Shown: positions 1-46,052 of the stretch, piece by piece
How the letters are laid out: the number at the start of each line of letters is the position of its first letter
How positions within the stretch are numbered: position 1 is the stretch's first letter
IMG/VR virus record: IMGVR_UViG_2671180885_000005
DNA from: a virus
Taxonomy: Duplodnaviria > Heunggongvirae > Uroviricota > Caudoviricetes
Strand: one strand, 5' to 3'
DNA: 46,052 nucleotides
The notes under the pieces: generated by a model
What the model was told of the DNA's origin: nothing
Database searches by the model: none
Seen by the model: the letters and a program-made list of their open reading frames with translations, nothing else
Position numbers and translations under genes: made by a program

Positions 1-1254
1 ATGCTGGAACAAATGGGCATTGCCGCGAAGCAAGCCTCGTATAAATTAGCGCAACTCTCCAGCCGCGAAAAAAATCGCGTGCTGGAAAAAATCGCCGATG
101 AACTGGAAGCACAAAGCGAAATCATCCTCAACGCTAACGCCCAGGATGTTGCTGACGCGCGAGCCAATGGCCTTAGCGAAGCGATGCTTGACCGTCTGGC
201 ACTGACGCCCGCACGGCTGAAAGGCATTGCCGACGATGTACGTCAGGTGTGCAACCTCGCCGATCCGGTGGGGCAGGTAATCGATGGCGGCGTACTGGAC
301 AGCGGCCTGCGTCTTGAGCGTCGTCGCGTACCGCTGGGGGTTATTGGCGTGATTTATGAAGCGCGCCCGAACGTGACGGTTGATGTCGCTTCGCTGTGCC
401 TGAAAACCGGTAATGCGGTGATCCTGCGCGGTGGCAAAGAAACGTGTCGCACTAACGCTGCAACGGTGGCGGTGATTCAGGACGCCCTGAAATCCTGCGG
501 CTTACCGGCGGGTGCCGTGCAGGCGATTGATAATCCTGACCGTGCGCTGGTCAGTGAAATGCTGCGTATGGATAAATACATCGACATGCTGATCCCGCGT
601 GGTGGCGCTGGTTTGCATAAACTGTGCCGTGAACAGTCGACAATCCCGGTGATCACAGGTGGTATAGGCGTATGCCATATTTACGTTGATGAAAGTGTAG
701 AGATCGCTGAAGCATTAAAAGTGATCGTCAACGCGAAAACTCAGCGTCCGAGCACATGTAATACGGTTGAAACGTTGCTGGTGAATAAAAACATCGCCGA
801 TAGCTTCCTGCCCGCATTAAGCAAACAAATGGCGGAAAGCGGCGTGACATTACACGCAGATGCAGCTGCACTGGCGCAGTTGCAGGCAGGCCCTGCGAAG
901 GTGGTTGCTGTTAAAGCCGAAGAGTATGACGATGAGTTTCTGTCATTAGATTTGAACGTCAAAATCGTCAGCGATCTTGACGATGCCATCGCCCATATTC
1001 GTGAACACGGCACACAACACTCCGATGCGATCCTGACCCGCGATATGCGCAACGCCCAGCGTTTTGTTAACGAAGTGGATTCGTCCGCTGTTTACGTTAA
1101 CGCCTCTACGCGTTTTACCGACGGCGGCCAGTTTGGTCTGGGTGCGGAAGTGGCGGTAAGCACACAAAAACTCCACGCGCGTGGCCCAATGGGGCTGGAA
1201 GCACTGACCACTTACAAGTGGATCGGCATTGGTGATTACACCATTCGTGCGTAA
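1..1254 (+). CDS. proA: gamma-glutamyl phosphate reductase (complete, 417 aa)
   Basis: Full-length ORF whose translation matches my recollection of E. coli ProA from the N-terminus ([13 protein letters not shown]...) to the C-terminus (...GDYTIRA); thrW lies immediately downstream as in the E. coli chromosome. Confidence 0.95.
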
Positions 1255-1368
1255 ATAAAACCGGGTGATGCAAAAGTAGCCATTTGATTCACAAGGCCAT
1301 TGACGCATCGCCCGGTTAGTTTTAACCTTGTCCACCGTGATTCACGTTCGTGAACATGTCCTTTCAGG

Positions 1369-1444
1369 GCCGATATAGCTCAGTTGGTAGAGCAGCGCAT
1401 TCGTAATGCGAAGGTCGTAGGTTCGACTCCTATTATCGGCACCA
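1369..1444 (+). tRNA. thrW: tRNA-Thr (anticodon CGU)
   Basis: 76-nt sequence GCCGATATAGCTCAG...TCGGCACCA with a 7-nt anticodon loop UUCGUAA (anticodon CGU), TPsiC-arm GGTTCGACTCC and encoded 3' CCA. Confidence 0.9.
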
Positions 1445-1454
1445 TTAAAATCAA
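1399..1454 (+). repeat. attL: 56-bp direct repeat, 3' part of thrW plus 10 bp downstream
   Basis: ATTCGTAATGCGAAGGTCGTAGGTTCGACTCCTATTATCGGCACCATTAAAATCAA occurs identically at 1399..1454 and 36724..36779; an integrase gene abuts this copy. Confidence 0.85.
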
Positions 1455-1458
1455 TAAG

Positions 1459-2622
1459 TTACACATCATTAGTACCTTCCTTATTTTTTGACTGGGACAA
1501 ATTTGGGACCGATGGGTTCAGGATCAAGTCTATTTGCCGTGCGTGTTCGGTAAGGTGATTAGGTGCAAGGTGAGCATATCGACGAACCATTTCGATAGAC
1601 TCCCAGCCTCCCATTTCCTGTAACACTGACAACGGGACTCCGGCTTGAACCAGCCAACTTGCCCAGGTGTGTCTCAAGTCGTGAAATCTGAAATCATCAA
1701 TACCAGCCCGTCTCAGCGCCGCTTTCCAGGCTGTGTTTGCGTCATACCGCATCTTCCTTACTGTTGGCGCTTTCGTTCCGTCTGGTTTGGTACAGCTTTC
1801 CTTGTACACAAATACCCAACGGTGATGATTCCCGATTTGTTTTTTCAATACGCGACATGCAGTATCATTCAGCGCAACGCCAATTGCGCGGTTTGATTTA
1901 CTCTCTTCCGGGTTTATCCATGCCACCCGGCGCTGCATATCTATTTGTTGCCATTCAAGGTTGATGATGTTCGAGCGTCTTAAGCCTGTTGCCAGTGCAA
2001 ATTCAACAACAGACTTTAATGGCTCCGGACATTCATCAATCAGCCTTTGTGCTTCATGGGGCTCCAGCCAGCGGATCCGTTTATTCTTTGGTTGAGGCAC
2101 TTTAATAATTGGTGCCTTATCCAGCATTTTCCATTCACGCTCTGCGGCTCTTAGTAGGGCCTTTATAAATGAAAGATGCGTAGCCTTCGTTGCAACGGAC
2201 GCTGGTTTTGGCGTGTATTCTGGAACAGGTTTCCCTTTTTTTCTGCATGCTTCTGCCCTGAGTTTCCAGTTTTCCTCATGACGCCGGTTCGTCATTTTCT
2301 GCATTGCTGAATAAATTTTTGATTCAGTAATGTCTCTTAGTTGCATTCCTGCGAAATGTTGAAGCCAGAATCCGATCCGGCTTTTGTCATCGTCAAGTGA
2401 TTTTTTATGTGCTTTCTCTTCAAGCCACCTGACACACGCTTCCTCGAACGTTATATCAGGTATTTCACCAAGTTTGCTGACCCGCCATGCTTCAGCCTTT
2501 AGCTTGTCATGGAGTTCTGTCGCCTGCCTTTTGTCCTTTGTTCCAAGAGACTGTTTAAATCTTTTACCGTTCGGCAATGTGAAACTGGCGTACCATATTT
2601 CACCTCTGCGGAAGAGTGACAT
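1459..2622 (-). CDS. int: tyrosine-type site-specific integrase
   Basis: 387-aa ORF next to attL, transcribed toward the tRNA; C-terminal catalytic region [39 protein letters not shown] (R..HxxR..Y pattern). Confidence 0.9.
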
Positions 2623-2849
2623 TTTCTTTCCTCTGTTATGCCATCACCCGCGCTCACCTGGACAGTATGCAGCGGAGACTGAAGAGCCGCAATGCAGGCT
2701 TGTCGTGTTGTGAGGTAAGGAGATTTATTCTTAGTGGGATCTTTGCGTGTTGCCTGAAGACGCCCTGTGCGTATCCAGTTAATAGCAGTCGGTCTGGATA
2801 TCTTGAGAAAATGACAGGCCTCATCGAGTGTGAGGCTGTATGGCTCCAT
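2499..2849 (-). CDS. xis: excisionase-like HTH DNA-binding protein
   Basis: Internal ATG at 2849 ([31 protein letters not shown]...) preceded by AGAGGTG; the HTH region resembles Xis/AlpA-type proteins; the 3' end overlaps int, as lambda xis does. Confidence 0.55.
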
Positions 2850-3193
2850 TATTTCACCTCTTGCTGTGACATTGTTGAAAAATGGATACCAGCTCGTTGC
2901 TGCCAGACGATCCAACCGAGAGTCATATCCCATGCCATGTATTCGTTATCGCCGTTTTTTGCTCTCCGACGATCGACTGTTTTACCGAAACGCTTTTCCA
3001 TAAATAATTCATAGGCTGCGCGTTCATCTGGCTCAACTTCCAGAGATGCCAGTGCAATCCGTGCCAGTTCTAAATCATTTTCAAGCTCAGCGCGAATCTC
3101 AGCGAATGCACTCTGTGTTAAGGTGAACTCAATGCTCTGCACTTTATTCCGTGCGCGCTCAAGCAGTGCATGGTAGTTAATTTCGGTTGTCAT
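2849..3193 (-). CDS. hypothetical phage protein (114 aa)
   Basis: ORF with a strong SD (GAGGTAGGGG) before the ATG at 3193; its stop overlaps the xis start (TAATG). Confidence 0.6.
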   Translation of the reverse strand: MTTEINYHALLERARNKVQSIEFTLTQSAFAEIRAELENDLELARIALASLEVEPDERAAYELFMEKRFGKTVDRRRAKNGDNEYMAWDMTLGWIVWQQRAGIHFSTMSQQEVK

Positions 3194-4068
3194 ACCCCTA
3201 CCTCTTCGAATTCCAATTCCAATTGATCACCCCAGATTTCACATGACTCTGAACACGAGCCGGTATCGAATCGCCTGGCCTGTACCATCGCCTGATACAA
3301 ATTTCTGTAGTCGCTGTTGGCAGACATTCTGGCAATTCCGTCAAGCGTCAGGTGACCACGGTACATAATGTCTTTACCTGTTCTGCGATGATCATCCCTG
3401 ACGTGTTTGCCTGTAACCAGCTCATTAAAAACTCGCATCAGACCTGGTTCGTCTTTACATGCAAGCCCCAGCTTTTGCGTTGACTTTTTGATGCAGAAAA
3501 CACAGTTCCCGAGATGCTCCGGGATTTGCAAATCAAAAGGTTGTTTTCGCCACCACCGGATAACATCCGACTTATCAAAATCTGACAGCTCGGCAAGATA
3601 CCGGACGCCCGATTTCGGTTTCAGCCTACGGGGTTCGTCTGCACGAATACCCAGCCATGTGATGTAATTACCTCGCCCGAAATGGTTATCGCAGTATTTC
3701 GTGAAAGGGATGAGTTTTAGCCTGTCAGTACAGAACGCGCCGCCGATGTATGGCGTGCCGTACTTTTTAACCATGTCCATAAACGGTTTAAGCACCGGCA
3801 TTCGTGTCTGAATATCCTTTGGCTCCCATTCTGTATAACCATTTGGCTGCCCAAGCTCAGGATTTATATCGACCTGTAACACAGTTAGTGGTATGTCCCA
3901 GAACTTCACAACCTCCCGGATAAAGCGGTATGTCAGCGGATGTTCGCAACCGGTATCCATAAAGATGTAGCAGACGTTATTGCCAGCCTTTCTTTGTTCT
4001 TCCATCAGGTGAACAAGATATGCGGATGTTCTCCCGCCAGAAAAACTAACTACATGAGTTATGCACAT
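3190..4068 (-). CDS. PAPS reductase-family PP-loop ATPase
   Basis: Translation from the internal ATG at 4068 (MCITHVVSFSGGRTSAYLVHLM...) shows an SGGxxS PP-loop-like motif typical of the PAPS reductase / adenine-nucleotide alpha-hydrolase superfamily; start chosen to avoid a long overlap with the upstream gene. Confidence 0.75.
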   Translation of the reverse strand: MCITHVVSFSGGRTSAYLVHLMEEQRKAGNNVCYIFMDTGCEHPLTYRFIREVVKFWDIPLTVLQVDINPELGQPNGYTEWEPKDIQTRMPVLKPFMDMVKKYGTPYIGGAFCTDRLKLIPFTKYCDNHFGRGNYITWLGIRADEPRRLKPKSGVRYLAELSDFDKSDVIRWWRKQPFDLQIPEHLGNCVFCIKKSTQKLGLACKDEPGLMRVFNELVTGKHVRDDHRRTGKDIMYRGHLTLDGIARMSANSDYRNLYQAMVQARRFDTGSCSESCEIWGDQLELEFEEVGV

Positions 4069-4595
4069 TTGCGTAATTCCGATAACTCGTTGAAGCGTTC
4101 CATAAACATCCCGTAGGCATGGCCCGGTGCCAGTGGAATAACTTTGAACATCTCTGTTGCCGGGATACCTTCCAGTACAGGCCATAAAGAGCCATCATCA
4201 AGCCCGAGATCACGGCGTTCGGTTGCCAGCATAATGAGATCGGCATATTTCACTGGCGTGCTCATAACAGGAGGTAACCCGTATTTCTCACGGATTACTG
4301 CATCTATTTTTTCTTCCATCCGTTTATAGTCAGGAAGAAGGCGTTTCAGTGGTGCGGGGATGTCCTGGCAATACGCTTCTGTTGCATCATGCATTAACGC
4401 TTCAAAAGCAAATTCCTGTGGCACCAGCTGGCTGCAAAGCACCGCATGTTGGGCGACACTGTAGAAGTGAGAAAGATGACCGGCAAAGCGGCAGATATTT
4501 GAAAGGGAAACCGCGATATCGTTAATCACGATGTCGTCTTTATTTATCTTGTCATAATAAAAATGCTTCCCGGAAAAAGTTTTAATAAATGACAT
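4059..4595 (-). CDS. HD-domain phosphohydrolase (YfbR-like 5'-deoxynucleotidase family)
   Basis: ATG at 4595 preceded by GGAGA; H...HD motif (HFYSVAQHAV...LMHDATEAY...DIPAPLK) resembles YfbR-type HD nucleotidases. Confidence 0.7.
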   Translation of the reverse strand: MSFIKTFSGKHFYYDKINKDDIVINDIAVSLSNICRFAGHLSHFYSVAQHAVLCSQLVPQEFAFEALMHDATEAYCQDIPAPLKRLLPDYKRMEEKIDAVIREKYGLPPVMSTPVKYADLIMLATERRDLGLDDGSLWPVLEGIPATEMFKVIPLAPGHAYGMFMERFNELSELRKCA

Positions 4596-4722
4596 TTTGT
4601 TCTCCACGTATATGCGCTGCACCGCGCTGAGTTTGGGTAAAAGGAAGCCCTCACCATCCGGTGATTATTGAGTTAATTACGTTTCCATAAATGCCCCCGC
4701 AGGGGCATTTGCAGTAATGAAA

Positions 4723-5547
4723 TCAGGCGGTGAAAGTACCAATAAAGGTTTCTACTTTGCTGTCTTTGAATTTCTCAACAAGCAGATCACGAAATTCGTT
4801 AGCCATATCTTCCTGCACCGCTTCCAGCTGAATAATGCGCAGAACCAGTACAGGACGATCGCCAGTGATAATGCTGAGGCGTAATTTAAACGGACGTTCT
4901 TTCAGACCTTCAAACGGAACGCATTTAAATTCAAATGCCACTGGCATAATGTCTTTGGTCTTCGCTTCGACAGATTCCATCAGGGAGCGTTTGCCGCTGA
5001 AGTCATTATCTTCAAAATCAGCGGTCTGGTTTGCTTCAATCGTGATTTTACGGATTGCCGCAGCCGCTTTTGTTGCCTGAATGGCATCACCATTAGCATC
5101 AAAGCCCACAAGGTAGTCGGCCCAGTCTTCGATCCATTCTGCCAGTGACTTCTGGGAGTTACGCTCGCCGTTAACAGACAACAGAGCAGAGAACGGTGCT
5201 GTCTTTTTCAGTTTGAGAGTGGCAGTGTTATCTGCGTGACCTGGCTCATCAATAGTACCCAGGTTAAGCACACTGACGGCACGCATATTATCGGCATCGA
5301 TAAAGCAGCGGGTGCCTTCATCTGCAAGATCTTTAGAATAACGGGTAAAGTCATCGATGCTGGCAGTGGAAAGCGCACCACGGAAACGGAAGCGATTTAA
5401 ATTAAATTTTTCCAGATCATGAATGCGGAAATTCTCAGGCAATGCCACAGCATCGGCACCAATCTTACTGATAATTTCATTAACACCCTGAGCAGAAATA
5501 AGGGCATGGATTTGATTAATTGCGGTTGCGTCTAAGTTCTGAGACAT
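4723..5547 (-). CDS. DUF2303 / YfdQ-family phage protein
   Basis: 274-aa ORF, SD GAGGA before the ATG at 5547; sequence resembles the YfdQ family of E. coli prophages as I recall it. Confidence 0.75.
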
Positions 5548-5612
5548 AATAAGTCCTCACTATATAAAGATATTCAGTGATGAGATAAATAATCAGTTTA
5601 TTAAGAACGATA

Positions 5613-5975
5613 TTAACGACCTGCTGCGCGGAGTTTTCCGTCAGGCTCACCGGCAAGAGTCAGTAATTGTCCCTGGTCTTCCTGCAGAATAGTCAGGCGA
5701 CCACCGCGATTGACATACATCGGCGTTTCGGTGGTGTCTTCTTCGGAAATTTTCCCACGGTTAGTCGGGCGAACATATGAGAGTTTGTGTTTGATTTTCA
5801 CACGGTTCTCATCAAATGGTTCGATTTCCAGGTTGAGTGAGACCTTACCTTTGGTTTTCGTGTTCATCACACCGGAAGCGACTTCACTGAGAACTGCGCC
5901 GATTTTGGTTTCAAATACGCCGCCGTCCAGCTCCCCGATAAATGCCTGCACATCAGTACTGCGTTCGCTAGCCAT
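5613..5975 (-). CDS. hypothetical phage protein (120 aa)
   Basis: Internal ATG at 5975 (MASERSTDVQAFIGEL...) with AGGAG 9 nt upstream; the longer 226-aa ORF in the track runs through a GC-rich region with no start signal. Confidence 0.6.
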   Translation of the reverse strand: MASERSTDVQAFIGELDGGVFETKIGAVLSEVASGVMNTKTKGKVSLNLEIEPFDENRVKIKHKLSYVRPTNRGKISEEDTTETPMYVNRGGRLTILQEDQGQLLTLAGEPDGKLRAAGR

Positions 5976-6575
5976 TTTGCTGCTCCTCATCATATCGACC
6001 CTGCAAGGCCGATTAGTTTCTCCACAAAACAGAGAAGAACACCTGCGGTGGCAGCCGCCCGGATGGATTGGGTTATGAGCCCGTCGTCCGGTGATGCTCT
6101 TCTCTGTTTTGTAAAAAGAGCGGTACCAGCCGGAAGCAAGGGTACAAACTGGTACCGCCAGGACTACACACAGCATAAAGTTGTGGTGCCGGGTGCCTCC
6201 CGGTGCCTGGCGAAGGTTGCACACCAGACGGGTGGGTATCCACAGAAGGTCGACTGTCAGCCTCAACCTTAACCCGCGTGCGCTGAGCCGCATTCACCAC
6301 AACGCTAAGGATTCTCTCTGGTTGAAAATACTTAGCTGTTATGTGCCTGTCTTTTCACCACTTCAGGCTCGGTGGTATCCTTTTAAGCCCGTATACATAA
6401 AAGGAAAATCAAATGACTTTTGATGAAAAAGAACTTGATAATGCAATTAATAAAATCATCGTAACGTCGCTCTTTTCCTGTCTCAGCGACACTCAGCAGA
6501 AACAGTTCTACGAATCGGCTTTCAACATGATCGAGCGTTGTTGTTTCTGCGATGCCGACGAGTTACCTGAAAAAA

Positions 6576-6851
6576 TCAGGAAACAGTTGGCTGATGCTCT
6601 TCGAGTGCGACTTTCTGACCAATTTTCTGAAATGTGCTCTCCGAATTTGGACAAATAGAAAAAGGCCATTTCCATTCAGGGTCTGATGGAAATACTTCAG
6701 CCTGTTCCAAAGCACGGTGTAAAGAGAACACAACTCCAGCCATAATCTGATGTTTCCCATTGGTCCAGCTATCGCCGCTCTGATCTACAGGAGCGGCTAT
6801 GTCGTATGACCAAACGACTTCACCACTATTGTTTAAAATCTGGACTTTCAT
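6576..6851 (-). CDS. hypothetical protein (91 aa)
   Basis: ORF with GGAGG SD before the ATG at 6851, immediately after the upstream minus-strand gene; its 3' end overlaps antisense with the plus-strand ORF 6413..6658, so only one may be real. Confidence 0.45.
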   Translation of the reverse strand: MKVQILNNSGEVVWSYDIAAPVDQSGDSWTNGKHQIMAGVVFSLHRALEQAEVFPSDPEWKWPFSICPNSESTFQKIGQKVALEEHQPTVS

Positions 6852-6859
6852 TTTGTTCT

Positions 6860-7063
6860 TTAACCTCCAGATTTCCGCGCATCTAAAGGCGCATTCTCAT
6901 TTGGTGTGAACTGAATAGTTGTGCTGATATTGATTAATGCCCCGACACACAAGACTACGCACTCAGAGCAGATAGCAACTTCATCTTTTCCGCCTTTGGC
7001 GATGATTTTTTTTGCCTGCAGCTCGTTTGCGCTACAAAACGAGCATGTGAAATAACGGTTCAT
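6860..7063 (-). CDS. small protein with ClpX-type C4 zinc-finger motif
   Basis: MNRYFTCSFCSANELQAKKIIAKGGKDEVAICSECVVLCVGALI resembles the ClpX N-terminal zinc-binding domain (CSFC...CxxC); start uncertain between 7063 and 7081. Confidence 0.55.
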   Translation of the reverse strand: MNRYFTCSFCSANELQAKKIIAKGGKDEVAICSECVVLCVGALINISTTIQFTPNENAPLDARKSGG

Positions 7064-7168
7064 TTGCGCTCTCTTACACATAGTATTTAACGAATCATCC
7101 GGTCATTCATACGCCACCGGCGGCTACTTCGTGGGCGTCCTGCCTGTTCGTTATCTTTGATATAAAAT

Positions 7169-7182
7169 CTAACTTAACTTAG
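7169..7182. promoter_or_regulatory. candidate OL operator (CTAAC-N4-CTTAG palindrome)
   Basis: 14-bp near-palindrome CTAACTTAACTTAG in the intergenic region downstream of the repressor gene; same motif as the two sites between cI and cro. Confidence 0.4.
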
Positions 7183-7247
7183 TTATTATGGCAAGAGAAA
7201 ACACCAAACTTTTCTTAGTTCGGTGCCTTAGTTAGAGAAGAGAGGTC

Positions 7248-7874
7248 TTAGAGTTCGTATTGAACTCCTTTGACTACACCAATGATAAGGCAATTACCAT
7301 TGATAGGGATGTTGGGATACCGAGGATTTAATGGCACTAAAAACTTTTGAGGGCCATCGATGACTAATTTTTTTACTGTAGCTTCGTTTGTTCCATCAAG
7401 TCGAGCGATGACTATTTTTCCATGACGAGGTTCTGCATCTGGATCTACAATCACTGTTGCGCCTTCTGGTATTGTTGGGAGGCCATTAGGGTTAGTCATG
7501 GAGTCACCTTTAACCTCTAATGCAAATGAGTTATCACCAATCTTTAATGATGTATCTACCCACTTGTCCACTTCACTAAACACTTCTGCTGCCCTGCACT
7601 CAGTAAACTGCCCAGCCTGAACCCACGATATTACAGGAACTCTGCGCATGTTTGTGACGAGTTTGCCTTCAAACTCAGCACCATAAAGAATGTAATCTAT
7701 TGACGTATTGAAGAACTTCGCTAATTTCGAAAGTGCCTCCCCACCAGGGGTATTGATGTCTTTCTCCCAGTACCCCACAGCAACGTCGCTTACTCCACAA
7801 AATTTACCCAATTCTTTCTGGGACGTTCTGGTAACTCTTCTCAGAGCTTTTATACGCTGACCAACCGTTTCCAT
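7248..7874 (-). CDS. cI: CI-like prophage repressor (HTH-XRE plus S24 LexA-like peptidase domain)
   Basis: N-terminal HTH (QKELGKFCGVSDVAVGYWEKD), C-terminal S24 autoprotease motif (GDSMTNPNG...K); divergent from a cro-like gene. Confidence 0.9.
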   Translation of the reverse strand: METVGQRIKALRRVTRTSQKELGKFCGVSDVAVGYWEKDINTPGGEALSKLAKFFNTSIDYILYGAEFEGKLVTNMRRVPVISWVQAGQFTECRAAEVFSEVDKWVDTSLKIGDNSFALEVKGDSMTNPNGLPTIPEGATVIVDPDAEPRHGKIVIARLDGTNEATVKKLVIDGPQKFLVPLNPRYPNIPINGNCLIIGVVKGVQYEL

Positions 7875-7896
7875 AGGAGCACCATTTTTTGAATTG

Positions 7897-7910
7897 CTAA
7901 GTAATCTTAG
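7897..7910. promoter_or_regulatory. candidate OR operator site 1 (CTAAG-TAAT-CTTAG perfect palindrome)
   Basis: Perfect 14-bp palindrome in the cI–cro intergenic region. Confidence 0.45.
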
Positions 7911-7945
7911 TTTTTATTGACCAAAGATAGATTTGTAATTAGCAT

Positions 7946-7959
7946 CTAACAAAACTTAG
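7946..7959. promoter_or_regulatory. candidate OR operator site 2 (CTAAC-AAAA-CTTAG)
   Basis: Second copy of the same motif 36 bp from site 1, just upstream of the cro SD. Confidence 0.4.
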
Positions 7960-7971
7960 TTTGGAGGGCGT

Positions 7972-8172
7972 ATGACAACTGACGATATCGAAAGCTACTT
8001 CGGCAGTATTGAGAAAGTTGCTGCTTTTTTCGGCATAACAACTGAAGCCGTTTATCAGTGGCGAAACCGTCCGGGCCAGTTAATTCCAAAAGGACGTGCA
8101 GCAGAAGCTGCATATAGAACTTGCGGACGGTTGCCATTTAAACCTGAGCTTTATGAAAAATCTAATGGATAA
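7972..8172 (+). CDS. cro: Cro-like / YdaS-like HTH regulator
   Basis: 66-aa ORF divergent from cI, SD GGAGGG before the ATG; HTH segment FGITTEAVYQWRNR. Confidence 0.75.
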   Translation: MTTDDIESYFGSIEKVAAFFGITTEAVYQWRNRPGQLIPKGRAAEAAYRTCGRLPFKPELYEKSNG

Positions 8173-8761
8173 ATCGATTAACAGAAACCACAGAACGATG
8201 AGGCTAACCGTGGGTAAGCATCACTGGAAAGTAGAAAAACAGCCTGAGTGGTACGTGAAAGCTGTCAGAAAAACTATCGCAAAGTTGCCGGGTGGTTACG
8301 CTGAAGCAGCTGACTGGCTGGATGTAACAGAGAACGCATTATTTAACCGCCTTCGTGCCGATGGCGATCAGATTTTCCCGCTGGGATGGGCAATGATTTT
8401 GCAACGTGCTGGTGGAACTCACTTCATTGCTGACGCTGTGGCGCAGTCTGCAAATGGCGTCTTTGTGTCTCTTCCTGACGTCGAGGATGTGGACAACGCC
8501 GATATTAACCAGCGTCTGCTGGAAGTCATTGAACAGATCGGCAGTTATTCAAAACAGATTCGTTCAGCAATCGAAGACGGTGTAGTGGAACCGCATGAGA
8601 AGACAGCAATTAACGACGAGCTGTATCTCTCAATTTCGAAGCTGCATGAGCATGCAGCACTGGTCTACAAAATCTTTTGCATTTCAGAAAGTAATGACGC
8701 CCGCGAGTGTGCAGCTCCGGGCGCCGTGGCGTGTCGTGACTGTGGAGAAACTAACGCATGA
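8153..8761 (+). CDS. YdaT/CII-like regulatory protein (putative)
   Basis: Immediately follows cro in the cII position; resembles the YdaT family that follows ydaS in Rac-like prophages. Start ambiguous (8096 GTG, 8153 ATG or 8165 ATG). Confidence 0.5.
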
Positions 8762-9096
8762 ACAGTTTAACAACACACTACCGTCGCTCGCAACTGATTG
8801 CGCTTCCTGTACCGGGTGGAAAAGCGAAGGTGGAGTATTGCTATGCAGTGAATGTACCAGGTGACAGGGAAATTGTAACCCACAGCTTTGCAGAGTGGGC
8901 TGTGGGTGATTTCAACCGGCAGAAGGAGACAGTCCTTTGCGACAAGTTAACCGCTGGTTCAAAGATCACTACGGAGTGCCCGTCAGAGTCATTCGTTGGG
9001 AGCCGGAAACACAACGGGTTATCTACCTCCGTGAAGGCTATGAGCATGAGTGCTTCAGCCCGCTCGAACAGTTTCGTCGTAAATTCAGGGAAATAG
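8758..9096 (+). CDS. hypothetical protein (112 aa)
   Basis: ORF start overlaps the upstream stop (ATGA), suggesting translational coupling; no recognisable family. Confidence 0.5.
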
Positions 9097-9105
9097 AGGT
9101 CGGTC

Positions 9106-10047
9106 ATGAGCACTAAATTAACCGGCTATGTATGGGATGGTTGCGCAGCGTCAGGCATGAAATTATCCAGCGTGGCAATTATGGCCCGCCTGGCTGATTT
9201 CAGTAATGACGAAGGTGTGTGCTGGCCATCAATTGAAACCATTGCCCGTCAGATTGGCGCGGGGATGAGTACCGTCAGGACGGCTATCGCACGGCTGGAA
9301 GCAGAAGGCTGGTTAACGCGTAAGGCGCGTCGCCAGGGTAACCGCAATGCGTCGAATGTTTATCAGCTTAACGTTGCGAAGCTTCAGGCAGCGGCATTTT
9401 CTCAACTGTCAGATTCTGACCCGTCAAAATCTGACGCATCAAAATCTGACCCGTCAAAATTTGATGCGTCGAAATCTGGCAAAAAAGCGGGTTTTCACCC
9501 GTCAGAATCTGGCGGGGATCCGTCAGTAAAATCAAAACATGATCCGTCAGATAAAAAACCTTCTCGTCCGGACGCTTCGCAACCGGACACGCAGACGGCT
9601 GAACAGTATTTTTTAACTCGCCATCCTGATGCGGTTGTATTCAGCCCTAAAAAGCGCCAGTGGGGGACGCAGGATGATTTGACCTGCGCACAGTGGCTCT
9701 GGAAAAAAATCATCGCCCTGTACGAGCAGGCCGCCGAATGTGACGGCGAGGTGGTTCGTCCCAAAGAACCGAACTGGACAGCCTGGGCAAACGAAATTCG
9801 CCTGATGTGTGTGCAGGATGGTCGTACTCACAAACAAATCTGCGAGATGTACAGCCGCGTCAGCCGCGATCCGTTCTGGTGCCGTAACGTGCTCAGCCCG
9901 TCGAAGCTGCGGGAAAAATGGGATGAGCTTTCCCTGCGCTTATCGCCGTCCGTAAGCACGTACACCGAAAAACGCGAAGACCCGTACTTCAAATCCAGTT
10001 ACGACAACGTGGACTACAGCCAGATCCCGGCAGGATTCAGGGGGTGA
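9106..10047 (+). CDS. phage replication initiation protein (O-like, N-terminal winged-helix)
   Basis: 313-aa ORF; N-terminal DNA-binding region (IETIARQIGAGMSTVRTAIARLEAEGWL); contains an internal array of ~15-bp iterons as in lambda O/ori. Confidence 0.8.
   Translation: MSTKLTGYVWDGCAASGMKLSSVAIMARLADFSNDEGVCWPSIETIARQIGAGMSTVRTAIARLEAEGWLTRKARRQGNRNASNVYQLNVAKLQAAAFSQLSDSDPSKSDASKSDPSKFDASKSGKKAGFHPSESGGDPSVKSKHDPSDKKPSRPDASQPDTQTAEQYFLTRHPDAVVFSPKKRQWGTQDDLTCAQWLWKKIIALYEQAAECDGEVVRPKEPNWTAWANEIRLMCVQDGRTHKQICEMYSRVSRDPFWCRNVLSPSKLREKWDELSLRLSPSVSTYTEKREDPYFKSSYDNVDYSQIPAGFRG
9406..9557 (+). repeat. iteron array (candidate origin of replication) inside the O-like gene
   Basis: Repeated ~15-bp units CCGTCAAAATCTGAC / GCATCAAAATCTGAC / CCGTCAAAATTTGAT / GCGTCGAAATCTGGC / CCGTCAGAATCTGGC / CCGTCAGTAAAATCA / CCGTCAGATAAAAAA visible in the sequence. 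Confidence 0.7.
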
Positions 10048-10049
10048 TC

Positions 10050-10538
10050 ATGAGTCTGTTAAATGACGTTCAGAAATTCATTGAAGCCCATCCGGGGTGT
10101 ACTTCCGGAGACATTGCGGATGCTTTTGCTGGTTACTCACGGCAGCGCGTTCTGCAGTCAGCAAGCAAGTTACGTCAGAGTGGGCGTGTGGCTCACCGTT
10201 GTGAAGGAGATACACGCAGACATTTCCCACGCCTGACTGAGAGAGCGCATGAGCCGGAACCACAACCAGTTCGTGAAACCAGACCTGTGCGCAATTTCTA
10301 TGTCGGCACTAACGATCCCCGGGTGATTTTGTGCCTGACCCGCCAGGCGGAAGAACTGGAGTCCAGGGGCTTATACCGTCGTGCTGCAACCTTGTGGATG
10401 GCGGCATTCCGTGAAAGCCACTCCCAGCCAGAACGAAACAATTTTCTGGCGCGTCGTGAGCGGTGCTTACGGAAAAGCAGCAAGCGCGCTGCATCGGGTG
10501 AAGAGTGGTATCTGTCAGGGAATTACGTGGGGGCTTAA
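10050..10538 (+). CDS. hypothetical protein (162 aa)
   Basis: ORF following the O-like gene, in the position of a helicase loader but without recognisable similarity; ATG at 10050 after a G-rich SD. Confidence 0.5.
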   Translation: MSLLNDVQKFIEAHPGCTSGDIADAFAGYSRQRVLQSASKLRQSGRVAHRCEGDTRRHFPRLTERAHEPEPQPVRETRPVRNFYVGTNDPRVILCLTRQAEELESRGLYRRAATLWMAAFRESHSQPERNNFLARRERCLRKSSKRAASGEEWYLSGNYVGA

Positions 10539-10864
10539 TGACGACGTTAACTCAATGCCAGCAGCAGGTGCTGGATATGCTGATTTCTTACCAGAAAGAA
10601 CGTGGCTTCCCGCCAACCAATCAGGAGGTGGCTACCATGCTGGGATACCGTTCAGTGAATGCAGCGGTGGAGCATCTTCGCGCACTGGAGAAAAAAGGCG
10701 TCATCACGATAAAGCGTGGCGTGGCACGGGGGATAACGCTTCATACCGCGGTGAAGGACGACGACAGCGAGGCGGTCGGGATTATCCGCTCACTGCTTGC
10801 CGGTGAGGAAAACGCCAGGCTGCGTGCAGCCCACTGGTTACATGAGAGGGGCCTGAAAGTATGA
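10538..10864 (+). CDS. LexA N-terminal DNA-binding-domain protein (no peptidase domain)
   Basis: MTTLTQCQQQVLDMLISYQKERGFPPTNQEVATMLGYRSVNAAVEHLRALEKKGVITIKRGVARGITL parallels the LexA N-terminal winged helix (LTARQQEV...MPPTRAEIA...[23 protein letters not shown]); only 108 aa, so the S24 domain is absent. Confidence 0.65.
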   Translation: MTTLTQCQQQVLDMLISYQKERGFPPTNQEVATMLGYRSVNAAVEHLRALEKKGVITIKRGVARGITLHTAVKDDDSEAVGIIRSLLAGEENARLRAAHWLHERGLKV

Positions 10865-11256
10865 AGCTGATCCTGCCTTTTCCGCCCAGCGTGAACACGT
10901 ACTGGCGACACCCCAACAAAGGGGCGTTTGCTGGTAAGAGCCTGATAAGCGCGGCGGGGCGCAAATTCCAGAGCGCGGCGTGTGCAGCAATAGTTGAGCA
11001 GTTACGTCGTCTGCCAAAACCAACGTCGGCACCTGCTTCAGTGGAGATCGTGTTGTTTCCTCCGGATAACCGGATCCGCGATCTGGACAACTATAACAAG
11101 GCGCTGTTTGACGCCCTGACCCACGCGGGTGTGTGGGAAGACGACAGACAGGTGAAAAGAATGCTGGTGGAGTGGGGACCGGTTATCCCGAAAGGGAAGG
11201 TCGAGATCACTATCACTAAGTACGAAAAAGCGAGTTGCAAATTAGCAACTCGGTAA
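10861..11256 (+). CDS. rusA: Holliday-junction resolvase RusA
   Basis: 131-aa ORF with motifs LPFPPSVNTYWRH...RDLDNYNKALFDALT...WEDDRQV typical of RusA. Confidence 0.85.
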   Translation: MKLILPFPPSVNTYWRHPNKGAFAGKSLISAAGRKFQSAACAAIVEQLRRLPKPTSAPASVEIVLFPPDNRIRDLDNYNKALFDALTHAGVWEDDRQVKRMLVEWGPVIPKGKVEITITKYEKASCKLATR

Positions 11257-11418
11257 CGGAATTGAGCAACACCCTAAATTTGGGTATTACCTCGTTAAAG
11301 ATACTGTATTTATGAACAGTGTATCCTTGATAACTATTAAAAATCGCAGTAAGTTCATCCTGCATCAACGAAAAGGGAGTGCAGTCCCGCTCGTGGATAA
11401 AAATTTGTGGAGAAACCA

Positions 11419-12234
11419 ATGAATCAGTTGCTTGTAATTGATGGCGTTTCTGTGCGCCAGTACTTCGAATCTAACTACTGTCTTAACGACCTTCAGAAAG
11501 CTGCTCTTCTTGCCGCTGGTGAGAATCGCTCCTCCCGTTCGCTGGAAGTTCACGAGTTTATGCGTCGTCCTGAAACGAAGGCTCTTGTGGAATTATTGGA
11601 AGAAGAAACTACGGGAGATTCCCGTAGTATTCCTGTCATCACCATTCAGGGGCGCAATGGTGGGACGTATGTCTGTAAAGAGCTGGTCTATGCATATGCA
11701 ATGTGGATCAGCCCGGCATTCAGCTTAAAAGTGATACGTACTTTTGATGCGCTTCATAATTCATCACCAGAAGAAACCACATCCGACAAAATTAAATCCG
11801 GGGTCATTCTGCTTGAATCAGCAGCAAAGACTCTAAATCTGTCAAACTCCTCGAAACTTGGTGCATACCAGAAATTATCAAAGGTAGCTGGTCTTCCTGA
11901 ACTTATGCCGATCTATGCCATTGATGCACCTGCTGATGCGCCAGATGGTTCAAGCCGCCCTACGCTGTCGCTGAGTGCACTGCTGAAGCAGTATGGTATC
12001 CGCCTGACGGCTAATCAGGCATATCACCAGATGGCGAAGCTGGGGATCGTTGAACAACGCGAACGATACAGCCGTACCGCAATTAACAACATTAAAAAAT
12101 TCTGGTCGCTGACGGCGAAAGGCTGCATGTTCGGCAAGAATATCACCAGTCCCGCAAATCCACGTGAGACGCAGCCGCATTTCTTCGAATCCCGATTCCC
12201 TGAGCTGTTAAAGCTGCTCGATACCGTTCATTGA
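11419..12234 (+). CDS. KilA-N domain protein
   Basis: ATG at 11419 after GGAGA; segment GTYVCKELVYAYAMWISPAFSLKVIRTFD matches the KilA-N domain signature. Confidence 0.7.
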   Translation: MNQLLVIDGVSVRQYFESNYCLNDLQKAALLAAGENRSSRSLEVHEFMRRPETKALVELLEEETTGDSRSIPVITIQGRNGGTYVCKELVYAYAMWISPAFSLKVIRTFDALHNSSPEETTSDKIKSGVILLESAAKTLNLSNSSKLGAYQKLSKVAGLPELMPIYAIDAPADAPDGSSRPTLSLSALLKQYGIRLTANQAYHQMAKLGIVEQRERYSRTAINNIKKFWSLTAKGCMFGKNITSPANPRETQPHFFESRFPELLKLLDTVH

Positions 12235-12235
12235 G

Positions 12236-13231
12236 GTGACCGTGAGAGCACTACTGACCCCTGAAATTGCCCCGCGTATGGGGATCGTATTGTTCAGGCC
12301 AGGTTCAGAGCTGATGCCCCTGTTTATGCAGGGGCGAGTCCTGCTGGAGCCTGAGCCGGAACGTTATTCATCTTTCGCCAGTGGTGCCGTTCCGGCGGCA
12401 TCACAACCGCTGGCGGATGATCCTGCCGTTCGGGCCGTGTTCCGCAATGAGGCAGTGATCCGTCGTGCTGGTGGCGTGGAATGTCTTGAAAGCTGGTTAC
12501 TTCGTGAAAAAGGCTGCCAGTGGCCTCATTCCGACTGGCACAGCGAGAACATGACCACAATGCGACACGTGCCGGGCGCAATCCGTCTGTGCTGGCACTG
12601 CGATAACCAGATGCGCGATCAGTTCACGGAACGGCTGGAATCAATGGCAACGGATAACTGTGCCCGCTGGGTGTTGTCTGTTGTGCGTCGGGATCTCGGT
12701 TTTGATGACAGTCACGTTGTGACAATGCCGGAACTGTGCTGGTGGCTGATTCGTAATGATCTGGCGGATGCCTTACCGGAAAGTGCAGCCCGTAAGGCAC
12801 TGAGATTACCGAAGCCTGTTGTGCCGTCTGTTACCCGGGAAAGTGACCTTGTGCCTTCGGTTCCTGCCACCAGCATCATCCTGGATAAGGCGAAAAAGGT
12901 GCTGGCGCTGAAAGTGGATCCGGAGTCGCCGGAGTCTTTTATGTTACGCCCCAAACGTCGCCGCTGGGTTAATGAAAAGTACACGCGCTGGGTTAAGACA
13001 CAGCCGTGTGCATGTTGTGGAAGGCCCGCTGATGATCCCCATCACCTGATAGGTTACGGTCAGGGTGGAATGGGAACAAAAGCGCATGACCTTTTTGTGT
13101 TGCCTTTGTGCAGAAAGCATCACGACGAGCTGCATGCGGATACCGTGGCATTTGAAGAGAAGTATGGCTCCCAACTGGAGCTGATATTTCGTTTTATCGA
13201 TCGCGCGCTGGCGATTGGTGTGTTGGCCTGA
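12236..13231 (+). CDS. DUF968-family protein (YdfU-like) with C-terminal Cys/His motif
   Basis: 331-aa ORF (GTG start); C-terminal CACCGRPADDPHH...CRKHHDELH resembles the DUF968/HNH-like region of Qin-prophage YdfU. Confidence 0.65.
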   Translation: MTVRALLTPEIAPRMGIVLFRPGSELMPLFMQGRVLLEPEPERYSSFASGAVPAASQPLADDPAVRAVFRNEAVIRRAGGVECLESWLLREKGCQWPHSDWHSENMTTMRHVPGAIRLCWHCDNQMRDQFTERLESMATDNCARWVLSVVRRDLGFDDSHVVTMPELCWWLIRNDLADALPESAARKALRLPKPVVPSVTRESDLVPSVPATSIILDKAKKVLALKVDPESPESFMLRPKRRRWVNEKYTRWVKTQPCACCGRPADDPHHLIGYGQGGMGTKAHDLFVLPLCRKHHDELHADTVAFEEKYGSQLELIFRFIDRALAIGVLA

Positions 13232-13248
13232 TTTGGTGGAGAAAGTTG

Positions 13249-13614
13249 ATGCGTGATATTCAGATGGTTCTGGAGCGTTGGGGAGCATGGGCGGCGAGTG
13301 ATAGTTCTGGAGTAGACTATTCGCCTATAGCTGCTGGGTTTAAGGGGCTTCTTCCCTACACAAGCAAAACACGTCAGGCTTGTTCAGATAGTGATGCATT
13401 AATTATTGAAGGTTGTCTTGCTCGTCTAAAGCAAAAAAAGCCAGATGAGCACTCGCTGCTTGTGGCACATTATTTATACAGAATATCCAAGCGTAAGATT
13501 GCAAAGGTGCGTGGAAAGGATGAAAAATTGGTACGCATAGAAATACAACTAGCCGAAGGATTTATTGATGGTTGCCTTTCAATGTTGGATGTTAACCTTG
13601 AAATGGACGCTTAG
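13249..13614 (+). CDS. late-gene antiterminator Q (QuuD-type)
   Basis: N-terminus MRDIQMVLERWGAWAA... matches my recollection of DLP12 QuuD and related Q proteins; GGAGA SD before the ATG at 13249. Confidence 0.8.
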   Translation: MRDIQMVLERWGAWAASDSSGVDYSPIAAGFKGLLPYTSKTRQACSDSDALIIEGCLARLKQKKPDEHSLLVAHYLYRISKRKIAKVRGKDEKLVRIEIQLAEGFIDGCLSMLDVNLEMDA

Positions 13615-13620
13615 GGTTGC

Positions 13621-13650
13621 ACAGGTTGGCCCCATATGAGGCCAACCTGT
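13621..13650. promoter_or_regulatory. perfect 11-bp-stem hairpin (ACAGGTTGGCC / GGCCAACCTGT, 8-nt loop)
   Basis: Seen directly; lies between the Q stop and the stop of the convergent minus-strand membrane-protein gene, with no adjacent U-tract on either strand. Confidence 0.4.
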
Positions 13651-14099
13651 CACAAGTGGGGGAAGATTTTTCGTAACACTAACCAACACCTTCCGAAGGT
13701 ATATAGCGAAATTATAAGGGAGGATAAGCCTAACAGTATGAATAGGAAATCAATAGGTTTGCCCGCAACAATAACATCATCAGGTAGAAACATCGCTATC
13801 AATGGAAATATACATGCGACGATGAGAGTTAACCCTGTTGAAAGTAATCTATTTACCAGAGTTGGTAACACGTTGTTTTGCTTAAGGGCATTAATTGCTC
13901 CTTCCTTATCGCTGTTTGCACTACTAAATATAGATATTGCAGCCAGAACAAAACCAAACAGGATGCCTGATATAGTCGAGAGCACCCCCGCTGTTGTGAG
14001 TACGTCAGCATGCTTCATCGGTTTAAACAGTTTTGTCGCTGCATAGGTCAACAGAATCCAGAGGACGCATTTCCAGAGAAAAGTGGCTAATTCTCTCAT
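13650..14099 (-). CDS. small polytopic membrane protein (about four predicted TM helices), cargo gene 2
   Basis: Start taken at the ATG at 14099 with GGAGG 5 nt upstream; four hydrophobic stretches (FLWKCVLWILLTYAATKLF; VLTTAGVLSTISGILFGFVLAAISIF; STGLTLIVACIFPLIAMFL; IDFLFILLGLSSLIISLYTF); 21 bp after the stop of the upstream gene. Confidence 0.6.
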   Translation of the reverse strand: MRELATFLWKCVLWILLTYAATKLFKPMKHADVLTTAGVLSTISGILFGFVLAAISIFSSANSDKEGAINALKQNNVLPTLVNRLLSTGLTLIVACIFPLIAMFLPDDVIVAGKPIDFLFILLGLSSLIISLYTFGRCWLVLRKIFPHL

Positions 14100-14120
14100 T
14101 GTGTCCTCCATGCTTGGTTA

Positions 14121-15062
14121 TTAGTCTCTGCTAGCGAGCTCATACTGTGCAAGATAGTTCGCGTTATCAATTTTAGCAGATATCATCGCCGTTCTGATAT
14201 CAGAATCGGATGGATAACCGCTTTTGACAATGATTGTCTTTGTACTGACCAATACTTGGTCAAGTAGACTTTTGGGCGTTCTATTGGATGGCTCTGTTAC
14301 ATCAATTTTTTTAATTTTTAGACCTCCAGAACCTTTTGGAAAAAGTTCAAGTAGTTCCTTAATAGCATCGGTGACAGAAGTTTTTAGATAGTTAAACCCT
14401 TGTTTTTTCGGGCGAATCCGACCTCGCATATTTAATCTTAGATGCGACCCGCCCATACCAACAACCATGTCAATAATTTCATTAGCTAAAGGGTTTTTAA
14501 TCTTATAATTAGCTTTGTTAAAGTTTCTTGGAGCAGCAACTATAAGATCGAAACTACGTAGGATATTTCCGTCCTCAAGCAGTTCCTTCATGCTCTCTTG
14601 TTTCCAAATGGCTTCAAAAGTGACGCTTTTTAAATCAGTTTTGTTATACAAAATGAATGCCAGATCATTTACTTTGGGCCCTATATGGTTGAGGGTCATA
14701 GCTAATAAGTCCGTTTCGTAGTAATAGATAAAATATGTTCTTTCAACTACAGAATCTTTATCATTTAAAGGAATTGTTCTCTCACTACCTGTAGCATCCT
14801 CGATGAACGGTAGTAGGCATTCCCTTCTCCACGATACGTAACCAAAGTAACATTGCAGTGTGGTATCTTTTTGAAGAATAACTAACTTTAACCCTCGATT
14901 TGGGGTGTATGTTGTGTAAGTTATTGGAAAAGTTACAGTATCTGCTGTGGTCATTTGCTCAAAGGCTAGTTTTGCAGCAGATGTGCCATCTTTTTTGCTT
15001 CCATTACCAGTGAAAAAACCAACTCTCACTCGCCTGGTTTTATTCTTATTTTCTGTACTCAT
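14121..15062 (-). CDS. hypothetical soluble protein (313 aa), cargo gene 1
   Basis: Long AT-rich ORF antisense to the phage late genes, in the Q–holin moron position; no family recognised by eye. Confidence 0.6.
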   Translation of the reverse strand: MSTENKNKTRRVRVGFFTGNGSKKDGTSAAKLAFEQMTTADTVTFPITYTTYTPNRGLKLVILQKDTTLQCYFGYVSWRRECLLPFIEDATGSERTIPLNDKDSVVERTYFIYYYETDLLAMTLNHIGPKVNDLAFILYNKTDLKSVTFEAIWKQESMKELLEDGNILRSFDLIVAAPRNFNKANYKIKNPLANEIIDMVVGMGGSHLRLNMRGRIRPKKQGFNYLKTSVTDAIKELLELFPKGSGGLKIKKIDVTEPSNRTPKSLLDQVLVSTKTIIVKSGYPSDSDIRTAMISAKIDNANYLAQYELASRD

Positions 15063-15184
15063 TATCGATCCGAAATAATTTTAGCAACCGTGTGAAAAAT
15101 ACAACAAAAAAAAGAGGAAATCATTAGCGCGGTCCGCAAAAAACATTGTAATCTGTTAAGAGTGGTTACTTCGCCACACAGCTT

Positions 15185-15215
15185 AAACCCGCCGTCGAGC
15201 GGGTTTTGTCGTTTC
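15185..15215 (+). terminator. candidate tR'-like intrinsic terminator upstream of the lysis cassette
   Basis: Hairpin AAACCCGC-CGTCGA-GCGGGTTT followed by TGTCGTTTCTG (U-rich) on the plus strand. Confidence 0.45.
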
Positions 15216-15358
15216 TGTGGCTGGGGATTCGTTGGTCTTGGCCTATTCCGCAGTTCTCCATCGGTTCGGCTTCTTTGATGTTTCCGCTTCTGATTTGCGG
15301 TACATGATGTTCCCTCAATTTGCACCTGCTGTATCAGCGAGGTGAGAGATAACTACAA

Positions 15359-15685
15359 ATGCCTCATAACCCAAATACCTGGCTGGAGTTGGTCCAGAGC
15401 TGGTGGCGTGGAGACACACCGCTGGGCGCAGTGATTATGTCGATCGTTATGGCTGGCTTGCGCATTGCCTATTTTGGCGGTGGTGGTGGCTGGAAACGAA
15501 AAACGCTCGAGATTTTGCTCTGTGGTGCTCTGACGCTGACTTTTGCATCCGCTCTTGAGTATGTCGGATGGCCTAAATCTCTTTCTGTTGCCATTGGTGG
15601 CGGCGTTGGGCTGATCGGGGTCGATGCTATTCGTGGGGCTGCAATGAGAGTAATCGGTAATAAGTTTGGTGGCTCTAAGGAGTAA
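15359..15685 (+). CDS. holin
   Basis: 108-aa protein with hydrophobic TM segments, immediately upstream of endolysin R; SD GAGGTGAGAG. Confidence 0.8.
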   Translation: MPHNPNTWLELVQSWWRGDTPLGAVIMSIVMAGLRIAYFGGGGGWKRKTLEILLCGALTLTFASALEYVGWPKSLSVAIGGGVGLIGVDAIRGAAMRVIGNKFGGSKE

Positions 15686-15688
15686 TTT

Positions 15689-16171
15689 ATGCAGGTACTA
15701 AATTCCCAGCGTAAAGCTTTCCTCGATATGGTGGCATGGTCAGAAGGAACGGATAACGGGCGACAACCGACACGTAACCACGGTTATGACGTTATTGTCG
15801 GAGGTGAACTGTTCACTGATTACTCCGATCACCCTCGCAAACTTGTCACGCTAAACCCGAAACTTAAATCAACAGCCGCAGGACGTTATCAGCTTCTTTC
15901 ACGCTGGTGGGATGCTTACCGTAAGCAGCTTGGGCTGAAAGACTTCTCTCCAAAAAGCCAGGATGCTGTGGCATTGCAGCAGATTAAAGAGCGTGGTGCT
16001 TTACCGATGATTGATCGCGGCGATATCCGTCAGGCTATTGATCGTTGCAGCAATATCTGGGCGTCATTGCCGGGCGCTGGTTATGGTCAGTTCGAACATA
16101 AGGTTGACAGCCTGATTGAAAAATTCAAAGAATCGGGCGGAACGGTCAGAGAAATTCAGCTATATGAGTAG
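15689..16171 (+). CDS. R: endolysin (lambda R-type lytic transglycosylase)
   Basis: Near-identity to my recollection of lambda R ([58 protein letters not shown]...). Confidence 0.95.
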
Positions 16172-16628
16172 AGTAACTGCGATTCTGTCCTCTCTGGTTA
16201 TCTGCATCATCGTCTGCCTATCATGGGCTGTTAATCATTATCGTGATAACGCCATCGCCTACAAAGAACAGCGCGATAAAGCGAAGGAAAAACTCAGCCA
16301 GGCGAACGCCACCATTACTGAGATGCAGCAGCGCCAGCGTGATGTTTCTGCGCTCGATGCGAAATACACCGGAGAACTTGCAAATGCTAAAGCAACTATT
16401 GAACAGCTTCAGCGTGATGTTGCTGTTGGCACTAAGCGGCTGTTCCTCGCCGCTAGTTGCCCGAGAGTGCAATCAACGACCATTACCACCAGCCTGGATG
16501 ATGCTACCGCCCCCCGACTTACTGACACCGCTCAACGGGATTATTTCACCCTCAGAGAGAGAATTGAAATCAGTTATAAACAGATAAGAGCATTGCAGGA
16601 CTATATCTCTAGTCAGTGTGAAAACTAA
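16164..16628 (+). CDS. Rz: i-spanin Rz
   Basis: [31 protein letters not shown]... closely resembles lambda Rz; start overlaps the R stop. Confidence 0.9.
16384..16587 (+). CDS. Rz1: o-spanin Rz1 (lipoprotein, embedded in Rz in the +1 frame)
   Basis: [20 protein letters not shown]... (lipobox LSGC) then proline-rich [26 protein letters not shown], as in lambda Rz1. Confidence 0.8.
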
Positions 16629-16709
16629 AATTGCTTTCGATGTATGGATCTGGACATCTTTTTTTTCTACTATGCTGACTGAGAATTGAAACGTATATGG
16701 ATATTCTAT

Positions 16710-17468
16710 ATGAAAAGAAAAAAATTAGAAGGTCCCGGGTGTGAATCATATGAAGGGTTAGATGTTGAATATTATATTGATTCCGAAACGGGGGAATTTA
16801 AAGCGGTTTATACATTCAATAATGAAATTGTAGATCGCATAAAATTGAGTGGGCGTATTGCCGATAGAGCATCTTCACTGTCCCTAATTCATAGGGACTT
16901 AAAAAGTGCTAAAGAGTGGTACCAAATAGCTAATGAACTGGCAGGGAGAAACGAATTAAGGACAGATGGCAAGTTATACGGGAATATACTTGATCTAGAT
17001 TTATCAAGTGAAATTAGAGCGTTATTTGTGGCAAGCCTAACGTTTTATGGTAAAGCTTTCTCTGAAACTAAAGGGAGAAAGTTAAAGATGGAGCGTGATT
17101 GGCTTGATTCTGAATATTTTGGGTTGCATGACTGTATTATTAACTACAGGCATAATTTTGCAGCACATAGCGGCAACCAAGACTATGAGTCAGCAGAAAC
17201 TTCATTGTTACTAATAAGGAAAAATGGGAAAACATTTTATCAAGCAGTGACAGATAGAAAACAACTGAGCATGATTGGTGTCGAGGACGAGCATGTTGAT
17301 ATGATTAATTTATTTGAACATGCGATACAGGTTGTTGAGAAAAAATATAATGAAACATTAGAGAGAATTAGAACCTATGTCATGCAAAAGAGTTATTCTT
17401 TTTGGTGTTTAGCTGCCACAGGGAAAGATCCCGTCAATTTAGATAAGTTAAATAAGAAGAAAAAATAA
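16710..17468 (+). CDS. hypothetical AT-rich accessory (moron) protein, ~252 aa
   Basis: ORF after the lysis cassette and before the packaging genes, with composition visibly more AT-rich than flanking phage genes; start uncertain (TTG 16686 or ATG 16710). Confidence 0.5.
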   Translation: MKRKKLEGPGCESYEGLDVEYYIDSETGEFKAVYTFNNEIVDRIKLSGRIADRASSLSLIHRDLKSAKEWYQIANELAGRNELRTDGKLYGNILDLDLSSEIRALFVASLTFYGKAFSETKGRKLKMERDWLDSEYFGLHDCIINYRHNFAAHSGNQDYESAETSLLLIRKNGKTFYQAVTDRKQLSMIGVEDEHVDMINLFEHAIQVVEKKYNETLERIRTYVMQKSYSFWCLAATGKDPVNLDKLNKKKK

Positions 17469-17503
17469 ACCTACTCTTCACATTAGTAACATTAGTAGAT
17501 GCG

Positions 17504-17536
17504 AAGCCACTAGCAATCGATGGTGGCTTTTTTATT
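17504..17536 (+). terminator. candidate rho-independent terminator
   Basis: AAGCCAC ... GTGGCTT stem followed by TTTTTTATT. Confidence 0.5.
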
Positions 17537-17547
17537 GGAGCTTACCA

Positions 17548-17898
17548 ATGCCACCACGAACCCCAAAAGCCTGCCGTGTTCGCGGCTGCCGCTCTACAAC
17601 CACAGACCCGTCAGGCTACTGCGAAAGCCACAAAAGCGAAGGCTGGAAGCAATACAAGCCAGGTCAGTCCCGTCATCAGCGCGGTTATGGTTCGAAGTGG
17701 GACGCTATCCGCGCGCGTGTGCTGAAGCGTGACAAAGGTTTATGTCAGTTATGTCTGCGTGCCGGTGTGGTGCGTGAGGCGAAAACCGTTGACCACATCA
17801 TCCCTAAAGCGCATGGCGGCACTGATGCCGACTGTAATCTGCAGAGTCTGTGTTGGCCGTGTCATAAGGCGAAGACGGCCCGTGAACGGTTAAAGTGA
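17548..17898 (+). CDS. HNH endonuclease (terminase-associated)
   Basis: Cys-rich N-terminus plus HNH motif (DHIIPKAHGGTDADCNLQSLCWPCHKAK); located just upstream of terminase small subunit. Confidence 0.8.
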   Translation: MPPRTPKACRVRGCRSTTTDPSGYCESHKSEGWKQYKPGQSRHQRGYGSKWDAIRARVLKRDKGLCQLCLRAGVVREAKTVDHIIPKAHGGTDADCNLQSLCWPCHKAKTARERLK

Positions 17899-18023
17899 TA
17901 ATAACTCTCAACTGTCTGAGGGGAGGGGCGGGTCACATCCCTGTGACCTGACGTCTTCCGGACTGCCCGCCCCATCGTTTTTTTATACCCGCGAAAAATG
18001 AAATTTAACCAGGAGTGCCGCAT

Positions 18024-18518
18024 ATGGCTGGAACGGCGGGGCGTTCCGGGCGTCGCCCCAAGCCAACGGCGCGCAAGGCGCTGGCCGGAAACCCCGGCAA
18101 GCGAGCCCTGAATAAAGATGAACCTGTTTTTACGCCCATCAAAGGTGTTGAGCCACCGGAGTGGTTCGCTGAAGAAGATCTCCCTCTCGCTACGATCATG
18201 TGGCAACTGACAACTAAAGAACTCTGCGGTCAGGGCCTGCTGTGCGTGACTGACCTCGCGGTGCTTGAGCGGTGGTGCGTGGCCTACGAGTTCTGGCGAC
18301 GTGCCGTGAAAAATATTGCCAGACAGGGCAACACCATCACCGGTGCAATGGGCGGTATGGTCAAAAATCCGGAGCTGACCGCCAAAAAAGAACAGGAGTC
18401 CGAGATGAGCAGTACGGGGGCAATGCTCGGACTCGACCCCAGCAGCCGCCAGCGTCTGATTGGCCTGGCGGGGCAGAAGAAAGCCACTAACCCGTTTCTG
18501 AAAATCATCGAATCATGA
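18024..18518 (+). CDS. terminase small subunit (P27-family-like)
   Basis: ATG at 18024 after AGGAG; basic N-terminus ([27 protein letters not shown]) typical of P27-family small terminases; precedes terminase large subunit. Confidence 0.75.
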
Positions 18519-20248
18519 GCCGGAAATCTTACCCCAACGTAAATGCTGCCAATCAGTATGCCCGTGATGTCGTGCGCGGAAAGATTGTGGCCTGCCAGTT
18601 TGTGATTCAGGCCTGCCAGCGCCATCTTGATGACCTGATGGAGGAAAAAAGTAAGTCGTTTCGTTACCGCTTCGACAAGGACCTGGCTGAACGGGCCGCG
18701 AAATTTATTCAGCTGTTGCCGCACACCAAGGGTGAGTGGGCATTTAAGAGGATGCCCATCACGCTGGAGCCGTGGCAGCTCTTTGTGATCTGCTGCGCGT
18801 TTGGCTGGGTCAATAAAGGCTCCCGGCTGCGCCGCTTCCGTGAGGTGTATACCGAAATCCCCCGTAAGAACGGCAAATCGGCAATCTCTGCCGGTGTCGC
18901 CCTGTATTGTTTTGCCTGTGATAACGAGTTCGGCGCGGAAGTGTATTCCGGTGCCACGACGGAGAAACAGGCATGGGAAGTCTTTCGTCCGGCAAGACTG
19001 ATGTGTAAACGCACACCCATGCTGACGGAAGCGTTCGGGATTGAGGTTAACGCCTCAAACATGAACCGTCCGGAGGATGGTGCGCGTTTTGAACCGCTGA
19101 TCGGTAACCCCGGTGATGGTTCATCACCCCACTGTGCGGTGGTGGATGAATATCACGAGCACGCCACAGATGCGCTTTACACCACGATGCTTACCGGGAT
19201 GGGGGCGCGACGTCAGCCACTGATGTGGGCTATCACTACCGCCGGGTACAACATTGAGGGGCCGTGCTACGACAAACGGCGGGAAGTCATCGAGATGCTC
19301 AACGGCTCGGTGCCTAACGATGAACTGTTCGGGATCATCTATACCGTTGATGAAGGTGACGACTGGACCGACCCGCAGGTGCTGGAAAAAGCCAATCCAA
19401 ATATTGGCGTGTCGGTTTATCGCGAATTTTTGTTAAGTCAGCAGCAGCGTGCGAAAAATAACGCCCGTCTGGCAAACGTCTTTAAAACAAAACACCTCAA
19501 TATCTGGGTGTCGGCGCGTTCAGCGTATTTCAACCTGGTGAGCTGGCAGAGCTGCGAGGATAAATCACTGACCCTTGAGCAGTTCGAGGGGCAGCCGTGC
19601 ATTCTGGCCTTTGACCTGGCGCGTAAGCTGGATATGAACAGCATGGCGCGACTTTATACCCGCGAGATTGACGGTAAAACGCATTACTACAGTGTGGCCC
19701 CGCGTTTCTGGGTACCGTATGACACGGTGTACAGCGTCGAGAAAAATGAAGATCGACGGACAGCCGAACGCTTTCAGAAATGGGTGGAAATGGGCGTTCT
19801 GACCGTTACCGATGGTGCGGAGGTGGATTATCGCTACATCCTCGAGGAGGCCAAAGCGGCGAACAAAATCAGCCCGGTCAGTGAGTCACCCATCGACCCC
19901 TTCGGGGCGACCGGGTTGTCACATGACCTTGCTGATGAAGACCTGAACCCCATCACTATCATTCAGAACTACACCAACATGTCCGACCCGATGAAAGAGC
20001 TGGAAGCGGCAATTGAATCGGGGCGCTTTCATCATGATGGCAATCCCATCATGACCTGGTGTATCGGCAACGTGGTCGGCAAAACCATTCCGGGTAACGA
20101 TGATGTGGTGAAGCCCGTCAAAGAGCAGGCGGAAAACAAAATCGATGGTGCAGTTGCGCTGATTATGGCGGTTGGCAGAGCCATGCTGTACGAGAAAGAA
20201 GACACGCTGTCTGATCACATTGAGTCCTACGGGATCCGCTCGCTTTAA
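18515..20248 (+). CDS. terminase large subunit
   Basis: 577-aa ORF with overlapping start (ATGA); overall resembles HK97/Terminase_1-family large subunits. Confidence 0.85.
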
Positions 20249-20259
20249 CTGAGGTAATT

Positions 20260-20442
20260 ATGATCATGCTGATTCTCGCGCCTCTGGTGGGCGTGCTGGG
20301 TGCGCTTTTGCTGGCGTATGGTGCCTGGCTGATTTATCCCCCGGCGGGGTTTGTTGTTGCCGGGGCGCTGTGCCTGTTCTGGTCGTGGCTGGTGGCGCGA
20401 TATCTCGACCGTACACAGCCGTCTGTCGGCGGAGGTAAATAG
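20260..20442 (+). CDS. small hydrophobic protein (60 aa, 2 predicted TM)
   Basis: ORF between terminase and portal with GAGG SD; entirely hydrophobic. Confidence 0.45.
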
Positions 20443-21683
20443 TGTTCTTTTCGGGATTATTTCAACGAAAAAGTGACGCACCGGTGACCACGCCAGCAGA
20501 GCTGGCGGATGCTATCGGGCTGTCATATGACACCTATACCGGAAAGCAGATCAGCAGCCAGCGGGCCATGCGACTGACGGCGGTTTTTTCCTGCGTCAGG
20601 GTGCTGGCGGAGTCGGTCGGGATGTTGCCCTGCAACCTGTATCACCTGAACGGCAGCCTGAAACAGAGAGCCACCGGCGAACGTCTGCATAAGCTGATCT
20701 CCACGCATCCCAATGGCTATATGACGCCGCAGGAGTTCTGGGAGCTGGTGGTCACCTGTCTGTGCCTGCGGGGAAACTTTTACGCCTACAAAGTGAAAGC
20801 ATTTGGCGAAGTGGCTGAACTGCTGCCCGTCGACCCAGGTTGTGTGGTACCGAAGCTTAACAGTAGCTGGGAACCGGTTTACCAGGTCACATTCCCGGAC
20901 GGCTCCACGGATGTACTGAGCCAGGAAGATATCTGGCATGTGCGCACGCTGACGCTGGACGGTCTGGTGGGACTGAATCCCATCGCCTATGCCCGCGAGG
21001 CAATATCGCTGGCAGCTGCGACCGAAGAGCACGGGGCCAGACTGTTCAGCAATGGTGCGGTGACGTCCGGTGTGTTGCGTACAGAGCAGACGCTGTCGGA
21101 TCAGGCTTATGAGCGTCTGAAGAAAGATTTTGAGGAGCGTCACACCGGGCTTGGTAATGCTCACCGCCCGATGATCCTTGAGATGGGGCTGGACTGGAAG
21201 TCGATGGCGCTGAACGCCGAGGACAGCCAGTTCCTGGAAACCCGCAAGTTTCAGCTTGAAGAAATCTGTCGTCTGTTCCGTGTGCCATTGCACATGGTGC
21301 AGAACACCGATCGCGCCACCTTCAACAATATCGAAGAACTGGGGCTGGGATTTATCAACTATTCACTGGTGCCGTATCTGACCCGCATTGAGCAGCGGAT
21401 CAACACCGGACTGGTACGAAAAAGTAAGCAGGGCGTTTATTACGCCAAATTTAACGCCGGGGCGTTACTGCGCGGGGATATGAAGTCCCGTTTTGAAGCC
21501 TACGCCACCGGGATTAACTGGGGAATTTACTCTCCCAATGACTGCCGCGACCTGGAAGATATGAATCCGCGTCCCGGTGGGGATGTCTATCTCACACCGA
21601 TGAACATGACCACGAAACCCTCCGATGGCAGTAAAGCCGGTAAGCAGAAGGATAACGCCAATGCAGACGAAACAACGTCTTGA
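20442..21683 (+). CDS. portal protein (HK97 family)
   Basis: 413-aa ORF, GTG start after GGAGG; position and sequence character consistent with HK97-family portal. Confidence 0.8.
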   Translation: MFFSGLFQRKSDAPVTTPAELADAIGLSYDTYTGKQISSQRAMRLTAVFSCVRVLAESVGMLPCNLYHLNGSLKQRATGERLHKLISTHPNGYMTPQEFWELVVTCLCLRGNFYAYKVKAFGEVAELLPVDPGCVVPKLNSSWEPVYQVTFPDGSTDVLSQEDIWHVRTLTLDGLVGLNPIAYAREAISLAAATEEHGARLFSNGAVTSGVLRTEQTLSDQAYERLKKDFEERHTGLGNAHRPMILEMGLDWKSMALNAEDSQFLETRKFQLEEICRLFRVPLHMVQNTDRATFNNIEELGLGFINYSLVPYLTRIEQRINTGLVRKSKQGVYYAKFNAGALLRGDMKSRFEAYATGINWGIYSPNDCRDLEDMNPRPGGDVYLTPMNMTTKPSDGSKAGKQKDNANADETTS

Positions 21684-22311
21684 TGTACCGCTGAGTCTGA
21701 AATCTGTCAGTGACTCCGGTGAGTTTGAAGGGTATGGCTCCGTCTTTGGTGTAAAGGACAGCCACGATGATGTGGTGATGTCCGGGGCATTTGCTGCTTC
21801 CCTGCGGGCGTGGAGTGACAGAAAAGCGTTACCTGCGCTGCTCTGGCAGCACCGCATGGATGAACCCATCGGTGTTTACACCGAAATGAAGGAAGACGAT
21901 GTCGGGCTTTACGTCAGGGGGCGGTTGCTCATTGATGATGATCCCCTCGCAAAACGCGCACATGCACACATGAAGGCCGGTTCGTTAACCGGCCTTTCTA
22001 TTGGGTACGTCCTGAAAGACTGGGAATACGACCGGAGCAAAGAAGCCTTTCTGTTGAAAGAAATCGACCTCTGGGAAGTCAGTCTGGTGACGTTTCCGTC
22101 TAACGACGAGGCGCGGATCAGCGACGTCAAGAACGCGCTGGCCCGCGGGGAAATCCCCGAACAGAAAAAAATCGAAAGAGTCCTGCGTGATGTCGGACTC
22201 TCCCGTACCCAGGCCAAAGCATTCATGGCCGGGGGCTATGGCGCACTGTCCCTGCGCGACGCTGAGGATGTGGGCTCTGCACTGAATGCACTGAAAAATC
22301 TGAACTTCTAA
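21661..22311 (+). CDS. prohead protease (HK97 family)
   Basis: ATG at 21661 (MQTKQRLDVPLSLKSVSDSGEFEGYGSVFGVKDSHDDVV...) typical of prohead serine protease N-termini. Confidence 0.8.
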   Translation: MQTKQRLDVPLSLKSVSDSGEFEGYGSVFGVKDSHDDVVMSGAFAASLRAWSDRKALPALLWQHRMDEPIGVYTEMKEDDVGLYVRGRLLIDDDPLAKRAHAHMKAGSLTGLSIGYVLKDWEYDRSKEAFLLKEIDLWEVSLVTFPSNDEARISDVKNALARGEIPEQKKIERVLRDVGLSRTQAKAFMAGGYGALSLRDAEDVGSALNALKNLNF

Positions 22312-22325
22312 TCAGGAAAAATACG

Positions 22326-23531
22326 ATGGCGGTTGATATTAAAGATGTCGAACAGGTCGCGCAGGAGCTGCAGCAGAAGTTTGACGACTTCAAAGCAAAG
22401 AACGACAAGCGCGTGGATGCGATTGAGCAGGAAAAAGGCAAGCTTGCCGGGCAGGTGGAAACCCTGAACGGGAAACTCAGCGAGCTGGAAAATCTCAAAA
22501 GCGACCTTGAAAAAGAGCTGCTTGAGCTGAAACGTCCGGCAGGTGGAGCGCAAAATAAACTGGCCACCGAGCATAAAGAGGCGTTTGTGGGCTTTCTACG
22601 TAAAGGCCGTGAAGACGGTCTGCGCGATCTGGAGCGTAAGGCATTGCAGGTGGGTACCGATGAAGACGGTGGCTACGCCGTGCCGGAAGAACTGGATCGC
22701 AACATTCTTAACCTGCTGAAAGATGAAGTGGTGATGCGTCAGGAAGCCACGGTGATCACCGTTGGCGGTTCCGACTACAAAAAACTGGTGAATCTGGGCG
22801 GTACGGCTTCCGGATGGGTGGGGGAAACGGATACGCGATCCCAGACTGCCACCTCCAGACTGGAGCTGATTGAACCTCTCATGGGGGAAATCTACGGCAA
22901 CCCGCAGGCTACCCAGAAAATGCTGGACGATGCCTTCTTCAACGTGGAGGCCTGGATTAACAGCGAGCTGGCAACCGAATTTGCCGAACAGGAAGAAATT
23001 GCCTTTACCTCAGGCGATGGCACCAAGAAGCCGAAAGGGTTCCTGGCGTATGAATCCACTGATGAAACCGACAAGGTCCGGGCGTTCGGCAAACTTCAGC
23101 ATATTGTATCCGGCGAAGCGACCGCGGTGACCGCAGACGCCATTATCAAACTGATTTACACGCTGCGTAAGGCACACCGCACTGGCGCGAAGTTCATGAT
23201 GAACAACAACAGCCTGTTTGCCATCCGTCTGCTGAAAGACACCGAGGGTAACTATCTGTGGCGTCCGGGGCTGGAACTGGGGCAGCCGTCCTCTCTGGCG
23301 GGTTACGGTATCGCTGAAAACGAACAGATGCCGGATATCGCCGCTGATGCGAAAGCCATTGCATTTGGTAACTTCAAACGGGGTTACACCATCGTTGACC
23401 GTATCGGCACCCGCATTCTGCGTGACCCGTACACCAATAAACCGTTTGTCGGTTTTTATACCACCAAGCGCACCGGCGGGATGCTGGTCGATTCGCAGGC
23501 CATCAAACTGCTGAAGATTGCAGCGGCGTAA
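22326..23531 (+). CDS. major capsid protein (HK97 family)
   Basis: 401-aa ORF after the protease, with an N-terminal coiled-coil-like delta domain followed by the capsid domain. Confidence 0.85.
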   Translation: MAVDIKDVEQVAQELQQKFDDFKAKNDKRVDAIEQEKGKLAGQVETLNGKLSELENLKSDLEKELLELKRPAGGAQNKLATEHKEAFVGFLRKGREDGLRDLERKALQVGTDEDGGYAVPEELDRNILNLLKDEVVMRQEATVITVGGSDYKKLVNLGGTASGWVGETDTRSQTATSRLELIEPLMGEIYGNPQATQKMLDDAFFNVEAWINSELATEFAEQEEIAFTSGDGTKKPKGFLAYESTDETDKVRAFGKLQHIVSGEATAVTADAIIKLIYTLRKAHRTGAKFMMNNNSLFAIRLLKDTEGNYLWRPGLELGQPSSLAGYGIAENEQMPDIAADAKAIAFGNFKRGYTIVDRIGTRILRDPYTNKPFVGFYTTKRTGGMLVDSQAIKLLKIAAA

Positions 23532-23580
23532 TCACTCAGGGGCGCGGAACCGCGCCCCCTGTTCTGACGGGTGAAGAATC

Positions 23581-23781
23581 ATGATCCTGAAACAAGATCT
23601 GAAATGGTCACCGGACGGTATGCGTGTTGAGGTCATTCGGGCCGGTGAGTATGACGACGGGGCGCTTCCTGCCCGGGTGCAGGAGATTGCACTTCAGGCC
23701 GGGTTAGCAGAGCGCGGAACCAGTGCAAAAAGCAGTAAAGCGGCAAAAGAGAAAAAAGCCACGACCAGTAAAGAGGGCTGA
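23581..23781 (+). CDS. hypothetical small head-module protein (66 aa)
   Basis: ORF between the capsid and connector genes; no family assignment. Confidence 0.4.
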   Translation: MILKQDLKWSPDGMRVEVIRAGEYDDGALPARVQEIALQAGLAERGTSAKSSKAAKEKKATTSKEG

Positions 23782-23783
23782 GT

Positions 23784-24107
23784 ATGCTTCTGACAATGGA
23801 AGAGATTAAAGCCCAACTCCGGCTGGATGAGGATTTCGATGCTGATGACCGCCATCTGCAACTGCTGGCCTGTGCGGCGCAAAAGCGGACGGAAACGTAT
23901 CTGAACCGGAAGCTCTATGCACCGGATGAAACCATTCCGGAGAGCGATCCGGACGGGCTGCACCTGCCGGATGATATTCGTCTGGGGATGCTGATGCTTA
24001 TCAGCCATTTTTACGAAAACCGCTCGTCGGTTACGGAAGTGGAGAAACTCGACATGCCGCAGAGTTTTGGCTGGCTTGTCGGCCCGTACAGGTACTTTCC
24101 GCAATGA
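23784..24107 (+). CDS. head-tail connector (gp6-like)
   Basis: 107-aa ORF; position and N-terminus (MEEIKAQLRLDEDFDADD...) typical of phage gp6-like connector proteins. Confidence 0.65.
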   Translation: MLLTMEEIKAQLRLDEDFDADDRHLQLLACAAQKRTETYLNRKLYAPDETIPESDPDGLHLPDDIRLGMLMLISHFYENRSSVTEVEKLDMPQSFGWLVGPYRYFPQ

Positions 24108-24514
24108 AAATTCGTCAGGCGCAGACCAGCGCAACCTACATTCTGCCGGACCCCGGTGAACTGAATAAACACGTCCTGATCCGCCTGCGGGTGGATATGC
24201 CCGCGGATAACTTTGGCGTGGAGCCTCAATACCCGGTTACGTTCCGGACATGGGCGAAGGTTATCCAGACCAGTGCCACCACCTGGCAGGAAACCGCGCA
24301 GACCGGGGACGCCATCACCCATTACATCACCATTCGTTACCGCCGGGGGATCACCGCTGATTATGAGGTGGTCTGCGGTGACAGTGTGTACCGGGTGAAA
24401 CGTCAGCGTGATCTGAACGGGGCGCGGCGCTTTCTGCTGCTGGAGTGTACGGAGCTGGGCGAATGTAGGCAGAGTCACGGAGGCAGCAATGGCGACTCCC
24501 TTTTTTCACGTTGA
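24104..24514 (+). CDS. head closure / head-tail adaptor protein
   Basis: 136-aa ORF with overlapping start; synteny in the HK97-like head module. Confidence 0.6.
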   Translation: MKIRQAQTSATYILPDPGELNKHVLIRLRVDMPADNFGVEPQYPVTFRTWAKVIQTSATTWQETAQTGDAITHYITIRYRRGITADYEVVCGDSVYRVKRQRDLNGARRFLLLECTELGECRQSHGGSNGDSLFSR

Positions 24515-24995
24515 TGTTCAGCAGCCCGCCGAGATGCGCTTTAACCGCGCCCGTGTCCGGCGGGCGTTTGTCACGATTGGGCAGCGTCATATGCGTGATG
24601 CCCGTCGGCTGGTGATGCGCCGTGCGCGGTCGGCACCGGGTGAAAACCCCGGTTATCAGACCGGACGCCTGGCTCGTTCGATTGGTTATATGGTGCCGAG
24701 AGCCAGTAAAAAGCGAGCCGGTTTTATGACACGCATTGCCCCTAACCAGCGCAACGGGAAGGGGAACCGGATGATCTCTGGTGACTTCTATCCGGCGTTT
24801 CTGTTTTTTGGTGTCCGGGGAGGAGCAAAACGTCGTCGTAGTCATCATCGTGGTGCATCCGGTGGCAGCGGCTGGCGACTGGCTCCACGTAATAACTTCA
24901 TGGTGGAAACGCTTGAAAAGAACCGCAGCTGGACACGCTATTTTCTGGCGCGGGAATTGCGTAAATCACTGAAGCCGGAGCGACGACACAGATGA
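24489..24995 (+). CDS. HK97 gp10-like tail-component protein
   Basis: 168-aa ORF with GGAGG SD; synteny. Confidence 0.55.
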   Translation: MATPFFHVDVQQPAEMRFNRARVRRAFVTIGQRHMRDARRLVMRRARSAPGENPGYQTGRLARSIGYMVPRASKKRAGFMTRIAPNQRNGKGNRMISGDFYPAFLFFGVRGGAKRRRSHHRGASGGSGWRLAPRNNFMVETLEKNRSWTRYFLARELRKSLKPERRHR

Positions 24996-25552
24996 AACTG
25001 ACGCCTGTTATTGCTGCGCTGCGTGCCCGCTGCCCGTATTTTGAAAACCGGGTGGCAGGCGCGGCACAGTTCAAAAATCTGCCGGAGGTCGGAAAGCTGA
25101 GACTCCCGGCGGCGTATGTGGTACCGGGTGATGACTCTCCGGGAGAAAACAAAAGCCAGACCGACTACTGGCAGGAGCTGAAAGAGGGCTTCTCCGTGGT
25201 TGTCATACTGAGTAACGGGCGTGATGAGCGCGGTCAGTTTGCCTCGTATGATGTGGTGGACGATGTCCGGCAGATGCTCTTTAAGGCCCTGCTGGGCTGG
25301 AACCCGGAGGCGTGCGGTAACCCGATTACCTATGACGGCGGCACGCTGCTGGATCTGAATCGTCATGAGCTGATTTATCAGTTCGATTTTTCGGTCATCA
25401 GCGAGCTGACTGAAGACGATACCCGCCAGCAGGATGATCTGAACAGTCTGGATGAACTGCAAACGCTGGCGATTGATGTTGATTATCTCGAGCCCGGTAA
25501 CGGGCCTGACGGCGATATCGAACATCACACCGAAATAACCCTTCCTTCCTGA
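24992..25552 (+). CDS. tail completion / terminator-like protein (hypothetical)
   Basis: 186-aa ORF with overlapping start; synteny upstream of the sheath gene. Confidence 0.5.
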   Translation: MKLTPVIAALRARCPYFENRVAGAAQFKNLPEVGKLRLPAAYVVPGDDSPGENKSQTDYWQELKEGFSVVVILSNGRDERGQFASYDVVDDVRQMLFKALLGWNPEACGNPITYDGGTLLDLNRHELIYQFDFSVISELTEDDTRQQDDLNSLDELQTLAIDVDYLEPGNGPDGDIEHHTEITLPS

Positions 25553-25560
25553 GGATCCTC

Positions 25561-25731
25561 ATGTTTGTCAAACCTGTTAAAGGGCGGTCAGTTCCTGACC
25601 CTGCCCGCGGCGACCTTTTGCCCGCCGAAGGGCGAAAGGTTGACGAGAACAACTACTGGCTGCGCCGTGAAGTAGCGGGTGATATCCGGCGCGTGAATAA
25701 AAAGGTGAACACCGATGACGATAAGCTTTAA
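25561..25731 (+). CDS. small ORF (56 aa), possibly DUF2635-like; absent from the ORF track because under 60 aa
   Basis: ATG at 25561 preceded by GAGGA; translates to MFVKPVKGRSVPDPARGDLLPAEGRKVDENNYWLRREVAGDIRRVNKKVNTDDDKL; stop at 25729..25731; sits upstream of the sheath gene as in Mu-like tail modules. Confidence 0.45.
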   Translation: MFVKPVKGRSVPDPARGDLLPAEGRKVDENNYWLRREVAGDIRRVNKKVNTDDDKL

Positions 25732-27211
25732 CACCATTCCGTCGAATACGCTGGTTCCGCTGTTTTATGCGGAAATGGATAATCAGGCGGCGAATACTGC
25801 ACAGGACAGCGGAGCATCGCTGCTGATTGGTCATGCCAATAACGGTGCAGAGATTGTTGCCAACAGTCTGGTACTGATGCCGTCGGCAGACTATGCACGC
25901 CAGATTTGTGGTGCGGGAAGTCAGCTGGCGCGTATGGTCGAGGCTTATCGCCAGACCGACCCGTTTGGCGAGCTATATGTGATTGCCGTTCCTGAATCCA
26001 CGGGCGCGGCGGCAACGGTTACGCTGACGGTGACCGGCGCGGCAACCGAAACCGGCACGGTGAATGTTTATGTGGGACGTACCCGCGTGCAGGCACCGGT
26101 GACCAACGGCGATAACGTCGCGACGATTGCCAGCAGTATCAAAGATGCCATTAATGCCGTTCCGGCCCTGCCGTTTACGGCCTCATCTTCGGCAGGCGTG
26201 GTCACGCTGACCGCGCGTCATAAGGGGCTTTGCGGGAATGAAATTCCTGTCAGCCTCAATTACTACGGCTTTGGTGGGGGCGAAGTGCTGCCAGCGGGCG
26301 TACAGATTGCTGTGGCGACGGGGAGCGCCGGAACGGGCGCTCCTGTTCTCACCGGCGCGGTGGCTGCAATGGCGGATGAGCCGTTTGATTATATCGGCCT
26401 GCCGTTCAACGACACGGCCTCCGTTAACACGCTGGTGACCGAGATGAACGATACCAGCGGTCGCTGGAGCTATGCGCGTCAGCTGTATGGTCATGTGTAT
26501 ACGGCAAAGATCGGCACGCTGTCAGAACTGGTGACCGCAGGTGACCAGTTTAACCAGCAGCACATTACCCTAGCGGGGTACGAAAAAGAGACCCAGACGC
26601 CTGCCGACGAGCTGGCGGCAAGCCGTACCGCCCGCGCAGCGGTGTTTATCCGCAACGATCCGGCACGTCCCACGCAGACCGGTGAGCTGGTGGGTATGCT
26701 GCCTGCGCCGAAGGGGAAACGGTTCACGATGACCGAACAACAGACCCTGCTGTCTCATGGCGTGGCAACGGCGTATGTCGAAAGCGGGGTACTACGCATT
26801 CAGCGTGATGTCACCACGTACAGGAAAAACGCTTACGGGGTTGCGGATAACAGTTACCTAGACAGTGAGACGCTGCATACCAGCGCGTATGTACTGCGCA
26901 AACTGAAATCCGTCATTACCAGTAAGTACGGGCGTCACAAGCTTGCCAGTGACGGTACCCGCTTTGGTCCCGGTCAGGCGATTGTCACCCCGGCGGTGAT
27001 CAAAGGGGAACTGCTGGCAACCTACCGTCAGCTTGAGCGTGCGGGGATCGTGGAAAACTACGAACTGTTTAAGCAGTACCTGGTTGTGGAGCGTGATGCC
27101 AGCGATCCGAACCGCCTGAACACGCTGTTCCCGCCTGACTATGTTAACCAGCTGCGTGTCTTTGCCGTGGTTAATCAGTTCCGTCTTCAGTATTCAGAGG
27201 AGTCTGCATAA
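25715..27211 (+). CDS. contractile tail sheath protein (Mu gpL-like)
   Basis: 498-aa ORF; size, position upstream of the tube gene and N-terminus MTISFNTIPSNTLVPLFYAEMD are typical of Mu-like sheath proteins. Confidence 0.85.
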   Translation: MTISFNTIPSNTLVPLFYAEMDNQAANTAQDSGASLLIGHANNGAEIVANSLVLMPSADYARQICGAGSQLARMVEAYRQTDPFGELYVIAVPESTGAAATVTLTVTGAATETGTVNVYVGRTRVQAPVTNGDNVATIASSIKDAINAVPALPFTASSSAGVVTLTARHKGLCGNEIPVSLNYYGFGGGEVLPAGVQIAVATGSAGTGAPVLTGAVAAMADEPFDYIGLPFNDTASVNTLVTEMNDTSGRWSYARQLYGHVYTAKIGTLSELVTAGDQFNQQHITLAGYEKETQTPADELAASRTARAAVFIRNDPARPTQTGELVGMLPAPKGKRFTMTEQQTLLSHGVATAYVESGVLRIQRDVTTYRKNAYGVADNSYLDSETLHTSAYVLRKLKSVITSKYGRHKLASDGTRFGPGQAIVTPAVIKGELLATYRQLERAGIVENYELFKQYLVVERDASDPNRLNTLFPPDYVNQLRVFAVVNQFRLQYSEESA

Positions 27212-27567
27212 TGGCCCGTATCGGGGGAACCTGTTATTTCAAAATTGACGGTCAGCAGCTATCGCTGACCGGCGGCATTGAGGTGCCCATGAACAAAACG
27301 GTTAACGATGACATCATCGGCCTGGACGGTTCAGTGGACCGCAAGGAAACTCACCGTGCGCCTTATGTCAAAGGGACCTTCAAGGTGCCGAAGAATTTTC
27401 CGGTAAGCAAAATCACCTCGTCTGATGAGATGACCATCACTGCCGAGCTGGCGAACGGTCAGGTCTATGTACTGTCGTCTGCCTGGCTGCACGGCGAAGC
27501 GAACCATAATGCCGAAGAAGGCACGGTTGATCTTGAGTTCCACGGTGAAGAAGGGGATTACCAGTAA
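27211..27567 (+). CDS. tail tube protein
   Basis: 118-aa ORF directly after the sheath gene (TAATG overlap). Confidence 0.75.
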   Translation: MARIGGTCYFKIDGQQLSLTGGIEVPMNKTVNDDIIGLDGSVDRKETHRAPYVKGTFKVPKNFPVSKITSSDEMTITAELANGQVYVLSSAWLHGEANHNAEEGTVDLEFHGEEGDYQ

Positions 27568-27836
27568 TGAAAGAGCTTGAGTTAAAGAAACCGATTACTG
27601 CTCATGGCGAGACACTCTCCGTACTGGAGTTTGATGAACCCACCGGGAAGGATGTCCGCGAGCTGGGGTATCCCTACCAGATGAATCAGGATGAGTCAGT
27701 CAGACTTCTGGCGCATGTGGTGTCGAAATACATTGTGCGGCTGGCGAAAGTGCCGCAAAGCTCTGTCGACCAGATGTCTCCGGCAGACCTGAATGCAGCG
27801 GCGTGGCTTGTGGCCGGTTTTTTCCTCCAGGCCTGA
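27567..27836 (+). CDS. tail assembly chaperone (short form)
   Basis: 89-aa ORF upstream of tape measure; contains slippery heptamer T TTT TTC at 27818..27824 in the zero frame. Confidence 0.65.
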   Translation: MKELELKKPITAHGETLSVLEFDEPTGKDVRELGYPYQMNQDESVRLLAHVVSKYIVRLAKVPQSSVDQMSPADLNAAAWLVAGFFLQA

Positions 27837-27991
27837 CGGCTGAATACCTCACTGATCGCTTCTTTGACTGCGCCAGCTACTGGCGCATTAATCCTTTCGA
27901 ATTGCTGAATATGCCGATCAGTGAAATTCCCTTGCTGGTCAGTCAGGCAAACAGGATAGAGCAGGAGAAACGCACACATGGCGGAATTTGA
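27567..27991 (+). other. predicted -1 frameshift product of the tail assembly chaperone
   Basis: A -1 slip at T TTT TTC (27818..27824) enters the frame of ORF 27803..27991, which runs to the tape-measure start, the arrangement known from lambda G/GT. Confidence 0.5.
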
Positions 27992-29813
27992 GCTTAAGGC
28001 GTTGATCACCGGTGTCGACAGGCTTTCTCCCGCGCTGTCGAAAATGCAAAAGAAAATCCGGGGATTTAAACGCCAGGCGGAAGAAGCGTCACAGGGTGGG
28101 CTGGCGCTTGGTGGCGGACTGGCAGCGGGTCTGACGCTTTCCCTGAAATCTTATGCCGATCAGGAAAACGCCGCCACCGGGCTGAAAGTCGCCATGATGG
28201 ATGCGAACGGCGAGGTTGGAAAGAGCTTTCAGGACATCAATAAACTGGCTATTGGCCTGGGTAACCAGCTACCCGGTACAACGGCTGATTTCCAGAACAT
28301 GATGCAGATGCTGGTGCGTCAGGGGATCCCGGCAGAAAACATTCTTGGCGGTGTGGGTAAAGCGACAGCTTATCTTGCGGTACAACTGAAAAAAACACCG
28401 GAAGCGGCTGCTGAGTTTGCTGCAAAGATGCAGGATGCTACCGGAACGGCGTCAGAAGACATGATGGGGCTGTTCGACACTATCCAGAAGGCGTTTTATC
28501 TGGGTGTTGACGATACCAACATGTTGTCCTTCTTCACTAAAACCAGCTCTGTTCTGAAGATGGTGAACAAGGACGGTCTTCAGGCTGCACAGAGCCTTGC
28601 CCCCATCAGCGTCATGATGGATCAGATGGGGATGAACGGGGAGTCGGCAGGTAACGCCCTGCGAAAAGTTATCCAGTCCGGATTAAGCGTTAAGAAAATC
28701 AGGGACGTCAATAAAATCATGGCCCGCCAGAAACTCGGGGTACAGCTCGATTTTACTGACGGCAAAGGAAGTTTTGGCGGTCTTGATAACATGTTCAGGC
28801 AACTGGCAAAGCTGCGAAAACTGACCGACGTTAAGCGAACAGGTGTACTTAAGGCAATATTTGGTGATGATGCCGAAACCCTTCAGGTGGTCAATGCACT
28901 AATCGATAAAGGAAAGGATGGCTACGATCAGATCCAGCAGAAGATGAATAAACAGGCCAGCCTGAATAAACGTGTTCAGGCCCAGCTTGGTACGCTGTCC
29001 AACCTGTGGGAGGCAATGACGGGGACCGCAACTAACGGCCTTGCGGCTATTGGCGGCGCATTTTCTGGTGACGCCAAAAATATCACGCAATGGCTGGGGG
29101 AGTTAGGGGAAAAATTCACGAAGTTTGCGGATGAAAATCCCCGGGTTATTCGCGGCGTCGTCGGGCTTGCTGCCGGTCTTGCGATTCTGAAACTGGGATT
29201 GATGGGCGTTGGCGGTGCCATCAGTATTGTCAGCAGGATCATGTCGATGACGCCGATTGGAATGATTGCGACGGCGATAGCCCTGGCTGCGGGATTAATT
29301 ATCACTAACTGGGATGTTGTCGGACCTTATTTCAAGAAGCTCTGGGAAACCATTGGTCCTTATTTTGAGGCTGGCTGGGAACTTCTGAAGAAGGTTTTTG
29401 CCTGGTCGCCGCTGGGGATGGTAATCAATAACTGGGGACCGGTTGTTAAGTGGTTTCAGGATATGTGGGACAAACTGAAGCCAATTATTGAGTGGTTTAC
29501 CGACAGTTCCGGTGACACGGTCGATGCCATTAACTCTGCGCAGTGGGGCGCGGGTGCTTATGATGCTTATGGGACGGGAATACCGGCACGGGGATACACA
29601 CCTTATCAGGCGGTAGATCCGGCTCAGTCAAACAACGCCTCCGGTGCCACAGGCCCGAATCCCTTCATGATTAACAAAGCTTCTGCGCCAAAAGTTGATG
29701 GTGAGATCAAGGTCTCTTTTGTGAATTCGCCTCCGGGTATGCGGGTTATGGAAACGCGATCCAGCGGTTTTGATGTCAGCCATGATGTTGGCTATACGCG
29801 CTTTGGCAGGTAA
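27978..29813 (+). CDS. tail tape measure protein
   Basis: 611-aa ORF after the chaperone pair, AGGAGA SD; Gly/Ala-rich hydrophobic central region typical of tape measure proteins. Confidence 0.85.
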   Translation: MAEFELKALITGVDRLSPALSKMQKKIRGFKRQAEEASQGGLALGGGLAAGLTLSLKSYADQENAATGLKVAMMDANGEVGKSFQDINKLAIGLGNQLPGTTADFQNMMQMLVRQGIPAENILGGVGKATAYLAVQLKKTPEAAAEFAAKMQDATGTASEDMMGLFDTIQKAFYLGVDDTNMLSFFTKTSSVLKMVNKDGLQAAQSLAPISVMMDQMGMNGESAGNALRKVIQSGLSVKKIRDVNKIMARQKLGVQLDFTDGKGSFGGLDNMFRQLAKLRKLTDVKRTGVLKAIFGDDAETLQVVNALIDKGKDGYDQIQQKMNKQASLNKRVQAQLGTLSNLWEAMTGTATNGLAAIGGAFSGDAKNITQWLGELGEKFTKFADENPRVIRGVVGLAAGLAILKLGLMGVGGAISIVSRIMSMTPIGMIATAIALAAGLIITNWDVVGPYFKKLWETIGPYFEAGWELLKKVFAWSPLGMVINNWGPVVKWFQDMWDKLKPIIEWFTDSSGDTVDAINSAQWGAGAYDAYGTGIPARGYTPYQAVDPAQSNNASGATGPNPFMINKASAPKVDGEIKVSFVNSPPGMRVMETRSSGFDVSHDVGYTRFGR

Positions 29814-29836
29814 TGAAAAATTAATCTGTTAATGAG

Positions 29837-29858
29837 TCCCACTCCGGTGGGATTTTTT
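29837..29858 (+). terminator. candidate intrinsic terminator/attenuator inside the tail operon
   Basis: TCCCAC-TCCG-GTGGGA hairpin followed by TTTTTT, just after the tape-measure stop. Confidence 0.4.
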
Positions 29859-29873
29859 ATGTACGGAGTTTAT

Positions 29874-31202
29874 ATGACGTGGAAAGACAGACTTCAGGAC
29901 GCGTCATTTCGCGGTGTGCCGTTTAAGGTTGAAGAAGAAAGTGCGGGAACCGGTCGTCGTGTGGAAACGCACGAATACCCGAACCGCGACAAACCCTATA
30001 CCGAAGACCTGGGGAAAATCACTTTCCGCCCGTCCATCACAGCTTATGTGGTGGGAGATGACTGCTTTGACCAGCGCGATCGCCTGATTGACGCGCTGAA
30101 TAAACCCGGTCCCGGCACGCTTGTCCATCCGACTTACGGTGAGCTGAAAGTCTGTGTTGACGGGGAAGTTCGGGTCAGCACATCGAAGAGTGAAGGGCGT
30201 ATTGTCCGCTTTGACCTGAAGTTTGTCGAAGCGGGAGAACTCTCTTACCCCACTTCAGGTGCGGCGACGGCGCAGACGCTGATGTCATCCTGTTCTGCAC
30301 TGGATGACTGCATCAGTGACAGCTTCAGTGGTTTCAGTATCGATGGCGTGGCAGATTTTGTGCAGAACGACGTCGTCGGTAATGCCAGCACAATGCTTGG
30401 GTATGTTTCTGATGCGATGAAAGTGGTGGATTCTGCCGTATCGGATGCCGCCAGGCTGTTGCAGGGGGATATCTCGGTACTTCTGCCGCCACCATCGTCA
30501 GGCAAAAATTTCGTTGAGCAGGTGCAGAAAATGTGGCGTACCGGGAAACGCCTTTATGGTAACGCCAGCGACCTGGTCACCATGATCAAAACGCTTTCCG
30601 GTGTCAGCCTCGGCAGCGATCTGCAACCGCGCGGCGTCTGGAAAACGGACAGTAAAACTACCGCCACGGCGACGCAGCAGCGTAACGTGGTTGCCAGCAC
30701 CCTTCGTACGACCGCAATCAGCGAAGCGGCGTATGCCGTCACACGATTGCCTGCGCCCACAACTTCCGCGGTGATGCAGAATGCCACAGTAGGGCAGTCA
30801 ACAACACCCGCGCAGAGCACCGGCTGGCCTTCTGTCACGCATCCGGCACTGAACAATGCACCGGCGGTGAAAAACACGGTTGACCTGCCAACGTGGGAAG
30901 AACTGACCGACATTCGCGACACACTGAATACGGCAATTGATAAGGAGTTGTCCCGTACAACCAGTGATGCGCTGTTTCTGGCGCTGCGCCGGGTGAAAGC
31001 AGATCTGAATGCGGATATCAACACGCGCCTTGAACAGTCTGCACGGATCATTCAGCGCACGCCGGATGAGGTTTTACCCGCGCTGGTGCTGGCGGCGACC
31101 TGGTTTGATAACGCGGCGCGTGACGCGGACATTATCCGGCGTAATGCCATTACGCATCCCGGCTTTGTGCCGGTGATCCCTCTGAAGGTGCCAGTGCAAT
31201 GA
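29874..31202 (+). CDS. DNA circularisation protein (Mu gpN-like)
   Basis: ATG at 29874 with ACGGAG SD; N-terminus MTWKDRLQDASFRGVPFKVEEE typical of the Mu N family. Confidence 0.7.
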   Translation: MTWKDRLQDASFRGVPFKVEEESAGTGRRVETHEYPNRDKPYTEDLGKITFRPSITAYVVGDDCFDQRDRLIDALNKPGPGTLVHPTYGELKVCVDGEVRVSTSKSEGRIVRFDLKFVEAGELSYPTSGAATAQTLMSSCSALDDCISDSFSGFSIDGVADFVQNDVVGNASTMLGYVSDAMKVVDSAVSDAARLLQGDISVLLPPPSSGKNFVEQVQKMWRTGKRLYGNASDLVTMIKTLSGVSLGSDLQPRGVWKTDSKTTATATQQRNVVASTLRTTAISEAAYAVTRLPAPTTSAVMQNATVGQSTTPAQSTGWPSVTHPALNNAPAVKNTVDLPTWEELTDIRDTLNTAIDKELSRTTSDALFLALRRVKADLNADINTRLEQSARIIQRTPDEVLPALVLAATWFDNAARDADIIRRNAITHPGFVPVIPLKVPVQ

Positions 31203-32278
31203 ACGACAATGTCACGCTACGGGTAAATGGCCGGGAGTGGAATGGCTGGACATCGGTGCGCATCGGTGCCGGTATTGAACGGCTGGCGCGGGATTTCAGT
31301 GTGGAGATCACTCGCCAATGGCCGGGAGATGAGGGTATCACCACGCTTCAGCCGCGCATTAAAAACGGTTCAAAAGTGGAAGTGCTGATTGGTGATGAGC
31401 TGGTGATCACCGGCTGGGTGGAGGCGACTCCCGTTCGTTACGATGCCCGTTCGGTCAGCACCGGTATTGCCGGACGTAGTCTGACGGCTGACCTGATTGA
31501 CTGTGCAGCCGAACCGACACAGTTTAACGGACGCTCGCTGGTGCAGATTGCGCAGGCGCTTGCTGCGCCTTTCGGCATTGAGGTGGTGAACAGCGGTGCG
31601 CCGTCGGGTGTTATTCCTGATGTTCAGCCTGATCACGGTGAAACGGTGATTGAGGTAATCAACAAAATACTCGGTCAGCAGCAGGCGCTGGCTTACGACG
31701 ACCCGCACGGCAGGCTGGTGATTGGCGGTATTGGCTCAACGCGGGCACATACCGCGCTGGTACTTGGGGAAAACATCCTTTCCTGTGATACGGAGAAGAG
31801 TATCCGGGAGCGGTTTTCTGTTTACCAGGTGGCGGGGCAGCGTGCCGGAAACGACGATGATTTCGGTGAGGCCACCACCACCGCGCTGCGGGCCCGCACA
31901 GAGGACGCATTTATTGCCCGTTACCGTCCGATGTATATCAGGCAGACAGGGCAGGCCACGGGGGCAGGCTGTATTGCGCGTGCTGACTTTGAAGCCCGAA
32001 AACGGGCGGCGCGGACGGATGAAACCACCTATGTGGTGCAGGGCTGGCGACAGGGTAACGGTACGCTGTGGCAGCCCAACCAGCGGGTGATTGTCTTCGA
32101 TCCGGTCTGTGGTTTCGACAATACCGAACTGCTTGTCTCGGAAGTCACGTTTACTCAGGACCAGAACGGCACCCTGACGGAAATCCGTGTCGGCCCACCT
32201 GATGCTTATCTGCCTGAACCCGAAGCCCCCGGCGCGCGGAAAAAGAAAAAAGCCAGAGTACAGGAGGATCCGTTCTGA
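31199..32278 (+). CDS. baseplate hub protein (Mu gpP-like)
   Basis: 359-aa ORF; synteny and size. Confidence 0.65.
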   Translation: MNDNVTLRVNGREWNGWTSVRIGAGIERLARDFSVEITRQWPGDEGITTLQPRIKNGSKVEVLIGDELVITGWVEATPVRYDARSVSTGIAGRSLTADLIDCAAEPTQFNGRSLVQIAQALAAPFGIEVVNSGAPSGVIPDVQPDHGETVIEVINKILGQQQALAYDDPHGRLVIGGIGSTRAHTALVLGENILSCDTEKSIRERFSVYQVAGQRAGNDDDFGEATTTALRARTEDAFIARYRPMYIRQTGQATGAGCIARADFEARKRAARTDETTYVVQGWRQGNGTLWQPNQRVIVFDPVCGFDNTELLVSEVTFTQDQNGTLTEIRVGPPDAYLPEPEAPGARKKKKARVQEDPF

Positions 32279-32826
32279 TGAGGACGATTGAAGCCATGCA
32301 GCGACAACTCCTCGGCCTGATTGGGCGGGCCGTGGTGAAAAGCATCAGTGCCGCCACGAAATGTCAGACTGTGGATGTGTCCCTGATTGCCGGTGAACCC
32401 AAAGCCGGGGTTGAGCATCTTGAACCCTACGGTTTTACCGCAAGGGCAAACAGCGGTGCGGAAGCGGTGGTGTTGTTTCCGGATGGCGACCGCTCTCATG
32501 CGGTGGTTGTTACGGTGTCGGACCGGCGCTACCGCCTGAAAGGGCTGCAGACGGGTGAGGTGGCTGTCTATGACGATCAGGGGCAGTCTGTGACGCTGAC
32601 CCGGGAGGGGATCGTGGTGGACGGTGCAGGGAAAACGATCACGTTTCGCAATGCACCTAAAGCACGTTTTGAAATGGACCTGGAAGTGACCGGACAGGTG
32701 AAAGACCTGTGCGACTCCGGCGGCACCACCATGTCAGCGATGCGGCTTGCCTATAACGGGCATCGTCACAGAGAGAACGGTCAGGGCAGTAACACCGACA
32801 AACCGGATAAAGCGATGGAGGCATGA
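32278..32826 (+). CDS. baseplate assembly protein V / spike-like (Mu gp45-like)
   Basis: 182-aa ORF; synteny. Confidence 0.6.
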   Translation: MRTIEAMQRQLLGLIGRAVVKSISAATKCQTVDVSLIAGEPKAGVEHLEPYGFTARANSGAEAVVLFPDGDRSHAVVVTVSDRRYRLKGLQTGEVAVYDDQGQSVTLTREGIVVDGAGKTITFRNAPKARFEMDLEVTGQVKDLCDSGGTTMSAMRLAYNGHRHRENGQGSNTDKPDKAMEA

Positions 32827-33251
32827 TGGAACTGTGGCTGACGGTGAACGGTAAACGCACCTGCGCCAGCGCACCGCTGGATCCGCTGACCCGCGCCGTG
32901 GTGATTTCCCTGTTCACCTGGCGGCGGGCGGAGCCTGATGACAATGCCGACGTCCCGATGGGATGGTGGGGGGATACCTGGCCTGCGGTACTGAATGACC
33001 GTTACGGCTCCCGGCTGTGGCTGCTTCAGCGCAGCAAACTGACCAATCAGCTGGTGCAGACGGTAAGGGGGTATATCCGCGAATGCCTGCAATGGATGAT
33101 TGATGACGGTGTGGTGTCCCGTATTGATCTGGATATCCGCCGCACCGGGATTAATGAGCTGGGTAACAGTATCACTCTCTGGCGTCGTGACGGACCGGTA
33201 ATGATTTCTTTTGATGATCTGTGGAGTGCGATAACGCATGGCGGACAGTGA
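32823..33251 (+). CDS. phage GP46-family baseplate protein
   Basis: 142-aa ORF; synteny. Confidence 0.6.
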   Translation: MMELWLTVNGKRTCASAPLDPLTRAVVISLFTWRRAEPDDNADVPMGWWGDTWPAVLNDRYGSRLWLLQRSKLTNQLVQTVRGYIRECLQWMIDDGVVSRIDLDIRRTGINELGNSITLWRRDGPVMISFDDLWSAITHGGQ

Positions 33252-34296
33252 ATTTCAGCGCCCGACGCTGGCAGAAAATATCAGTATGCTCCGTAACGAT
33301 TTATTCGCCAGGCTGGACGTCAGCGACACGCTCCGGCGCATGGATGAAGACGTGCGGGCAAAGGTGTATGCGGCGGCGCTGCATACGGTTTACGGGTACA
33401 TCGATTATCTGGCAATGAACATTCTGCCTGACCTGTGTGATGAGTCCTGGCTGGCGCGACATGCTACGATGAAACGGTGTCCGCGCAAGGGGGCCACGGC
33501 TGCCAGCGGGTATATGCGCTGGGAAGGTGTCAGCGATGGCCTGAAGGTGACCGCCGGGAGTGTTATTCAGCGCGATGACCTGGTGCAGTACACGGCAACT
33601 GCCGATGCAACCAGCTCCGGTGGTGTCCTGCGCGTGCCGATCGCCTGCTCAAATGCAGGCGCGGTCGGTAACGCTGACGACGGTACGGCATTAATCCTGG
33701 TCACGCCGGTGAATGGTCTGCCGTCTTCCGGTGTGGCTGACACCCTGACAGGCGGATTTGATACTGAAGAGCTGGAAACGTGGCGCGCCCGCGTCATTGA
33801 GCGGTATTACTGGACGCCGCAGGGCGGGGCTGACGGGGACTATGTCGTCTGGGCTAAAGAAGTGCCCGGCATTACCCGCGCATGGACATACCGTCACTGG
33901 ATGGGAACGGGAACTGTCGGTGTGATGATTGCCAGCAGTGACCTGATTAATCCCATTCCGGAAGAATCAACGGAAACGGCGGCAAGACAACATATCGAGC
34001 CACTGGCCCCGGTGGCAGGCTCTGATTTGTATGTATTCAGGCCGGTGGCGCATAAAGTGGATTTTCATATCCGTGTGACGCCGGACACACCGGAAATACG
34101 AGCCGCCATCACCGCGGAGTTGCGTTCGTTTCTTCTGCGTGATGGTTATCCGCAGGGAGAACTGAAGGTATCGCGTATCAGTGAGGCGATTTCCGGTGCG
34201 AACGGGGAATACAGCCATCAGTTGCTTGCACCGGCAGACAATATCTCCATTGCGAAAAATGAACTGGCGGTTCTGGGGACGATTTCATGGACGTGA
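33238..34296 (+). CDS. baseplate J-like protein (Mu gp47-like)
   Basis: 352-aa ORF; synteny and size. Confidence 0.75.
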
Positions 34297-34871
34297 CAAA
34301 CGATGATTACATCCGTCTGTTGTCGGCACTGTTGCCCCCCGGTCCGGCGTGGTCAGCCAGCGATCCGGCGATTGCCGGTGCGGCACCGTCATTAACCCGC
34401 GTTCATCAGCGTGCGGATGCCCTGATGCGGGAGCTGGATCCGCGCACCACCACTGAACTGATAAACCGCTGGGAGCGTCTGTGCGGTCTGCCGGATGAAT
34501 GTATTCCCGCAGGGACACAGACCCTTCGCCAGCGTCAGCAACGGCTGGATGCGAAGGTTAACCTGGCGGGCGGCATCAACGAGAATTTTTATCTTGCACA
34601 GCTTGCTGCCCTGGGCAGACCAGACGCTACCATCACGCGATACGACAAAAGCACGTTCACCTGCTCATCGGCCTGTACTGACGCGGTGAATGCGCCGGAA
34701 TGGCGGTATTACTGGCAGGTCAACATGCCAGCCGCCACAAACACCACCTGGATGACATGTGGCGATCCCTGTGATTCCGCGCTGCGTATCTGGGGCGACA
34801 CCGTTGTCGAATGTGTGCTTAACAAACTCTGCCCGTCGCATACCTACGTAATTTTTAAATATCCGGAGTAA
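34287..34871 (+). CDS. YmfQ-like tail protein (DUF2313, Mu gp48-like)
   Basis: 194-aa ORF between the baseplate J and tail fibre genes. Confidence 0.65.
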
Positions 34872-34874
34872 TCC

Positions 34875-35624
34875 ATGCATCGTATAGACACGAAAACCGC
34901 GCAGAAGGATAAGTTCGGCGCGGGTAAGAACGGTTTTACCCGTGGTAACCCCCAGACTGGCACACCTGCCACCGATCTCGATGATGACTACTTTGATATG
35001 TTGCAGGAGGAGCTTTGCAGCGTGGTGGAGGCATCCGGTGCCAGCCTGGAGAAGGGGCGAAACGACCAGTTGCTTACCGCGCTTCGTGCTCTGCTGTTAA
35101 GCCGCAAGAATCCGTTTGGTGATATCAAATCGGATGGCACGGTGAAAACGGCTCTCGAAAACCTTGGTTTGGGAGAAGGTTCGGCATTACCCGTTGGTGT
35201 GCCTGTTCCGTGGCCTTCCGCCACTCCGCCAACAGGCTGGCTGAAATGCAACGGCGCTCCATTTGCAGCTGAAAATTATCCGAAGCTGGCACTGGTTTAC
35301 CCCGGCCTTGTGCTGCCTGATTTACGAGGTGAATTTATTAGAGGTTGGGATGACGGGCGGGGGGTTGATGCAAGTAGAGCCATTCTTTCTTCGCAAAACT
35401 TTGCAATGCAAAAAATCACAGGTTCGTTGCTTGATAATAAATTCAACAAAAACCAGGGGGCAACAGGGGCTTTCACAGTAATTACAGGCGGCCCCGCCGA
35501 GGGTTCGAGCACAGGCCAGGGCTTCGCATCCAGGATTGATTTTGACTCTTCACTGGTTGTGAACACAGCAGAAGAAACCCGTCCACGCAACATTGCATTT
35601 AACTACATCGTAAGGGCAGCATAA
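34875..35624 (+). CDS. tail fibre protein (short)
   Basis: N-terminus [47 protein letters not shown] matches conserved tail-fibre N-terminal domains; followed by a Tfa-type gene. Confidence 0.7.
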
Positions 35625-36229
35625 TGACCACAAATGAAATCACCTTAGACGAAAACGGATTTGCCACTGAGGCGGGATTTATTACCGTTTACAACTACAA
35701 TGGCGAACCCCATGAATATATTGGTTCAACTGTTGAATATCTGCCGGTTGGCGTTGGCGTTCCAGCTGATTCCTGCGTTGATGCGCCAGGCAGCAAAAGA
35801 GACGGTTTCGCAATCTGCCGCAATGCTGATTTAACCGGTTGGGAATACGTTGCAGATCATCGCGGCGAAACCGTTTACAGCACGGCTACTGGCAAACCTG
35901 TGACTGTTTCACAATTGGGAGAATACCCGGAAGGAACCACCACCAAACCGCCATCTACTCCATACGACAAATGGGATGGACAAAAATGGGTTGCCGACGA
36001 CGACGAGAAACACGCGGCGGATGTGGCAGCGGCAGAGCAACAGAGAAAAAATCTGCTGAACTCCGCAAATTCAAAAATCAGTCTGTGGCAAACGGAACTA
36101 CAGTTAGGCATTATCAGCGATGAAGATAAAGCAAGTCTGATTTCCTGGATTGGCTACATTAAGGCGGTGACGGCAACAGATACCAGCACCGCGCCGGATG
36201 TCATCTGGCCTGAACTGCCGGAGGCGTAG
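35624..36229 (+). CDS. tail fibre assembly protein (Tfa)
   Basis: 201-aa ORF directly after the tail fibre gene; Tfa-like termini. Confidence 0.75.
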   Translation: MTTNEITLDENGFATEAGFITVYNYNGEPHEYIGSTVEYLPVGVGVPADSCVDAPGSKRDGFAICRNADLTGWEYVADHRGETVYSTATGKPVTVSQLGEYPEGTTTKPPSTPYDKWDGQKWVADDDEKHAADVAAAEQQRKNLLNSANSKISLWQTELQLGIISDEDKASLISWIGYIKAVTATDTSTAPDVIWPELPEA

Positions 36230-36723
36230 GCCATTCAATATCTGGTGCACTGGATGTATCAACCAGTTCCAGTGCTTCCAGATAATCCAGCCACAAATTA
36301 TATTGCATCAGGAGTTTCTCGCCAGAAGGTGGGATCATCTATGATGTTGGCGTATCGACTTTGTATAAGAAGTTTCCGGTCGGAGATGAATGAAACCGCA
36401 GACACGCCGTATGCAAGAACGTGCTGCGGCTGGCTGGCGAACTTTCGATAGTGCGAGTATTGAATGATTTCCAGCCGTTACCGATTTTACTATGTTTTCA
36501 GTAGAACACTCAGACAAAACTGAGATACACAAAGCTTTGCACTGGATTGCAAGGCTTTGTGCTCTTCTGTGAATGTGTGGCTATATGTTTGAAGATCGTT
36601 GTGCCGTATTTGTGACATATATATGGCAACATCATGCATCAACTTTCTGTTTGTGCCATCAACTATAGCTTAGTGAATGCGGTTAATGCTTGCTAAAACA
36701 GATAGTTATGATTGGTGCTACAG

Positions 36724-36779
36724 ATTCGTAATGCGAAGGTCGTAGGTTCGACTCCTATTATCGGCACCATTAAAATCAA
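36724..36779 (+). repeat. attR: second copy of the 56-bp thrW 3'-end repeat
   Basis: Identical to 1399..1454. Confidence 0.85.
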
Positions 36780-37150
36780 ATTGTTACGTAAGATCTTATC
36801 ATTCTCCCACCAAAAAATTATCTTAATGTAACAGCTGGTGTAAGTAAATTCTATCAACGAAGATCAATCTTATCTACTGACCAAAAAGGCCTGATAGGGC
36901 TTCGCTCACTATACATCCTTGGCTGCAGGTTTAGTTGTACACCACTCCTAAATTTAATGTGTTGGCAATGTGTTCAATAAAGCTCGAACAAATTAGCTCA
37001 TTATGATCGGTTAATACTTCAACTTCTGGTTGCATGATTGTTTGTCCGTAAAAAGATAACGCGCCTGCCGGGTAGTAGCAGGCGCATTACGCAATAGGTA
37101 AACAAGGGAGGAAGTTCAGAAATGTAAATCGGGAAGGTTGTACGCAATGT

Positions 37151-37830
<680 letters not shown>

Positions 37831-37848
37831 TACAGTTCTCCACTATTG

Positions 37849-38070
37849 TCAGTTCAGGGTGATGCTCATCAGGCAGGTATAGGGCCCATTGCGGTCCTGG
37901 CGGCGTTCGGCGTATACCGCGAGGACTCCGGCGATATCCGGAACGTCCCTGCCGGTGTAATGACAGACGCTACCGTGCCACTGGTATTTGCCGGTGCAGT
38001 AGCGAAAGATTCGGGACTCAGGATGCTGGCGGTATATCGTCATTGCCCTGCGTTTACTGATAATTTTCAT
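37849..38070 (-). CDS. DUF987 protein (YkfH/YeeT-like)
   Basis: ATG at 38070 with GAGGT SD; small conserved ORF between the RadC-like and antitoxin genes. Confidence 0.7.
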   Translation of the reverse strand: MKIISKRRAMTIYRQHPESRIFRYCTGKYQWHGSVCHYTGRDVPDIAGVLAVYAERRQDRNGPYTCLMSITLN

Positions 38071-38078
38071 GTAATACC

Positions 38079-38555
38079 TCAAAGCAGACCGTGTTCTGCG
38101 AACGAATAGATTTGCCTGCCACCGACAATCAGATGGTCAGGGACACGGATATCCACCAGCTGAAGCACCTGAACCAGTCGCTGCGTGAGGGTTTTGTCGG
38201 CCTGGCTAGGTGTCGTCTCGCCGGAAGGATGGTTATGCGCGAGTATCACCGCCGCCGCGTTGAAGTGCAGAGCACGTTTGACCACCTCCCGGGGATGCAC
38301 CTCGGTGCGGTTAATCGTGCCGGTGAAGAGCGTTTCATGGGCAATCAACTGATTCTGGTTGTCCAGATACAACACCCGGAACTCTTCCCGCTCAAGCGCG
38401 GCCATATGCAGTCGCAGCCATTCACGTACGGCGTGGGTAGAGGTGAAGGCTACGCCGGGCTCATGCAGGTGGCGGTCCAGAGCCCTGAGCGCCCGCTGAA
38501 TGAGACGCCGGTCCTGTGGCGTCATCTCGCCGGGTAAAAAGGAAAGCTGTTTCAT
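38079..38555 (-). CDS. RadC-like JAB-domain protein (YkfG/YeeS-like)
   Basis: JAMM motif region (HNHPSGETTPSQAD). Confidence 0.85.
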   Translation of the reverse strand: MKQLSFLPGEMTPQDRRLIQRALRALDRHLHEPGVAFTSTHAVREWLRLHMAALEREEFRVLYLDNQNQLIAHETLFTGTINRTEVHPREVVKRALHFNAAAVILAHNHPSGETTPSQADKTLTQRLVQVLQLVDIRVPDHLIVGGRQIYSFAEHGLL

Positions 38556-38570
38556 CTGTTGCTCCTTCGG

Positions 38571-39029
38571 TCAGTCGATAATACGCAGAATGGCGTGAGC
38601 CTCTGGATGTTGCATGGCATACTCCCGCAGGCGGTAATAGTGTGCGGTCATCGCGTCACATTCTGTACGGCAGGCATGGTGGCTATACGCAATCAGGCAG
38701 ACAGCAATACCTGCTGCTTCTGCACTCATTTGGGCATCGTTACCGTTCAGGCAGTTAAACAGACGCCATGTCTCATCGTTGTCAGGCTCGGGGGACATAA
38801 ATGCGCCGCCATTGCTGAGGGTGTAGAACGACCAGATACCACCGCTGTAGCCCTCACAGAAGCGGTCCATCCAGGCGAAGATATGCGGCTCCAGGAGTAG
38901 CCACTGCGGGATAGCGCCAAAGTACTGTGGCCAGAAATCGATACGCTGTTCATCGGGGACCGGCGTGACGGTCAGTTCAAATTCGGGTTGGTTAGCGGGT
39001 GCGAGGTCGTGCTGCGTCTGTGTTGTCAT
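38571..39029 (-). CDS. antirestriction protein (YafX/YfjX-like)
   Basis: ATG at 39029 after GGAGA; conserved position and sequence of the island antirestriction family. Confidence 0.75.
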   Translation of the reverse strand: MTTQTQHDLAPANQPEFELTVTPVPDEQRIDFWPQYFGAIPQWLLLEPHIFAWMDRFCEGYSGGIWSFYTLSNGGAFMSPEPDNDETWRLFNCLNGNDAQMSAEAAGIAVCLIAYSHHACRTECDAMTAHYYRLREYAMQHPEAHAILRIID

Positions 39030-39126
39030 GGGTATGTCTCCGTCAATAAAAACGCCAGCGGCGATGGCTGGCGTATGGGGATATAAAGTGTGTTCGGGGA
39101 GGTGAATGCGGGTAAATGCTTCGCGA

Positions 39127-39366
39127 TCAGCGGGTGGCCGTGTCTGTACGGATGCCTGAGGTGCGGATATAGCGGTTAAGACCTTCACCGGCATCCGGCT
39201 CAAAGTTCCATGCCCGCCAGACCATCCGGCCTTCAGTATCACGAACCACCAGACGGAAGTGACTGCCCTGGTCGTCTTCGAGTGTGATATTGCTGTACGT
39301 GGTAGTGACCGCTTGCGCTTGTCTCCGGGTGAAAGGCCCCGGTGGCAGCAACACGGATTGGGTCAT
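39127..39366 (-). CDS. DUF905 protein (YkfF-like, 79 aa)
   Basis: ATG at 39366 after AGGAG; [43 protein letters not shown]... matches my recollection of YkfF. Confidence 0.75.
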
Positions 39367-39442
39367 TTTCGGGCTCCTGATAAAAGAAAACCCCGGCAGC
39401 CTGCTAGCTGTCGGGGTGGATTTGCTGGGGAAGATACTACTA

Positions 39443-39910
39443 TCAGTCGTTGCTGCAGTCTCCGAGAGTGGACAGAACTTTCTCAGCGTTCTTCCGGTCC
39501 GCAGTGAAGGTCCCTGCTTTGTGGTCATTGACGTAGACGTCGAACTGCCCGGCCTCAGAGATATTGCTGATGAAGTCAAACCAGGCGTTATCGCCGTTAC
39601 GCCAGCCCAGGCTGGACGGAATAATGTACTGCTGGTGATCCATCACTACGGTGATAGTAGTGTCGTCATCGTGCGAACTGACCATCTTGTCATCGGCAAG
39701 GGTAAGAAAGACTGAATGCTGATAGAAACCATTCTGGTCCGGGTTCCCTGTGCAGTTGATGGTAAACGTCTTTCCGCTGGCTTCGGTCACGCTGTATTCC
39801 GTATTGCCCTGACCGTAACCCTGCTGCCAGAACCCCGGGATAGCAGAGGCATTAAAGCTCGCGAGCAGTACACCCGCCAGCATAAACCGACTTAGTGAAA
39901 GTATTGTCAT
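39443..39910 (-). CDS. secreted protein of unknown function (YkfB-like)
   Basis: 155-aa ORF with N-terminal signal peptide ([23 protein letters not shown]). Confidence 0.7.
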
Positions 39911-39938
39911 TCTTGTCTCCTTTGTCGTTGTTTTATTC

Positions 39939-40376
39939 CTAGTTCTCAGGGTTTGAGGGTATCAGCAGTCGCCCCATCAGTTTGCCGTCATGGGCGTACT
40001 CAAAGTATTTTTCTTTGGTATACGGGTCCGTCACCTCCTGGTATTCCAGTTTGATGTTATCGGCAATACACAGCGCATTCATCAGTGGCTGGACGGTTTT
40101 TTCCTGCATATCCACGAGGTAGTAGTAACTGCCATCCTCGCAGCCATCGGGCGACTGGCGGGTACGTAAAACCTGCAAGGTGGGACCGGATAAGTAGTCA
40201 ACCTGTGACCATTCTTCGCTGACATCATCCTGGTGGCTGACCACATCACTGAAACGCGGTGGGGTAAGGTCCTTAAATTTACTGATGGCCTTCAGGTCAT
40301 CACTTCTGTCATCGCATGCGATGAGAAACAGAGTGGTGGCAACCAGCGCCAGCAGAGGCAGTGTTTTACGTTTCAT
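39939..40376 (-). CDS. lipoprotein (YafY-like)
   Basis: N-terminal lipobox MKRKTLPLLALVATTLFLIAC. Confidence 0.7.
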   Translation of the reverse strand: MKRKTLPLLALVATTLFLIACDDRSDDLKAISKFKDLTPPRFSDVVSHQDDVSEEWSQVDYLSGPTLQVLRTRQSPDGCEDGSYYYLVDMQEKTVQPLMNALCIADNIKLEYQEVTDPYTKEKYFEYAHDGKLMGRLLIPSNPEN

Positions 40377-40612
40377 TATTTTTTTCCTGAAATCAGACGA
40401 ACCACTTTGGCAAAGACATAAATGCCCACGAAAATACCCACCGGCACGCCGACGAACGGTGTCAGCGCGACACTGGCAGCACCGGCTGCGCCACCTCCCG
40501 TCAGCAGTGCGGCAACAGTGGCAAGGGTCAGGGCCGCGAGACTGTCGGACACCCCGGTTTTGTTCAGAATGATGACGATGACAACAATGGCGATAATGGC
40601 AATAACGGGCAT
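40376..40612 (-). CDS. small membrane protein (78 aa; YkfL/YpjK-like)
   Basis: ATG at 40612 after GGAGG; highly hydrophobic. Confidence 0.55.
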   Translation of the reverse strand: MPVIAIIAIVVIVIILNKTGVSDSLAALTLATVAALLTGGGAAGAASVALTPFVGVPVGIFVGIYVFAKVVRLISGKK

Positions 40613-40652
40613 AGGGCTCCTCCCTGTTGCCGGGTTGATAACAACGCTTACG

Positions 40653-41354
40653 CTATTCTGGTGGGCTGTCGGCCGGAACAAACGTAAGCAGTGACTGCTG
40701 GATAAAGCGAAAATGGGGTAAGGACTGAATAAAGCCCGGGTCTTCAACAAGACGACACAGACTGTCGTTACGCCGGAAAGTCTCCTGCAGGGGCTGAACC
40801 AGATGGATTTCATCCAGGGAGAATACGGCGATATGTCCGTCGTGCTCTGCCACCAGATACCAGGCCTGCTGGTGGATAAGTAACCGGCAGGGAGCCAGCC
40901 GCTCACAGCGTCGCCCCTCGGCAATCAGAGTCACCCGCCTGCGCCCGGTAATGGCCTGAATCAGTCGCCAGAAAGACAATGCGCCTGATGGCGAAGGAGA
41001 CGGACTGGCGGGTGCGATTACGCAGGGAGACTCATCGCACATCAGCAGTGCGTTTACCAGACGACGGTCAAAGCCAGGGAAAAGACCGGCCATCCCGCTG
41101 CGGTGGGCAAAGATAAGCACGTCGGGCACCATCTGCGTCTCACTGCCCGCAGTGCGTAAGCGGCAATATCCGGACTGATACTCCAGGTCCAGATACATCA
41201 GCCGCTCACGAAAATCACGCCGCAGCGTGCGCACCGACACACCAAACTCAGCGGCAAGCTTACGCACACTCAGCGTTTCCCCTGCCACCAGACGGCTGAT
41301 TATCAGTGACAGCCTGACAGCCAGCCGGTCATGGCGGCGTTCTGCCTGTGTCAT
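40653..41354 (-). CDS. HTH plus WYL-domain transcriptional regulator (YfjR-like)
   Basis: N-terminal HTH ([21 protein letters not shown]) and a C-terminal WYL-like region ([15 protein letters not shown]). Confidence 0.65.
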
Positions 41355-41570
41355 GAGACGTTCTCCGTGAAAGTTAACTGACTGAAAATGATGTGATTAC
41401 TTTAAAGAGGGGGTCGGACAGGGTATGGACACCACAGAAACTATTTTTCATTTCTGCAAAAGCCAGAGGCAGCGGGGGTTACAGGCCTTCCCTCGGTGAG
41501 TGAGGACCGTCAGCACGGTGCGATGCGGACAGGTGGTGTCCGATATTAACAAAGCAGCAACATTAAACGG

Positions 41571-42407
41571 TCACTGCAGTTGCGTGAGCAGGGCTTCCGC
41601 CATCACCCACAGTGCCCGGTTAAGTTTCACGTCCCCGTCGATACCGCGAACGGCACGGGTATGTGACCGTCCTCCTTTGGCATTACGGCCACTGAGCCCG
41701 CCCTTAATCAGGTTCTCCTGAATACGCTGGTACGTGGTCCACAGGTCATTGCTCTCATCCTGCCAGCGGCGAGGGGAGAGGATCTGCGATTCAGTCACCG
41801 GCTGGTGGTCTTCACCAAAGCGGTATGTGAGGGCGGCTTTTGCCAGTGCCTGCTGTGCCGGGGGTGGCAACAGCAACGACTGCATGGCATCCCGTTTCTC
41901 CTCCACCCGGTCAAAAATCCCCAGCACCTCATACGCGCCTTCAATCACCTGACTTACCACGTCCCCCTTGTGTGGCACCCGCACCTCGCCAAACGACTCA
42001 CCGCAGACGAGCCCGTTCTGACAAACCGCACGAAATAAACCCGGCAACATCTGGTACGAACTGGTGCCATCATGGGAGTTGAGCAGGATAATTTCTGGTA
42101 CCTGTTTACCGGTAATCTGCCCCTCCCGACGAAGGCGTAGCATGTGTTTTGTGTGCTCGCGTCGACCCGGGTCGCGTACCCGGGTCTGACAGGCAAAGAA
42201 CGGCTGGAAGCCTTCGCGCTGCAGGCTGTCCAGCAGGGATATGGTGGGTATATAGGTATAACGCTCACTACGGGATGCGTGTTTGTCCTCACTGAATACA
42301 CTGGGCACCACGCGAAACAGCTCTTCGCGGGTTAACGGGCGGTCGCGACGGATAAGATTTGCTGCGCCAAAGCGCGAAGCCAGACGGGTCATAAGCAGAC
42401 TCCTCAT
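41571..42407 (-). CDS. DUF932-family protein (YafZ/YfjQ-like)
   Basis: 278-aa ORF in the conserved position after the GTPase. Confidence 0.75.
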   Translation of the reverse strand: MRSLLMTRLASRFGAANLIRRDRPLTREELFRVVPSVFSEDKHASRSERYTYIPTISLLDSLQREGFQPFFACQTRVRDPGRREHTKHMLRLRREGQITGKQVPEIILLNSHDGTSSYQMLPGLFRAVCQNGLVCGESFGEVRVPHKGDVVSQVIEGAYEVLGIFDRVEEKRDAMQSLLLPPPAQQALAKAALTYRFGEDHQPVTESQILSPRRWQDESNDLWTTYQRIQENLIKGGLSGRNAKGGRSHTRAVRGIDGDVKLNRALWVMAEALLTQLQ

Positions 42408-42483
42408 AACGGGAAAACAAATAAAAGGGATCCCCGTCGCATCGGCGACAGGGGCAGGGAAGTAACAGGGATGGGTTAAATAC

Positions 42484-43347
42484 TCAGAAGAAGAAATCCC
42501 AGACGGCGCGGGCCACTGACACCACCGTGGTGCGCACGGCCTGAATGACAGCCCGTACCGGGGCGGGTATCAGGGGAAAGGCACTGATGCTATCGAGTAC
42601 GGCCCCGACGGTTTCACCAAAATCGCTACGAGCCTGTTCCCGGACTACCGTCGTGCGAAAGGAAGACTGGAGTTGCGACACCACCGGGCTGGTGGCCTCA
42701 CGTGGCAGGCACTTAATCATTCGCTCGGCCATCACCCGCAGTCCCCACTGAAGACGGACCGACACGGCACACACCGGATGTACGGGCTGGAACAGCTCAT
42801 GCAGCAGACAGATTTTACGGCTGATATTCTGCTTCTGCGCCGTGGACAACGGTCCCCCACCGCTGGTGGGTTCGGCCTTATCCGACTGGCTGATAACAAA
42901 CAGCACCTTATGCCGGTATACCTCTCCAATCACCTGATGATAAAAATGTTCATCCACCGCCAGCGCCCGGTCATCGGCCTTAATCAGCCACAGTACCAGG
43001 TCGAGGCGAGGAAGCTGTTCGCGGTACAGCGCAGCATACTCGGTATCGCGAGCACCACTTTCGCCCACGCCGGGCAGGTCCACCAGCGTCATATAGCGGT
43101 CGCCGACTTGCAGGCGAAAGCGCAGTGGCTCACGGGTACATGCAGCCACATCGCTGACCGGTGATATATCTCCGGCAAACAGGGCATTGCACAGACTGCT
43201 CTTCCCAACACCGGTTTTACCCATAATGCCGATCACTGGCTCGTAGCGGGTTAACTGATTTATCTGCTGCAATATACGTTCAGACACCCACTGTGGCAGA
43301 CCAGCGAGCGATTGCTGAAACGGCTTCAATCCTTCAGAATTGTTCAT
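42484..43347 (-). CDS. GTPase (YkfA/YfjP family)
   Basis: ATG at 43347 after GAGGAG; P-loop GKTGVGKSS and DLPG motif. Confidence 0.8.
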   Translation of the reverse strand: MNNSEGLKPFQQSLAGLPQWVSERILQQINQLTRYEPVIGIMGKTGVGKSSLCNALFAGDISPVSDVAACTREPLRFRLQVGDRYMTLVDLPGVGESGARDTEYAALYREQLPRLDLVLWLIKADDRALAVDEHFYHQVIGEVYRHKVLFVISQSDKAEPTSGGGPLSTAQKQNISRKICLLHELFQPVHPVCAVSVRLQWGLRVMAERMIKCLPREATSPVVSQLQSSFRTTVVREQARSDFGETVGAVLDSISAFPLIPAPVRAVIQAVRTTVVSVARAVWDFFF

Positions 43348-43453
43348 TACTACTCCTCTGAAAAATAATACAAAAACGGCAGAATCGTGAGATTCCACCG
43401 TTAATCTGGTATGTTCAAAGGGATGATATATATCTGAAAATTATTAACTTGAT

Positions 43454-44380
43454 CTACTTTTTGTCTTTTTTACGTGATGAAACAGCCTGCTGCCAAGCAT
43501 GCTTCATTTTCTGAATAAAGAAATATTTTTCTTCAACTCCAGTGTCCCAACTATCCATGCATGCAATGATCATCTGTATTCTCATTGCAGGGTTATATGG
43601 TTTTAAATAAAAGGGGATCATATTTTTATTTCTCAGATACTCCCAGCAATAGATAGCTTGCTTTTCATCTTTTTTATCTAGCCAGTCATAATCAGTAAGA
43701 AATGTATTATATTGCTCTAGCCATTTATCATGCAACTTACGAAAATAGGAAATTTTCTGACTTAAACTTACAGGAGCTAAATCAATAAACCTCATCAAAG
43801 TACAAATGCGTTCTTGTTCGGATGTTGTATTCGGGCTGTAGTTGTCGGGATCTGCGCCAGATGTTAAATAAAATCTACGCGAGTATTTTTCAGGTATATC
43901 TCTATTTTTTTCTTTATTGCTAGGGGAGATTCCCACCTGCATTTCGGCTTGTACTTCATCAAGTGAGAAATTTTTAATTTCATCAATGTTTATAAATTCA
44001 AAAAAGGATGCAGGAGTTGAGTTCGGGTTGTAAATATTATCTTGTGCAAAGATATTCACGCTCGAGGAGGTTTCAGGACTGATTCTGTTGTTATATATAT
44101 ACATTAAGGCAAACCACGATCCTCTATCAGAACCTTTGAAGCAATCGAACTTCTCTTTGTCAATGATTTTGTAATGGAACTGTTTTTTCAAGTAAGTACG
44201 CGCACTTTGTATTGCTTCATTATTGAATAGGAATTTAGTGTTCAATATATGATTAATGAGTTTTTGAAATTCCTCAGGCGTGTCGAAATTACTCGCCTGC
44301 TTAATGTAATCTTCGTTGTAATACAGACTCAGAACGTAAAGGGAAAAGAACTCCTCTCTCACTTCGTCATACCTAAGCAT
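43454..44380 (-). CDS. hypothetical AT-rich protein (308 aa) heading the GTPase operon
   Basis: Long ORF, visibly AT-rich; no family recognised; occupies the slot where CP4-57 carries rnlAB. Confidence 0.55.
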   Translation of the reverse strand: MLRYDEVREEFFSLYVLSLYYNEDYIKQASNFDTPEEFQKLINHILNTKFLFNNEAIQSARTYLKKQFHYKIIDKEKFDCFKGSDRGSWFALMYIYNNRISPETSSSVNIFAQDNIYNPNSTPASFFEFINIDEIKNFSLDEVQAEMQVGISPSNKEKNRDIPEKYSRRFYLTSGADPDNYSPNTTSEQERICTLMRFIDLAPVSLSQKISYFRKLHDKWLEQYNTFLTDYDWLDKKDEKQAIYCWEYLRNKNMIPFYLKPYNPAMRIQMIIACMDSWDTGVEEKYFFIQKMKHAWQQAVSSRKKDKK

Positions 44381-44829
44381 GTACCCTCCAGTGTGATATC
44401 ACATCTGTCCGATGCTTTCAAAAGTATAAATGAACCATGATGATTTGGCATCTGCAAGGTGACTGTTGACTGGTTTTTTGCTGATTTTTTAATGATAAAG
44501 TAGTGATTACTAACTGATTAGTAAGTGATTAATGGCTGGTTGCCTCCTGTGATTTTTCTGCCTCTGGTAAATTGGGGGAGAGTACTGATCAACTCACCAC
44601 TCTGAATAATTTTCATGATTGCACTCTACAAAGTTTCGACATCCGTCAAATTGTAACGGTCAGAGAACAGCGTTACACGAGGTTTTCCGTATCTATGCAT
44701 TCTTAGTTGGGTAGCTCAACTGCTCCTTCCAGATCTTTTTTTACGTCACACCCCATTCATGTGGAGGAGAAGGCGTGAACAATTAGTTATCGCCTGCTCC
44801 GGTGCTCTTCTCGCAATGGGACACTCAGC

Positions 44830-45036
44830 ATGAAAACTAAACCTGCACTACTGGAAGATGAGTTCATCGATATGAAGTTTATCACACGCCTTACTGGCCT
44901 GAGTGATAAATGGTTCTATAAGTTGATACAGGAAGGGGTATTTCCGAAACCCATTAAGATGGGTAGAGCTTCTCGCTGGTTAAAAAGCGACCTGGAGGAG
45001 TGGTTGCAGGCTAAAATTAATGATTCCAGAAATTAA
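44830..45036 (+). CDS. alpA: AlpA-family phage regulatory protein / excisionase
   Basis: FITRLTGLSDKWFYKLIQEGVFPKPIKMGRASRWLKSDLEEWL is a typical AlpA HTH. Confidence 0.8.
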   Translation: MKTKPALLEDEFIDMKFITRLTGLSDKWFYKLIQEGVFPKPIKMGRASRWLKSDLEEWLQAKINDSRN

Positions 45037-45440
45037 ATATTTTGGACTGTGTTTATCAAATTCCATGCCCTTTTTGCTGCTTAATTTTAAATGACACTCT
45101 GATCATGCACCGTGATTGAAATAAGTTATAGCCACCCCTTAATCATTTTTTTCAGACGACATTAACTTCGGAGTAAATAATTTAACACAATGAAATATCA
45201 AACCGCATCTGGCCTGAATGTTGAGTATTAATACGTGACGGATTGTTAATATATATCAGTACATAAACCCCAACATTCCAGTAATACACACCTACGCAAT
45301 ACACACCAAGCAATTTAGTCAGCATCACCCAACTAACATCCAACACAAACTCAATAAGCCAGATTTGATACCACCTAATTACCTCAACCATCGCGGGTAA
45401 GGTTCCGTCCTGCCCGATATTCATATCACAGGAATCTATT

Positions 45441-46052
45441 ATGCTTAATGATATTTATCTTGACCAACGTCATGCCCCATTCAATACAACGTATTTGCAA
45501 CGGATGCTGGGTGTAATTGATAACGCTATAGCACAACACCCAAGGACAATGGCTGTCCGTGTCGATCTACGTCTGCCTGATGACAACTGTAATAGGAATA
45601 GTGGTCTGATATCCCGTTTCATTGAATCGCTTAATGCAAAAATCGATGCTCGGTACCGAAATAAAATAAAGAATGGCATCAGGAGCTACCCATGCCAGTT
45701 GCGTTACGCCTGGGTTCGGGAAGTGGGAGAAATAAACGAGAAGTCCCATTACCACATGGTACTTTTCGTGAACAAAGACACATTCAATGGACTTGGGAGC
45801 TATGGAGAAGGGGGAACGGGATTAGCCAGCCTGATACGTGAAGCCTGGCTGAGCGCTTTGCAACTAGGCCCTTACCCCGAATACCGAACGTTGGTCCACA
45901 TCCCGGACAACCCATTGTATTACCTGGACGTCAATAATTTAGACTACAAAACGGTTTACGATAAGCTCACTTTCCGTCTGAGCTACTTTGCGAAAGAGCG
46001 CACCAAGTCATACAGCCGGAATGAACGCTCGTTTGGCTGCAGTCAGTCCTGA
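45441..46052 (+). CDS. YagK/YfjJ-family (inovirus Gp2-like) protein
   Basis: 203-aa ORF ending at the window edge with a stop codon; position after alpA as in CP4-type islands. Family assignment is from memory and weak. Confidence 0.5.
   Translation: MLNDIYLDQRHAPFNTTYLQRMLGVIDNAIAQHPRTMAVRVDLRLPDDNCNRNSGLISRFIESLNAKIDARYRNKIKNGIRSYPCQLRYAWVREVGEINEKSHYHMVLFVNKDTFNGLGSYGEGGTGLASLIREAWLSALQLGPYPEYRTLVHIPDNPLYYLDVNNLDYKTVYDKLTFRLSYFAKERTKSYSRNERSFGCSQS

Follow-up and report, generated by a model that had tools for sequence, protein, structure and literature searches.

We found that the window, as we call the whole 46,052-nucleotide stretch of viral DNA analysed here, encodes a small stand-alone protein that joins a LexA-type winged-helix head to a conserved helical tail and has no protease domain, and we tentatively propose that it acts as a non-cleavable, tail-dimerised LexA surrogate that would occupy SOS boxes during lytic growth. 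Across positions 9000-12500, the SfIV-like lambdoid prophage contained in the window shares 98% identity with Shigella phage SfIV and Escherichia phage PhiR49_1, and the features that bear on the argument are collected in Table 1. That such a protein belongs to the LexA family is not new, as the family is common and already annotated; the preliminary description of this DNA had left out the two-helix tail, the downstream SOS box, and the prevalence and annotation of the cassette.

Table 1. Coordinates, strand and supporting evidence for the LexA-domain gene, its parts and its surroundings in the window.
Feature	Position	Strand	Evidence
Stand-alone LexA-N-terminal-domain gene, 108 aa	10538..10864, stop codon included	+	ORF, Pfam PF01726, PHROG 362, dN/dS
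Residues 1-68, LexA-type winged helix-turn-helix	10538..10741	+	AF2 model, Foldseek, gap-free LexA alignment
Residues 69-73, low-confidence hinge	10742..10756	+	pLDDT <50 at residues 71-73, alignment
Residues 74-108, conserved two-helix hairpin (helices 74-87, 93-102)	10757..10861	+	AF2 pLDDT ~87, conservation
TAATG stop/start overlap with upstream PerC-like gene (10044-10538)	10536..10540	+	sequence
ATGA start/stop overlap with rusA (10861-11256)	10861..10864	+	sequence
Strong LexA (SOS) box TACTGTATTTATGAACAGTG, in gap before KilA-N gene	11302..11321	.	CTGT-N8-ACAG match, PWM
cI-type repressor: HTH residues 1-66, UmuD/LexA-like S24 domain 77-203	7248-7874	-	profile matches
O-like replication protein	9106-10047	+	
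PerC/YfdN-like protein	10044-10538	+	
RusA	10861-11256	+	
Gap of about 150-160 nt	11257-11418		
KilA-N protein	11419-12234 (ATG 11419)	+	
DUF968	12236-13231	+	
Q-like antiterminator	downstream of DUF968	+	

The head of the protein is that of LexA at the level of both profile and predicted fold. Pfam PF01726 (LexA_DNA_bind) matched residues 1-65 over positions 1-65 of its 65-position model with E=2.9e-19 and 69 bits, against a cutoff (gathering score) of 23.7 bits, and the E. coli LexA chains 1lea and 1jhh matched at E ~1e-15, free of gaps through residue 69. PHROG 362, whose name 'transcriptional repressor' is an annotation and not a tested function, aligned residues 1-108 with positions 1-106 of its 106-position profile (E=1.4e-59). 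In an AlphaFold2 (AF2) model of the 108-aa protein, made with 22 homologues in the alignment (mean pLDDT 81.6, pTM 0.55), helices spanned residues 6-22, 28-35 and 40-52 and strands residues 56-58 and 66-68, with a pLDDT of ~85 in the winged-helix domain, and Foldseek placed this modelled head on the LexA structures 1lea, 3jso and 1jhh at 1.0-1.3 Å rmsd over 67-69 residues with ~50% identity. The predicted fold, a winged helix of three helices and two strands that superposes on the N-terminal domain of LexA, is unambiguous, and the alignment along the LexA winged helix that the preliminary description had made by eye was borne out by profile, gap-free alignment and superposition alike. An anti-phage defence role, for which PADLOC returned a marginal match only (E=4e-4, a generic winged helix-turn-helix to a CARF model), was set aside.

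Compared with E. coli LexA (1lea/3jso), the phage protein shares the winged-helix fold (rmsd ~1.1 Å, ~50% identity over 68 gap-free residues), the base-contacting residues S39, N41, A42 and E45, and a short acidic hinge after the domain, whereas it has Val in place of E44, lacks the S24 domain and a conserved Ala-Gly site, and carries a 35-residue helical hairpin where LexA has its S24 domain. Upon Pfam profile searching, the 108-aa protein gave no Peptidase_S24 match and simply ends at residue 108, so that the S24 peptidase/dimerisation domain with its Ser-Lys dyad is not present, and TIGR00498, the lexA equivalog, was covered over model positions 1-91 of 203 with a score of 70.8 against a cutoff of 110.95. 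A dipeptide of this copy, A88-G89 in 'LLAGEE', recalls the 'VAAGEP' of LexA; in the alignments, however, its position reads VG or AN in close relatives and holds nothing similar in distant ones, and the AF2 model predicts the segment at the helix-to-turn junction of the hairpin. Since this dipeptide is not kept across the family and no catalytic domain is present, 'uncleavable' is a fair word, and we consider it sound to take the protein as resistant to self-cleavage; cleavage of A88-G89 in trans, whether by an S24 protein of the host or of a phage, was rejected for the lack of conservation of the dipeptide. The early picture of an uncleavable LexA-like binder devoid of the autoprotease domain thus holds. 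By contrast, its suggestion that the protein might heterodimerise, if poorly, with host LexA finds no structural basis, because LexA dimerises through its C-terminal domain, which is missing here.

Beyond the head, the hinge runs into an acidic KDDDSE stretch (73-78) comparable to the QEEEE hinge of LexA, and is followed by the hairpin, whose helices are amphipathic. The tail is kept in relatives at 40-48% identity, indicating that it is a structural element rather than read-through junk. A97 and L101 were invariant across every alignment made (A1-A3), and in the close family only, L86 and A93 were invariant too, with I82, L87 and W100 nearly so. Read from the sequence, the first helix of the hairpin presents V80/I83/L87 as one i/i+3/i+4 series and A79/I82/L86 as another, and the second aligns A93, A97 and L101 with W100 alongside. 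We infer that two such hairpins would pair into a four-helix bundle, forming a dimerisation module that replaces the S24 domain. An engineered precedent is available: in the SU101 system of the widely used LexA-based dimerisation assay (PMC7160566, citing Dmitrova 1998), sulA-lacZ is not repressed by an isolated LexA DNA-binding domain, and it is repressed once this domain is fused to any homodimerising module. These fusions resemble the phage protein in having a LexA DNA-binding domain, a hinge and then a dimerising module, and they repress at the sulA SOS box in the absence of a cleavage domain; they differ from it in being laboratory constructs on E. coli LexA residues 1-87 with a heterologous module, whereas the phage protein has a natural head (50% identical) and a natural tail, the latter being a putative dimerisation module. 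Tandem pairs of LexA domains occur in single ~160-aa chains of other S24-less database proteins (P0137, P0138, P0152, P0160), an analogy that would support the need for two reading heads.

The position of the gene suggests when the protein would be made. Window ORF analysis gave 108 codons plus a stop, with the ATG at 10538 overlapping the TAA stop of the PerC-like gene, a G-rich Shine-Dalgarno-like run at 10527-10533 ahead of this ATG, and the TGA stop (10862-10864) overlapping the ATG of rusA; the GTG at 10505 in the mechanical ORF list was rejected as an upstream extension, as the homologues all begin MTTLT. Because its stop and start codons overlap with those of its neighbours and no promoter gap is present, the gene can be assigned to the early rightward operon. 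It had been assigned to the replication/recombination region, and it does lie in this nin-like part of the operon, between the PerC-like gene and rusA. Unlike E. coli lexA, which lies behind its own SOS boxes, it sits inside a phage early operon, and within the window we found neither a promoter nor an SOS box upstream of it, the nearest box lying 440 bp downstream. From this arrangement, the LexA-domain gene would be expressed in lytic growth and not in the lysogen. The prophage repressor itself is of the S24 type, as had been stated, with a UmuD/LexA-like C-terminal domain, and is presumably cleaved.

We suggest the following course of events. The surrogate would appear only while the early rightward operon is active, upon infection or after induction, because the O - PerC - gene - RusA run is translationally coupled and the gene has no promoter of its own. 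Its C-terminal two-helix hairpin would dimerise the protein in place of the S24 domain, and the dimer would bind LexA-type CTGT...ACAG sites. RecA* would be unable to inactivate it, because it lacks both a catalytic domain and a conserved Ala-Gly site, and while host LexA is being destroyed the surrogate could keep or re-establish repression at SOS-box promoters, among them those of the host's own SOS regulon and, for the prophage studied here, the box at 11302-11321 before the KilA-N gene. What the phage might gain is speculative: fewer error-prone polymerases, less SOS-induced toxin and less colicin lysis, or less induction of co-resident LexA-controlled elements. Modulators of the host SOS response are carried by other mobile elements as well. 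The GIL01 protein gp7 makes LexA more stable on its DNA and prevents it from being cleaved, and DinI-like proteins and PsiB damp or reshape the host SOS response through contacts with LexA or RecA. While these modulators act by protein-protein contacts, the LexA-domain protein would, to judge from its sequence, occupy the DNA sites itself.

Whether the protein would read LexA boxes depends on its recognition helix. In helix 3 of E. coli LexA, DNA is contacted by Ser39, Asn41, Ala42, Glu44 and Glu45, and cyanobacterial LexAs with other motifs differ at positions 41, 42, 44 and 45 (PMC3091678, PMC13416735). As the alignment with LexA has no gaps, residue numbering transfers directly, and the recognition helix of the phage protein reads RSVNAAVEHL (R38-S39-V40-N41-A42-A43-V44-E45-H46-L47). 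Four of the five LexA base-contact residues are kept (S39, N41, A42, E45), the fifth, E44, being Val. Because these four are retained, occupancy of SOS boxes, as the preliminary description had raised, is plausible. Across the extended family, S39 is invariant, N41 nearly so and A42 usual, while E45 is found in 7 of 12 lineages and E44 in none; several lineages have changed at E45 (to G, I, L, T or D) or at A42, among them L019, whose gene lies behind a perfect SOS box. The helices of the Citrobacter type (N-T-I-T-G) and of L019 (N-T-V-F-I) are examples of such drift. With E44 never kept and E45 or A42 changed in several lineages, the family is not uniformly held to LexA specificity, and given E44V together with the drift elsewhere, specificity for the LexA box cannot simply be assumed. 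Binding to CTAAG-N4-CTTAG operators, a second proposal of that description, is unlikely: these sites are real and lie at the cI-cro switch (7897, 7946, 7169; 4 found versus 0.8 expected), and they bear no likeness to the CTGT half-site.

The main rival to the surrogate reading is a private phage regulator of the kind known from the Bacillus phage GIL01. Its protein gp6 is a truncated LexA homologue that activates a late promoter from a site overlapping the -35 element and binds GaCACAn-nTGTGaC with the recognition helix SHKTAHRY, in which Lys38 is key, and the switch of this phage also uses host LexA (PMC6182141). Like the protein described here, gp6 amounts to a phage-encoded LexA DNA-binding domain made from an early operon; it differs in being 66 aa long with no C-terminal hairpin. 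Upon BLASTP comparison, the two proteins gave no alignment at E<=100, and homology to gp6 was dropped for want of detectable similarity. Judged by sequence, the reading head is much closer to LexA than is that of gp6, the one characterised phage LexA homologue: at positions 41/42/44/45 gp6 has K/T/H/R, whereas the phage protein keeps the N41, A42 and E45 of LexA, and where gp6 has Lys38, the phage protein has Asn41, as in LexA. If the protein were nonetheless such a phage-specific factor, its specificity would have drifted to an operator of the phage's own, it would leave the host SOS regulon unaffected, and it could turn a phage promoter up or down, for instance in timing Q or the late genes. 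That gp6 shows a truncated phage LexA homologue with a new site acting as an activator (PMC6182141), that E44 is replaced family-wide and E45 or A42 in several lineages, and that Q invariably follows in the same operon, with the LexA-domain gene two to four genes upstream of it, all speak for this possibility. Against it stand the four contact residues kept here, unlike in gp6, and the lack of an evident operator, as we found no conserved alternative palindrome and no enrichment in the window of CTGT-Nx-ACAG at spacings x=0-20; in most phages, moreover, there is no promoter gap with the gene, whose neighbours abut or overlap it. Taken together, a private regulator of this type, including a role in timing Q or the late genes, seems to us somewhat less likely than the surrogate, though it carries real weight.

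The close association with rusA could instead point to a function at Holliday junctions, with the protein serving as an accessory DNA-binding partner that is made in a fixed ratio to the RusA resolvase, or having some other role in recombination or replication. The order [DNA methyltransferase] - LexA domain - RusA - (KilA-N or pRha/ANT) - DUF968 - Q is kept in lineages that are 39-47% identical, the overlapping LexA-domain/RusA adjacency being found in mEp390, L016, L019 and L020/L021, and the gene lies directly upstream of rusA in 74 of 80 RusA loci. In the remaining 6 of these close loci, however, a ~230-aa gene abuts rusA instead, indicating that the LexA-domain gene is an optional cassette without which RusA also occurs. 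A reverse-strand gene separates the two in L017, and the distant, shorter LexA-domain genes of Klebsiella, Edwardsiella and Proteus phages (Klebsiella phage ST846 and Edwardsiella phage EPP-1 among them) lie in the nin region and do not adjoin rusA. Furthermore, a fixed gene order is normal for lambdoid nin regions, and a LexA-type recognition helix argues for sequence-specific binding of duplex DNA. We hence regard a RusA partnership as improbable.

Potential targets of a LexA-like binder do occur nearby. The sole perfect CTGT-N8-ACAG in the 46 kb window lies at 11304-11319, 440 bp beyond the end of the gene, and the surrounding 20-mer TACTGTATTTATGAACAGTG (11302-11321) scored 22.1 bits, compared to a maximum of 19.4 in 200 shuffles, with a position weight matrix that we built from 31 published E. 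coli LexA sites (median of those sites 19.1). We examined this box as a dedicated cis target and rejected it, since it follows the KilA-N allele and not the LexA-domain gene. The 150-nt gap sequence with the box was found in only 5 phage records as against 63 with the gene, and SfII, Stx2a_1447 and 2H10 have the gene but a 19-nt RusA/KilA-N junction with no box. Among 154 IMG/VR loci, a sample of near-identical E. coli-type loci only, the box went with this KilA-N allele throughout (19 of 19), including two loci that lack the LexA-domain gene, whereas over 128 loci that combine the gene with the other KilA-N allele had no box at that site; no strong SOS box was present within 5 kb in 68 of these 154 close loci. 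As the box is linked to the KilA-N allele with or without the LexA-domain gene, it belongs to the KilA-N cassette, and as it is not co-inherited with the gene, our search yielded no dedicated cis target. For a LexA-like binder, the box at 11302-11321 would be one more candidate site in this prophage.

Strong boxes recur in the vicinity of LexA-domain genes in independent lineages, namely in the window and SfIV (at +764 bp), EPP-1, L019 and Hafnia phage yong2. In yong2 the box precedes a phage recA, and in EPP-1 and L019 it occupies a gap immediately ahead of the unit to which the LexA-domain gene belongs, the gap of L019 containing a terminator and then a promoter-like region with the box. Further strong boxes were found inside the hinge-coding part of SfII-type cI genes and over the first codons of an N6_N4 methyltransferase gene downstream of Q. 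Their recurrence is suggestive of a link between LexA-domain proteins and LexA sites, but it may reflect general temperate-phage biology only and was not counted as enrichment. The same boxes bear on the opposite reading, in which the protein is a LexA antagonist that competes for SOS boxes without blocking RNA polymerase, or sits as a monomer at half-sites, such that boxed phage promoters become de-repressed without DNA damage. Such an antagonist would share the sites of LexA, and boxed promoters drive nin-region genes in this prophage, L019 and EPP-1. However, a box that overlaps or abuts a promoter would be occluded by any protein bound to it, LexA-DBD fusions repress (PMC7160566), and these genes are already supplied by transcription reading through from the early promoter. 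An antagonist therefore appears to us very improbable.

The LexA-domain gene is a real gene under purifying selection. Among close relatives dN/dS was 0.09-0.15, and in comparison with relatives at 67% and 45% identity the synonymous sites were saturated (pS ~0.8) with pN at 0.20-0.38, a pattern seen in the winged-helix part and in the tail alike. Copies at >=95% identity (that is, at least 95%) were present in 2233 of 5426 complete E. coli genomes (~41%), and 63 phage records carry the gene, including SfII, SfIV, SfV, cdtI, mEp460 and Stx2a-, Stx2c- and Stx2k-converting phages. A profile search of 1.84 billion representative proteins recovered relatives at 40-48% identity over the full profile including the tail, most of them ~105-135 aa long and a few extended at the N terminus to as much as 165 aa, and BFVD matches showed stand-alone LexA-domain proteins to be common in other phages too. 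Existing annotations read 'LexA family transcriptional regulator', 'LexA DNA binding domain protein', 'LexA-like protein' or 'repressor, lexA family', and in the full-text literature we found no functional study of the enterobacterial LexA-domain protein. That the gene is a functionless, decaying remnant of a captured lexA, as its likeness to a LexA cut off soon after the hinge and the local resemblance of 'LLAGEE' to 'VAAGEP' might suggest, is effectively refuted by this selection, by the length and hairpin kept at 40% identity despite saturated synonymous sites, and by the presence of the gene in 41% of complete E. coli genomes.

In weighing the surrogate reading, we counted in its favour the domain and fold match, the four contact residues kept, the precedent of the LexA-DBD fusions, the missing cleavage site, the early-operon position and the recurring boxes, and against it the loss of E44, the drift at E45 and A42, the lack of a co-inherited cis target and the pTM of 0.55. 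A broader claim, namely that this widespread prophage cassette is a natural LexA(Ind-)-like repressor that re-silences the host SOS regulon within the lytic programme, would go further, and on the sequence evidence we consider it unlikely, if well short of negligible. Were it true, phage development would no longer be tied to SOS mutagenesis, to SOS-induced toxins and colicins or to rival prophages under LexA control, and induced lysogens would show a changed SOS and mutagenesis output, the carriers including Stx2a, Stx2c, Stx2k and Shigella serotype-converting phages.

If the protein serves a private operator instead, it would be one more small phage regulator. If SOS boxes are bound, a large share of E. 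coli and Shigella lysogens, carriers of Shiga-toxin phages among them, would make a damage-insensitive LexA surrogate once their prophage is switched on, which would change SOS mutagenesis, toxin and colicin release and cross-induction, and would be relevant to antibiotic-triggered induction. The surrogate would then show that nature, too, has produced what the engineered LexA-DBD fusion repressors do, and it would add to GIL01 gp6 a second, mechanistically different case of phages reusing the LexA head. Overall, the interest of the family lies in its prevalence together with a function that is easily testable.

On the basis of a strong LexA box standing in front of the KilA-N gene (see table), an internal nin-region promoter, directed at DUF968 and Q, is probably under the control of host LexA. 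The box was strictly tied to the KilA-N allele of the window type (19 of 19 loci), while the other and commoner allele, whose protein is 67% identical to that of the window, adjoins rusA and carries no box.

LexA boxes and other elements of the early region. Positions are those of the window or of the related locus named; bits refer to a matrix built from 31 E. coli LexA sites from the literature.
Feature	Locus	Position	Remarks
LexA box, strong	window	11302-11321	inside gap 11257-11418; 22.1 bits
KilA-N-domain gene	window	11419-12234	ATG 11419; directly after the gap with the LexA box
CTAAG-N4-CTTAG palindromes	window	7897-7910, 7946-7959, 7169-7182	
15-bp unit TCTGACCCGTCAAAA	window	9415-9478	4.3 copies; within O-like replication gene
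PerC/YfdN-like protein gene	window	10044-10538	Pfam PerC E=8e-9; PHROG 1324 'transcriptional activator'
LexA box 5' of LexA-domain unit	L012 (Edwardsiella phage EPP-1)	2231-2250	
LexA-box region 5' of LexA-domain unit	L019	3480-3580	rho-independent terminator-like hairpin, then box
Intragenic cI LexA box TACTGTTTTTATATACAGTA	L002	2103-2122	
Intragenic cI LexA box TACTGTTTTTATATACAGTA	L007 (Shigella phage SfII cI)	446-465	
Intragenic cI LexA box TACTGTTTTTATATACAGTA	L004	1865-1884	
LexA box over methyltransferase start	L029	5453-5472	gene ATG 5445

Elsewhere, CTAAG-N4-CTTAG occurred four times in the window against 0.8 expected, with two copies within the cI-cro gap and one just beyond the 3' end of cI, and these palindromes are probably the CI/Cro operators named in the preliminary description. 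The TCTGACCCGTCAAAA repeats, which code for a DPSKSDASKS-type linker of the O-like protein, are by analogy with the iterons of lambda O probably origin iterons. Located 5' of the LexA-domain gene and translationally coupled to it, the PerC/YfdN-like gene adds, by annotation, another small regulator to this early operon.

The LexA-domain gene was absent from 6 of 80 close RusA loci (L106, L111, L142, L162, L166, and L172), where, in the ~700 bp before rusA, a gene of ~230 aa ending …QQAEKLVREMVA, presumably a Dam-type methyltransferase, adjoins rusA instead. The LexA-domain gene and this presumed methyltransferase behave as cassettes, each optional independently of the other. Four natural database proteins of ~150-165 aa (P0137, P0138, P0152, and P0160) contain two tandem LexA DNA-binding domains and no S24 domain, and look like single-chain pseudo-dimers.

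In two distant lineages, L019 and EPP-1, a LexA box lies just 5' of the transcription unit that holds the LexA-domain gene, an arrangement that resembles the autoregulatory layout of LexA, whereas the window has no such layout. Repressor genes of the SfII cI type carry a near-consensus LexA box, TACTGTTTTTATATACAGTA, inside their reading frame, within the stretch that codes for the HTH-S24 hinge (residues …NTVYKNSNN…); its reverse complement matches the umuDC box in the set of sites used to build the matrix. Finally, many related E. coli phages have, 3' of Q, an N6_N4 DNA methyltransferase gene whose first codons (MKNTVKINSV) overlap a LexA box. The distant locus L019 has a similar box (6739-6758) just 5' of the point at which its homologous methyltransferase gene is called to begin. 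The boxes at this gene start, in the E. coli phages as well as in L019, suggest that the phage methyltransferase may be under SOS control.

Follow-up and report, generated by a model that had tools for sequence, protein, structure and literature searches.

In both lambda and phage 21, the canonical position of the late promoter pR′ is immediately downstream of the gene for the antiterminator Q. The layout of phage 21 is annotated in OL657228, and structures of its Q protein (Q21) are available as PDB 6P18-6P1C. In this phage the −35 element lies 7 nt past the Q gene, a Q-binding element (QBE) of two 8-bp direct repeats occupies the promoter spacer, and the −10 element and transcription start site are followed by an intrinsic terminator that ends at about +50. 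A geometry in which antisense cargo separates Q from its promoter is already known from DLP12 and from phage 434B. In Escherichia coli K-12, the DLP12 genes run in the order quuD, antisense nmpC interrupted by IS5 (nmpC::IS5), a conserved block of DNA described below, and essD, and control of the DLP12 lysis operon by a Q-type antiterminator has been reported (Rueggeberg 2013, as cited in PMC7918800). The plaque-forming phage 434B carries the Q, late promoter and lysis segment of DLP12 with nmpC::IS5 between them, which supports the view that this module can work in a viable phage, with Q functioning at a distance. In Shigella phage SfII and phage cdtI, too, an antisense cassette of two genes lies between Q and the block, and late genes follow.

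Here we analyse such a locus within a 46,052-nt stretch of viral DNA (the window; IMG/VR record IMGVR_UViG_2671180885_000005, Caudoviricetes). The evidence supports the presence of a late-gene switch, made up of a promoter, a Q-recognition site and a terminator, directly before the lysis genes in this E. coli prophage.

Organization of the locus

The Q gene of the window is of the QuuD type and lies on the plus strand (open reading frame 13246..13614, ATG at 13249, 121 amino acids from the ATG). Its product matches the Pfam family Phage_antitermQ (PF06530) over its full length (E 7.7e-52). Direct comparison with the Q21 chains 6p18/6jnx gave a weak match (phmmer, E 0.002), and on these sequence grounds the window Q is a distant relative of phage 21 Q. 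Across clades of these proteins the N-terminal half is kept, and the helix-turn-helix region (approximately residues 70-100) differs.

The proposed first Q-dependent late genes form a lysis cassette on the plus strand at 15359..16628. It begins with a holin gene (15359-15685; PF05106, E 5.7e-25), followed by an endolysin gene (15689-16171) and an Rz-like spanin that extends up to 16628. These last two assignments draw on the S-R-Rz-Rz1 synteny of SfII and, for the endolysin, on identical prophages whose RefSeq annotation lists a lambda-family holin and a glycoside hydrolase of family 24/104. Between Q and the holin are two minus-strand open reading frames (13650-15062) in a trough of G + C content (0.36-0.42, against 0.50-0.58 in the flanks). 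A sequence-only reading of the window had described an antisense cargo between a Q gene ending at 13614 and a holin starting at 15359, with a hairpin and U-tract at 15185..15215 before the holin, and all of these positions hold. The same reading placed the late promoter and its Q site within 15063..15184 and the terminator tR′ at 15185..15215; comparative and published experimental evidence now supports this placement and narrows the unit to approximately 15106-15215, transcription being predicted to start at 15161.

The late promoter and initial transcribed region

A consensus sigma-70 scan called no promoter within 15063-15184, and the late promoter was located solely by comparison with relatives. 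By this comparison a pR′-type promoter with a candidate Q-binding element occupies 15106..15160 on the plus strand. It includes an A-rich upstream tract (15106-15120), a weak −35-like hexamer, TTAGCG (15124-15129), with three of six consensus positions, and a −10 hexamer, TAATCT (15149-15154), that overlaps an alternative, TGTAAT (15147-15152). The spacing from TTAGCG is 19 bp to the first of these and 17 bp to the second. Among 99 unique variants of the block, the −10 hexamer (TAnnnT) lies at a fixed distance; A at −11 and T at −7 are present in 99/99 and T at −12 in 84/99, while its other positions vary. The promoter is weak by consensus.

Experimental support for the start site comes from K-12, where a Cappable-seq start has been mapped in DLP12 at U00096.2 576452 on the plus strand (PMC4782308 supplement). 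The block 28-mer of DLP12 differs from that of the window by one mismatch, and the mapped start lies exactly 7 nt past the conserved −10 hexamer, at the homolog of the A at window position 15161. We take this coordinate to correspond to NC_000913.3 577229, assuming an offset of 777 between the two versions. The signal is low (score 1.7, reportedly just over the cut-off of the study) and comes from a relative with a different dyad from that of the window. The supplements of the Term-seq (PMC7815308) and SMRT-Cappable-seq (PMC6131387) studies hold no entry for essD or nearby coordinates, and the RNET-seq paper on pausing does not mention prophage promoters.

Downstream of the predicted start is a conserved initial transcribed region, AGTGGTTACTTCGCCACACAGC (15161..15182, plus strand). 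From +1 to +17 the sequence hardly varies between Q clades, with the reservation that +1 to +13 belonged to the search pattern, and the transcribed positions +1 to +22 are better conserved than the promoter itself. We presume that 15161-15182 serves as a Q-loading or pause region. Within +1 to +25 there is no canonical sigma-dependent pause element (nAnnnT), the only two candidates being AAGAGT at −3 to +3 and TACTTC at +7 to +12. For a hairpin spanning +2 to +17 of the short RNA, covariation did not exceed that of shuffles (72/500 reach it), and an Rfam search of 13000-16000 at E values up to 1 returned no family. The 28-mer just 5′ of the terminator hairpin occurs once in the window and in 0/100 shuffles.

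The terminator and the leader

The conserved region is followed by a tR′-type intrinsic terminator at 15185..15215 on the plus strand. The consensus scan identified a hairpin at 15185-15206 with eight pairs, five of them G-C, and a loop of 6 nt, followed by TGTCGTTTCT; the stem is AAACCCGC/GCGGGTTT and the tail UUUUGUCGUUUC. This G + C-rich stem-loop and U-rich tract have the form of a rho-independent terminator. It is the strongest of seven terminator-like sites in 12500-16500 (3.9 ± 2.0 in shuffles), and its RNA fold is estimated at −12 kcal/mol (z −2.8). In a Q-dependent late cassette an intrinsic terminator is expected within ~50-200 nt of the promoter and ahead of the lysis and late genes; here the hairpin and U-tract lie at +25 to +55. 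In related loci the hairpin and T-run end mostly 42-55 nt past the inferred start, and some of these hairpins have an unrelated stem sequence. Judged from its sequence, the terminator at 15185-15215 is predicted to end a transcript of ~48-55 nt.

The holin begins 144 nt downstream, after a leader at 15216..15358, and from 15125 onward the window is 95.5% identical to SfII from the block to the holin. The point just past the terminator is a second recombination junction, at which relatives carry cargo on the sense strand. Examples are a methylase, tRNAs or stx2AB on the plus strand in cdtI, PhiR49_2 and the Stx2a phage Stx2_EH2201; the extra sense-strand genes past the terminator distinguish cdtI from the window.

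A dyad in the promoter spacer and the proposed specificity of Q

The promoter spacer of the window contains the dyad GCGGTCCGC (15129-15137), which is followed by a run of six A residues (15138-15143). The type of dyad tracks the Q clade in 111/111 non-identical loci with 30 insert types, regardless of the intervening DNA. Four clades are represented, with GCGGTCCGC in 78/78 loci (one-base variants counted), GCGTACGC in 28/28, TACGNNCGTA in 4/4 and GGAATTCC in 1/1. Because the dyad changes with the Q clade in all of these loci, it is likely to be the Q-binding element. A sample selected by Q gene gave a similar picture: the same dyad (one-base variants allowed) and the conserved core were present in 73 of the 77 loci that had sequence downstream of Q, and two further loci were recovered with a slightly different core.

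Individual Q clades contain 11-15 different inserts, and three alternative types of downstream sequence are common to different Q clades. We also looked for a cargo type common to different Q clades, since such a case would tell function apart from linkage, and found none among these loci, so simple linkage might account for part of the agreement between Q and dyad. The pairing of four Q clades with four dyads offers a testable specificity code for DNA recognition by antiterminators of the Q21 superfamily.

A model for late gene control

These findings make it very probable that 15106-15215 is the late-gene control unit, that the dyad GCGGTCCGC and its A-tract form the Q-binding element, and that Q acts in trans and reads through the terminator. 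That Q binds the dyad, that polymerase pauses, that the terminator works and that it is read through are all inferred, as follows. A sigma-70 promoter would direct initiation at approximately 15161, through the conserved initial region and towards the intrinsic terminator ~50 nt further, and without Q only a short, terminated RNA would be made. After induction, Q produced from 13249-13614 would act in trans, bind the dyad and load onto RNA polymerase held near the promoter. The Q-loaded polymerase would then pass 15185-15215 and transcribe the lysis genes (holin, endolysin and spanin) together with the remainder of the late operon.

The unit resembles that of phage 21: the Q proteins belong to the same Pfam family, a Q-binding element (here a candidate) sits in the promoter spacer, the transcript measures ~50 nt, and the late genes come straight after an intrinsic terminator. 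The differences are that the window has a 9-bp palindromic candidate dyad with an A-tract in place of the two direct repeats, a poor −35 element, no recognizable pause element at +2, and a distance from Q to the unit of 1.5 kb. DLP12 has the geometry of the window and a Q of the same family, whereas its Q clade and dyad (TACGTACGTA) differ, its cargo is an IS5-interrupted porin gene, and its holin is of another type. SfII differs from the window in its Q clade, its dyad (GCGTACGC) and its cassette, a PADLOC candidate (PDC-M53).

The predicted short RNA also invites comparison with StxS and the lambda 6S RNA, which are short late-promoter RNAs ended at tR′ without Q. StxS is 247 nt long and is processed to 74 nt, compared with ~50 nt predicted here; we rejected an identification with StxS, which comes from a different type of pR′. 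Since short pR′-tR′ transcripts can be trans-acting small RNAs, as StxS is (PMC7547250), the block might be a promoter-terminator pair for a small regulatory RNA, or an insulator, with Q acting elsewhere and the late genes transcribed either by polymerases running on from the early operon or from a different promoter. The conservation of +1 to +22 above the level of the promoter and the absence of a clear pause element in the block would fit such a role, but we consider it improbable: the spacer dyad tracks the Q clade perfectly, and the block has the layout of the phage 21 pR′ and is always flanked by a PF06530 Q gene on one side and, on the other, by lysis or late genes or, in an Stx2a phage, by stx2. 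The covariation of the 5′ hairpin is not significant, and a small RNA would in any case supplement control by Q, not replace it.

The history of the locus can be read from relatives in which the gap between Q and pR′ is empty. In these empty sites (PhiR49_2, Stx2_EH2201 and 25 IMG/VR loci) the block 28-mer begins 28-45 nt past the Q stop, and in cargo-free relatives the same promoter and terminator unit starts at the Q stop codon. In the other loci Q and the block are separated by 526-3781 nt of unrelated DNA. We propose that the ancestral order, with the control unit beginning at the Q stop codon, was altered when a 1.5 kb, low-GC, two-gene cassette was inserted between that stop and the promoter. 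The cassette would have been placed backwards, its promoter side beside pR′ and its hairpin beside Q, and would therefore lie outside the late transcription unit.

An insertion of this kind, or later decay, could have broken the pairing of Q and pR′, leaving the lysis genes under host factors only, as proposed for RpoE in DLP12. The precedent is that DLP12, with the same geometry, is a cryptic prophage, and RpoE control of its lysis cassette has been described (Rueggeberg 2015, as cited in PMC7918800). We regard this as distinctly unlikely for the window, where Q, block and lysis genes are intact and ~99% identical in 73 E. coli genomes and the dyad matches the Q clade. Phage 434B, moreover, grows with the DLP12 module, and the arrangement recurs with at least 24 unrelated inserts in the gap, 23 of them antisense, an argument for its being both tolerated and functional.

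Least credible of all is the alternative offered by the sequence-only reading, that the late promoter lies beside Q (13615-13650) and that polymerase modified by Q, which could in principle cross 1.7 kb, traverses the cargo antisense to the holin and overrides the 15185-15215 hairpin among other terminators: despite the usual placement of pR′ in lambda and phage 21, only 6 nt separate the Q stop from the hairpin at 13621-13648, the conserved block and the dyad each occur just once in the window, the sequence abutting Q in empty-site relatives is the 15106-15215 block itself, Q-proximal DNA differs in each cassette, and the Cappable-seq data for K-12 list no start on the plus strand within U00096.2 573560-573619, an interval opening 2 nt before the last base of quuD.

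The antisense cargo

The cargo consists of a gene for a soluble protein (gene 1) and then a gene for a membrane protein (gene 2), separated by 9 nt. Gene 1 (14121..15062, minus strand) encodes 313 amino acids with a fold like that of lambda RexA. The protein has no match to the Pfam family DUF6731 (PF20505), even at E 10. It is, however, 45% identical to a cdtI protein that matches PF20505 (1.7e-10), and its homologs carry this domain; for these reasons it is classed, from sequence, as a divergent DUF6731 relative that falls below membership at the level of the model. Gene 2 (13650..14111, minus strand) is an open reading frame of 153 amino acids whose product is a small membrane protein built from four long helices. 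Translation probably begins at the Met at 14099, because homologs are 149 amino acids long. Homologs in Enterobacterales number 82. No Pfam or PADLOC family matched gene 2 above threshold; among its weak BFVD matches is a mycobacteriophage Sbash protein of 165 aa (E 0.028). An AF2 model (pLDDT 83.6) places its helices at 2-28, 34-64, 81-108 and 120-149.

A RexA-like fold in the soluble component with a predicted four-transmembrane partner encoded directly downstream recalls lambda RexA and RexB, the latter described with four transmembrane helices. Sequence homology of the cargo to RexA and RexB was considered and rejected (hhalign probabilities were <1% with each, BLASTP gave nothing significant, and PADLOC returned no Rex match), and the window cassette lies in the gap between Q and pR′, not beside cI. 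The cdtI cassette belongs to the same protein family as that of the window (45% and 50% identity).

The region upstream of the cargo operon (15063..15105, minus strand) is presumed to hold its own promoter, back-to-back with pR′. The consensus scan called no promoter in 15063-15105; a TAAAAT hexamer is present on the minus strand at 15083-15078. At the other end, a perfect 13-bp stem-loop (13621..13648) sits between the convergent stops of Q and the cargo membrane protein. Its RNA fold is estimated at −27.1 kcal/mol on the minus strand (z −5.3) and −21.4 kcal/mol on the plus strand, and a U-tract is absent from both strands. The role of this stem-loop is probably to mark or stabilize the 3′ end of the cargo transcript. 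Other cassettes have hairpins of their own at this Q-proximal place, with A-run and T-run flanks in cdtI and A-runs on both sides in DLP12. As the hairpin has no plus-strand U-tract, the early Q transcript could, on induction, read past 13614 and run antisense into the cargo.

The gap as a site of defence genes

The gap between Q and pR′ is a hotspot where related phages keep many anti-phage defence genes, with inserts that include Kiwa, PD-Lambda-1 and several PADLOC candidates. It is possible, and we suggest it tentatively, that in lambdoid phages of the QuuD type the gap is a dedicated, orientation-locked defence hotspot in which a matched Q and its cognate block anchor cassette swaps. Cassettes that are not part of the late transcript and run against early read-through would be expressed in the lysogen and damped during the lytic phase of the phage itself, and that of the window might be an unrecognized abortive-infection system resembling RexAB. 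The gap is easy to recognize and is thus a practical place to seek new defence systems, the cassette of the window, with its RexA-like fold and four-transmembrane partner, being one candidate.

The block itself, of which the terminator hairpin is part, occurs in 2,464 of the 5,426 complete E. coli genomes (~45%) and is without an annotated feature among the RefSeq matches listed. Its E. coli copies number 2,844. If read as proposed, it fixes the start of late transcription in a very common, unannotated class of E. coli prophages; in some Stx2a phages it lies upstream of stx2.

Gene order between Q and the lysis genes

The window comes from a lambdoid prophage of E. coli; at least 80% of the region 13200-15700 is present in 73 complete E. 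coli genomes, with best matches at ~99% identity. The gene for the antiterminator Q (ORF 13246-13614, ATG at 13249, + strand; PF06530, E 7.7e-52) is followed by two cargo ORFs on the − strand, encoding 153 aa (13650-14111) and 313 aa (14121-15062), and these occupy a GC trough of 0.36-0.42 between flanks of 0.50-0.58. The holin gene (15359-15685; PF05106) lies on the + strand with the late genes and shares its lysis cassette with the endolysin and then the spanin, 3' of it. The ORF list and Pfam scan uphold the coordinates proposed in the sequence-only reading for Q, the antisense cargo, and the holin, and its observation that antisense cargo parts Q from the lysis genes is real.

Directly 5' of Q are a KilA-N domain protein (11407-12234) and then a DUF968/YdfU protein with an HNH-like motif (12236-13231); the YdfU-Q pairing is seen again in PhiR49_2, SfII, cdtI, and Stx2a phages. 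Directly 3' of the spanin genes, a second dip in GC content (0.35-0.38) contains a + strand ORF of 260 aa (16686-17468). Neither Pfam nor PADLOC gave a match for it, and it resembles a further moron or defence candidate, here on the strand of the late transcript.

A conserved promoter-terminator block

Megablast against phage records gave split matches, in which only ~520 bp lie between Q and a short segment whose end is at 15207 of the window. Alignment of four phages showed a nearly invariant block of ~90 bp with diverged flanks, reading in the window TTAGCG CGGTCCGC AAAAAA ... TAATCT GTTAAGAGTGGTTACTTCGCCACACAGC, followed by a hairpin. The block begins at the Q stop codon in PhiR49_2, where a sense-strand methylase, tRNAs, and holin lie 3' of it, and also in the Stx2a phage Stx2_EH2201, where a methylase, tRNAs, and stx2AB follow; in cdtI and SfII, an antisense two-gene cassette separates Q and block. 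An exact search of IMG/VR with the 28-mer just upstream of the hairpin found 120 loci, and a PF06530-type Q is upstream in every locus that reaches far enough, with 28-45 nt between the Q stop and the 28-mer in 26 loci and 526-3781 nt in the remainder. A 96-bp promoter-terminator block (15120-15215) has 2,844 matches in 2,464 of 5,426 complete E. coli genomes, and no annotated feature covers it in the RefSeq matches listed.

Of moderate interest as a by-product is the anatomy of this late promoter, which is common but lacks annotation. The annotated genome of phage 21 provides a reference layout, with a −35 element 7 nt past the Q stop, a 16-bp Q-binding element (QBE) in the spacer, a −10 element, the start site, a pause element at +2, and a terminator ending ~50 nt past the start; the window block has the same compact layout. 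When variation was tabulated over 99 unique block variants, a hexamer at fixed position retained A-11 and T-7 in 99/99 and T-12 in 84/99, with the remaining three positions free to vary, a pattern characteristic of a sigma-70 −10 element. Upstream are an A-rich tract (−46 to −41), a dyad (−32 to −24), an invariant A at −23, and an A or T tract (−22 to −19). The near-invariance of the 19-nt search core (−6 to +13) is partly built in by the search. Among loci picked by Q similarity alone, the same dyad (allowing one-base variants) and core occur in 73 of the 77 with sequence downstream of Q; two more (L145 and L147) carry the GCACGGTCCGC form of the dyad, and two (L148 and L201) showed no recognisable block when analysed in this way. 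The −35 is poor, TTAGCG being spaced 19 bp from TAATCT and 17 bp from the overlapping TGTAAT; a consensus scan did not call the promoter, and there is no canonical pause element in +1 to +25.

A mapped start site in E. coli K-12

The DLP12 prophage of E. coli K-12 is arranged like the window, in the order quuD, nmpC (antisense, with an IS5 insertion), the block with a single mismatch to the 28-mer, and essD. The Cappable-seq start table of Ettwiller et al. (PMC4782308, supplement file 1) contains a + strand start at U00096.2 576452. The start base is an A seven nt past the conserved hexamer, the position predicted by a −10 element there, and its homologue in the window is base 15161. In NC_000913.3 the site corresponds to 577229, the two K-12 records being offset by 777 bp, a value that agrees with the lacZ and ompT coordinates. 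Its score is low, at 1.7 (PMC4782308), as would suit either a weak promoter or an RNA terminated after a very short distance.

The alternative, that the late promoter lies next to Q and late transcription runs antisense through the cargo, is rejected. The same table lists no + strand start at U00096.2 573560-573619, an interval beginning 2 nt before the last base of quuD (PMC4782308). The placement preferred in the sequence-only reading, with the late promoter before the holin at 15063-15184, is right, and the block in relatives and the DLP12 start site make it precise. A strong + strand start (score 90; PMC4782308) is found at U00096.2 576081 (~4359 in the DLP12 locus, L125; NC_000913.3 ~576858). 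This places it ~370 nt short of the late start of DLP12 and close upstream of the start codon of nmpC, which is on the other strand.

There is documented precedent for function at a distance. The plaque-forming phage 434B has a ~5.5-kb piece of DLP12 that includes the Q gene, late promoter, and lysis genes, and there too nmpC::IS5 separates Q and block. A passage in PMC7918800, citing Rueggeberg et al. 2013, describes control of the DLP12 lysis operon by a Q-type antiterminator. The Q-to-block geometry itself is not new, being known from DLP12, 434B, and related phages.

Terminator and short RNA

The candidate tR'-like terminator before the holin is well supported: of the terminator-like sites within 12500-16500, the one at 15185-15206 with its tail ranks first, and it folds at −12 kcal/mol, and relatives retain a hairpin and T-run, ending mostly 42-55 nt past the start, some with unrelated stems. 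Folding of the predicted short RNA indicates a possible 5' hairpin (15161-15177; GUGGU/GCCAC). A double compensatory change, with A-U replacing G-C, is seen in one relative, and in variants a C at +7 goes with A or G at +14, making a shifted stem possible; in a formal test, covariation in this hairpin was not significant, being no better than chance. In one IMG/VR relative (L198), ~16 nt are deleted, so that the 3' half of the terminator directly follows the initial transcribed region (GTTAAGAGTGGTTACTTCGCCCGCGAGCGGGTTTTTTT); the loss may weaken termination.

Pairing of Q clades with dyads

When the Q proteins from 111 non-identical loci were clustered with a distance of 30%, four clades resulted, each with a single dyad type. 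Concordance, for which linkage is a caveat, was 78/78 for GCGGTCCGC (counting one-base variants), 28/28 for GCGTACGC, 4/4 for TACG(A/T)(T/A)CGTA or TACAATCGTA, and 1/1 for GGAATTCC. Between Q and dyad, each of the two large clades has 11-15 unrelated inserts, and three post-terminator sequence types are common to several Q clades, so the surroundings of the unit recombine frequently while the match of Q and dyad is preserved; no insert type was found in two Q clades. In the Q alignment the N-terminal half is conserved and the helix-turn-helix region is clade-specific. We take the dyad as the probable QBE, and regard the pairing as a by-product of moderate interest.

An antisense cargo hotspot

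The antisense defence hotspot, with the Rex-like cassette of the window, is likewise of moderate interest as a by-product. Cargo collects in the gap between Q and the block, where inserts of the 28-mer-selected loci form 24 DNA clusters, 23 of which have all main ORFs antisense to Q and the late genes, at a GC content of 0.29-0.42. PADLOC identified Kiwa (KwaA and KwaB), PDC-M53 (the SfII cassette), PDC-S20, PDC-S33, PDC-S42, PDC-S60, PDC-M68A, a HEC-04-like ATPase with a cytosine methyltransferase, and PD-Lambda-1, the sole sense-oriented case. One cluster is judged to be an NmpC/Lc-type porin from its own sequence and the DLP12 parallel.

Each cassette brings a Q-proximal hairpin (window 13621-13648; ~2413-2440 in the cdtI locus, L002; ~1870-1900 in L125). 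In cdtI it stands between an A-run and a T-run, the form of a two-way terminator; in DLP12 A-runs flank both sides, so that only the nmpC strand can be terminated; the 13-bp stem of the window has no U-tract beside it on either strand. A second recombination junction lies at 15208-15225, right after the terminator T-run, and at the same point in L001, L002, and L207; in relatives it holds a sense-strand DNA methylase, tRNA-Met/Arg/Arg, and stx2AB. Post-terminator cargo in relatives (methylase, tRNAs, stx2) is on the sense strand and therefore belongs to the late transcript.

The cassette of the window itself has no PADLOC match. Its 313-aa protein (AlphaFold model pLDDT 73.5) is a divergent relative of DUF6731. 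The 153-aa partner has four long helices, as does RexB, and its weak BFVD matches include a protein of mycobacteriophage Sbash, a phage having a Rex-like system. As neither cargo protein has sequence-level similarity to RexA or RexB, the cassette is described from its models as Rex-like in architecture and fold and not as a member of the Rex family. The best BFVD structure matches of the two proteins (A0A8S5S8H0 and A0A8S5S8L2) come from one uncultured phage, Siphoviridae sp. ctylc9, which indicates that the soluble and membrane pair travels together and is conserved far outside Enterobacterales phages.

Follow-up and report, generated by a model that had tools for sequence, protein, structure and literature searches.

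The antisense two-gene cassette between the antiterminator gene Q and the holin gene of the window (the whole stretch of DNA that was analysed, 46,052 nucleotides) is probably a phage-exclusion (abortive-infection) module with two components, of the RexAB type. The window is a prophage integrated at thrW and is of the SfII/SfV-like lambdoid type; the pair is most likely related to RexA and RexB of phage lambda, though strongly diverged from them and as yet without annotation. The original prediction had seen the architecture of an abortive-infection or exclusion system in the pairing of a soluble protein with a small membrane protein, and had proposed that the system was undescribed. The first point is supported. 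The second stands for the sequence variant, which is currently unannotated, but not for the kind of system, which is the known RexAB type; the anti-phage defence role of the pair is one that we infer. The features of the region are the following.

13246..13614, plus strand: antiterminator Q, QuuD type, 122 aa (PF06530, E 7.7e-52); left boundary of the slot
13621..13650, no strand assigned: hairpin with a perfect 11-bp stem, between the stop codons of the convergent genes B and Q
13650..14099, minus strand: gene B, 149-aa product (ORF call and homologue starts); four-helix inner-membrane protein, pI 9.4, GRAVY 1.0, RexB-like, PHROG 8552
14100..14120, minus strand: intergenic spacer of 21 nt with the Shine-Dalgarno sequence GGAGG (read from the sequence)
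14121..15062, minus strand: gene A, 313-aa ORF (ORF call); soluble basic protein, pI 9.3, RexA-like fold, DUF6731 superfamily, PHROG 7651
15078..15107, minus strand: candidate cassette promoter, TTGTTG, 18 nt, extended -10 TGcTAAAAT (relaxed scan)
15120..15215, plus strand: pR'-like block (TCATTAGCGCGGTCCGCAAAA..TGTAAT..TGTTAAGAGTGGTTAC), then putative tR' terminator; not part of the cassette (conservation, strand of the T-tract)
15359..15685, plus strand: holin gene (PF05106)

Two co-oriented minus-strand genes with a 21-nt spacer and GGAGG before the second are read directly from the sequence, and the first encodes the 313-aa soluble protein, both as originally described. Gene A ends with the stop codon TAA at 14123..14121, the Shine-Dalgarno sequence GGAGG occupies 14109..14105, and gene B starts at the ATG at 14099 after a further 5 nt. 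A 153-aa ORF at 13650..14111 (minus strand) contains the ATG at 14099 as an internal codon; since all homologues start at the equivalent ATG in the alignment and are 145-149 aa long, the product of gene B is taken to be 149 aa. The G+C content of the cassette is 38.9% against 51.2% for the whole window, which agrees with the AT-richness first noted by eye. The candidate promoter at 15078..15107 is a weak consensus match from a relaxed scan, with a predicted start near 15071 that would give a leader of about 9 nt; a stricter consensus scan upstream of gene A returned no sigma-70 site. No RNA family was found in the cassette region with Rfam.

The location between Q and the holin gene was confirmed by the matches to PF06530 and PF05106; lysozyme and Rz genes come after the holin gene. 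The 11-bp-stem hairpin at 13621..13650 also proved to be real: folded as minus-strand RNA it has an energy of -27.3 kcal/mol with a z of -4.95, and none of 200 shuffles was as stable. It has no downstream U-tract, and is probably a terminator or RNA-end stabiliser that would shield Q from cassette transcription. The hairpin at 15185..15206 had been taken for the other bracket of the cassette, a claim that had to be given up. Its T-tract is on the plus strand, and the pR'-like/terminator block upstream of the holin gene is kept across genera and whatever the slot cargo, including K-12 prophage DLP12, where it is found at 577206..577275 upstream of essD; this points to the late-operon terminator tR', the pR'/tR' identity of the 15120..15215 block being proposed by analogy with lambdoid late regulation. 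The pR'-like block is the right boundary of the variable slot. The cassette is upstream of this block and outside the late transcript, and so is not antisense to the late operon as had been stated; its direction is convergent with that of Q and of the early-right transcript. Related prophages hold nmpC (DLP12), an SDH Clp-fold serine protease or a 248-aa hypothetical protein in the same slot, in line with the description of the pair as AT-rich antisense cargo in a variable post-Q slot. The unrelated cargo in sibling prophages argues that the position is a general hotspot of insertion and is not required for function. The pair also documents the Q-to-pR' interval of QuuD-type prophages as a hotspot for antisense cargo.

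HMM searches of Pfam and PADLOC, which had been proposed as a check, were run and gave no match at E<=1 for either protein. For protein A this includes PF20505 (DUF6731) and the RexA models PF15969 and PDLC02339, which do detect lambda RexA (1e-97 and 9e-110), and for protein B the RexB models PF15968 and PDLC02340, which do detect lambda RexB. NCBIfam likewise returned nothing for both proteins, and PHROGs only families without a known function. Proteins related to A with 44-61% identity exceed the PF20505 threshold (A-family profile hits P0138-P0239, 30-61 bits against a cut-off of 27), and the A-family profile search recovers 172 clusters at 50% identity, most of the tested ones being DUF6731. 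Transitive sequence homology places A in the DUF6731 superfamily, and in an outlying subfamily of it, since the direct PF20505 scan finds nothing. In RefSeq, the two other E. coli alleles are named 'DUF6731 family protein' and the A protein of the window 'hypothetical protein'; DUF6731 is not mentioned in the literature searched.

The fold neighbours of A are RexA-like, with a score of 11.2 for RexA against 5.8 for RdgC, and the soluble component thus has the RexA fold of RexAB-type systems. This fold is common to RdgC and to kinetochore proteins unrelated to defence. A motif of A with the residues N125, H126, G128, P129, K130 and D133 is conserved. At the sequence level, A and RexA share only a marginal signal. 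The DUF6731 profile (A4) is colinear with a RexA profile over 218 columns (P 0.011, 1 of 40 shuffles as high), and profile A1 gave P 0.0044 against RexA, with 3 of 40 shuffles as good. Among PDB sequences, the A1 profile had no match; a stretch of eIF2-alpha matched by the A4 profile was at chance level and was rejected. Single lambda RexA or RexB sequences aligned to the narrow family profiles with hhalign gave nothing significant.

Protein B has four hydrophobic segments in the hydropathy profile and four long helices in its AF2 model (residues 2-24, 30-63, 77-104 and 116-145; pLDDT 79.5), as expected from the four transmembrane helices originally predicted for it, and corresponds to the small four-TM inner-membrane partner of RexAB-type systems. 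In the alignment, TM2 (AGVLSTxSGILFGFVLAAISIFSS) hardly varies between alleles whose overall identity is only 46%, and the central loop, which includes G67, L72 and K73, bears a conserved G-x-I-x-ALK motif. The second-best Foldseek match of B in BFVD is a 165-aa protein of mycobacteriophage Sbash (probability 1.0, TM 0.53/0.49), taken as gp31 by its length. The E-values of the Foldseek matches of B are weak (0.013-0.033), and small helical membrane bundles are promiscuous in such matches. B-like ORFs of distant loci match the HMM of the window's B at E 1e-20 to 3e-4, and three of them match a RexB HMM (E 5e-6 to 3.5e-4). A broadened B profile (A7) aligns with the RexB profile over 71 colinear columns with P 2.4e-4; its score of 30.5 was reached by 0 of 40 block shuffles (14.3 +/- 2.1, maximum 18.9). 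The narrow B profile is not significant in the same comparison (P 0.046, 4 of 40 shuffles as good). Taken at the level of sequence profiles, this indicates a remote relation of B to RexB and not family membership.

A survey of the slot in related prophages, also suggested at the outset, found gene B directly downstream of gene A in 87 of 88 related loci and the pair convergent with Q in 84 of them, across genera. The genes are thus adjacent, co-oriented, in the order A before B and co-inherited, as in RexAB-type systems. Identities of A and B co-vary with a Spearman coefficient of 0.91, as against only 0.19 and 0.21 with the flanks. In comparison with an 85%-identical allele, dN/dS of the two genes is 0.048 and 0.116, which shows strong purifying selection on both; decaying pseudogenes were rejected at these values (0.05-0.12). 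The pair comes in three discrete alleles of about 45% identity, in flanks of 85-97% identity, and one of the three is present in 115 of 5426 complete E. coli genomes (~2%). Phage cdtI has allele 2 as orf54/orf53, and 80 IMG/VR loci contain the pair, which, together with the thrW prophage, gives the carriage by temperate phages and prophages known from RexAB-type systems. The DUF6731 pair family is almost exclusively prophage-borne, with DUF6731 found in Enterobacterales, Pseudomonas, Halomonadaceae, Idiomarina and others. Distant members were collected by a scan of genome contigs with a profile built on 12 closer sequences. In Vreelandella, Idiomarina and P. putida NBRC 14671 (loci L095, L110 and L103) a DUF6731 gene and a membrane ORF of 142-148 aa follow a cI-type repressor, defined by HTH_3 plus Peptidase_S24, on the same strand, and these distant family members have the lambda-like arrangement cI-A-B. 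A membrane partner is missing for 8 of 17 distant DUF6731 genes. A holin/antiholin role was rejected because the pair occurs far from lysis genes too.

An AT-rich promoter of its own, immediately upstream of gene A, would drive transcription of the pair in the lysogen without dependence on the late operon, and the strong hairpin ahead of Q would terminate the transcript. Protein A, with its RexA/RdgC fold, is probably a dimer with non-specific DNA binding that serves as infection sensor or activator. Protein B would be the RexB-like inner-membrane effector, translated from the shared mRNA 21 nt downstream of A. Upon infection by an unrelated phage, A may be triggered by a phage protein or by a replication or recombination intermediate, and activated A would then act on B through the conserved cytoplasmic central loop of B. 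Depolarisation or permeabilisation of the membrane by B would lower ATP, stop growth and abort the infection.

That the pair serves the life cycle of the prophage itself and not host defence is unlikely. It could bias the choice between lysogeny and lysis, as does lambda RexA with RexB as antagonist, or tune Q or the timing of late genes and lysis by convergent transcription. Lambda RexA acts on the bistable switch independently of RexB (Adams 2024, PMC11077077), and a role in Q or lysis timing would explain the near-constant position between Q and pR', with 84 of 88 loci convergent with Q across genera; antisense read-through into Q is conceivable, given that the hairpin between B and Q has no U-tract. 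The porin, protease or hypothetical protein in the slots of sibling prophages speaks instead for an insertion hotspot, the pair is also found away from Q (loci L091-L093, Mu-like contexts and beside cI), and allele identities are decoupled from the identity of Q (Spearman 0.19). A life-cycle role would be compatible with defence, as lambda RexAB does both. There is a slim chance that the position between Q and the promoter reflects a functional coupling that links superinfection exclusion to the late-gene switch; cassette transcription might, for example, reduce the leakiness of Q expression in a lysogen, or A might detect transcription or replication complexes, late or modified by Q, of related phages that enter the cell.

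A reversal of the Rex logic, with A as the toxic effector and B sequestering it until infection, is quite doubtful. Such a variant is present among the described Rex-like systems (gp30/gp31 of mycobacteriophage Butters, PMC12894663), and the orphan DUF6731 genes at 8 of 17 distant loci show that A can act alone in some lineages. The membrane core of B is, however, better conserved, with TM2 near-invariant as for an effector or channel, and the membrane protein is the effector in four of the five described systems. Very improbable is a cargo for lysogenic conversion or membrane physiology unrelated to phage, such as a transporter or stress module, in which the fold of A would stand for generic DNA binding of the RdgC type: the score of A for RexA (11.2) far exceeds that for RdgC (5.8), the partner B matches RexB-type proteins specifically, and the family is nearly always prophage-borne with lambda-like linkage to cI. 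Kiwa, or CBASS or Pycsar with a TM effector, which the original prediction had named for comparison, have an almost negligible probability. They share a superficial architecture with the pair, namely a small four-TM protein with a soluble one of ~310 aa. The PADLOC models for Kiwa, CBASS and Pycsar gave no match at E<=1, the neighbours of A are RexA-like with no KwaB-like fold among them, and the gene order is opposite to that of Kiwa.

If the pair is a RexAB-type exclusion module, a function would be assigned to DUF6731, with at least 172 clusters at 50% identity, and a Rex-type system native to E. coli would be added that is missed by PADLOC, Pfam and NCBIfam and called 'hypothetical' in RefSeq. 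Three natural alleles, about 45% identical, would then be available in one isogenic slot, ideal material for mapping the specificity of triggers and the co-evolution of A and B.

By January 2026 the described Rex-like systems numbered only five, four of which have the membrane protein as effector (PMC12894663); the literature searched on Rex-like systems and prophage hotspots contains nothing on the present pair. Kiwa likewise combines a four-TM protein (KwaA) with a soluble protein of ~310 aa (KwaB, DUF4868), with the TM gene before the soluble gene, the reverse of the order in the window. RdgC (PDB 2OWL), a recombination-associated DNA-binding protein for which A scores far lower than for RexA, is encoded by a chromosomal housekeeping gene without a membrane partner, unlike A.

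Lambda rexA-rexB (PF15969/PF15968; PDB 8TWQ) is among the closest known systems. The gene order is the same, with 279 and 144 aa in lambda against 313 and 149 aa in the window, A being 34 aa longer. The pI values are 8.6 and 9.3 for RexA and RexB against 9.3 and 9.4 for A and B, GRAVY is 0.98 for RexB against 1.00 for B, and pairwise identity is about 12-17%. The lambda pair is under pRM downstream of cI, whereas that of the window is placed between Q and pR' and presumably has a promoter of its own. RexABpp of P. putida prophage P1 (PP_5643/PP_5644; Rosendahl et al. 2026, PMC12894663), compared from its published description and not from sequence, is near a cI-like repressor, unlike the pair in the window, and its RexBpp has at least 181 residues (Y181H) against 149 here.

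Sbash gp30/gp31 and Gordonia CarolAnn gp44/gp43 are from phages of actinobacterial hosts, and gp30 has 372 aa against 313 aa of A. Sequence similarity of the A and B family profiles to Sbash gp30 and gp31 was not found with hhalign, and the Sbash and CarolAnn proteins are also missed by the Pfam and PADLOC Rex HMMs. Sbash gp31 is an experimentally validated RexB-like effector, and the mutations R70A and D73A show that it depends on its conserved cytoplasmic central loop (Gentile et al. 2019, PMC6426596); conservation of the central loop is common to gp31 and B. In lambda, CarolAnn and RexABpp the pair is beside the immunity repressor and is expressed along with it. The pair of the window is ~6 kb from the cI-like gene at 7248..7874, and Sbash 30/31 is also away from the repressor, a short way downstream of lysin A, lysin B and holin with ORFs 28 and 29 in between, so that adjacency to the repressor is not universal for the RexAB class.

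The prophage is integrated at thrW, which adjoins proA, and carries a two-gene cassette between the gene of the QuuD-type antiterminator Q and the holin gene. The features considered are the following.

1369..1444, tRNA-Thr(CGT) gene thrW, the integration site of the prophage
1459..2622, integrase gene
7248..7874, cI-type repressor gene
11407..13614, KilA-N, DUF968 and Q genes
13650..14111, minus strand, gene B, with an internal ATG at 14099 that gives a 149-aa product
14121..15062, minus strand, gene A, 313 aa, in the Q-holin interval
15107..15078, candidate cassette promoter, TTGTTG-18-TGcTAAAAT
about 15120..15215, plus strand, conserved pR'-like block, the right edge of the variable interval, ending in a plus-strand terminator
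15359..15685, lambda-type holin gene, followed by lysozyme and Rz genes

The two linked minus-strand genes of the original prediction were confirmed as ORFs of 313 aa (A, soluble) and 149 aa (B), with a spacer of 21 nt and a GGAGG at 14109..14105 ahead of the ATG of B. The 149-aa form is the product common to every homologue of B. The cassette had also been described as more AT-rich than the phage backbone, and its G+C content is 38.9%, compared with 51.2% for the whole window. Both genes are under strong purifying selection, with dN/dS values of 0.048 (A) and 0.116 (B) relative to an 85% allele; in more distant pairs synonymous sites are saturated. No motif had been recognised in A, and searches of Pfam, NCBIfam and PADLOC gave no match at E<=1 for either protein. 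PHROGs assigns A to family 7651 and B to family 8552, neither with a known function, and for the window allele, present in 72-73 complete E. coli genomes, RefSeq labels both genes 'hypothetical protein'. In the literature searched, neither this pair nor DUF6731 (Pfam PF20505) is described.

The cassette is quite likely RexAB-type by structure and architecture, that is, akin to the exclusion pair RexA/RexB of phage lambda, because four independent lines agree: the A fold; the B fold and topology, with a remote sequence signal; gene order and sizes; and the lambda-like placement of distant relatives.

Relatives of A with 44-99% identity occur across Enterobacterales (Citrobacter, Serratia, Yersinia, Salmonella, Pectobacterium, Xenorhabdus and others), and those below about 61% identity bear the Pfam domain DUF6731. 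Among 1.8 billion representative proteins, a profile search picked out only 172 clusters, and the distant ones tested are DUF6731 proteins; A is assigned transitively to this family. Further fold neighbours of the A model are CHL4, CENP-N, IML3, RdgC, Cas2 and the NDP-sugar epimerase 3oh8, the same set reported as structural relatives of RexA by Adams et al. 2024 (PMC11077077). The model runs from six strands and two helices through a beta-alpha-beta-alpha-beta-alpha-beta unit to a last strand and C-terminal helix. This predicted order fits RexA, in which a four-stranded dimerisation domain is inserted into a split globular domain. A colinear alignment of the DUF6731 profile to a small RexA profile spans 218 columns (P 0.011; one of 40 block shuffles as high). 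In the enterobacterial A profile the most conserved motif, FIYYYEtDlL..NHlGPKxxDLaF, aligns to RexA residues 93-123 (P 0.0044; 3/40 block shuffles as high). Because of these shuffle scores the sequence link between A and RexA, weak but consistent, is marginal taken alone.

B had been predicted to have four membrane helices, and both its four hydrophobic segments and the four long helices of its AF2 model agree with this. It is nearly equal to lambda RexB in length (149 vs 144 aa), pI (9.37 vs 9.33) and GRAVY (1.00 vs 0.98). TM2 is nearly invariant between alleles, and the TM2-TM3 loop has a conserved G-x-I-x-ALK motif. The second-best match of B in a viral structure library is a 165-aa protein of mycobacteriophage Sbash (prob 1.0, TM 0.53/0.49, E 0.033). 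From its length it is taken to be gp31, since within the first 50 kb of the 55.8-kb genome no other CDS encodes 165 aa. Sbash gp31 is an experimentally validated RexB-like effector with an essential central cytoplasmic loop (PMC6426596). The best viral fold match (BFVD A0A8S5S8H0, Siphoviridae sp. ctylc9, 172 aa, TM 0.60, 20% identity) is an uncharacterised gut-virome protein, whose neighbourhood might hold another Rex-like pair.

A narrow profile of close B relatives gave no significant alignment to RexB. B-like ORFs at distant loci are clearly homologous to B of the window (E 1e-20 to 3e-4); a RexB HMM matches three directly (E 5e-6 to 3.5e-4). Broadened with such ORFs, the B profile matches the RexB profile in a colinear alignment covering TM1 through to the start of TM3 (P 2.4e-4, probability 44%). 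Its score of 30.5 compares with 14.3 +/- 2.1 across 40 block shuffles, none above 18.9, and with 16.6 when the template is reversed. These profile scores point to real remote homology. By HMM the A/B pair falls outside the RexA and RexB families, and on sequence it is therefore not assigned to them. The experimentally validated Sbash gp30/31 likewise fail the RexA and RexB models. Membership of the RexAB-type class is in practice a matter of fold and architecture, and the pair has both.

Distant DUF6731 genes were scanned in one genome per species, which gave 18 loci in Gammaproteobacteria, Betaproteobacteria and one Magnetococcales MAG, one of them cut at a contig end. In nine of the 17 complete loci an ORF of 139-159 aa overlaps the DUF6731 gene at its 3' end or directly adjoins it there; by a crude scan six of these ORFs have four hydrophobic segments and three have two or three. 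The other eight (L094, L096, L097, L099, L106, L107, L109 and L111) have no membrane ORF downstream. Such orphan DUF6731 genes have a counterpart in the RexA homologues that Adams et al. (PMC11077077) noted as orphans. A same-strand cI-type repressor gene (HTH_3 + Peptidase_S24) directly precedes the DUF6731 gene in Vreelandella olivaria and Idiomarina sp.; in P. putida NBRC 14671 the two are separated by a single small ORF. This is the cI-rexA-rexB arrangement of lambda. The Kosakonia and Rouxiella loci have the Q-convergent layout again.

Rather than being missing or broken in every related prophage, B directly follows A in 87 of the 88 loci surveyed (80 from IMG/VR, seven from assemblies, and phage cdtI); the lone exception has a truncated A. 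In that locus (L049, IMG/VR, 3974..4774) the A copy has no similarity past residue 209 and no B or Q nearby, and looks decayed or recombined. A convergent QuuD-type Q stands right after B in 84/88. Across loci, the identity of A to its window counterpart rises and falls with that of B (Spearman 0.91), and both are unrelated to flank identity (Q 0.19, DUF968 0.21); these figures are descriptive because the loci are phylogenetically non-independent. At many loci A and B are 45-47% identical to those of the window, yet DUF968 is 97% and Q 85% identical, which indicates, as judged from sequence, that whole cassette alleles are swapped between conserved flanks. Complete E. coli genomes hold three discrete alleles (72, 25 and 18 genomes, 115/5426 together), each at least 99% identical among the matches listed or inside its own group. 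In the sequenced phage cdtI, orf54/orf53 represent allele 2.

A survey of the Q-holin slot had been proposed, and its occupants do vary. Sibling prophages that share the KilA-N, DUF968 and Q flanks with the window carry other antisense cargo there, and the Q-to-pR' interval is an antisense cargo hotspot.

L122 (K-12 DLP12), nmpC, a porin gene, as cargo; conserved pR'-like block at 577206..577275
L123, 2071..3066, minus strand, SDH-family Clp-fold serine protease
L124, 1917..2663, minus strand, 248-aa hypothetical protein

The pR'-like block, with the near-palindrome GCGGTCCGC, stands ahead of the holin gene whatever the cargo; about 2600 of 5426 E. coli genomes have it there, K-12 with DLP12 among them. 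By analogy with lambdoid late regulation it is read as pR', Q-binding and pause region, and tR', and probably marks where QuuD-type Q proteins bind and where their late promoter lies. If so, the cassette would lie between Q and the putative promoter on which Q acts, outside the late transcript, and not antisense to the late operon as first proposed. Of the hairpins said to bracket it, that at 13621..13650 is genuine and folds strongly (-27.3 kcal/mol, z -4.95); that at 15185..15206 is present, with its T-tract on the plus strand, and would be part of the late operon.

The full functional statement, a RexAB-type module that aborts infection by unrelated phage, is reasonably probable. The pair would be expressed in the lysogen from a putative AT-rich promoter close to the start of A, for which the site at 15107..15078 is a candidate. 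A would be a DNA-binding sensor or activator, probably dimeric, and B the membrane effector; infection by an unrelated phage would trigger B, causing depolarisation and abortion of the infection. It is unlikely that the pair instead acts in the prophage's own switch or in late timing, a role that would be compatible with defence. Reversed logic of the Butters type, with A as effector, is rather improbable, and membrane cargo with no phage link is very improbable. The suggested likeness to Kiwa, CBASS or Pycsar was rejected: PADLOC is blank, gene order is opposite, and the fold neighbours of A are RexA-like.

Other genes of the region were also noted. A second AT-rich cargo gene (16686..17468, plus strand, 32-38% GC), after Rz and before the HNH and terminase genes, encodes a 260-aa protein of PHROG 8440 (function unknown) with no match in Pfam, NCBIfam or PADLOC, and is another candidate moron or defence gene. 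An early-left gene (3190..4185, minus strand) encodes a PAPS-reductase domain (PADLOC SspD, E 1.8e-14; weaker DndC and BrxP), and its product may have a phosphorothioation-related or anti-defence function. Minus-strand ORFs of 226 aa (5613..6293) and 91 aa (6576..6851), downstream of the cI-type repressor gene and on its strand, occupy the rexA-rexB position of lambda; family searches gave no matches. Past the tail-fibre genes, 39900..46052 is a CP4-6-like remnant with a YfjS/YafY lipoprotein, a WYL/DeoR regulator, DUF932, YagK/YfjJ and a dynamin-like GTPase weakly similar to LeoBC.

What the cassette offers is a probable role for a domain of unknown function, a system native to E. coli that is open to experiment, and a set of natural alleles for an abortive-infection system that is among the oldest still unsolved. 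By January 2026 no more than five Rex-like systems were on record (PMC12894663). The present pair escapes current defence finders, and is new as a distinct sequence family of Rex-type pair and in its regulatory position, from Q to pR' as opposed to the immunity region.

Follow-up and report, generated by a model that had tools for sequence, protein, structure and literature searches.

HEPN domains bear an Rx4-6H signature in which the residue after the arginine is mostly N, D or H, and a second acidic residue, in an Ex3[KR] context in helix 2, is optional (Anantharaman et al., PMC3710099). For the prophage gene considered here the closest functional likeness is to HepS (STM14_3211 of Salmonella Gifsy-1; PDB 9OIJ/9OIK), an anticodon nuclease (PMC13043305) that acts in abortive infection as a solo HEPN protein, is encoded by a lambdoid prophage and has no partner. 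The members of the HepS family are under 250 aa and HepS has its Rx4H at residues 100-105, whereas the protein described here has 252 aa, two beta-hairpin insertions and an Rx5H at 147-153, and its gene is in a different slot. A search for homology to HepS gave no PDB sequence match at E ≤ 10 with a 2026 copy that should include 9OIJ, and the LT2 Gifsy-1 record has no ORF with R100x4H105.

In ApeA, DARNA (PD-T7-3), AbiV, PD-T4-2 and Tha a dormant HEPN RNase and a sensing region are combined in one polypeptide, and the same logic is predicted for the present protein. Such defences are activated by a phage product, tRNA or other RNA is then cleaved, and abortive infection follows. Tha of S. aureus prophages is, like the gene in question, prophage cargo. 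However, the PADLOC and Pfam models of all five are unmatched by the cargo protein. DARNA, with 456 aa, has a C-terminal Pds5-like domain and ApeA an N-terminal sensor domain, whereas the cargo protein is predicted to consist only of a HEPN core, two beta-hairpins and short C-terminal helices. HepT (SO_3166; PDB 5YEP, also 8XDJ), of the HepT/MntA type VII toxin-antitoxin system, is shorter (~130 aa against 252 aa). It is always paired with an MNT antitoxin, which AMPylates it. Since an MNT neighbour is present at 0 of 44 loci of the cargo family, the gene is not a HepT/MntA module, and the Pfam HepT-like/DUF86 models are also unmatched. Judged by its sequence, the cargo protein is in no described HEPN family.

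For position the nearest comparison is a moron. Lambda bor lies between Rz and the packaging genes, and Bor and its E. coli counterpart Iss are transcribed in lysogens. The gene described here shares their slot, and in both cases the gene is AT-rich, dispensable and replaced by alternative cargo in relatives. Bor and Iss are small outer-membrane lipoproteins encoded on the opposite strand, whereas the present gene is on the late-operon strand and its product is predicted to be a soluble 29-kDa enzyme.

The Rz-to-HNH slot and its cargo

The window, i.e. the whole 46,052-nt stretch of IMG/VR record IMGVR_UViG_2671180885_000005, is E. coli chromosome with proA, tRNA-Thr (thrW, 1369-1444), a 35.4-kb prophage and a CP4-6-like island. 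The prophage lies between two copies of a 56-bp direct repeat (1399-1454 and 36724-36779). It belongs to the SfI/SfII/SfV type: its early and lysis genes are lambdoid, its head module is HNH-TerS-TerL-HK97, and its tail is contractile. It sits in thrW beside proA, not in ssrA, and the restriction-modification genes of E. coli strain R12 are absent from the window. The features of the slot are:

16164..16628, + strand: Rz (i-spanin), bordering the cargo slot on the left; Pfam Phage_lysis at 2.1e-40, 'lysis protein' in E. coli R12
16417..16587, + strand: Rz1 (o-spanin), inside Rz in another frame; lipobox MLLLALSGC
16629..16709, + strand: upstream intergenic region of 81 nt, with an in-frame TTG at 16686 as a possible alternative start
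16710..17468, + strand: cargo gene of the phrog_8440 family; soluble protein, predicted HEPN-like fold
17148..17168, + strand: codons of R147-H-N-F-A-A-H153, the predicted catalytic Rx5H (HEPN-type) motif
17480..17497, + strand: tandem 9-bp repeat (acattagta twice) in the 3′ untranslated region, as read from the sequence
17503-17536, + strand: intrinsic-terminator-like hairpin and T-run closing the cassette; 10-pair stem at 17503-17530, then TTTTTTATT
17548..17898, + strand: HNH endonuclease, bordering the slot on the right and opening the packaging module; Pfam HNH at 5.3e-15

Downstream of HNH is a gene for a P27-family TerS and then one for TerL. The ORF listing has an intact ORF at 16686..17468 (+), 260 aa when counted from the TTG. 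From the first ATG, at 16710, the CDS encodes 252 aa (29 kDa), and the RefSeq CDS for WP_001407090.1, a hypothetical protein, occupies the same interval in near-identical E. coli genomes. An earlier, sequence-only reading of this DNA had put a ~252-aa ORF between Rz/Rz1 and the HNH and terminase genes, and the identity of the flanking genes by Pfam and ORFs agrees with it. It had also counted the gene among the most AT-rich of the window, as it is: its GC is 0.353 and its GC3 0.308, second lowest among 62 scored CDS intervals with a median of 0.53, a rank that is approximate because the intervals are those of the strain R12 annotation and R12 is collinear with the window only over ~12-35 kb. 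The flanking lysis genes have a GC of 0.49 and the packaging genes of 0.55.

In related phages and prophages the same slot is occupied as follows:

Phage SfV: empty; 26 nt from the Rz1 stop to the HNH start, without a hairpin
SfIV: 290 nt of non-coding DNA
vB_EcoM-689R6: an ORF of 168 aa, followed by a hairpin and T-run of its own
SfI and E. coli LSC52: DUF6979 and a small ORF
E. coli MLI107: iss (bor homologue), on the opposite strand

Since the slot is empty in SfV and has other contents in other relatives, the window gene is inserted cargo, and the proposal that an accessory gene had been placed between the spanin and packaging genes stands. The gene is a prophage accessory cassette, probably acquired horizontally. 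In its insertion and base composition it resembles a moron as Hendrix and Juhala use the word, for a self-contained cassette placed where related phages have two neighbouring genes: it is inserted between genes with 26 nt between them in SfV (Rz1 and HNH) and has a deviant GC (0.353 against 0.49 and 0.55 in the flanks). Among 5426 complete E. coli genomes the flanks have matches in 3776, and the cargo DNA is found in the same context in 23.

The occupation of this slot by bor in lambda and by iss in E. coli MLI107 is what speaks for a surface conversion or virulence factor of the Bor/Iss/Lom type. Such a factor is nonetheless highly improbable here. The protein begins with a hydrophilic stretch, its Kyte-Doolittle hydropathy over 19 residues reaches at most 1.08, it is predicted to fold as a soluble bundle of helices, and its family is not specific to pathogens, being found in Vibrio inoviruses and environmental Beta- and Gammaproteobacteria. 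Because the protein has neither signal peptide nor membrane segment, a Bor/Lom-type role was ruled out. There is also no lipobox context, and lysogenic conversion of the bor/lom type, which the sequence-only reading had offered, does not fit a predicted soluble helical enzyme. [A lipoprotein was considered on account of 'GPGC' near the N-terminus, with the Cys at residue 11, and discarded: no hydrophobic region precedes it and the Cys is not conserved.]

The phrog_8440 family and its HEPN-type motif

The cargo protein matches phrog_8440, a family of 'unknown function', at 1.8e-116. Neither it nor 53 family members have a meaningful match in Pfam, NCBIfam or PADLOC, and for the cargo protein PADLOC-DB v2 gave 0 defence families at E ≤ 1. 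Thus the earlier statement that no family could be recognised is correct for Pfam, NCBIfam and PADLOC and not for PHROG. No literature was found for the accession WP_001407090.1 or for the PHROG id.

A word-indexed search gave 197 homologues, in Citrobacter, Burkholderia, Paraburkholderia, Pseudomonas and Vibrio, all annotated as 'hypothetical' and none with a Pfam domain. A profile search of 1.84 billion representatives gave 874 clusters at E ≤ 1e-3 and 437 at ≤ 1e-10, so that at 50% identity the family has at least 874 clusters. The best 150 of the 874 match in a single stretch and are at most 292 aa, mostly ~220-260 aa. The copies in E. coli differ at 2 sites only and are, for this reason, uninformative for dN/dS. 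Values were taken instead from more distant homologues and are in the range 0.10-0.18 (0.18 against an 89%-identical homologue and 0.15 against a 77%-identical one). The gene is also still intact in a decayed prophage remnant and is found on a 100-kb plasmid. The gene is conserved and under purifying selection.

In an alignment of 237 members D63, Y113, H140, R147 and H153 are invariant, and W70, K115, R123 and G155 are almost invariant, being kept in 234-236 of the 237. At the core is the motif Y-R147-[H/N/D]-N-F-A-A-H153-S-G. The spacing R147-x5-H153, with both residues present in 237 of 237, falls within the Rx4-6H of HEPN proteins. At 148, just after the arginine, 179 members have H, 52 have N and 6 have D, with nothing else occurring there, and the residue so has the polar character seen in HEPN proteins.

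An AlphaFold2 model of the cargo protein (pLDDT 85.8, pTM 0.82) has helices at 49-80, 96-115, 134-152 and 198-224 and two short C-terminal helices. It also has beta-hairpins at 17-36 and 160-185, and helices 2 and 3 are separated by an insert of 18 residues (116-133). The fold so predicted is a four-helix bundle. Since helix 3 of the model spans 134-152 and the motif 147-153, the motif ends that helix; as modelled, it is therefore at the C-terminal end of helix 3, which is the canonical HEPN placement (PMC3710099). No conserved acid is present in helix 2 (96-115), where the canonical acidic residue would be. The invariant acid is D63 in helix 1, in an E61-x3-R65-like context.

Solved structures gave 0 hits by sequence, either with the single sequence or with the family profile (PDB; profile E ≤ 10). 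A Foldseek search of PDB and BFVD had no hit with E below 0.1, and no HEPN model was matched at E ≤ 1 by the query or the 53 members. Among 48,164 chains the closest structural neighbour of the model is a HEPN toxin. HEPN families are mutually undetectable by HMMER, so the absence of a profile match argues for a new family and not against the fold. Our reading is that phrog_8440 is a new, sequence-isolated, HEPN-like family, with Rx5H spacing and predicted beta-hairpin decorations.

The silence of Foldseek and the lack of a HEPN profile link are also what would be expected if the protein were not a nuclease and were instead a helical bundle with conserved His, Arg, Lys and Asp that binds a ligand or hydrolyses a nucleotide or signal molecule. 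Conserved D63, Y113, K115, R123, H140 and E160 are outside the classical HEPN signature, and HEPN-related ring nucleases degrade cyclic oligoadenylates, not RNA. However, HEPN is matched on three counts together, by the R-[HND]-x4-H pattern, by its invariance and by its place in helix 3, and it was a HEPN toxin that came first among the structural neighbours. A protein that is not a nuclease is, on this evidence, rather unlikely.

Neighbours, terminator and transcription

Neither a conserved partner nor an antitoxin gene accompanies the family. In an all-against-all BLAST of the ORFs within 7 kb at 44 loci, no neighbour family was present at more than 4, and those that recurred are lambdoid Q and lysis genes. 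The family is solo, without a partner gene. This bears on the possibility that the protein acts as toxin in a toxin-antitoxin or addiction module that has escaped recognition, its small-ORF or RNA antitoxin having been missed, and that serves to stabilise the prophage and not to defend against phage. That no neighbour family is conserved across the 44 loci counts against such a module, as does the flanking of the window gene by Rz and HNH only, with gaps of 81 nt and 79 nt. There is no type III-like repeat array upstream; the sole repeat is the 2 x 9-bp one downstream, one copy of which is dispensable. It is missing from the plasmid copy of the locus (L024), and four 1492-bp matches (H30, H31, H33, H34) are 9 bp shorter than the window. 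A toxin with an overlooked antitoxin is accordingly improbable.

The cassette ends in a hairpin and T-run, as the sequence-only reading had noted. The 10-pair stem at 17503-17530 has a folding energy of -19 kcal/mol (z = -2.2 against shuffles), and the structure lies in the 79-nt gap between the cargo gene and HNH. By count, terminator-like sites in the region are not above expectation, with 2 found and 2.9 expected. The same hairpin is kept beside the 89%-identical homologue (locus L025). In SfI/LSC52 and 689R6, with + strand cargo in the same slot, a different hairpin precedes a similar T-run; at the iss locus of MLI107 the T-run is as in the window and the stem is weak. The window shares the T-run and the GGAG ribosome-binding site before HNH with MLI107 and SfI/LSC52, and the hairpin was not found in the empty slot of SfV. 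Terminator function is deduced from the position in the 79-nt gap, from the conservation in L025 and from the presence, with other cargo, of hairpins that the empty SfV slot lacks. The comparison supports a terminator that travels with the cassette. [A weak hairpin with a T8 at 16640-16667, just after Rz, was discarded since it is not conserved in L025.] After the ~60%-identical homologues in two further loci (L019 and L021) there is no terminator. The gene there ends 10-19 nt before HNH, which leaves no space for one and suggests co-transcription with the late operon.

A promoter of its own, the other half of the moron model, was not borne out. In the 81 nt upstream (16629..16709) a promoter scan found nothing and a looser scan gave as best an 8/12 match to sigma-70, which overlaps the start codon, and no match of at least 9/12 was found upstream of the gene in the window. 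Five homologous loci have weak 9/12 sigma-70 sites 30-42 nt upstream of the gene.

These features bring forward the main rival to a defence role, namely that the gene belongs to the late operon and serves the lytic cycle of the phage itself, with an RNase or other enzyme translated from the late, Q-antiterminated transcript. It might shut off the host, act in counter-defence or, at a late stage, exclude co-infecting phages. It is the main rival because of the lack of a credible promoter upstream in the window, the spacing in L019 and L021 and the constant late-operon strand. In five enterobacterial backgrounds, at 50-100% identity, the gene is at the lysis-to-packaging junction on the late-operon strand, though the lysis cassettes differ and the terminases are of both HNH/P27 and lambda Nu1/GpA types. 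This co-orientation in the enterobacterial clade, and the abutting of HNH in L019 and L021, count against immunity of the lysogen, and expression may therefore be late-lytic and not lysogenic.

Against a late lytic function is the absence of the gene from SfV and the unrelated cargo in the slot of relatives, from which it follows that the phage does not need it. Its rarity (23 of 5426 E. coli genomes) points the same way, and a terminator specific to the cassette is meaningful only with some transcription that is not Q-modified. Elsewhere the family is found where genes expressed in lysogens are typically located: beside int, in an early region on the opposite strand, at the accessory end of an inovirus, and in plain chromosome. 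In ~19 of 39 IMG/VR contigs the position is an integrase one (between int and xis in ~15, beside other integrases in 4), and in coliphage 2H10 the family gene is also between int and xis. This site and the lysis-to-packaging junction are the two main ones of the family in temperate phages. At three loci in two backgrounds of Pseudomonas prophages it is on the opposite strand in the early-left region, and at a P. chlororaphis locus it is among unannotated genes in both orientations. In a Vibrio inovirus it is just 3′ of zot, where the depositors' note is 'endonuclease', and in Burkholderia a family gene is on plain chromosome. The GC of the gene is 12-19 points lower than that of its flanks in E. 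coli, Citrobacter, Pseudomonas and B. gladioli and ~10 points lower in Paraburkholderia; in Vibrio it is not lower. Service in the phage's own late cycle is, on balance, not the likely explanation, though a serious one.

Known defence systems are close by in some cases. A complete Lamassu is immediately upstream of the family gene at one locus (L062), a complete HEC-03 immediately downstream at another (L041), and Kiwa is within the same prophage at L019. The Lamassu and HEC-03 loci are among 31 chromosomal ones taken from GTDB species representatives, whose flanks also gave a single strong hit to PD-Lambda-3_B; clear known systems are beside ~3 of the 31. Most PADLOC hits among the 139 flanking proteins come down to cross-matches of a few generic ATPases and helicases. 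With only Lamassu, HEC-03 and the one PD-Lambda-3_B hit clear, the defence-island signal is modest.

Proposed function and its meaning

The explanation that we favour, tentatively, is that the gene encodes a stand-alone HEPN-type RNase, carried as prophage cargo, which causes abortive infection as do HepS or ApeA. Of the two options in the sequence-only reading, defence or lysogenic-conversion cargo, it is defence that gains from the invariant motif, the solo occurrence, the cargo positions and the Lamassu and HEC-03 neighbours; bor/lom-type conversion does not.

By analogy with HepS, ApeA, DARNA and HepT, the protein would dimerise and its two R...H motifs would then form a composite, metal-independent RNase site. 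The same analogy suggests that it would be dormant in the lysogen until activated by a component of an infecting phage. Activated protein would cut tRNA or other RNA, translation would stop and the infection would be aborted, with protection of the lysogenic population. The beta-hairpins at 17-36 and 160-185, together with D63, Y113, K115, R123, H140 and E160, may be for substrate binding or for sensing the trigger. In lytic growth Q-modified RNA polymerase would pass the hairpin at 17503-17536, and because of this read-through the packaging genes would still be expressed despite the cassette. Transcription of the cassette in the lysogen, if any, would be kept out of those genes by the hairpin. 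As it would act only on unmodified transcription, its presence indirectly suggests that some transcription of the cassette does occur in the lysogen.

Two variants would give a new functional class, and it is fairly doubtful that either holds. In one, a HEPN-like enzyme of the enterobacterial late operon would have a role in the phage's own lytic growth, cleaving RNA of the host or a competitor at the onset of packaging, or sensing the phage's own late proteins. In the other, the constellation D63, Y113, K115, R123, H140, R147, H153 and E160 would define a chemistry other than the RNA cleavage of classical HEPN proteins.

Since prophage-borne solo HEPN abortive-infection proteins are already established, a defence role would not be very surprising. 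The gene is small, single and easily cloned, and the hypothesis is cheap to check. If the prediction of a stand-alone HEPN-type RNase is true, phrog_8440 would be a widespread single-gene defence family, with at least 874 clusters at 50% identity, spread over prophages of enterobacteria, Pseudomonas, Vibrio and Burkholderia, inoviruses and defence islands. Current defence finders are blind to it, as PADLOC, Pfam and NCBIfam have no hit. An Rx5H variant of HEPN with beta-hairpin insertions would join HepS, ApeA and DARNA among the self-contained HEPN sensors. The Rz-to-HNH/terminase junction of SfI/SfV- and lambda-like phages would then be a second cargo hotspot, the other being the Q-to-holin slot, in which relatives carry Kiwa.

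Signals flanking the cargo gene

Of the promoter-like sites in the region, the best falls a short way upstream of Rz, inside the endolysin gene at its 3′ end. Transcription starting there would run through Rz/Rz1 and the AT-rich cargo gene (phrog_8440), and end at the hairpin at 17503-17536.

16104-16133, + strand: promoter-like site, TTGACA-N18-AAGAAT (10/12)
16640-16667: weak hairpin with a 5-bp stem (GATGT...ACATC) and T8 after it, directly past the Rz stop codon
17480-17497: tandem 9-bp repeat (acattagta twice), between the cargo gene's stop codon and the terminator

The weak hairpin following Rz is probably non-functional, to judge from sequence comparison, since its 3′ arm is mutated in the locus with the 89%-identical homologue (L025). 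One copy of the 9-bp repeat is absent from the cargo gene copy on plasmid pHNAH212872-2; H30, H31, H33 and H34, the four other 1492-bp matches among complete E. coli genomes, are also 9 bp shorter. The hairpin at 17503-17536 is unaffected by the loss.

Carriers of the block and neighbours of family members

The plasmid copy (L024; NZ_CP104632.1, 77.9-86.4 kb of a circular record of 100.9 kb) has the block as in the window: Q, both cargo islands, lysis genes, cargo gene, HNH and terminase. It may be a phage-plasmid, or a prophage integrated in a plasmid. The prophage in E. coli CFSAN061772 (L023, locus 354-1670) is decayed, with portal, tape measure and integrase truncated and with intact lysis genes, cargo gene and HNH. 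Just upstream of this remnant is a DarT/NADAR (DarTG) toxin-antitoxin defence pair.

Complete defence systems directly adjoin two chromosomal family members: Lamassu (LmuA-LmuC-LmuB) in Chromohalobacter (L062, 6444-9800) and HEC-03 in Massilia, beside rpoBC (L041, 10760-12612). One ORF just upstream of the family member in an Ignavibacteriota MAG (L068, 1460-4163) has a HEPN-like motif, 'FRNPTAH'. In the Pseudomonas prophage loci (L013-L015, 8766-9288) the family member is followed on the same strand by two small ORFs, of 77-81 and 63-75 aa; no other lineage was found to have them, which makes them unlikely as a partner for the family in general.

Prophage ends at thrW

1399-1454 and 36724-36779: exact 56-bp direct repeat, made up of the 3′ portion of tRNA-Thr (thrW) plus the bases that follow
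~36780-46052: CP4-6-like island, directly after attR

A 35.4-kb prophage of SfI/SfV type, adjoining proA, is bounded by the two copies of the repeat, which mark its attL and attR. Since the island starts immediately past attR, two mobile elements are in tandem at thrW. The island, 100% identical to E. coli LCP17S3_I1, encodes the ykfI/yafW type IV toxin-antitoxin pair, an antirestriction protein, a JAB-domain protein, yfjR, DUF932, a GTPase-family protein and an inovirus Gp2-family protein.

The slot between Q and holin

13650-15062, − strand: second AT-rich cargo island, GC 0.38-0.41

This island, with the Q antiterminator on one side and the holin on the other, has two genes on the opposite strand from the late operon, the first for a 313-aa protein (phrog_7651) and the second for a 153-aa protein that has several hydrophobic stretches (phrog_8552). 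Neither protein has a Pfam match above threshold, nor any in PADLOC or PDB. The pair is found, independently of the phrog_8440 gene, in 73 of 5426 E. coli genomes. In relatives the same slot is occupied by Kiwa (KwaA/KwaB) in a locus with a 60%-identical homologue (L019), by a DUF4747 pair in L022, and by NA37-type proteins in L025 and E. coli strain MLI107. Together phrog_7651 and phrog_8552 form a candidate defence system of two genes.

Follow-up and report, generated by a model that had tools for sequence, protein, structure and literature searches.

The prophage described here has, between its tail tube gene and its tape measure gene, an 89-codon open reading frame that stops 141 nt short of the latter. 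The locus raises the question of how, if at all, this gap is translated: as a C-terminal extension of the upstream product through a programmed -1 ribosomal frameshift, as the original prediction proposed, through slippage of RNA polymerase, from a start codon of its own, or not at all. The window, by which we mean the whole 46,052-nucleotide stretch analysed, derives from an SfV-type Escherichia coli prophage with an HK97-like head and a Mu-like contractile tail; about 1100 out of 5426 complete E. coli genomes carry the element, as do the reference phages SfV, SfI and SfII. From comparison of sequences we put the probability that the tail assembly chaperone gene of this prophage carries a programmed -1 ribosomal frameshift at roughly 0.87. 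The relevant features are, in order:

25715-27211, plus strand, tail sheath gene of a contractile, Mu L-like tail (Pfam PF04984, PF17482 and PF17481)
27211-27567, plus strand, tail tube protein gene, Mu M-type (Pfam PF10618, E = 3.3e-33; database annotations), adjoining the chaperone gene upstream
27567-27836, plus strand, tail assembly chaperone gene, P2 E-like/lambda G-like, zero-frame product of 89 aa (PF10109)
27818-27824, plus strand, putative slippery heptamer T TTT TTC in zero-frame phase, with UUU in the P site and UUC in the A site, both read by tRNA-Phe
27824-27991, plus strand, predicted -1 frame extension (E'-like) of 55 codons plus stop, entered only via a shift at the heptamer; PHROG 32181
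27963-27967, plus strand, Shine-Dalgarno sequence AGGAG of the tape measure gene, within the extension coding sequence, with the ATG 10 nt on
27978-29813, plus strand, tape measure protein gene (Pfam PF10145 PhageMin_Tail, E = 1.3e-26)

The zero-frame product, which ends in ...VAGFFLQA, matches Pfam PF10109 Phage_TAC_7 (E = 1.9e-16, 60.3 bits against a cut-off of 25), with residues 4-86 aligned to positions 2-78 of the 79 in the profile. This is the only Pfam match of the reading frame, which PGAP labels 'phage tail assembly protein', and its ATG overlaps the stop codon of the tube gene as TAATG. The neighbouring tail module is Mu-type, with Pfam matches for a PF10618 tube protein, DNA_circ_N and a gpP-like hub; in database records the sheath gene is annotated as 'similar to phage Mu GpL', and notes on the neighbours read 'Mup39, L', 'Mup40, M' and 'Mup42'. 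The profile match and the position between Mu-type tube and tape measure genes bear out the earlier assignment of a tail assembly chaperone.

Position 27819 is a codon start of this gene and the zero-frame reading is GGT TTT TTC, so that the heptamer is in phase as had been proposed. It is followed by 9 nt and then the TGA (27834-27836); the 12 nt to the stop given earlier is correct as a count to the end of the reading frame. The -1 frame stays open over 27695-27991 and overlaps the first 14 nt of the tape measure gene (ATG at 27978), again as predicted, and it is the only one of the frames that is open throughout the 141-nt gap. The +1/-2 frame is open at 27793-27843 only and closes 7 nt beyond the chaperone stop, which excludes a Mu-type -2 shift at this site. 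Read from the slip site, the -1 frame encodes 55 residues (PPGLTAEY...THGGI), and the predicted fusion (27567-27824 joined to 27824-27991) is 141 aa long. Its junction would read ...VAGFF-PPGLTAEY..., the junction peptide being ...AGFFPPGLTAEY..., ...AAAWLVAGFFPPGLTAEYLTDR, and the tryptic peptide predicted to span it is VPQSSVDQMSPADLNAAAWLVAGFFPPGLTAEYLTDR.

In the proposed mechanism the majority of ribosomes would translate 27567-27836 and terminate to give the 89-aa chaperone, and a minority would slip back by one base at T TTT TTC with tRNA-Phe on UUU in the P site and on UUC in the A site. The slipped tRNAs would re-pair to UUU UUU and the -1 frame would be read to 27991, giving the 141-aa fusion. 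By analogy with lambda gpG/gpGT and P2 E/E+E', the shared N-terminal part would coat the tape measure protein and the frameshift-only C-terminal part would recruit the tail tube protein; a fixed low ratio of the two products would be needed for tail assembly, and neither would be expected in the virion. The mechanism is a known one, a textbook conserved recoding event, and biologically it holds nothing unexpected.

An in-phase heptamer is by itself a common pattern. Nine of 195 mechanical open reading frames in the window show it (at least 60 aa long, heptamer no more than 100 nt from the stop, -1 frame open for at least 120 nt beyond the stop), and these are mostly spurious and overlap real genes; the bare pattern does not discriminate and we dropped it as evidence. 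It is context and conservation, not the pattern alone, that set 27818-27824 above chance. Phe-Phe dipeptides occur seven times in the structural genes of the prophage, and 27818-27824 is the only one in the T TTT TTY form.

The first alternative to a recoding signal is that there is no functional extension, the heptamer being a pair of conserved Phe-Phe codons and the gap an untranslated spacer with one frame open by chance. The abundance of in-phase heptamers with long -1 frames would agree with this, as would the conservation of FF at the protein level and the low efficiency of the bare motif, but the gap has a clear coding signature, and in the -1 frame only. Between the window and phage EPP-1, 28 of the 44 differences in the gap fall at third positions of the -1 frame, which accounts for 21 synonymous codon changes compared with three or four in the other frames, and other phage pairs show the same -1-frame-only bias. 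The encoded peptide carries a motif, A..W[RK].NP, that is conserved across relatives, with its A, W, N and P residues invariant across clades of about 30-40% identity, and it matches PHROG 32181 (E = 4.7e-40), which PHROGs labels 'unknown function'. In seven of seven phages the -1 frame ends 7-13 nt past the tape measure start (7-10 nt in six diverged phages, 13 nt in the window). Together with the invariant wobble base described below, these features make an untranslated spacer extremely improbable.

In all six diverged phages (EPP-1, AH07, SfIV, phiP27, ST64B and YeP1) an in-phase heptamer, either T TTT TTC or T TTT TTT, occupies the column of the alignment in which the window has its own, and the fused products of the phages are 138-142 aa long and can be aligned without internal gaps. 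A scan of viral contigs returned near-identical copies only, and the wider diversity comes from a one-genome-per-species scan that yielded 34 full-length loci. The same arrangement with an in-phase heptamer is found in 33 of these 34, in many genera and including Derxia and a Methylococcales MAG; all 15 lineages below 70% nucleotide identity retain the heptamer. In 34 of 34 distinct contexts the wobble base before Phe-Phe is T and the first Phe codon is TTT, even as the preceding codon changes among GGT, AAT, CGT, AGT and GTT (residue G, N, R, S or V); in the prophage as a whole, GGT makes up 0.33 of Gly codons and TTT 0.65 of Phe codons. Among IMG/VR copies 118 of 120 keep the heptamer, as a run of six T, and in about 2-4% of near-identical prophage copies GGG replaces GGT and breaks the perfect heptamer. 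One Logan contig, SRR10963010_560131, has an inserted T that makes the run T7. The conserved FF residues by themselves constrain part of the heptamer. That heptamer, phase, extension and its end point are all kept in diverged relatives agrees with the earlier description of a conserved chaperone frameshift site.

The extension could also be an independent 62-aa gene, translated without recoding from a GTG at 27803, which precedes the first -1 codon by 21 nt. A reading frame of this length is annotated in Escherichia phage vB_EcoM-689R6 (ON470584) and in older NCBI records, and the 62-aa protein has been deposited as 'hypothetical protein' on 259 contigs and forms PHROG 32181; it is, however, absent from the current PGAP annotation. 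The stretch before the GTG, agacctgaatgcagcggc, holds no Shine-Dalgarno sequence. The -1 frame has no conserved start codon, and five of the seven phages (AH07, SfIV, phiP27, ST64B and YeP1) lack any ATG, GTG or TTG in it before the conserved motif; the frame often opens just a few codons before the heptamer. Conservation of the synonymous positions of the heptamer is likewise something that an independent gene would not require. We rejected an independent start for the -1 reading frame on the missing start codons and the lack of a Shine-Dalgarno sequence at 27803, and consider it very improbable.

A shift at the heptamer might instead be decided at transcription, with RNA polymerase adding an extra U on the T6 run so that the same 141-aa protein is made. 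The site is a pure homopolymer, T6 in the window, T7 in the clade of SfIV, phiP27, ST64B and YeP1, and T8 in L125. UUUUUUU is depleted in all three frames, for which Sharma et al. (PMC4066793) hold transcriptional slippage partly responsible. A weak hairpin with the T-run at 27804-27825 resembles a terminator, although the number of such structures is within chance (two found, 1.4 expected) and the hairpin upstream of the T-run is not conserved in the T7 clade. For efficient transcriptional slippage in bacteria, about 8-9 or more A or T in a row are generally required, and the T6 run of the window is short by this measure. In 33 of 34 contexts the heptamer ends in C or T, which fits the ribosomal H_HH.U_UU.Y hierarchy, with the conserved Phe also constraining this base. 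The homologous site of P2 and the analogous, non-homopolymeric site of lambda are both described as ribosomal in PMC3091744 and PMC5009743. For the window we regard transcriptional slippage as unlikely. The T7 and T8 runs of the other clades leave it less clearly excluded there. A conserved wobble T makes the T-run longer as well, and does not discriminate between the two kinds of slippage; at a T6 homopolymer these are not separable by sequence alone.

Among characterized systems, frameshifting in the tail assembly chaperone is conserved in long-tailed phages (PMC3091744 and PMC5009743), and P2 E/E+E' comes nearest to the window site, ahead of lambda G/GT and Mu gp41. P2 shifts by -1 at TTTTTTG, a site that is also annotated in RefSeq NC_001895; PMC3091744, which describes it, citing Christie 2002 and Xu 2004, reports no stimulatory hairpin, and none is conserved here either. 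P2 E shares positions 2-78 of the 79 in PF10109 with the reading frame of the window, the N-terminal parts being homologous, and in both the slip site lies at the same end of the profile (position 78) with residues G-F-[FL], in closely similar contexts, GTC GGT TTT TTG (P2) and GCC GGT TTT TTC (window). The products are 91 and 142 aa in P2 and 89 and 141 aa here. In both the chaperone gene is directly upstream of the tape measure gene, E+E' ending 8 nt into gene T and the predicted fusion 14 nt into the tape measure gene. Differences lie in the seventh base (G in P2, C or T in SfV-type sites), in the distance from heptamer to zero-frame stop (18 nt versus 9 nt), and in the operon, which is FI/FII in P2 in contrast to the Mu-type tail module here. 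The extensions also differ. P2 E+E' matches PF10109 at 1.4e-12 and PF06528 (GpE') at 1.2e-21, whereas three variants of the window extension have no PF06528 match even at E ≤ 10, and NCBIfam gave no match; we therefore rejected membership of the P2 GpE' family for the window extension, which belongs to PHROG 32181. In an hhalign comparison the fused alignment and P2 E+E' run colinearly for 119 columns, but the match is weak, with E = 0.0027 and a probability of 11%. A sequence search of the PDB gave no meaningful match, the best being a COP9 subunit at E = 0.93.

The original prediction likened the site to lambda G/GT, and this holds for the slot between the major tail or tube gene and the tape measure gene and for the logic of the system, with P2 being the nearer relative through its N-terminal homology. 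In lambda, two assembly chaperones are made at a fixed ratio, one short and one extended by frameshifting, and neither is present in the virion (PMC5009743); the slip site is G GGA AAG, with a measured ratio of about 30:1 (Levin 1993; Xu 2004, 2013, 2014, via PMC5009743). The likeness is one of logic only, as no sequence homology with the window chaperone is detectable, the lambda heptamer is different and not a homopolymer, and the tail of lambda, a siphovirus, is non-contractile. Mu has similar flanking genes (sheath L, tube M, DNA circularisation protein N and hub P) and a chaperone gene in the same slot, but Mu gp41, at 144 aa, matches PF23746 Gp41_Mu (9.1e-35) and PF10109 only marginally, whereas the window reading frame matches PF10109 alone. 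Mu gp41 uses a -2 frameshift, according to PMC5009743 and PMC2628397, and its extension is in a different frame from that of the window. The window site falls into the same X XXY YYZ class of tandem slippage as dnaX, IS911 and IS3, and U_UU.U_UU.C is used by some IS elements (PMC4066793). These systems, however, rely on an upstream Shine-Dalgarno-like element, a downstream hairpin or pseudoknot, or both, and neither is conserved here.

Downstream folds of 60 nt are no better than those of shuffled sequences in the window, phiP27, YeP1 and P2 (z from -0.01 to 0.70). A 100-nt fold in the window scores z = -3.75, with a 10-bp long-range stem (27849-27858/27915-27924) and a hairpin at 27869-27887. 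Across 15 relatives just 63% of cells are paired in the long-range stem, and no covariation is seen in the hairpin, RNAalifold giving no compensatory pairs. A compensatory stem seen by eye in EPP-1 was dropped, being in a different register. Nothing resembling a Shine-Dalgarno-like stimulator recurs in the 24 nt upstream of the site among the 34 contexts. As has been reported for P2, the site seems to operate with neither a conserved RNA structure downstream nor a Shine-Dalgarno-like stimulator upstream.

E. coli is prone to frameshifting at both U_UU.U_UU.C and U_UU.U_UU.U, and H_HH.U_UU.Y is among the best motif classes there, above those with UUA or UUG (PMC4066793). According to Table S3 of that work, UUUUUUC in a reporter shifts at 0.12% alone, at 0.89% with the IS911 stimulator and at 7.6% with the IS3 pseudoknot. 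Given 0.12% for the bare motif and the lack of a conserved stimulator, efficiency at the SfV-type site may be very low unless there is a context effect that has not been recognised. That the site nevertheless reaches percent-level efficiency, from a bare motif of about 0.1% and with no conserved RNA structure or Shine-Dalgarno-like element, is a possibility that we hold to be doubtful, in a judgement that takes in the reading of the extension as well. If it were so, a stimulator of an unrecognised kind would be common to P2 and SfV-type sites; examples would be the conserved and hydrophobic peptide (...[ILMV]-[ILV]-x-x-F-F) nascent at the site, queued ribosomes, or a coupling with translation of the tape measure gene. 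The SfV-type sites form a natural series of stimulator-less UUUUUUY sites for the study of context effects on frameshift efficiency.

The main value of the locus is for annotation. The SfI and SfIV genome papers were found to make no mention of a frameshift, and a search of full-text literature for SfV or TTTTTTC with a tail assembly frameshift found none, the tables of Christie 2002 and Xu 2004 lying outside its coverage. In every record examined the 141-nt gap is either empty or filled with a stand-alone 'hypothetical protein'. Recognition of the extension as part of a chaperone frameshift product would give PHROG 32181 a predicted function, and the rule for annotation is a PF10109 gene, followed by T TTT TTY, followed by a -1 extension that ends at the tape measure start. 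Finally, the most conserved motif of the extension, A..W[RK].NP, may track the Mu-type tube protein, with the N-terminal part of the chaperone and the tape measure protein being swapped as one cassette.

The window is an SfV-type E. coli prophage: over the 1.2 kb surrounding the slip site, identity to phages SfV, SfI and SfII and to Escherichia phages vB_EcoM-689R6 and SKA5 is 98–100%, and 1104 of 5426 complete E. coli genomes also match this stretch. The prophage encodes a terminase, a portal and an HK97-type capsid; SfV integrates into a threonine tRNA gene, and the arrangement of tRNA-Thr and integrase in the window fits this. The relevant features are as follows.

1369–1444, tRNA-Thr (CGU), adjoining the prophage
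1459–2622, minus strand, phage integrase, directly after tRNA-Thr
25715–27211, tail sheath, in the Mu-like tail module
27211–27567, tail tube (PF10618)
27567–27836, plus strand, tail assembly chaperone (PF10109, 'Phage tail assembly chaperone proteins, E, or 41 or 14', E=1.9e-16)
27978–29813, tape measure (PF10145)
After the tape measure, DNA_circ_N protein, in the Mu-like tail module
After the DNA_circ_N protein, gpP-like hub, in the Mu-like tail module

The tail fibre assembly gene ends at 36229. Farther on (41571–44380, minus strand) are a DUF932 protein and a GTPase (MMR_HSR1), together with other ORFs that do not resemble SfV structural genes; this part may come from a neighbouring but different island or prophage remnant.

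The sequence TTTTTTC at 27818–27824 lies in the chaperone ORF with a codon starting at 27819, such that GGT TTT TTC is read as the heptamer T TTT TTC. The 89-aa product ends ...VAGFFLQA, with its TGA (27834–27836) 9 nt past the heptamer. The open stretch of the -1 frame spans 27695–27991; from the slip point it encodes PPGLTAEYLTDRFFDCASYWRINPFELLNMPISEIPLLVSQANRIEQEKRTHGGI, ending 14 nt inside the tape measure gene (ATG at 27978); the +1/-2 frame closes 7 nt past the stop of the 89-aa ORF. Direct reading of the frames thus bears out the original prediction as to the position and zero-frame phase of the heptamer and the -1 frame that overlaps the tape measure start. The best-supported reading is a tandem -1 slippage of tRNA-Phe from UUU-UUC to UUU-UUU, which would give ...VAGFF-PPGL... 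and a predicted fusion protein of 141 aa; a single-tRNA slip one codon earlier would yield an identical protein. The slip pattern by itself is no better than chance: among mechanically called ORFs of at least 60 aa in the whole window, 9 of 195 have an in-phase X XXY YYZ at most 100 nt from the stop together with a -1 frame that stays open for 120 nt or more past it, and most of these nine are spurious ORFs overlying real genes. The case rests on context and conservation.

Six diverged phages share the tail module: EPP-1 and AH07 (71–73% nucleotide identity), and SfIV, phiP27, ST64B and YeP1, in which divergence puts the chaperone and tape measure genes beyond the reach of blastn. A zero-frame T TTT TTC or T TTT TTT stands at the same protein position (...FF) in all six, with a -1 frame running from the heptamer to 7–10 nt beyond the tape measure start (13 nt in the window) and fused products of 138–142 aa that align without internal gaps. 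Past the heptamer, the zero frame goes on for 3–22 codons in these phages and for as many as 27 in the genomic loci, so it is the heptamer and the -1 peptide that are conserved and not the position of the stop. A scan of one genome per species gave 38 loci, in Enterobacterales, Derxia, a Methylococcales MAG and uncultured proteobacteria; an in-phase heptamer and the conserved -1 peptide are present in 33 of the 34 that are full-length, the sole exception being an insect-symbiont MAG in which the frame is disrupted. In three loci of reduced insect-symbiont genomes (L123, L126 and L127; Ca. Pantoea bathycoeliae and Arsenophonus) the chaperone frames are disrupted and the extension peptide lies in another frame relative to the N-terminal part, consistent with decaying prophages.

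Comparison of the window with EPP-1 over the gap downstream of the chaperone ORF places 28 of 44 differences at third positions of the -1 frame, in which 21 codon changes are synonymous and 14 non-synonymous, against 3–4 synonymous changes in the other two frames; all nine pairs tested show this behaviour. In the extension, the A, W, N and P of a motif A..W[RK].NP do not vary, and an A.RI..E close to the end is conserved too. Of the seven phages compared (the six and the window), AH07, SfIV, phiP27, ST64B and YeP1 have none of ATG, GTG and TTG upstream of the conserved motif in the -1 frame; the window GTG at 27803 lacks a Shine-Dalgarno sequence, and no promoter-like site was found in the slip-site region. 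These patterns indicate -1-frame coding across the gap, with no independent start.

Codon choice at the slip site was compared in 34 distinct 63-nt contexts, including 15 lineages below 70% nucleotide identity. Although G, N, R, S and V all occur as the residue preceding Phe-Phe, the codon for that residue ends in T in 34/34 contexts, and the first Phe codon is likewise always TTT, whereas adjacent wobble positions vary freely. In the prophage's own structural genes the share of GGT among Gly codons is 33% and that of TTT among Phe codons 65%, and only one of seven FF dipeptides, that at the slip site, has the form T TTT TTY. Were the 15 lineages independent, which they are not fully, the chance probability would be of the order of 0.21^15; it would be negligible even with half of them. 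That the -1 peptide is an independent 62-aa gene is very improbable given this constraint on the heptamer, the coding signature and the scarcity of start codons. An extension without function is more improbable still, being contradicted by the substitution pattern, the conserved peptide and the invariant wobble T.

The closest case to the window site is E/E+E' of phage P2, with products of 91 and 142 aa (PMC3091744) as compared with 89 and 141 aa here. In the RefSeq P2 record E is 276 nt, and the joined E+E' CDS, with frameshift site TTTTTTG, ends 8 nt inside gene T. The PF10109 matches of P2 E and of the 89-aa window ORF span the same profile positions (2–78 of 79), which puts the two slip sites at the same domain position (GTC GGT TTT TTG in P2, GCC GGT TTT TTC in the window). 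The extension is not a member of PF06528 (P2 GpE'), and hhalign of the fused alignment with P2 E+E' gives a colinear but weak match (E=0.0027, probability 11%). As judged from these comparisons, the N-terminal part and recoding site are P2-type, while the extension, set in a Mu-type tail module, is of a family that is either separate or strongly diverged. Phage Mu is different again, its gp41 being a 144-aa PF23746 protein with a -2 shift (PMC5009743; PMC2628397). The proposal of a programmed -1 chaperone frameshift like that of lambda G/GT is thus supported at the sequence level by PF10109, the conserved slip site and -1 coding, but lambda is only analogous and P2 E/E+E' is the precise reference.

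Transcriptional slippage on the T-run would make the same protein. It is more plausible in the T7–T8 clades, but a T6 run is short for transcriptional slippage and the preference for C or T at position 7 matches the ribosomal hierarchy; we regard it as unlikely. A weak 5-bp hairpin (UGGCU-UGU-GGCCG) with the T6 run directly after it, at 27804–27825, was flagged as terminator-like; such signals are within chance (2 found, 1.4 expected), and the T7 clade does not preserve the hairpin.

For tandem ribosomal slippage, H_HH.U_UU.Y ranks with the most efficient motif classes in E. coli (Sharma et al., PMC4066793). Without a stimulator, with the IS911 stimulator and with the IS3 pseudoknot, UUUUUUC shifts at 0.12%, 0.89% and 7.6%, UUUUUUU at 0.33%, 0.45% and 10.2%, and the P2 heptamer UUUUUUG at 0.12%, 0.25% and 0.77%, respectively (PMC4066793). 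Folding of the downstream 60 nt showed no advantage over shuffles in the window, phiP27, YeP1 or P2. Over 100 nt, the window fold does stand out from shuffles (z=-3.75); here a perfect 10-bp long-range inverted repeat (UCACUGAUCG / CGAUCAGUGA, 27849–27858 with 27915–27924) encloses an 8-bp hairpin, UGCGCCAG-CUA-CUGGCGCA (27869–27887). The long-range stem is 63% paired over 15 sequences and present only in the closest relatives. The hairpin sequence, synonymous positions included, is kept in 13 of 15 relatives with no compensatory change or covariation. The hairpin overlaps the extension's conserved C-A-S-Y-W-R codons and may reflect coding constraint alone; at 45 nt 3' of the slip site, it lies farther from the heptamer than a canonical stimulator would. 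No recurring SD-like element was found upstream of the slip site among the 34 contexts. Sequence searches thus found no conserved stimulator at the SfV-type site, in agreement with P2, for which no hairpin was found (PMC3091744). The efficiency of P2-type sites is said to be 2- to 3-fold above lambda's ~1:30 (PMC5009743), far above the bare-motif reporter value, and an unrecognised context effect is therefore possible at such stimulator-less UUUUUUY sites.

By analogy with lambda, the shared N-terminal part would bind the tape measure protein and the extension the tube protein, and both products would be chaperones absent from virions (PMC5009743). Relative to SfIV-type phages, DNA identity is 96–97% over the sheath and tube genes and is lost ~30 nt past the chaperone start, at a mosaic breakpoint (query position 496, about 27595 in the window). 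The chaperone and the tape measure protein reportedly differ together, at <50% identity (PMC3851460), and their genes appear to be exchanged as one cassette; the breakpoint and this co-divergence fit the lambda-derived binding model. The extension motif is retained across clades despite the divergence.

Among 120 IMG/VR copies, 118 have GGT TTT TTC and two have GGG before FF; GGG also occurs in three of the best 80 loci (L031, L062 and L068), one with TTT for TTC too. This change breaks the perfect heptamer and is present in about 2–4% of near-identical prophage copies. In Logan contig SRR10963010_560131 (L130, 1501–1926) a T7 run hard-wires the 141-aa fusion as a single gene. Such variants may be homopolymer sequencing errors, neutral changes in decaying prophages, or tolerated weaker sites.

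The importance of the site is mainly for annotation, as a known kind of recoding that is unannotated in a widespread prophage family. The two ORFs are joined in none of the database records examined, and PGAP and RefSeq leave the 141-nt gap unannotated. The extension is PHROGs family 32181 ('unknown function', E=4.7e-40); one phage record has a GTG-started 'hypothetical protein' over the -1 ORF, and the GTG-started 62-aa protein is deposited on 259 contigs. In NZ_CP010242.1 (L001, 2237–2379) the PGAP locus tags skip from RG73_RS12045 to RG73_RS12055 across the gap, which suggests that an earlier feature, probably the 62-aa 'hypothetical protein', was later withdrawn.

What the first reader, a model, noticed from the sequence alone, without database searches (positions are those of the whole stretch)
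43454..44380. AT-rich 308-aa orphan gene at the head of the island GTPase–DUF932–WYL operon, in the slot where CP4-57 carries rnlAB
In CP4-type islands the block upstream of the YkfA/YfjP GTPase is variable; in K-12 CP4-57 that position holds the RnlA/RnlB anti-phage toxin-antitoxin pair. Here a single, visibly AT-rich 308-aa ORF with no recognisable motif occupies it, co-directional with GTPase, DUF932 and an HTH-WYL regulator (WYL regulators often control defence loci). A 450-bp intergenic region with an 18-bp palindrome separates it from a divergent alpA.
Basis: partly seen in the sequence, partly recalled or inferred. Interest (0 to 1): 0.6.

Follow-up and report, generated by a model that had tools for sequence, protein, structure and literature searches.

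The report
Conserved island regulator-like gene, not cargo
The AT-rich 308-codon gene is real, but it is not a piece of variable defence cargo: it belongs to an undescribed protein family that always opens the conserved block of this type of genomic island, carries its own phased DNA-repeat control region, and marks the edge of a defence-gene hotspot that is empty in this strain.

Summary
The ORF at 43454..44380(-) is 308 aa and 35% GC, next to genes of about 57% GC. It has a strong ribosome-binding site, shows purifying selection (dN/dS 0.17), and hits nothing in Pfam, NCBIfam, PADLOC or PHROGs.

Homologues at 22-79% identity hold the same position in more than 20 loci from about 13 genera, and in a copy of the module on Klebsiella plasmids. 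Each is the first rightward gene, divergent from AlpA and/or a YagK/YfjJ HUH-type protein, and in the chromosomal Enterobacterales islands upstream of the GTPase/DUF932/RadC block.

In other genera the real defence slot lies between this gene and the GTPase. It holds Gabija, Septu, PDC-S15, a HerA-type protein or a Mokosh-like protein. Here that gap is 106 nt, so the slot is empty.

The protein is all-helical with an internal duplication (residues 32-102 and 185-252). Most distant relatives end in a ribbon-helix-helix domain, giving a MatP-like architecture. This clade has lost that domain.

Seven 11-bp-phased ATCA(G/C) repeats lie upstream of the promoter, and an inverted pair of the same core lies downstream of it. 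The repeat core follows the protein clade, not the host, AlpA, YagK or the GTPase. Control region and gene are exchanged together as one cassette.

My best reading is an autoregulated DNA-binding control protein of the island. This is inferred, not shown.

The parts
43454..44380 (-). CDS of the 308-aa protein. It belongs to an uncharacterised island-backbone family and to the clade that lacks the C-terminal RHH domain.
   Evidence: ORF. RefSeq 'hypothetical protein'. No curated family. 217 family representatives in the exhaustive HMM search. A profile built only from distant RHH-bearing members scores this ORF 129 bits. dN/dS 0.17.
44075..44287 (-). Helical repeat unit 1 (residues 32-102), ending in the F-x-C-F...D-R-x-S-W-F-A-x-x-Y-I motif.
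   Evidence: hhalign of the N-domain against the C-domain of the 61-sequence family alignment: probability 97.9%, E 5.7e-13, 66 columns. AF2 pLDDT above 90.
43841..44068 (-). Variable linker (residues ~105-180), predicted disordered. Its length varies between genera.
   Evidence: pLDDT 40-50. Indel-rich columns in the alignment.
43625..43828 (-). Helical repeat unit 2 (residues 185-252), with the motif Y-D-W-L-D-K-K-D-E-K-Q-A-I-Y-C-W-E-Y-L.
   Evidence: This is the most conserved part of the family. Most distant hits match profile positions 180-300.
43457..43624 (-). C-terminal helices (residues 253-308), including the basic helix KMKHAWQQAVSSRKKDKK. The protein stops where relatives continue into a ribbon-helix-helix domain.
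   Evidence: Alignment view. RHH Pfam hits in relatives. Only 106 nt follow before the GTPase ATG, so no RHH is hidden downstream.
44459..44530 (-). Array of seven direct repeats at an exact 11-bp period, core (A/T)ATCA(G/C). Units on the - strand begin at 44530, 44519, 44508, 44497, 44486, 44475 and 44464; the last two are degenerate.
   Evidence: An exact-11 chain of 5 was reached by 0 of 2000 shuffles. The same kind of array lies at -150..-80 in every RHH-less relative examined, including Yersinia; the exact-11 chain is short in K. pneumoniae L014 (2 units).
44423..44451 (-). Sigma-70-like promoter candidate (ATGCCA, 17 nt, TATACT), immediately downstream of the repeat array.
   Evidence: Consensus scan only. 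The region holds fewer promoter-like sites than its shuffles, so this is weak evidence.
44392..44403 (-). Perfect 12-bp palindrome TGTGATATCACA. It is an inverted pair of the array core (GTGAT|ATCAC), between the -10 candidate and the Shine-Dalgarno. Operator candidate.
   Evidence: Buttiauxella has CTGAT-N8-ATCAG at the equivalent place.
44384..44389 (-). Shine-Dalgarno GGAGGG.
   Evidence: Conserved in Kluyvera.
43323..44826 (-). Exchangeable cassette: control region plus family gene plus short spacer.
   Evidence: In locus L030, nucleotide homology (75-81%) covers YagK, alpA and the GTPase but is absent across exactly this stretch. There a 22%-identical RHH-bearing allele with a different repeat core sits in its place.
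43348..43453 (-). Empty defence-cargo slot (106 nt) between the family gene and the GTPase. It contains the terminator-like hairpin at 43375-43402.
   Evidence: The same gap is 1.2 to more than 8 kb in Klebsiella, Enterobacter, Citrobacter, Kluyvera and Escherichia sp. loci, and holds Gabija, Septu, PDC-S15, a HerA-type gene or a MkoC-like gene. Hairpin. Positions 43300-43445 are shared at about 91% identity with 111 other E. coli islands.
42484..43347 (-). YfjP/YkfA-type GTPase, the first gene of the conserved downstream block.
   Evidence: MMR_HSR1, E 7.8e-16. Annotation.
44830..45036 (+). Divergent alpA (AlpA/excisionase-type HTH).
   Evidence: PF05930, E 2.6e-8.
45441..46052 (+). YagK/YfjJ ('inovirus Gp2 family') gene, cut by the window end. 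It has an HUH-like motif, S-H-Y-H-M-V-L-F. It is the most widely conserved divergent partner of the family.
   Evidence: PF11726, E 3e-52, and a weak REP_ORF2-G2P hit. Partnered with family members also in Vibrio, a metagenome contig and plasmids.

Best explanation
ORF308 is a backbone gene of CP4-6/CP4-57-type integrative islands. It is not cargo. I propose that it encodes the island's own control-region DNA-binding protein.

Proposed mechanism (inferred):
- The protein is made from a promoter flanked by its recognition sites. Seven ATCA(G/C) repeats spaced one helical turn apart lie upstream of the -35. An inverted pair of the same core lies between the -10 and the ribosome-binding site.
- It binds these sites cooperatively and sets its own expression.
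- It thereby also sets transcription entering the rightward block, from the GTPase through DUF932, WYL, antirestriction and RadC to CbtA. It may also affect the divergent alpA/YagK-YfjJ genes.
- Control region and gene form one specificity cassette, exchanged between islands much as immunity regions are exchanged between phages.

Shown:
- The gene is real and under purifying selection.
- Its position is conserved across genera.
- The protein contains an internal duplication.
- Most distant relatives carry a C-terminal RHH in a MatP-like arrangement, and this clade lacks it.
- The phased array exists, is far beyond chance, and its core follows the protein clade.
- The cassette has defined boundaries.
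- Defence systems insert downstream of the gene in other genera.

Inferred:
- That the protein, rather than another factor, binds the repeats.
- That an RHH-less member still binds DNA.
- The regulatory outcome.
For: 1. **Backbone position.** In every locus retrieved, the homologue is the first rightward gene. It is divergent from AlpA and/or YagK-YfjJ. In most chromosomal loci where downstream sequence was retrieved it lies upstream of the GTPase-DUF932-RadC block.
2. **DNA-binding ancestry.**
   - The exhaustive search finds 217 representatives.
   - Distant members carry an RHH (Pfam RepB-RCR_reg / RHH_1; alignment).
   - Their profile finds MatP as the top solved structure (E 0.0022, aligned over MatP 13-130).
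   - hhalign against MatP gives probability 87%, E 4e-6.
   - The RHH-bearing profile alone scores ORF308 129 bits.
3. **Cis element.** There is an exact 11-bp chain of 4-6 units upstream of 10 of the 11 RHH-less relatives scored by shuffling. Nine of these were reached by 0 of 2000 shuffles, Kluyvera L006 (3 units) by 1 of 2000, and K. pneumoniae L014 (2 units) by 13 of 2000. The Yersinia relative L038 shows six such units by eye. An inverted pair of the same core lies downstream of the -10.
4. **Co-variation.**
   - L030 has AlpA 79%, YagK 83% and GTPase 82% identical to the window. Its family allele is only 22% identical, and its 11-bp repeats have an ATTACT core.
   - A plasmid allele has 5 x TAAAACC.
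   - Islands with AlpA at only 59-69% and YagK at 45-51% keep ATCAG as long as they carry an RHH-less allele.
   - In Yersinia both array types occur, each with its own protein type.
   - Budvicia keeps the array without YfjR.
5. **Cassette boundaries** fall at the alpA start and at the GTPase 5' end.
Against: - ORF308 and its clade lack the RHH, which in relatives is the obvious DNA-reading element.
- Without the RHH, the similarity to the MatP helical domain is weak: probability 25%, essentially the WxWxYL motif.
- Array and gene are physically linked. Their co-variation could therefore reflect co-inheritance rather than recognition.
- A-tracts phased at 11 bp could act as intrinsically curved or H-NS-targeted DNA.
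- The promoter assignment rests on a weak consensus scan.
- There are no expression or binding data.
Confidence: 0.45

Rival explanations
1. Origin or oriT accessory factor. The divergent intergenic region would be the island's replication or transfer origin. The 11-bp repeats would be iterons or a 'bind locus' for the HUH-type YagK/YfjJ protein. The family protein, ancestrally RHH like relaxosome and RCR-plasmid accessory proteins, would help assemble that complex. The genes transcribed away from it (antirestriction, RadC, DUF932) would act as a leading region.
For: - YagK/YfjJ is the most widely conserved divergent partner. It is present in Vibrio, a metagenome contig and plasmids, where the GTPase is absent.
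- It has an HUH-like motif and a weak REP_ORF2-G2P hit.
- Relatives hit Pfam 'Replication regulatory protein RepB'.
- From general knowledge: RHH accessory proteins and 11-bp direct repeats are classical at RCR origins and oriTs.
Against: - The repeat core does not follow YagK. An 83%-identical YagK goes with a different core, and 45-51%-identical YagKs go with the same core.
- No conserved nick-site hairpin was identified.
- In E. coli and Kluyvera, alpA lies between YagK and the array.
- ORF308 lacks the RHH.
Confidence: 0.2
2. One reading: a novel single-gene anti-phage defence or anti-defence cargo gene.
For: - The gene is AT-rich and fast-evolving (about 79% identity against 98% for DUF932 in the same pair of islands).
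- The allele is replaced between closely related islands.
- It lies beside a defence hotspot and inside an island rich in defence genes (type I RM beyond YagK).
Against: - No PADLOC hit.
- Position and orientation are fixed in more than 20 loci across about 13 genera, at 22-79% identity.
- Genuine defence systems are inserted next to it, not instead of it.
- It has its own conserved control array.
- Its relatives are RHH proteins.
- Its nearer kin are absent from phages and plasmids.
Confidence: 0.08
3. A maintenance or segregation module: a centromere-like iteron array, an adaptor protein (ORF308) and the downstream GTPase, analogous to tubC-TubR-TubZ or parC-ParR-ParM.
For: - Gene order is array, then ORF308-family gene, then GTPase, with only a short spacer, in E. 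coli, Kluyvera, Buttiauxella, Salmonella and Yersinia.
- ORF308 and the GTPase diverge at similar rates (dN/dS 0.17 and 0.15).
- From general knowledge: ParR is an RHH protein that binds 11-bp iterons flanking its own promoter.
Against: - The GTPase is an Era/dynamin-like P-loop protein, not a known cytomotive filament.
- Defence cargo of up to more than 8 kb separates the two genes in many loci.
- The plasmid, Vibrio and metagenome members have no adjacent GTPase.
- A terminator-like hairpin separates the two genes here.
Confidence: 0.1
4. A protein-protein adaptor with no DNA binding. After losing the RHH, the clade would act by binding another island or host protein through its two helical repeat units, for example through death-fold-like bundles.
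For: - The RHH is lost in the whole clade, yet purifying selection continues.
Against: - Foldseek finds nothing.
- This reading leaves the clade-specific conserved repeat array and palindrome unexplained.
Confidence: 0.12

Closest known systems
MatP (macrodomain Ter protein; Pfam PF06303 + PF17414; PDB 3vea/4d8j, 7nyw)
   Same: - At family level the architecture matches: a helical domain with a W-x-W-x-Y-L helix, a basic linker helix (KMKKAWSQKKHR against NRMKQTIRARRKRHF), then a ribbon-helix-helix.
- MatP is the top PDB sequence hit of the family profile (E 0.0022).
- hhalign gives probability 87%.
- The repeat core (G/C)TGAT loosely resembles the matS half-site GTGAC. That half-site is recalled from memory, so this is only a lead.
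   Different: - ORF308 has no RHH and no C-terminal coiled coil.
- It has an extra N-terminal copy of the helical unit and a roughly 75-residue disordered linker.
- With the RHH removed, similarity falls to probability 25%.
- It is encoded on mobile islands in variable alleles, not as a single-copy housekeeping gene.
- Its putative sites are phased direct repeats, not isolated 13-bp palindromes.
RHH transcriptional or plasmid regulators that bind iterated repeats (CopG / RepB-RCR_reg, omega of pSM19035, ParR of R1)
   Same: - Distant family members hit RepB-RCR_reg and RHH_1.
- Each gene sits behind an array of short direct repeats next to its own promoter.
- From general knowledge: the omega heptad WATCACW and the ParR 11-bp iterons are close formal parallels to the ATCA(C/G) 11-bp array.
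   Different: - The RHH is absent from ORF308 and its clade.
- The proteins are 4-6 times larger, with two copies of a helical unit not seen in those regulators.
- Binding is untested.
RnlA/RnlB and other cargo of the CP4-57 yfjJ-yfjP interval
   Same: Same general neighbourhood: upstream of the YfjP-type GTPase in a CP4-type island.
   Different: - No sequence or profile similarity to any PADLOC model.
- ORF308 is positionally conserved across genera, whereas such cargo is not.
- CP4-57 contains no member of this family.
- In CP4-57, alpA and yfjJ are co-directional with the GTPase.
YfjH of CP4-57 (318 aa, divergent from alpA)
   Same: Similar size and the same placement, divergent from alpA.
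   Different: No detectable homology: hhalign probability 0.3% and no Pfam family. It is a positional analogue at most.

Membership tests
MatP family | N-terminal four-helix DNA-binding bundle (PF06303) | tested here: inconclusive
MatP family | Central ribbon-helix-helix domain (PF17414) | tested here: not met
   ORF308 ends at SSRKKDKK, where relatives begin the RHH. Only 106 nt follow before the next gene. The feature is met in distant relatives.
MatP family | C-terminal coiled coil, and a chromosomal single-copy gene binding matS in the Ter region | tested here: not met
   The protein has no residues after the basic helix. The gene is on a mobile island and present in only 34 of 5426 complete E. 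coli genomes. matS binding cannot be tested with these tools.
RHH (CopG/Arc/MetJ-type) regulators | beta-alpha-alpha RHH fold | tested here: not met
   The AF2 model is all-helical with no strand. There is no RHH Pfam hit for ORF308. Some relatives hit RHH_1 or RepB-RCR_reg (6 and 12 of the 48 scanned).
RHH (CopG/Arc/MetJ-type) regulators | Binding to tandem or inverted short repeats overlapping its own promoter | not testable with these tools
   The repeats exist and are significant. Binding needs EMSA or footprinting.
Known anti-phage defence systems (PADLOC; RnlAB-type TA) | Match to a defence-protein model, or a two-gene toxin-antitoxin arrangement | tested here: not met
   PADLOC gives 0 families at E<=1. 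It is a single gene with no small partner ORF, and it is conserved in position while defence systems insert beside it.
Known anti-phage defence systems (PADLOC; RnlAB-type TA) | Protection against phage | not testable with these tools
   Needs phage challenge of a clone.
Plasmid partition adaptors (ParR / TubR type) | Iterated centromere repeats upstream of an adaptor gene adjacent to a cytomotive NTPase | tested here: inconclusive
   The array and the adaptor-like position are present. The adjacent NTPase is an Era/dynamin-like GTPase, not ParM, ParA or TubZ. It is separated or absent in many loci.
Death-fold (PYD/CARD/DED/DD) or bacterial death-like domains | Six-helix bundle with death-fold topology | tested here: inconclusive
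The new family itself (CP4-type island tandem helical-repeat proteins) | Two copies of a ~70-residue helical unit ending in F-x-W-L-x(2-3)-D-x(2-3)-C-x-W-x-W-x-Y-L | tested here: met
   hhalign of N-domain against C-domain: probability 97.9%, E 5.7e-13. The profile of distant members scores ORF308 129 bits.
The new family itself (CP4-type island tandem helical-repeat proteins) | First rightward gene, divergent from AlpA/YagK-YfjJ, preceded by short phased repeats | tested here: met
   The same holds in more than 20 loci.

The most novel reading that the evidence does not exclude
The family is a previously unrecognised, mobile-element-borne relative of MatP. It would be a tandem-repeat helical DNA organiser with its own iterated 'centromere/operator' array, exchanged as specificity cassettes between islands.

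This could work in one of two ways:
- Together with the adjacent GTPase and the YagK/YfjJ HUH protein, it maintains, replicates or segregates the excised island.
- It represents the stock from which chromosomal MatP of the enteric and Vibrio lineage was domesticated.

The RHH-less clade would then use a new mode of reading DNA, through the duplicated WxWxYL helical unit.
Probability: 0.12. Interest if true: 0.8.

Novelty: new variant of a known kind. Interest (0 to 1): 0.5.

Why it matters
CP4-6/CP4-57-type islands are among the commonest genomic islands of Enterobacterales. They carry many defence systems, toxin-antitoxin pairs and adhesins. Beyond AlpA, almost nothing is known about how their conserved block is controlled.

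- **A testable control element.** The work identifies an unannotated family of at least 217 clusters at 50% identity, together with a candidate cis element. This gives a concrete handle for studying regulation, excision and maintenance of these islands.
- **Annotation.** The family gene and the YfjP-type GTPase can serve as paired anchors for a defence hotspot. That hotspot held Gabija, Septu, PDC-S15, a HerA-type gene or a Mokosh-like gene in the five genomes inspected. The anchors could be used to mine new systems. In the present window the slot is empty.
- **Evolution of MatP.** The distant MatP-like architecture in a mobile-element family found so far only in Enterobacterales, Vibrio and, on one plasmid, Aeromonas raises a testable question about where MatP came from.

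Tried and rejected
**Sequence and structure searches that found nothing**
- Pfam, NCBIfam, PADLOC and PHROGs on ORF308: nothing usable.
- PDB sequence search with the close-kin profile: only noise (egg lysin, E 0.44).
- Foldseek against PDB and BFVD: no match with E below 1.
- PDB sequence search with the repeat unit alone: nothing significant.
- tblastn of ORF308 against the plasmid and phage collections: no match.
- Rfam on 43200-45500: nothing.

**Tools or runs that failed or were uninformative**
- The first AlphaFold run, with 6 sequences, was unusable (pLDDT 44). It was repeated with 61 sequences.
- The afdb50 and afdb_sample libraries were unavailable.
- The word-index search with the 61-sequence profile added almost nothing.
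- The MatP search returned only near-identical E. coli sequences among the rows shown. The MatP profile used therefore has just 3 sequences.

**Ideas rejected**
- 'Rho GTPase-activating protein', the name NCBI gives the Budvicia homologue. No RhoGAP or other Pfam domain is on record for it, and members occur without any GTPase neighbour. I treat the name as an annotation artefact.
- Homology to YfjH of CP4-57, the gene divergent from alpA in K-12. Rejected at hhalign probability 0.3%.
- A paralogue elsewhere in the window, in CP4-57, or in the E. coli C or H6 thrW islands. None found.
- AlpA, YagK/YfjJ, YfjR or a host factor as the protein that determines the repeat core. This is disfavoured by the co-variation pattern but not excluded.

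**Literature**
- Searches for YagK/YfjJ, for the DUF932/RadC/antirestriction/CbtA module and for 'MatP-like' found no description of this family.
Full report
**1. The observation**

The ORF at 43454..44380 on the minus strand is real. It is 308 codons long and starts with ATG. A GGAGGG Shine-Dalgarno lies 3 nt upstream.

The gene is 35% GC, while the GTPase just downstream is 57% GC. The switch is sharp, near 43400. At this composition an open frame of that length has a chance probability of about 1e-10.

RefSeq annotates the identical gene as a hypothetical protein. It lies between a 'GTPase family protein' and a divergent AlpA-type regulator. Compared with the Kluyvera orthologue, dN/dS is 0.17. 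That is similar to the adjacent GTPase (0.15) and higher than DUF932 (0.02), so the gene codes for a protein under purifying selection.

It matches nothing in Pfam, NCBIfam or PADLOC, and only noise in PHROGs. The island sits at thrW (tRNA-Thr CGT at 1369-1444), next to a complete prophage.

Near-identical copies (>=99% identity) occur in 34 of 5426 complete E. coli genomes; 29 of them hold at least 80% of the 1.6-kb query. All are chromosomal.

**2. The gene is backbone, not cargo**

The indexed search of 5.8 billion proteins found only eight clusters. They come from Kluyvera (78%), Buttiauxella (42%) and Budvicia (35%). In all of these the gene has the same place. It is divergent from alpA and YagK/YfjJ, and co-directional with the GTPase and DUF932.

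A scan of one genome per species added Klebsiella, Enterobacter, Citrobacter, Enterobacillus, Yokenella and an Escherichia sp.. The arrangement was the same in each.

The exhaustive profile search found 217 cluster representatives. Those I could place are:
- Yersinia P0010 and Salmonella/E. coli P0012, both without an RHH;
- Budvicia P0016 and Yersinia P0022, both with an RHH;
- Vibrio vulnificus P0023, metagenomic P0063, and a module inserted in Klebsiella IncFIB/HI1B plasmids.

All of them again sit as the first rightward gene, divergent from a YagK/YfjJ gene. Those in Enterobacterales chromosomes lie directly upstream of the GTPase.

A profile built only from the distant RHH-bearing members scores the window ORF 129 bits. 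It finds no second copy in the window, in K-12 CP4-57, or in two other E. coli thrW islands.

**3. Where the variable slot really is**

In the Klebsiella, Enterobacter, Citrobacter, Kluyvera sp. and Escherichia sp. loci, 1.2 to more than 8 kb separate the family gene from the GTPase. That space holds:
- Gabija (GajA/GajB) in K. pneumoniae ATCC 13883;
- Septu (PtuA/PtuB) in Escherichia sp. ESNIH1;
- PDC-S15 in Kluyvera sp.;
- a HerA-type gene in Klebsiella sp.;
- a MkoC-like helicase in Enterobacter wuhouensis.

So the family gene and the GTPase flank a defence hotspot. In the window the gap is 106 nt and contains only a terminator-like hairpin (43375-43402, -25.9 kcal/mol, z -3.5). The slot is empty here.

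That leader belongs to the GTPase block. 111 other E. coli genomes share positions 43300-43445 at about 91% identity and then diverge, exactly at the ORF's stop codon. Upstream they carry other content: an IS5 remnant plus a heat-resistance island in E. coli C, and a helicase/nuclease/methyltransferase cluster in strain H6. K-12 CP4-57 has abpAB, yfjM and rnlAB between yfjJ and yfjP, and no family member.

**4. The protein**

With a 61-sequence alignment, AlphaFold gives a confident all-helical model (pLDDT 82.6, pTM 0.75). It has two ordered parts, residues 1-105 and 185-307, joined by a disordered and length-variable linker.

The two parts are homologous. Residues 32-102 align with 185-252 at hhalign probability 97.9%, E 5.7e-13. 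Each unit ends in an aromatic motif. In the family consensus it reads F-x-W-L-x-x-K-D-x-x-Q-C-x-W-A-W-x-Y-L. In ORF308 the two copies are FDCFKGSDRGSWFALMYI and YDWLDKKDEKQAIYCWEYL.

After the second unit comes a basic helix (KMKHAWQQAVSSRKKDKK), and there the protein stops. Most of the family continues into a further ~45 residues. A minority of members reach Pfam's RHH_1 or RepB-RCR_reg individually (6 and 12 of the 48 scanned); the family consensus shows the RHH pattern.

ORF308 and its near kin all end at the same point (Kluyvera, Buttiauxella, Budvicia P0008, Yersinia P0010, Salmonella P0012). There is no room for a hidden RHH downstream. The loss is therefore an old feature of the clade, not a pseudogene lesion.

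**5. Closest known relative**

The profile of RHH-bearing members finds MatP as the best solved structure. E is 0.0022 and 0.012, aligned over MatP residues 13-130, which covers both the helical bundle and the RHH. hhalign against a small MatP alignment gives probability 87%, E 4e-6.

The link is much weaker for what ORF308 retains. With the RHH removed, probability falls to 25% and only the WxWxYL helix aligns. The repeat unit alone finds nothing in the PDB. Foldseek finds nothing in PDB or BFVD.

In short, the family has a MatP-like architecture. ORF308 fails the defining RHH test and is not a MatP family member.

**6. The control region**

Seven direct repeats lie upstream of the gene at an exact 11-bp period. 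Their core is (A/T)ATCA(G/C), and on the minus strand they begin at 44530, 44519, 44508, 44497, 44486, 44475 and 44464. A chain of five exact-11 units was never reached in 2000 shuffles.

The array lies just upstream of the only promoter-like site (44451-44423). A perfect 12-bp palindrome, TGTGATATCACA (44392-44403), lies between the -10 and the Shine-Dalgarno. It is an inverted pair of the same core.

The same kind of array is found at -150..-80 upstream of the RHH-less relatives: in 10 of the 11 scored (only two exact-11 units in K. pneumoniae L014), and in the Yersinia locus by eye. This holds although the surrounding intergenic sequence differs. RHH-bearing alleles also have phased repeats, but with other cores: ATTACT at an 11-bp period in L030, and 5 x TAAAACC in the plasmid module.

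**7. Who reads the repeats**

- Locus L030 has AlpA 79%, YagK 83% and GTPase 82% identical to the window. Only Kluyvera is closer. Yet its family allele is 22% identical, and its repeat core is different.
- Nucleotide homology between L030 and the window stops at the alpA start codon (44827) and resumes at 43322, inside the GTPase. So 43323-44826 behaves as one exchangeable cassette.
- Islands whose AlpA is only 59-69% identical and whose YagK is 45-51% identical keep the ATCAG core, provided they carry an RHH-less allele.
- In Yersinia both array types occur, each with its own protein type.
- Budvicia keeps the array without a YfjR/WYL gene.

The repeat core therefore follows the family protein. 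It does not follow the host, AlpA, YagK, the GTPase or YfjR. This is the main argument that the protein recognises its own upstream repeats.

The caveat is that gene and array are physically linked. Co-inheritance alone would give the same pattern.

**8. Verdict**

The interpretation as variable, possibly defensive cargo is not supported.

The best explanation is an autoregulated control-region DNA-binding protein of the island, encoded in an exchangeable specificity cassette (confidence about 0.45). The rivals are:
- an ori/oriT accessory factor working with the HUH-type YagK/YfjJ (0.2);
- a non-DNA-binding adaptor (0.12);
- a partition-like module with the GTPase (0.1);
- a defence or anti-defence gene (0.08).

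The family is undescribed in the curated libraries and in the literature I could search. I classify it as a new variant of a known kind: RHH/MatP-like DNA-binding proteins of mobile elements, here with a duplicated novel helical unit and a lost RHH.

Interest is moderate (0.5). It does give a testable handle on the regulation of a very common island type, a pair of anchors for a defence hotspot, and a possible mobile relative of MatP.

Noticed in passing
window 43348-43453; loci L010, L011, L013, L014, L015 (about 8.9-16 kb in each): The interval between the family gene and the YfjP-type GTPase is a defence hotspot in other Enterobacteriaceae. It holds Gabija, Septu, PDC-S15, a HerA-type gene or a MkoC-like gene. 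Several large ORFs there have no PADLOC hit (for example L022 659 aa, L015 527 aa, L013 455 aa, L011 374 aa) and could be new systems.
   Followed up: partly
window 43375-43402 (- strand): A stable terminator-like hairpin followed by a T-run lies in the leader of the GTPase gene. It is shared at about 91% identity with 111 other E. coli islands. In the predicted fold, an outer helix also pairs with the GTPase Shine-Dalgarno region. This suggests attenuation or antitermination control of the conserved block, possibly by the AlpA-type protein.
   Followed up: partly
window 45441-46052 (+), cut by the window end: The YagK/YfjJ ('inovirus Gp2 family') protein has an HUH-like motif (SHYHMVLF) and a weak REP_ORF2-G2P hit. 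It is the most widely conserved divergent partner of the family (Vibrio, a metagenome contig, plasmids). It may be a replication or mobilisation initiator of these islands.
   Followed up: partly
window 1-24000: The end of proA, thrW (1369-1444), an integrase and a complete prophage (terminase, portal, capsid) lie between thrW and the CP4-6-like block. The island block is therefore displaced from its tRNA by a second integration.
   Followed up: no
L001 22813-31104 (E. coli LCP17S3_I1, continuation beyond the window end): Beyond YagK the same island carries ISEc35 and a complete type I restriction-modification system (hsdM, hsdS, hsdR). In relatives the same side carries an MmeI-type enzyme with a helicase and a T5orf172-domain protein (Kluyvera), or a SIR2-domain protein and a large AAA protein (Buttiauxella). 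This is a second cargo region on the alpA/YagK side.
   Followed up: no
L036 (Klebsiella pneumoniae plasmid pRWS291.s3, IncFIB/IncHI1B) 1-14576: A complete CP4-like module is inserted in large Klebsiella plasmids. It comprises Gp2-like, AlpA, family member, WYL, DUF905, DUF932, antirestriction, RadC, DUF987 and CbeA/CbtA, but no GTPase. 21 plasmid records match.
   Followed up: partly
L005, L010-L022, about 200-230 nt upstream of the family gene: A conserved box, CCCCTTAATTATACTAAAAACCCAAATGTTCAT, occurs in the Buttiauxella- and Klebsiella-type intergenic regions but not in the window. It ends in ...TTCAT, which may be the reverse complement of a start codon of a small divergent ORF.
   Followed up: no
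P0008 (Budvicia aquatica homologue): NCBI names this homologue 'Rho GTPase-activating protein'. No Pfam domain supports the name, so it looks like an annotation artefact that could propagate.
   Followed up: partly
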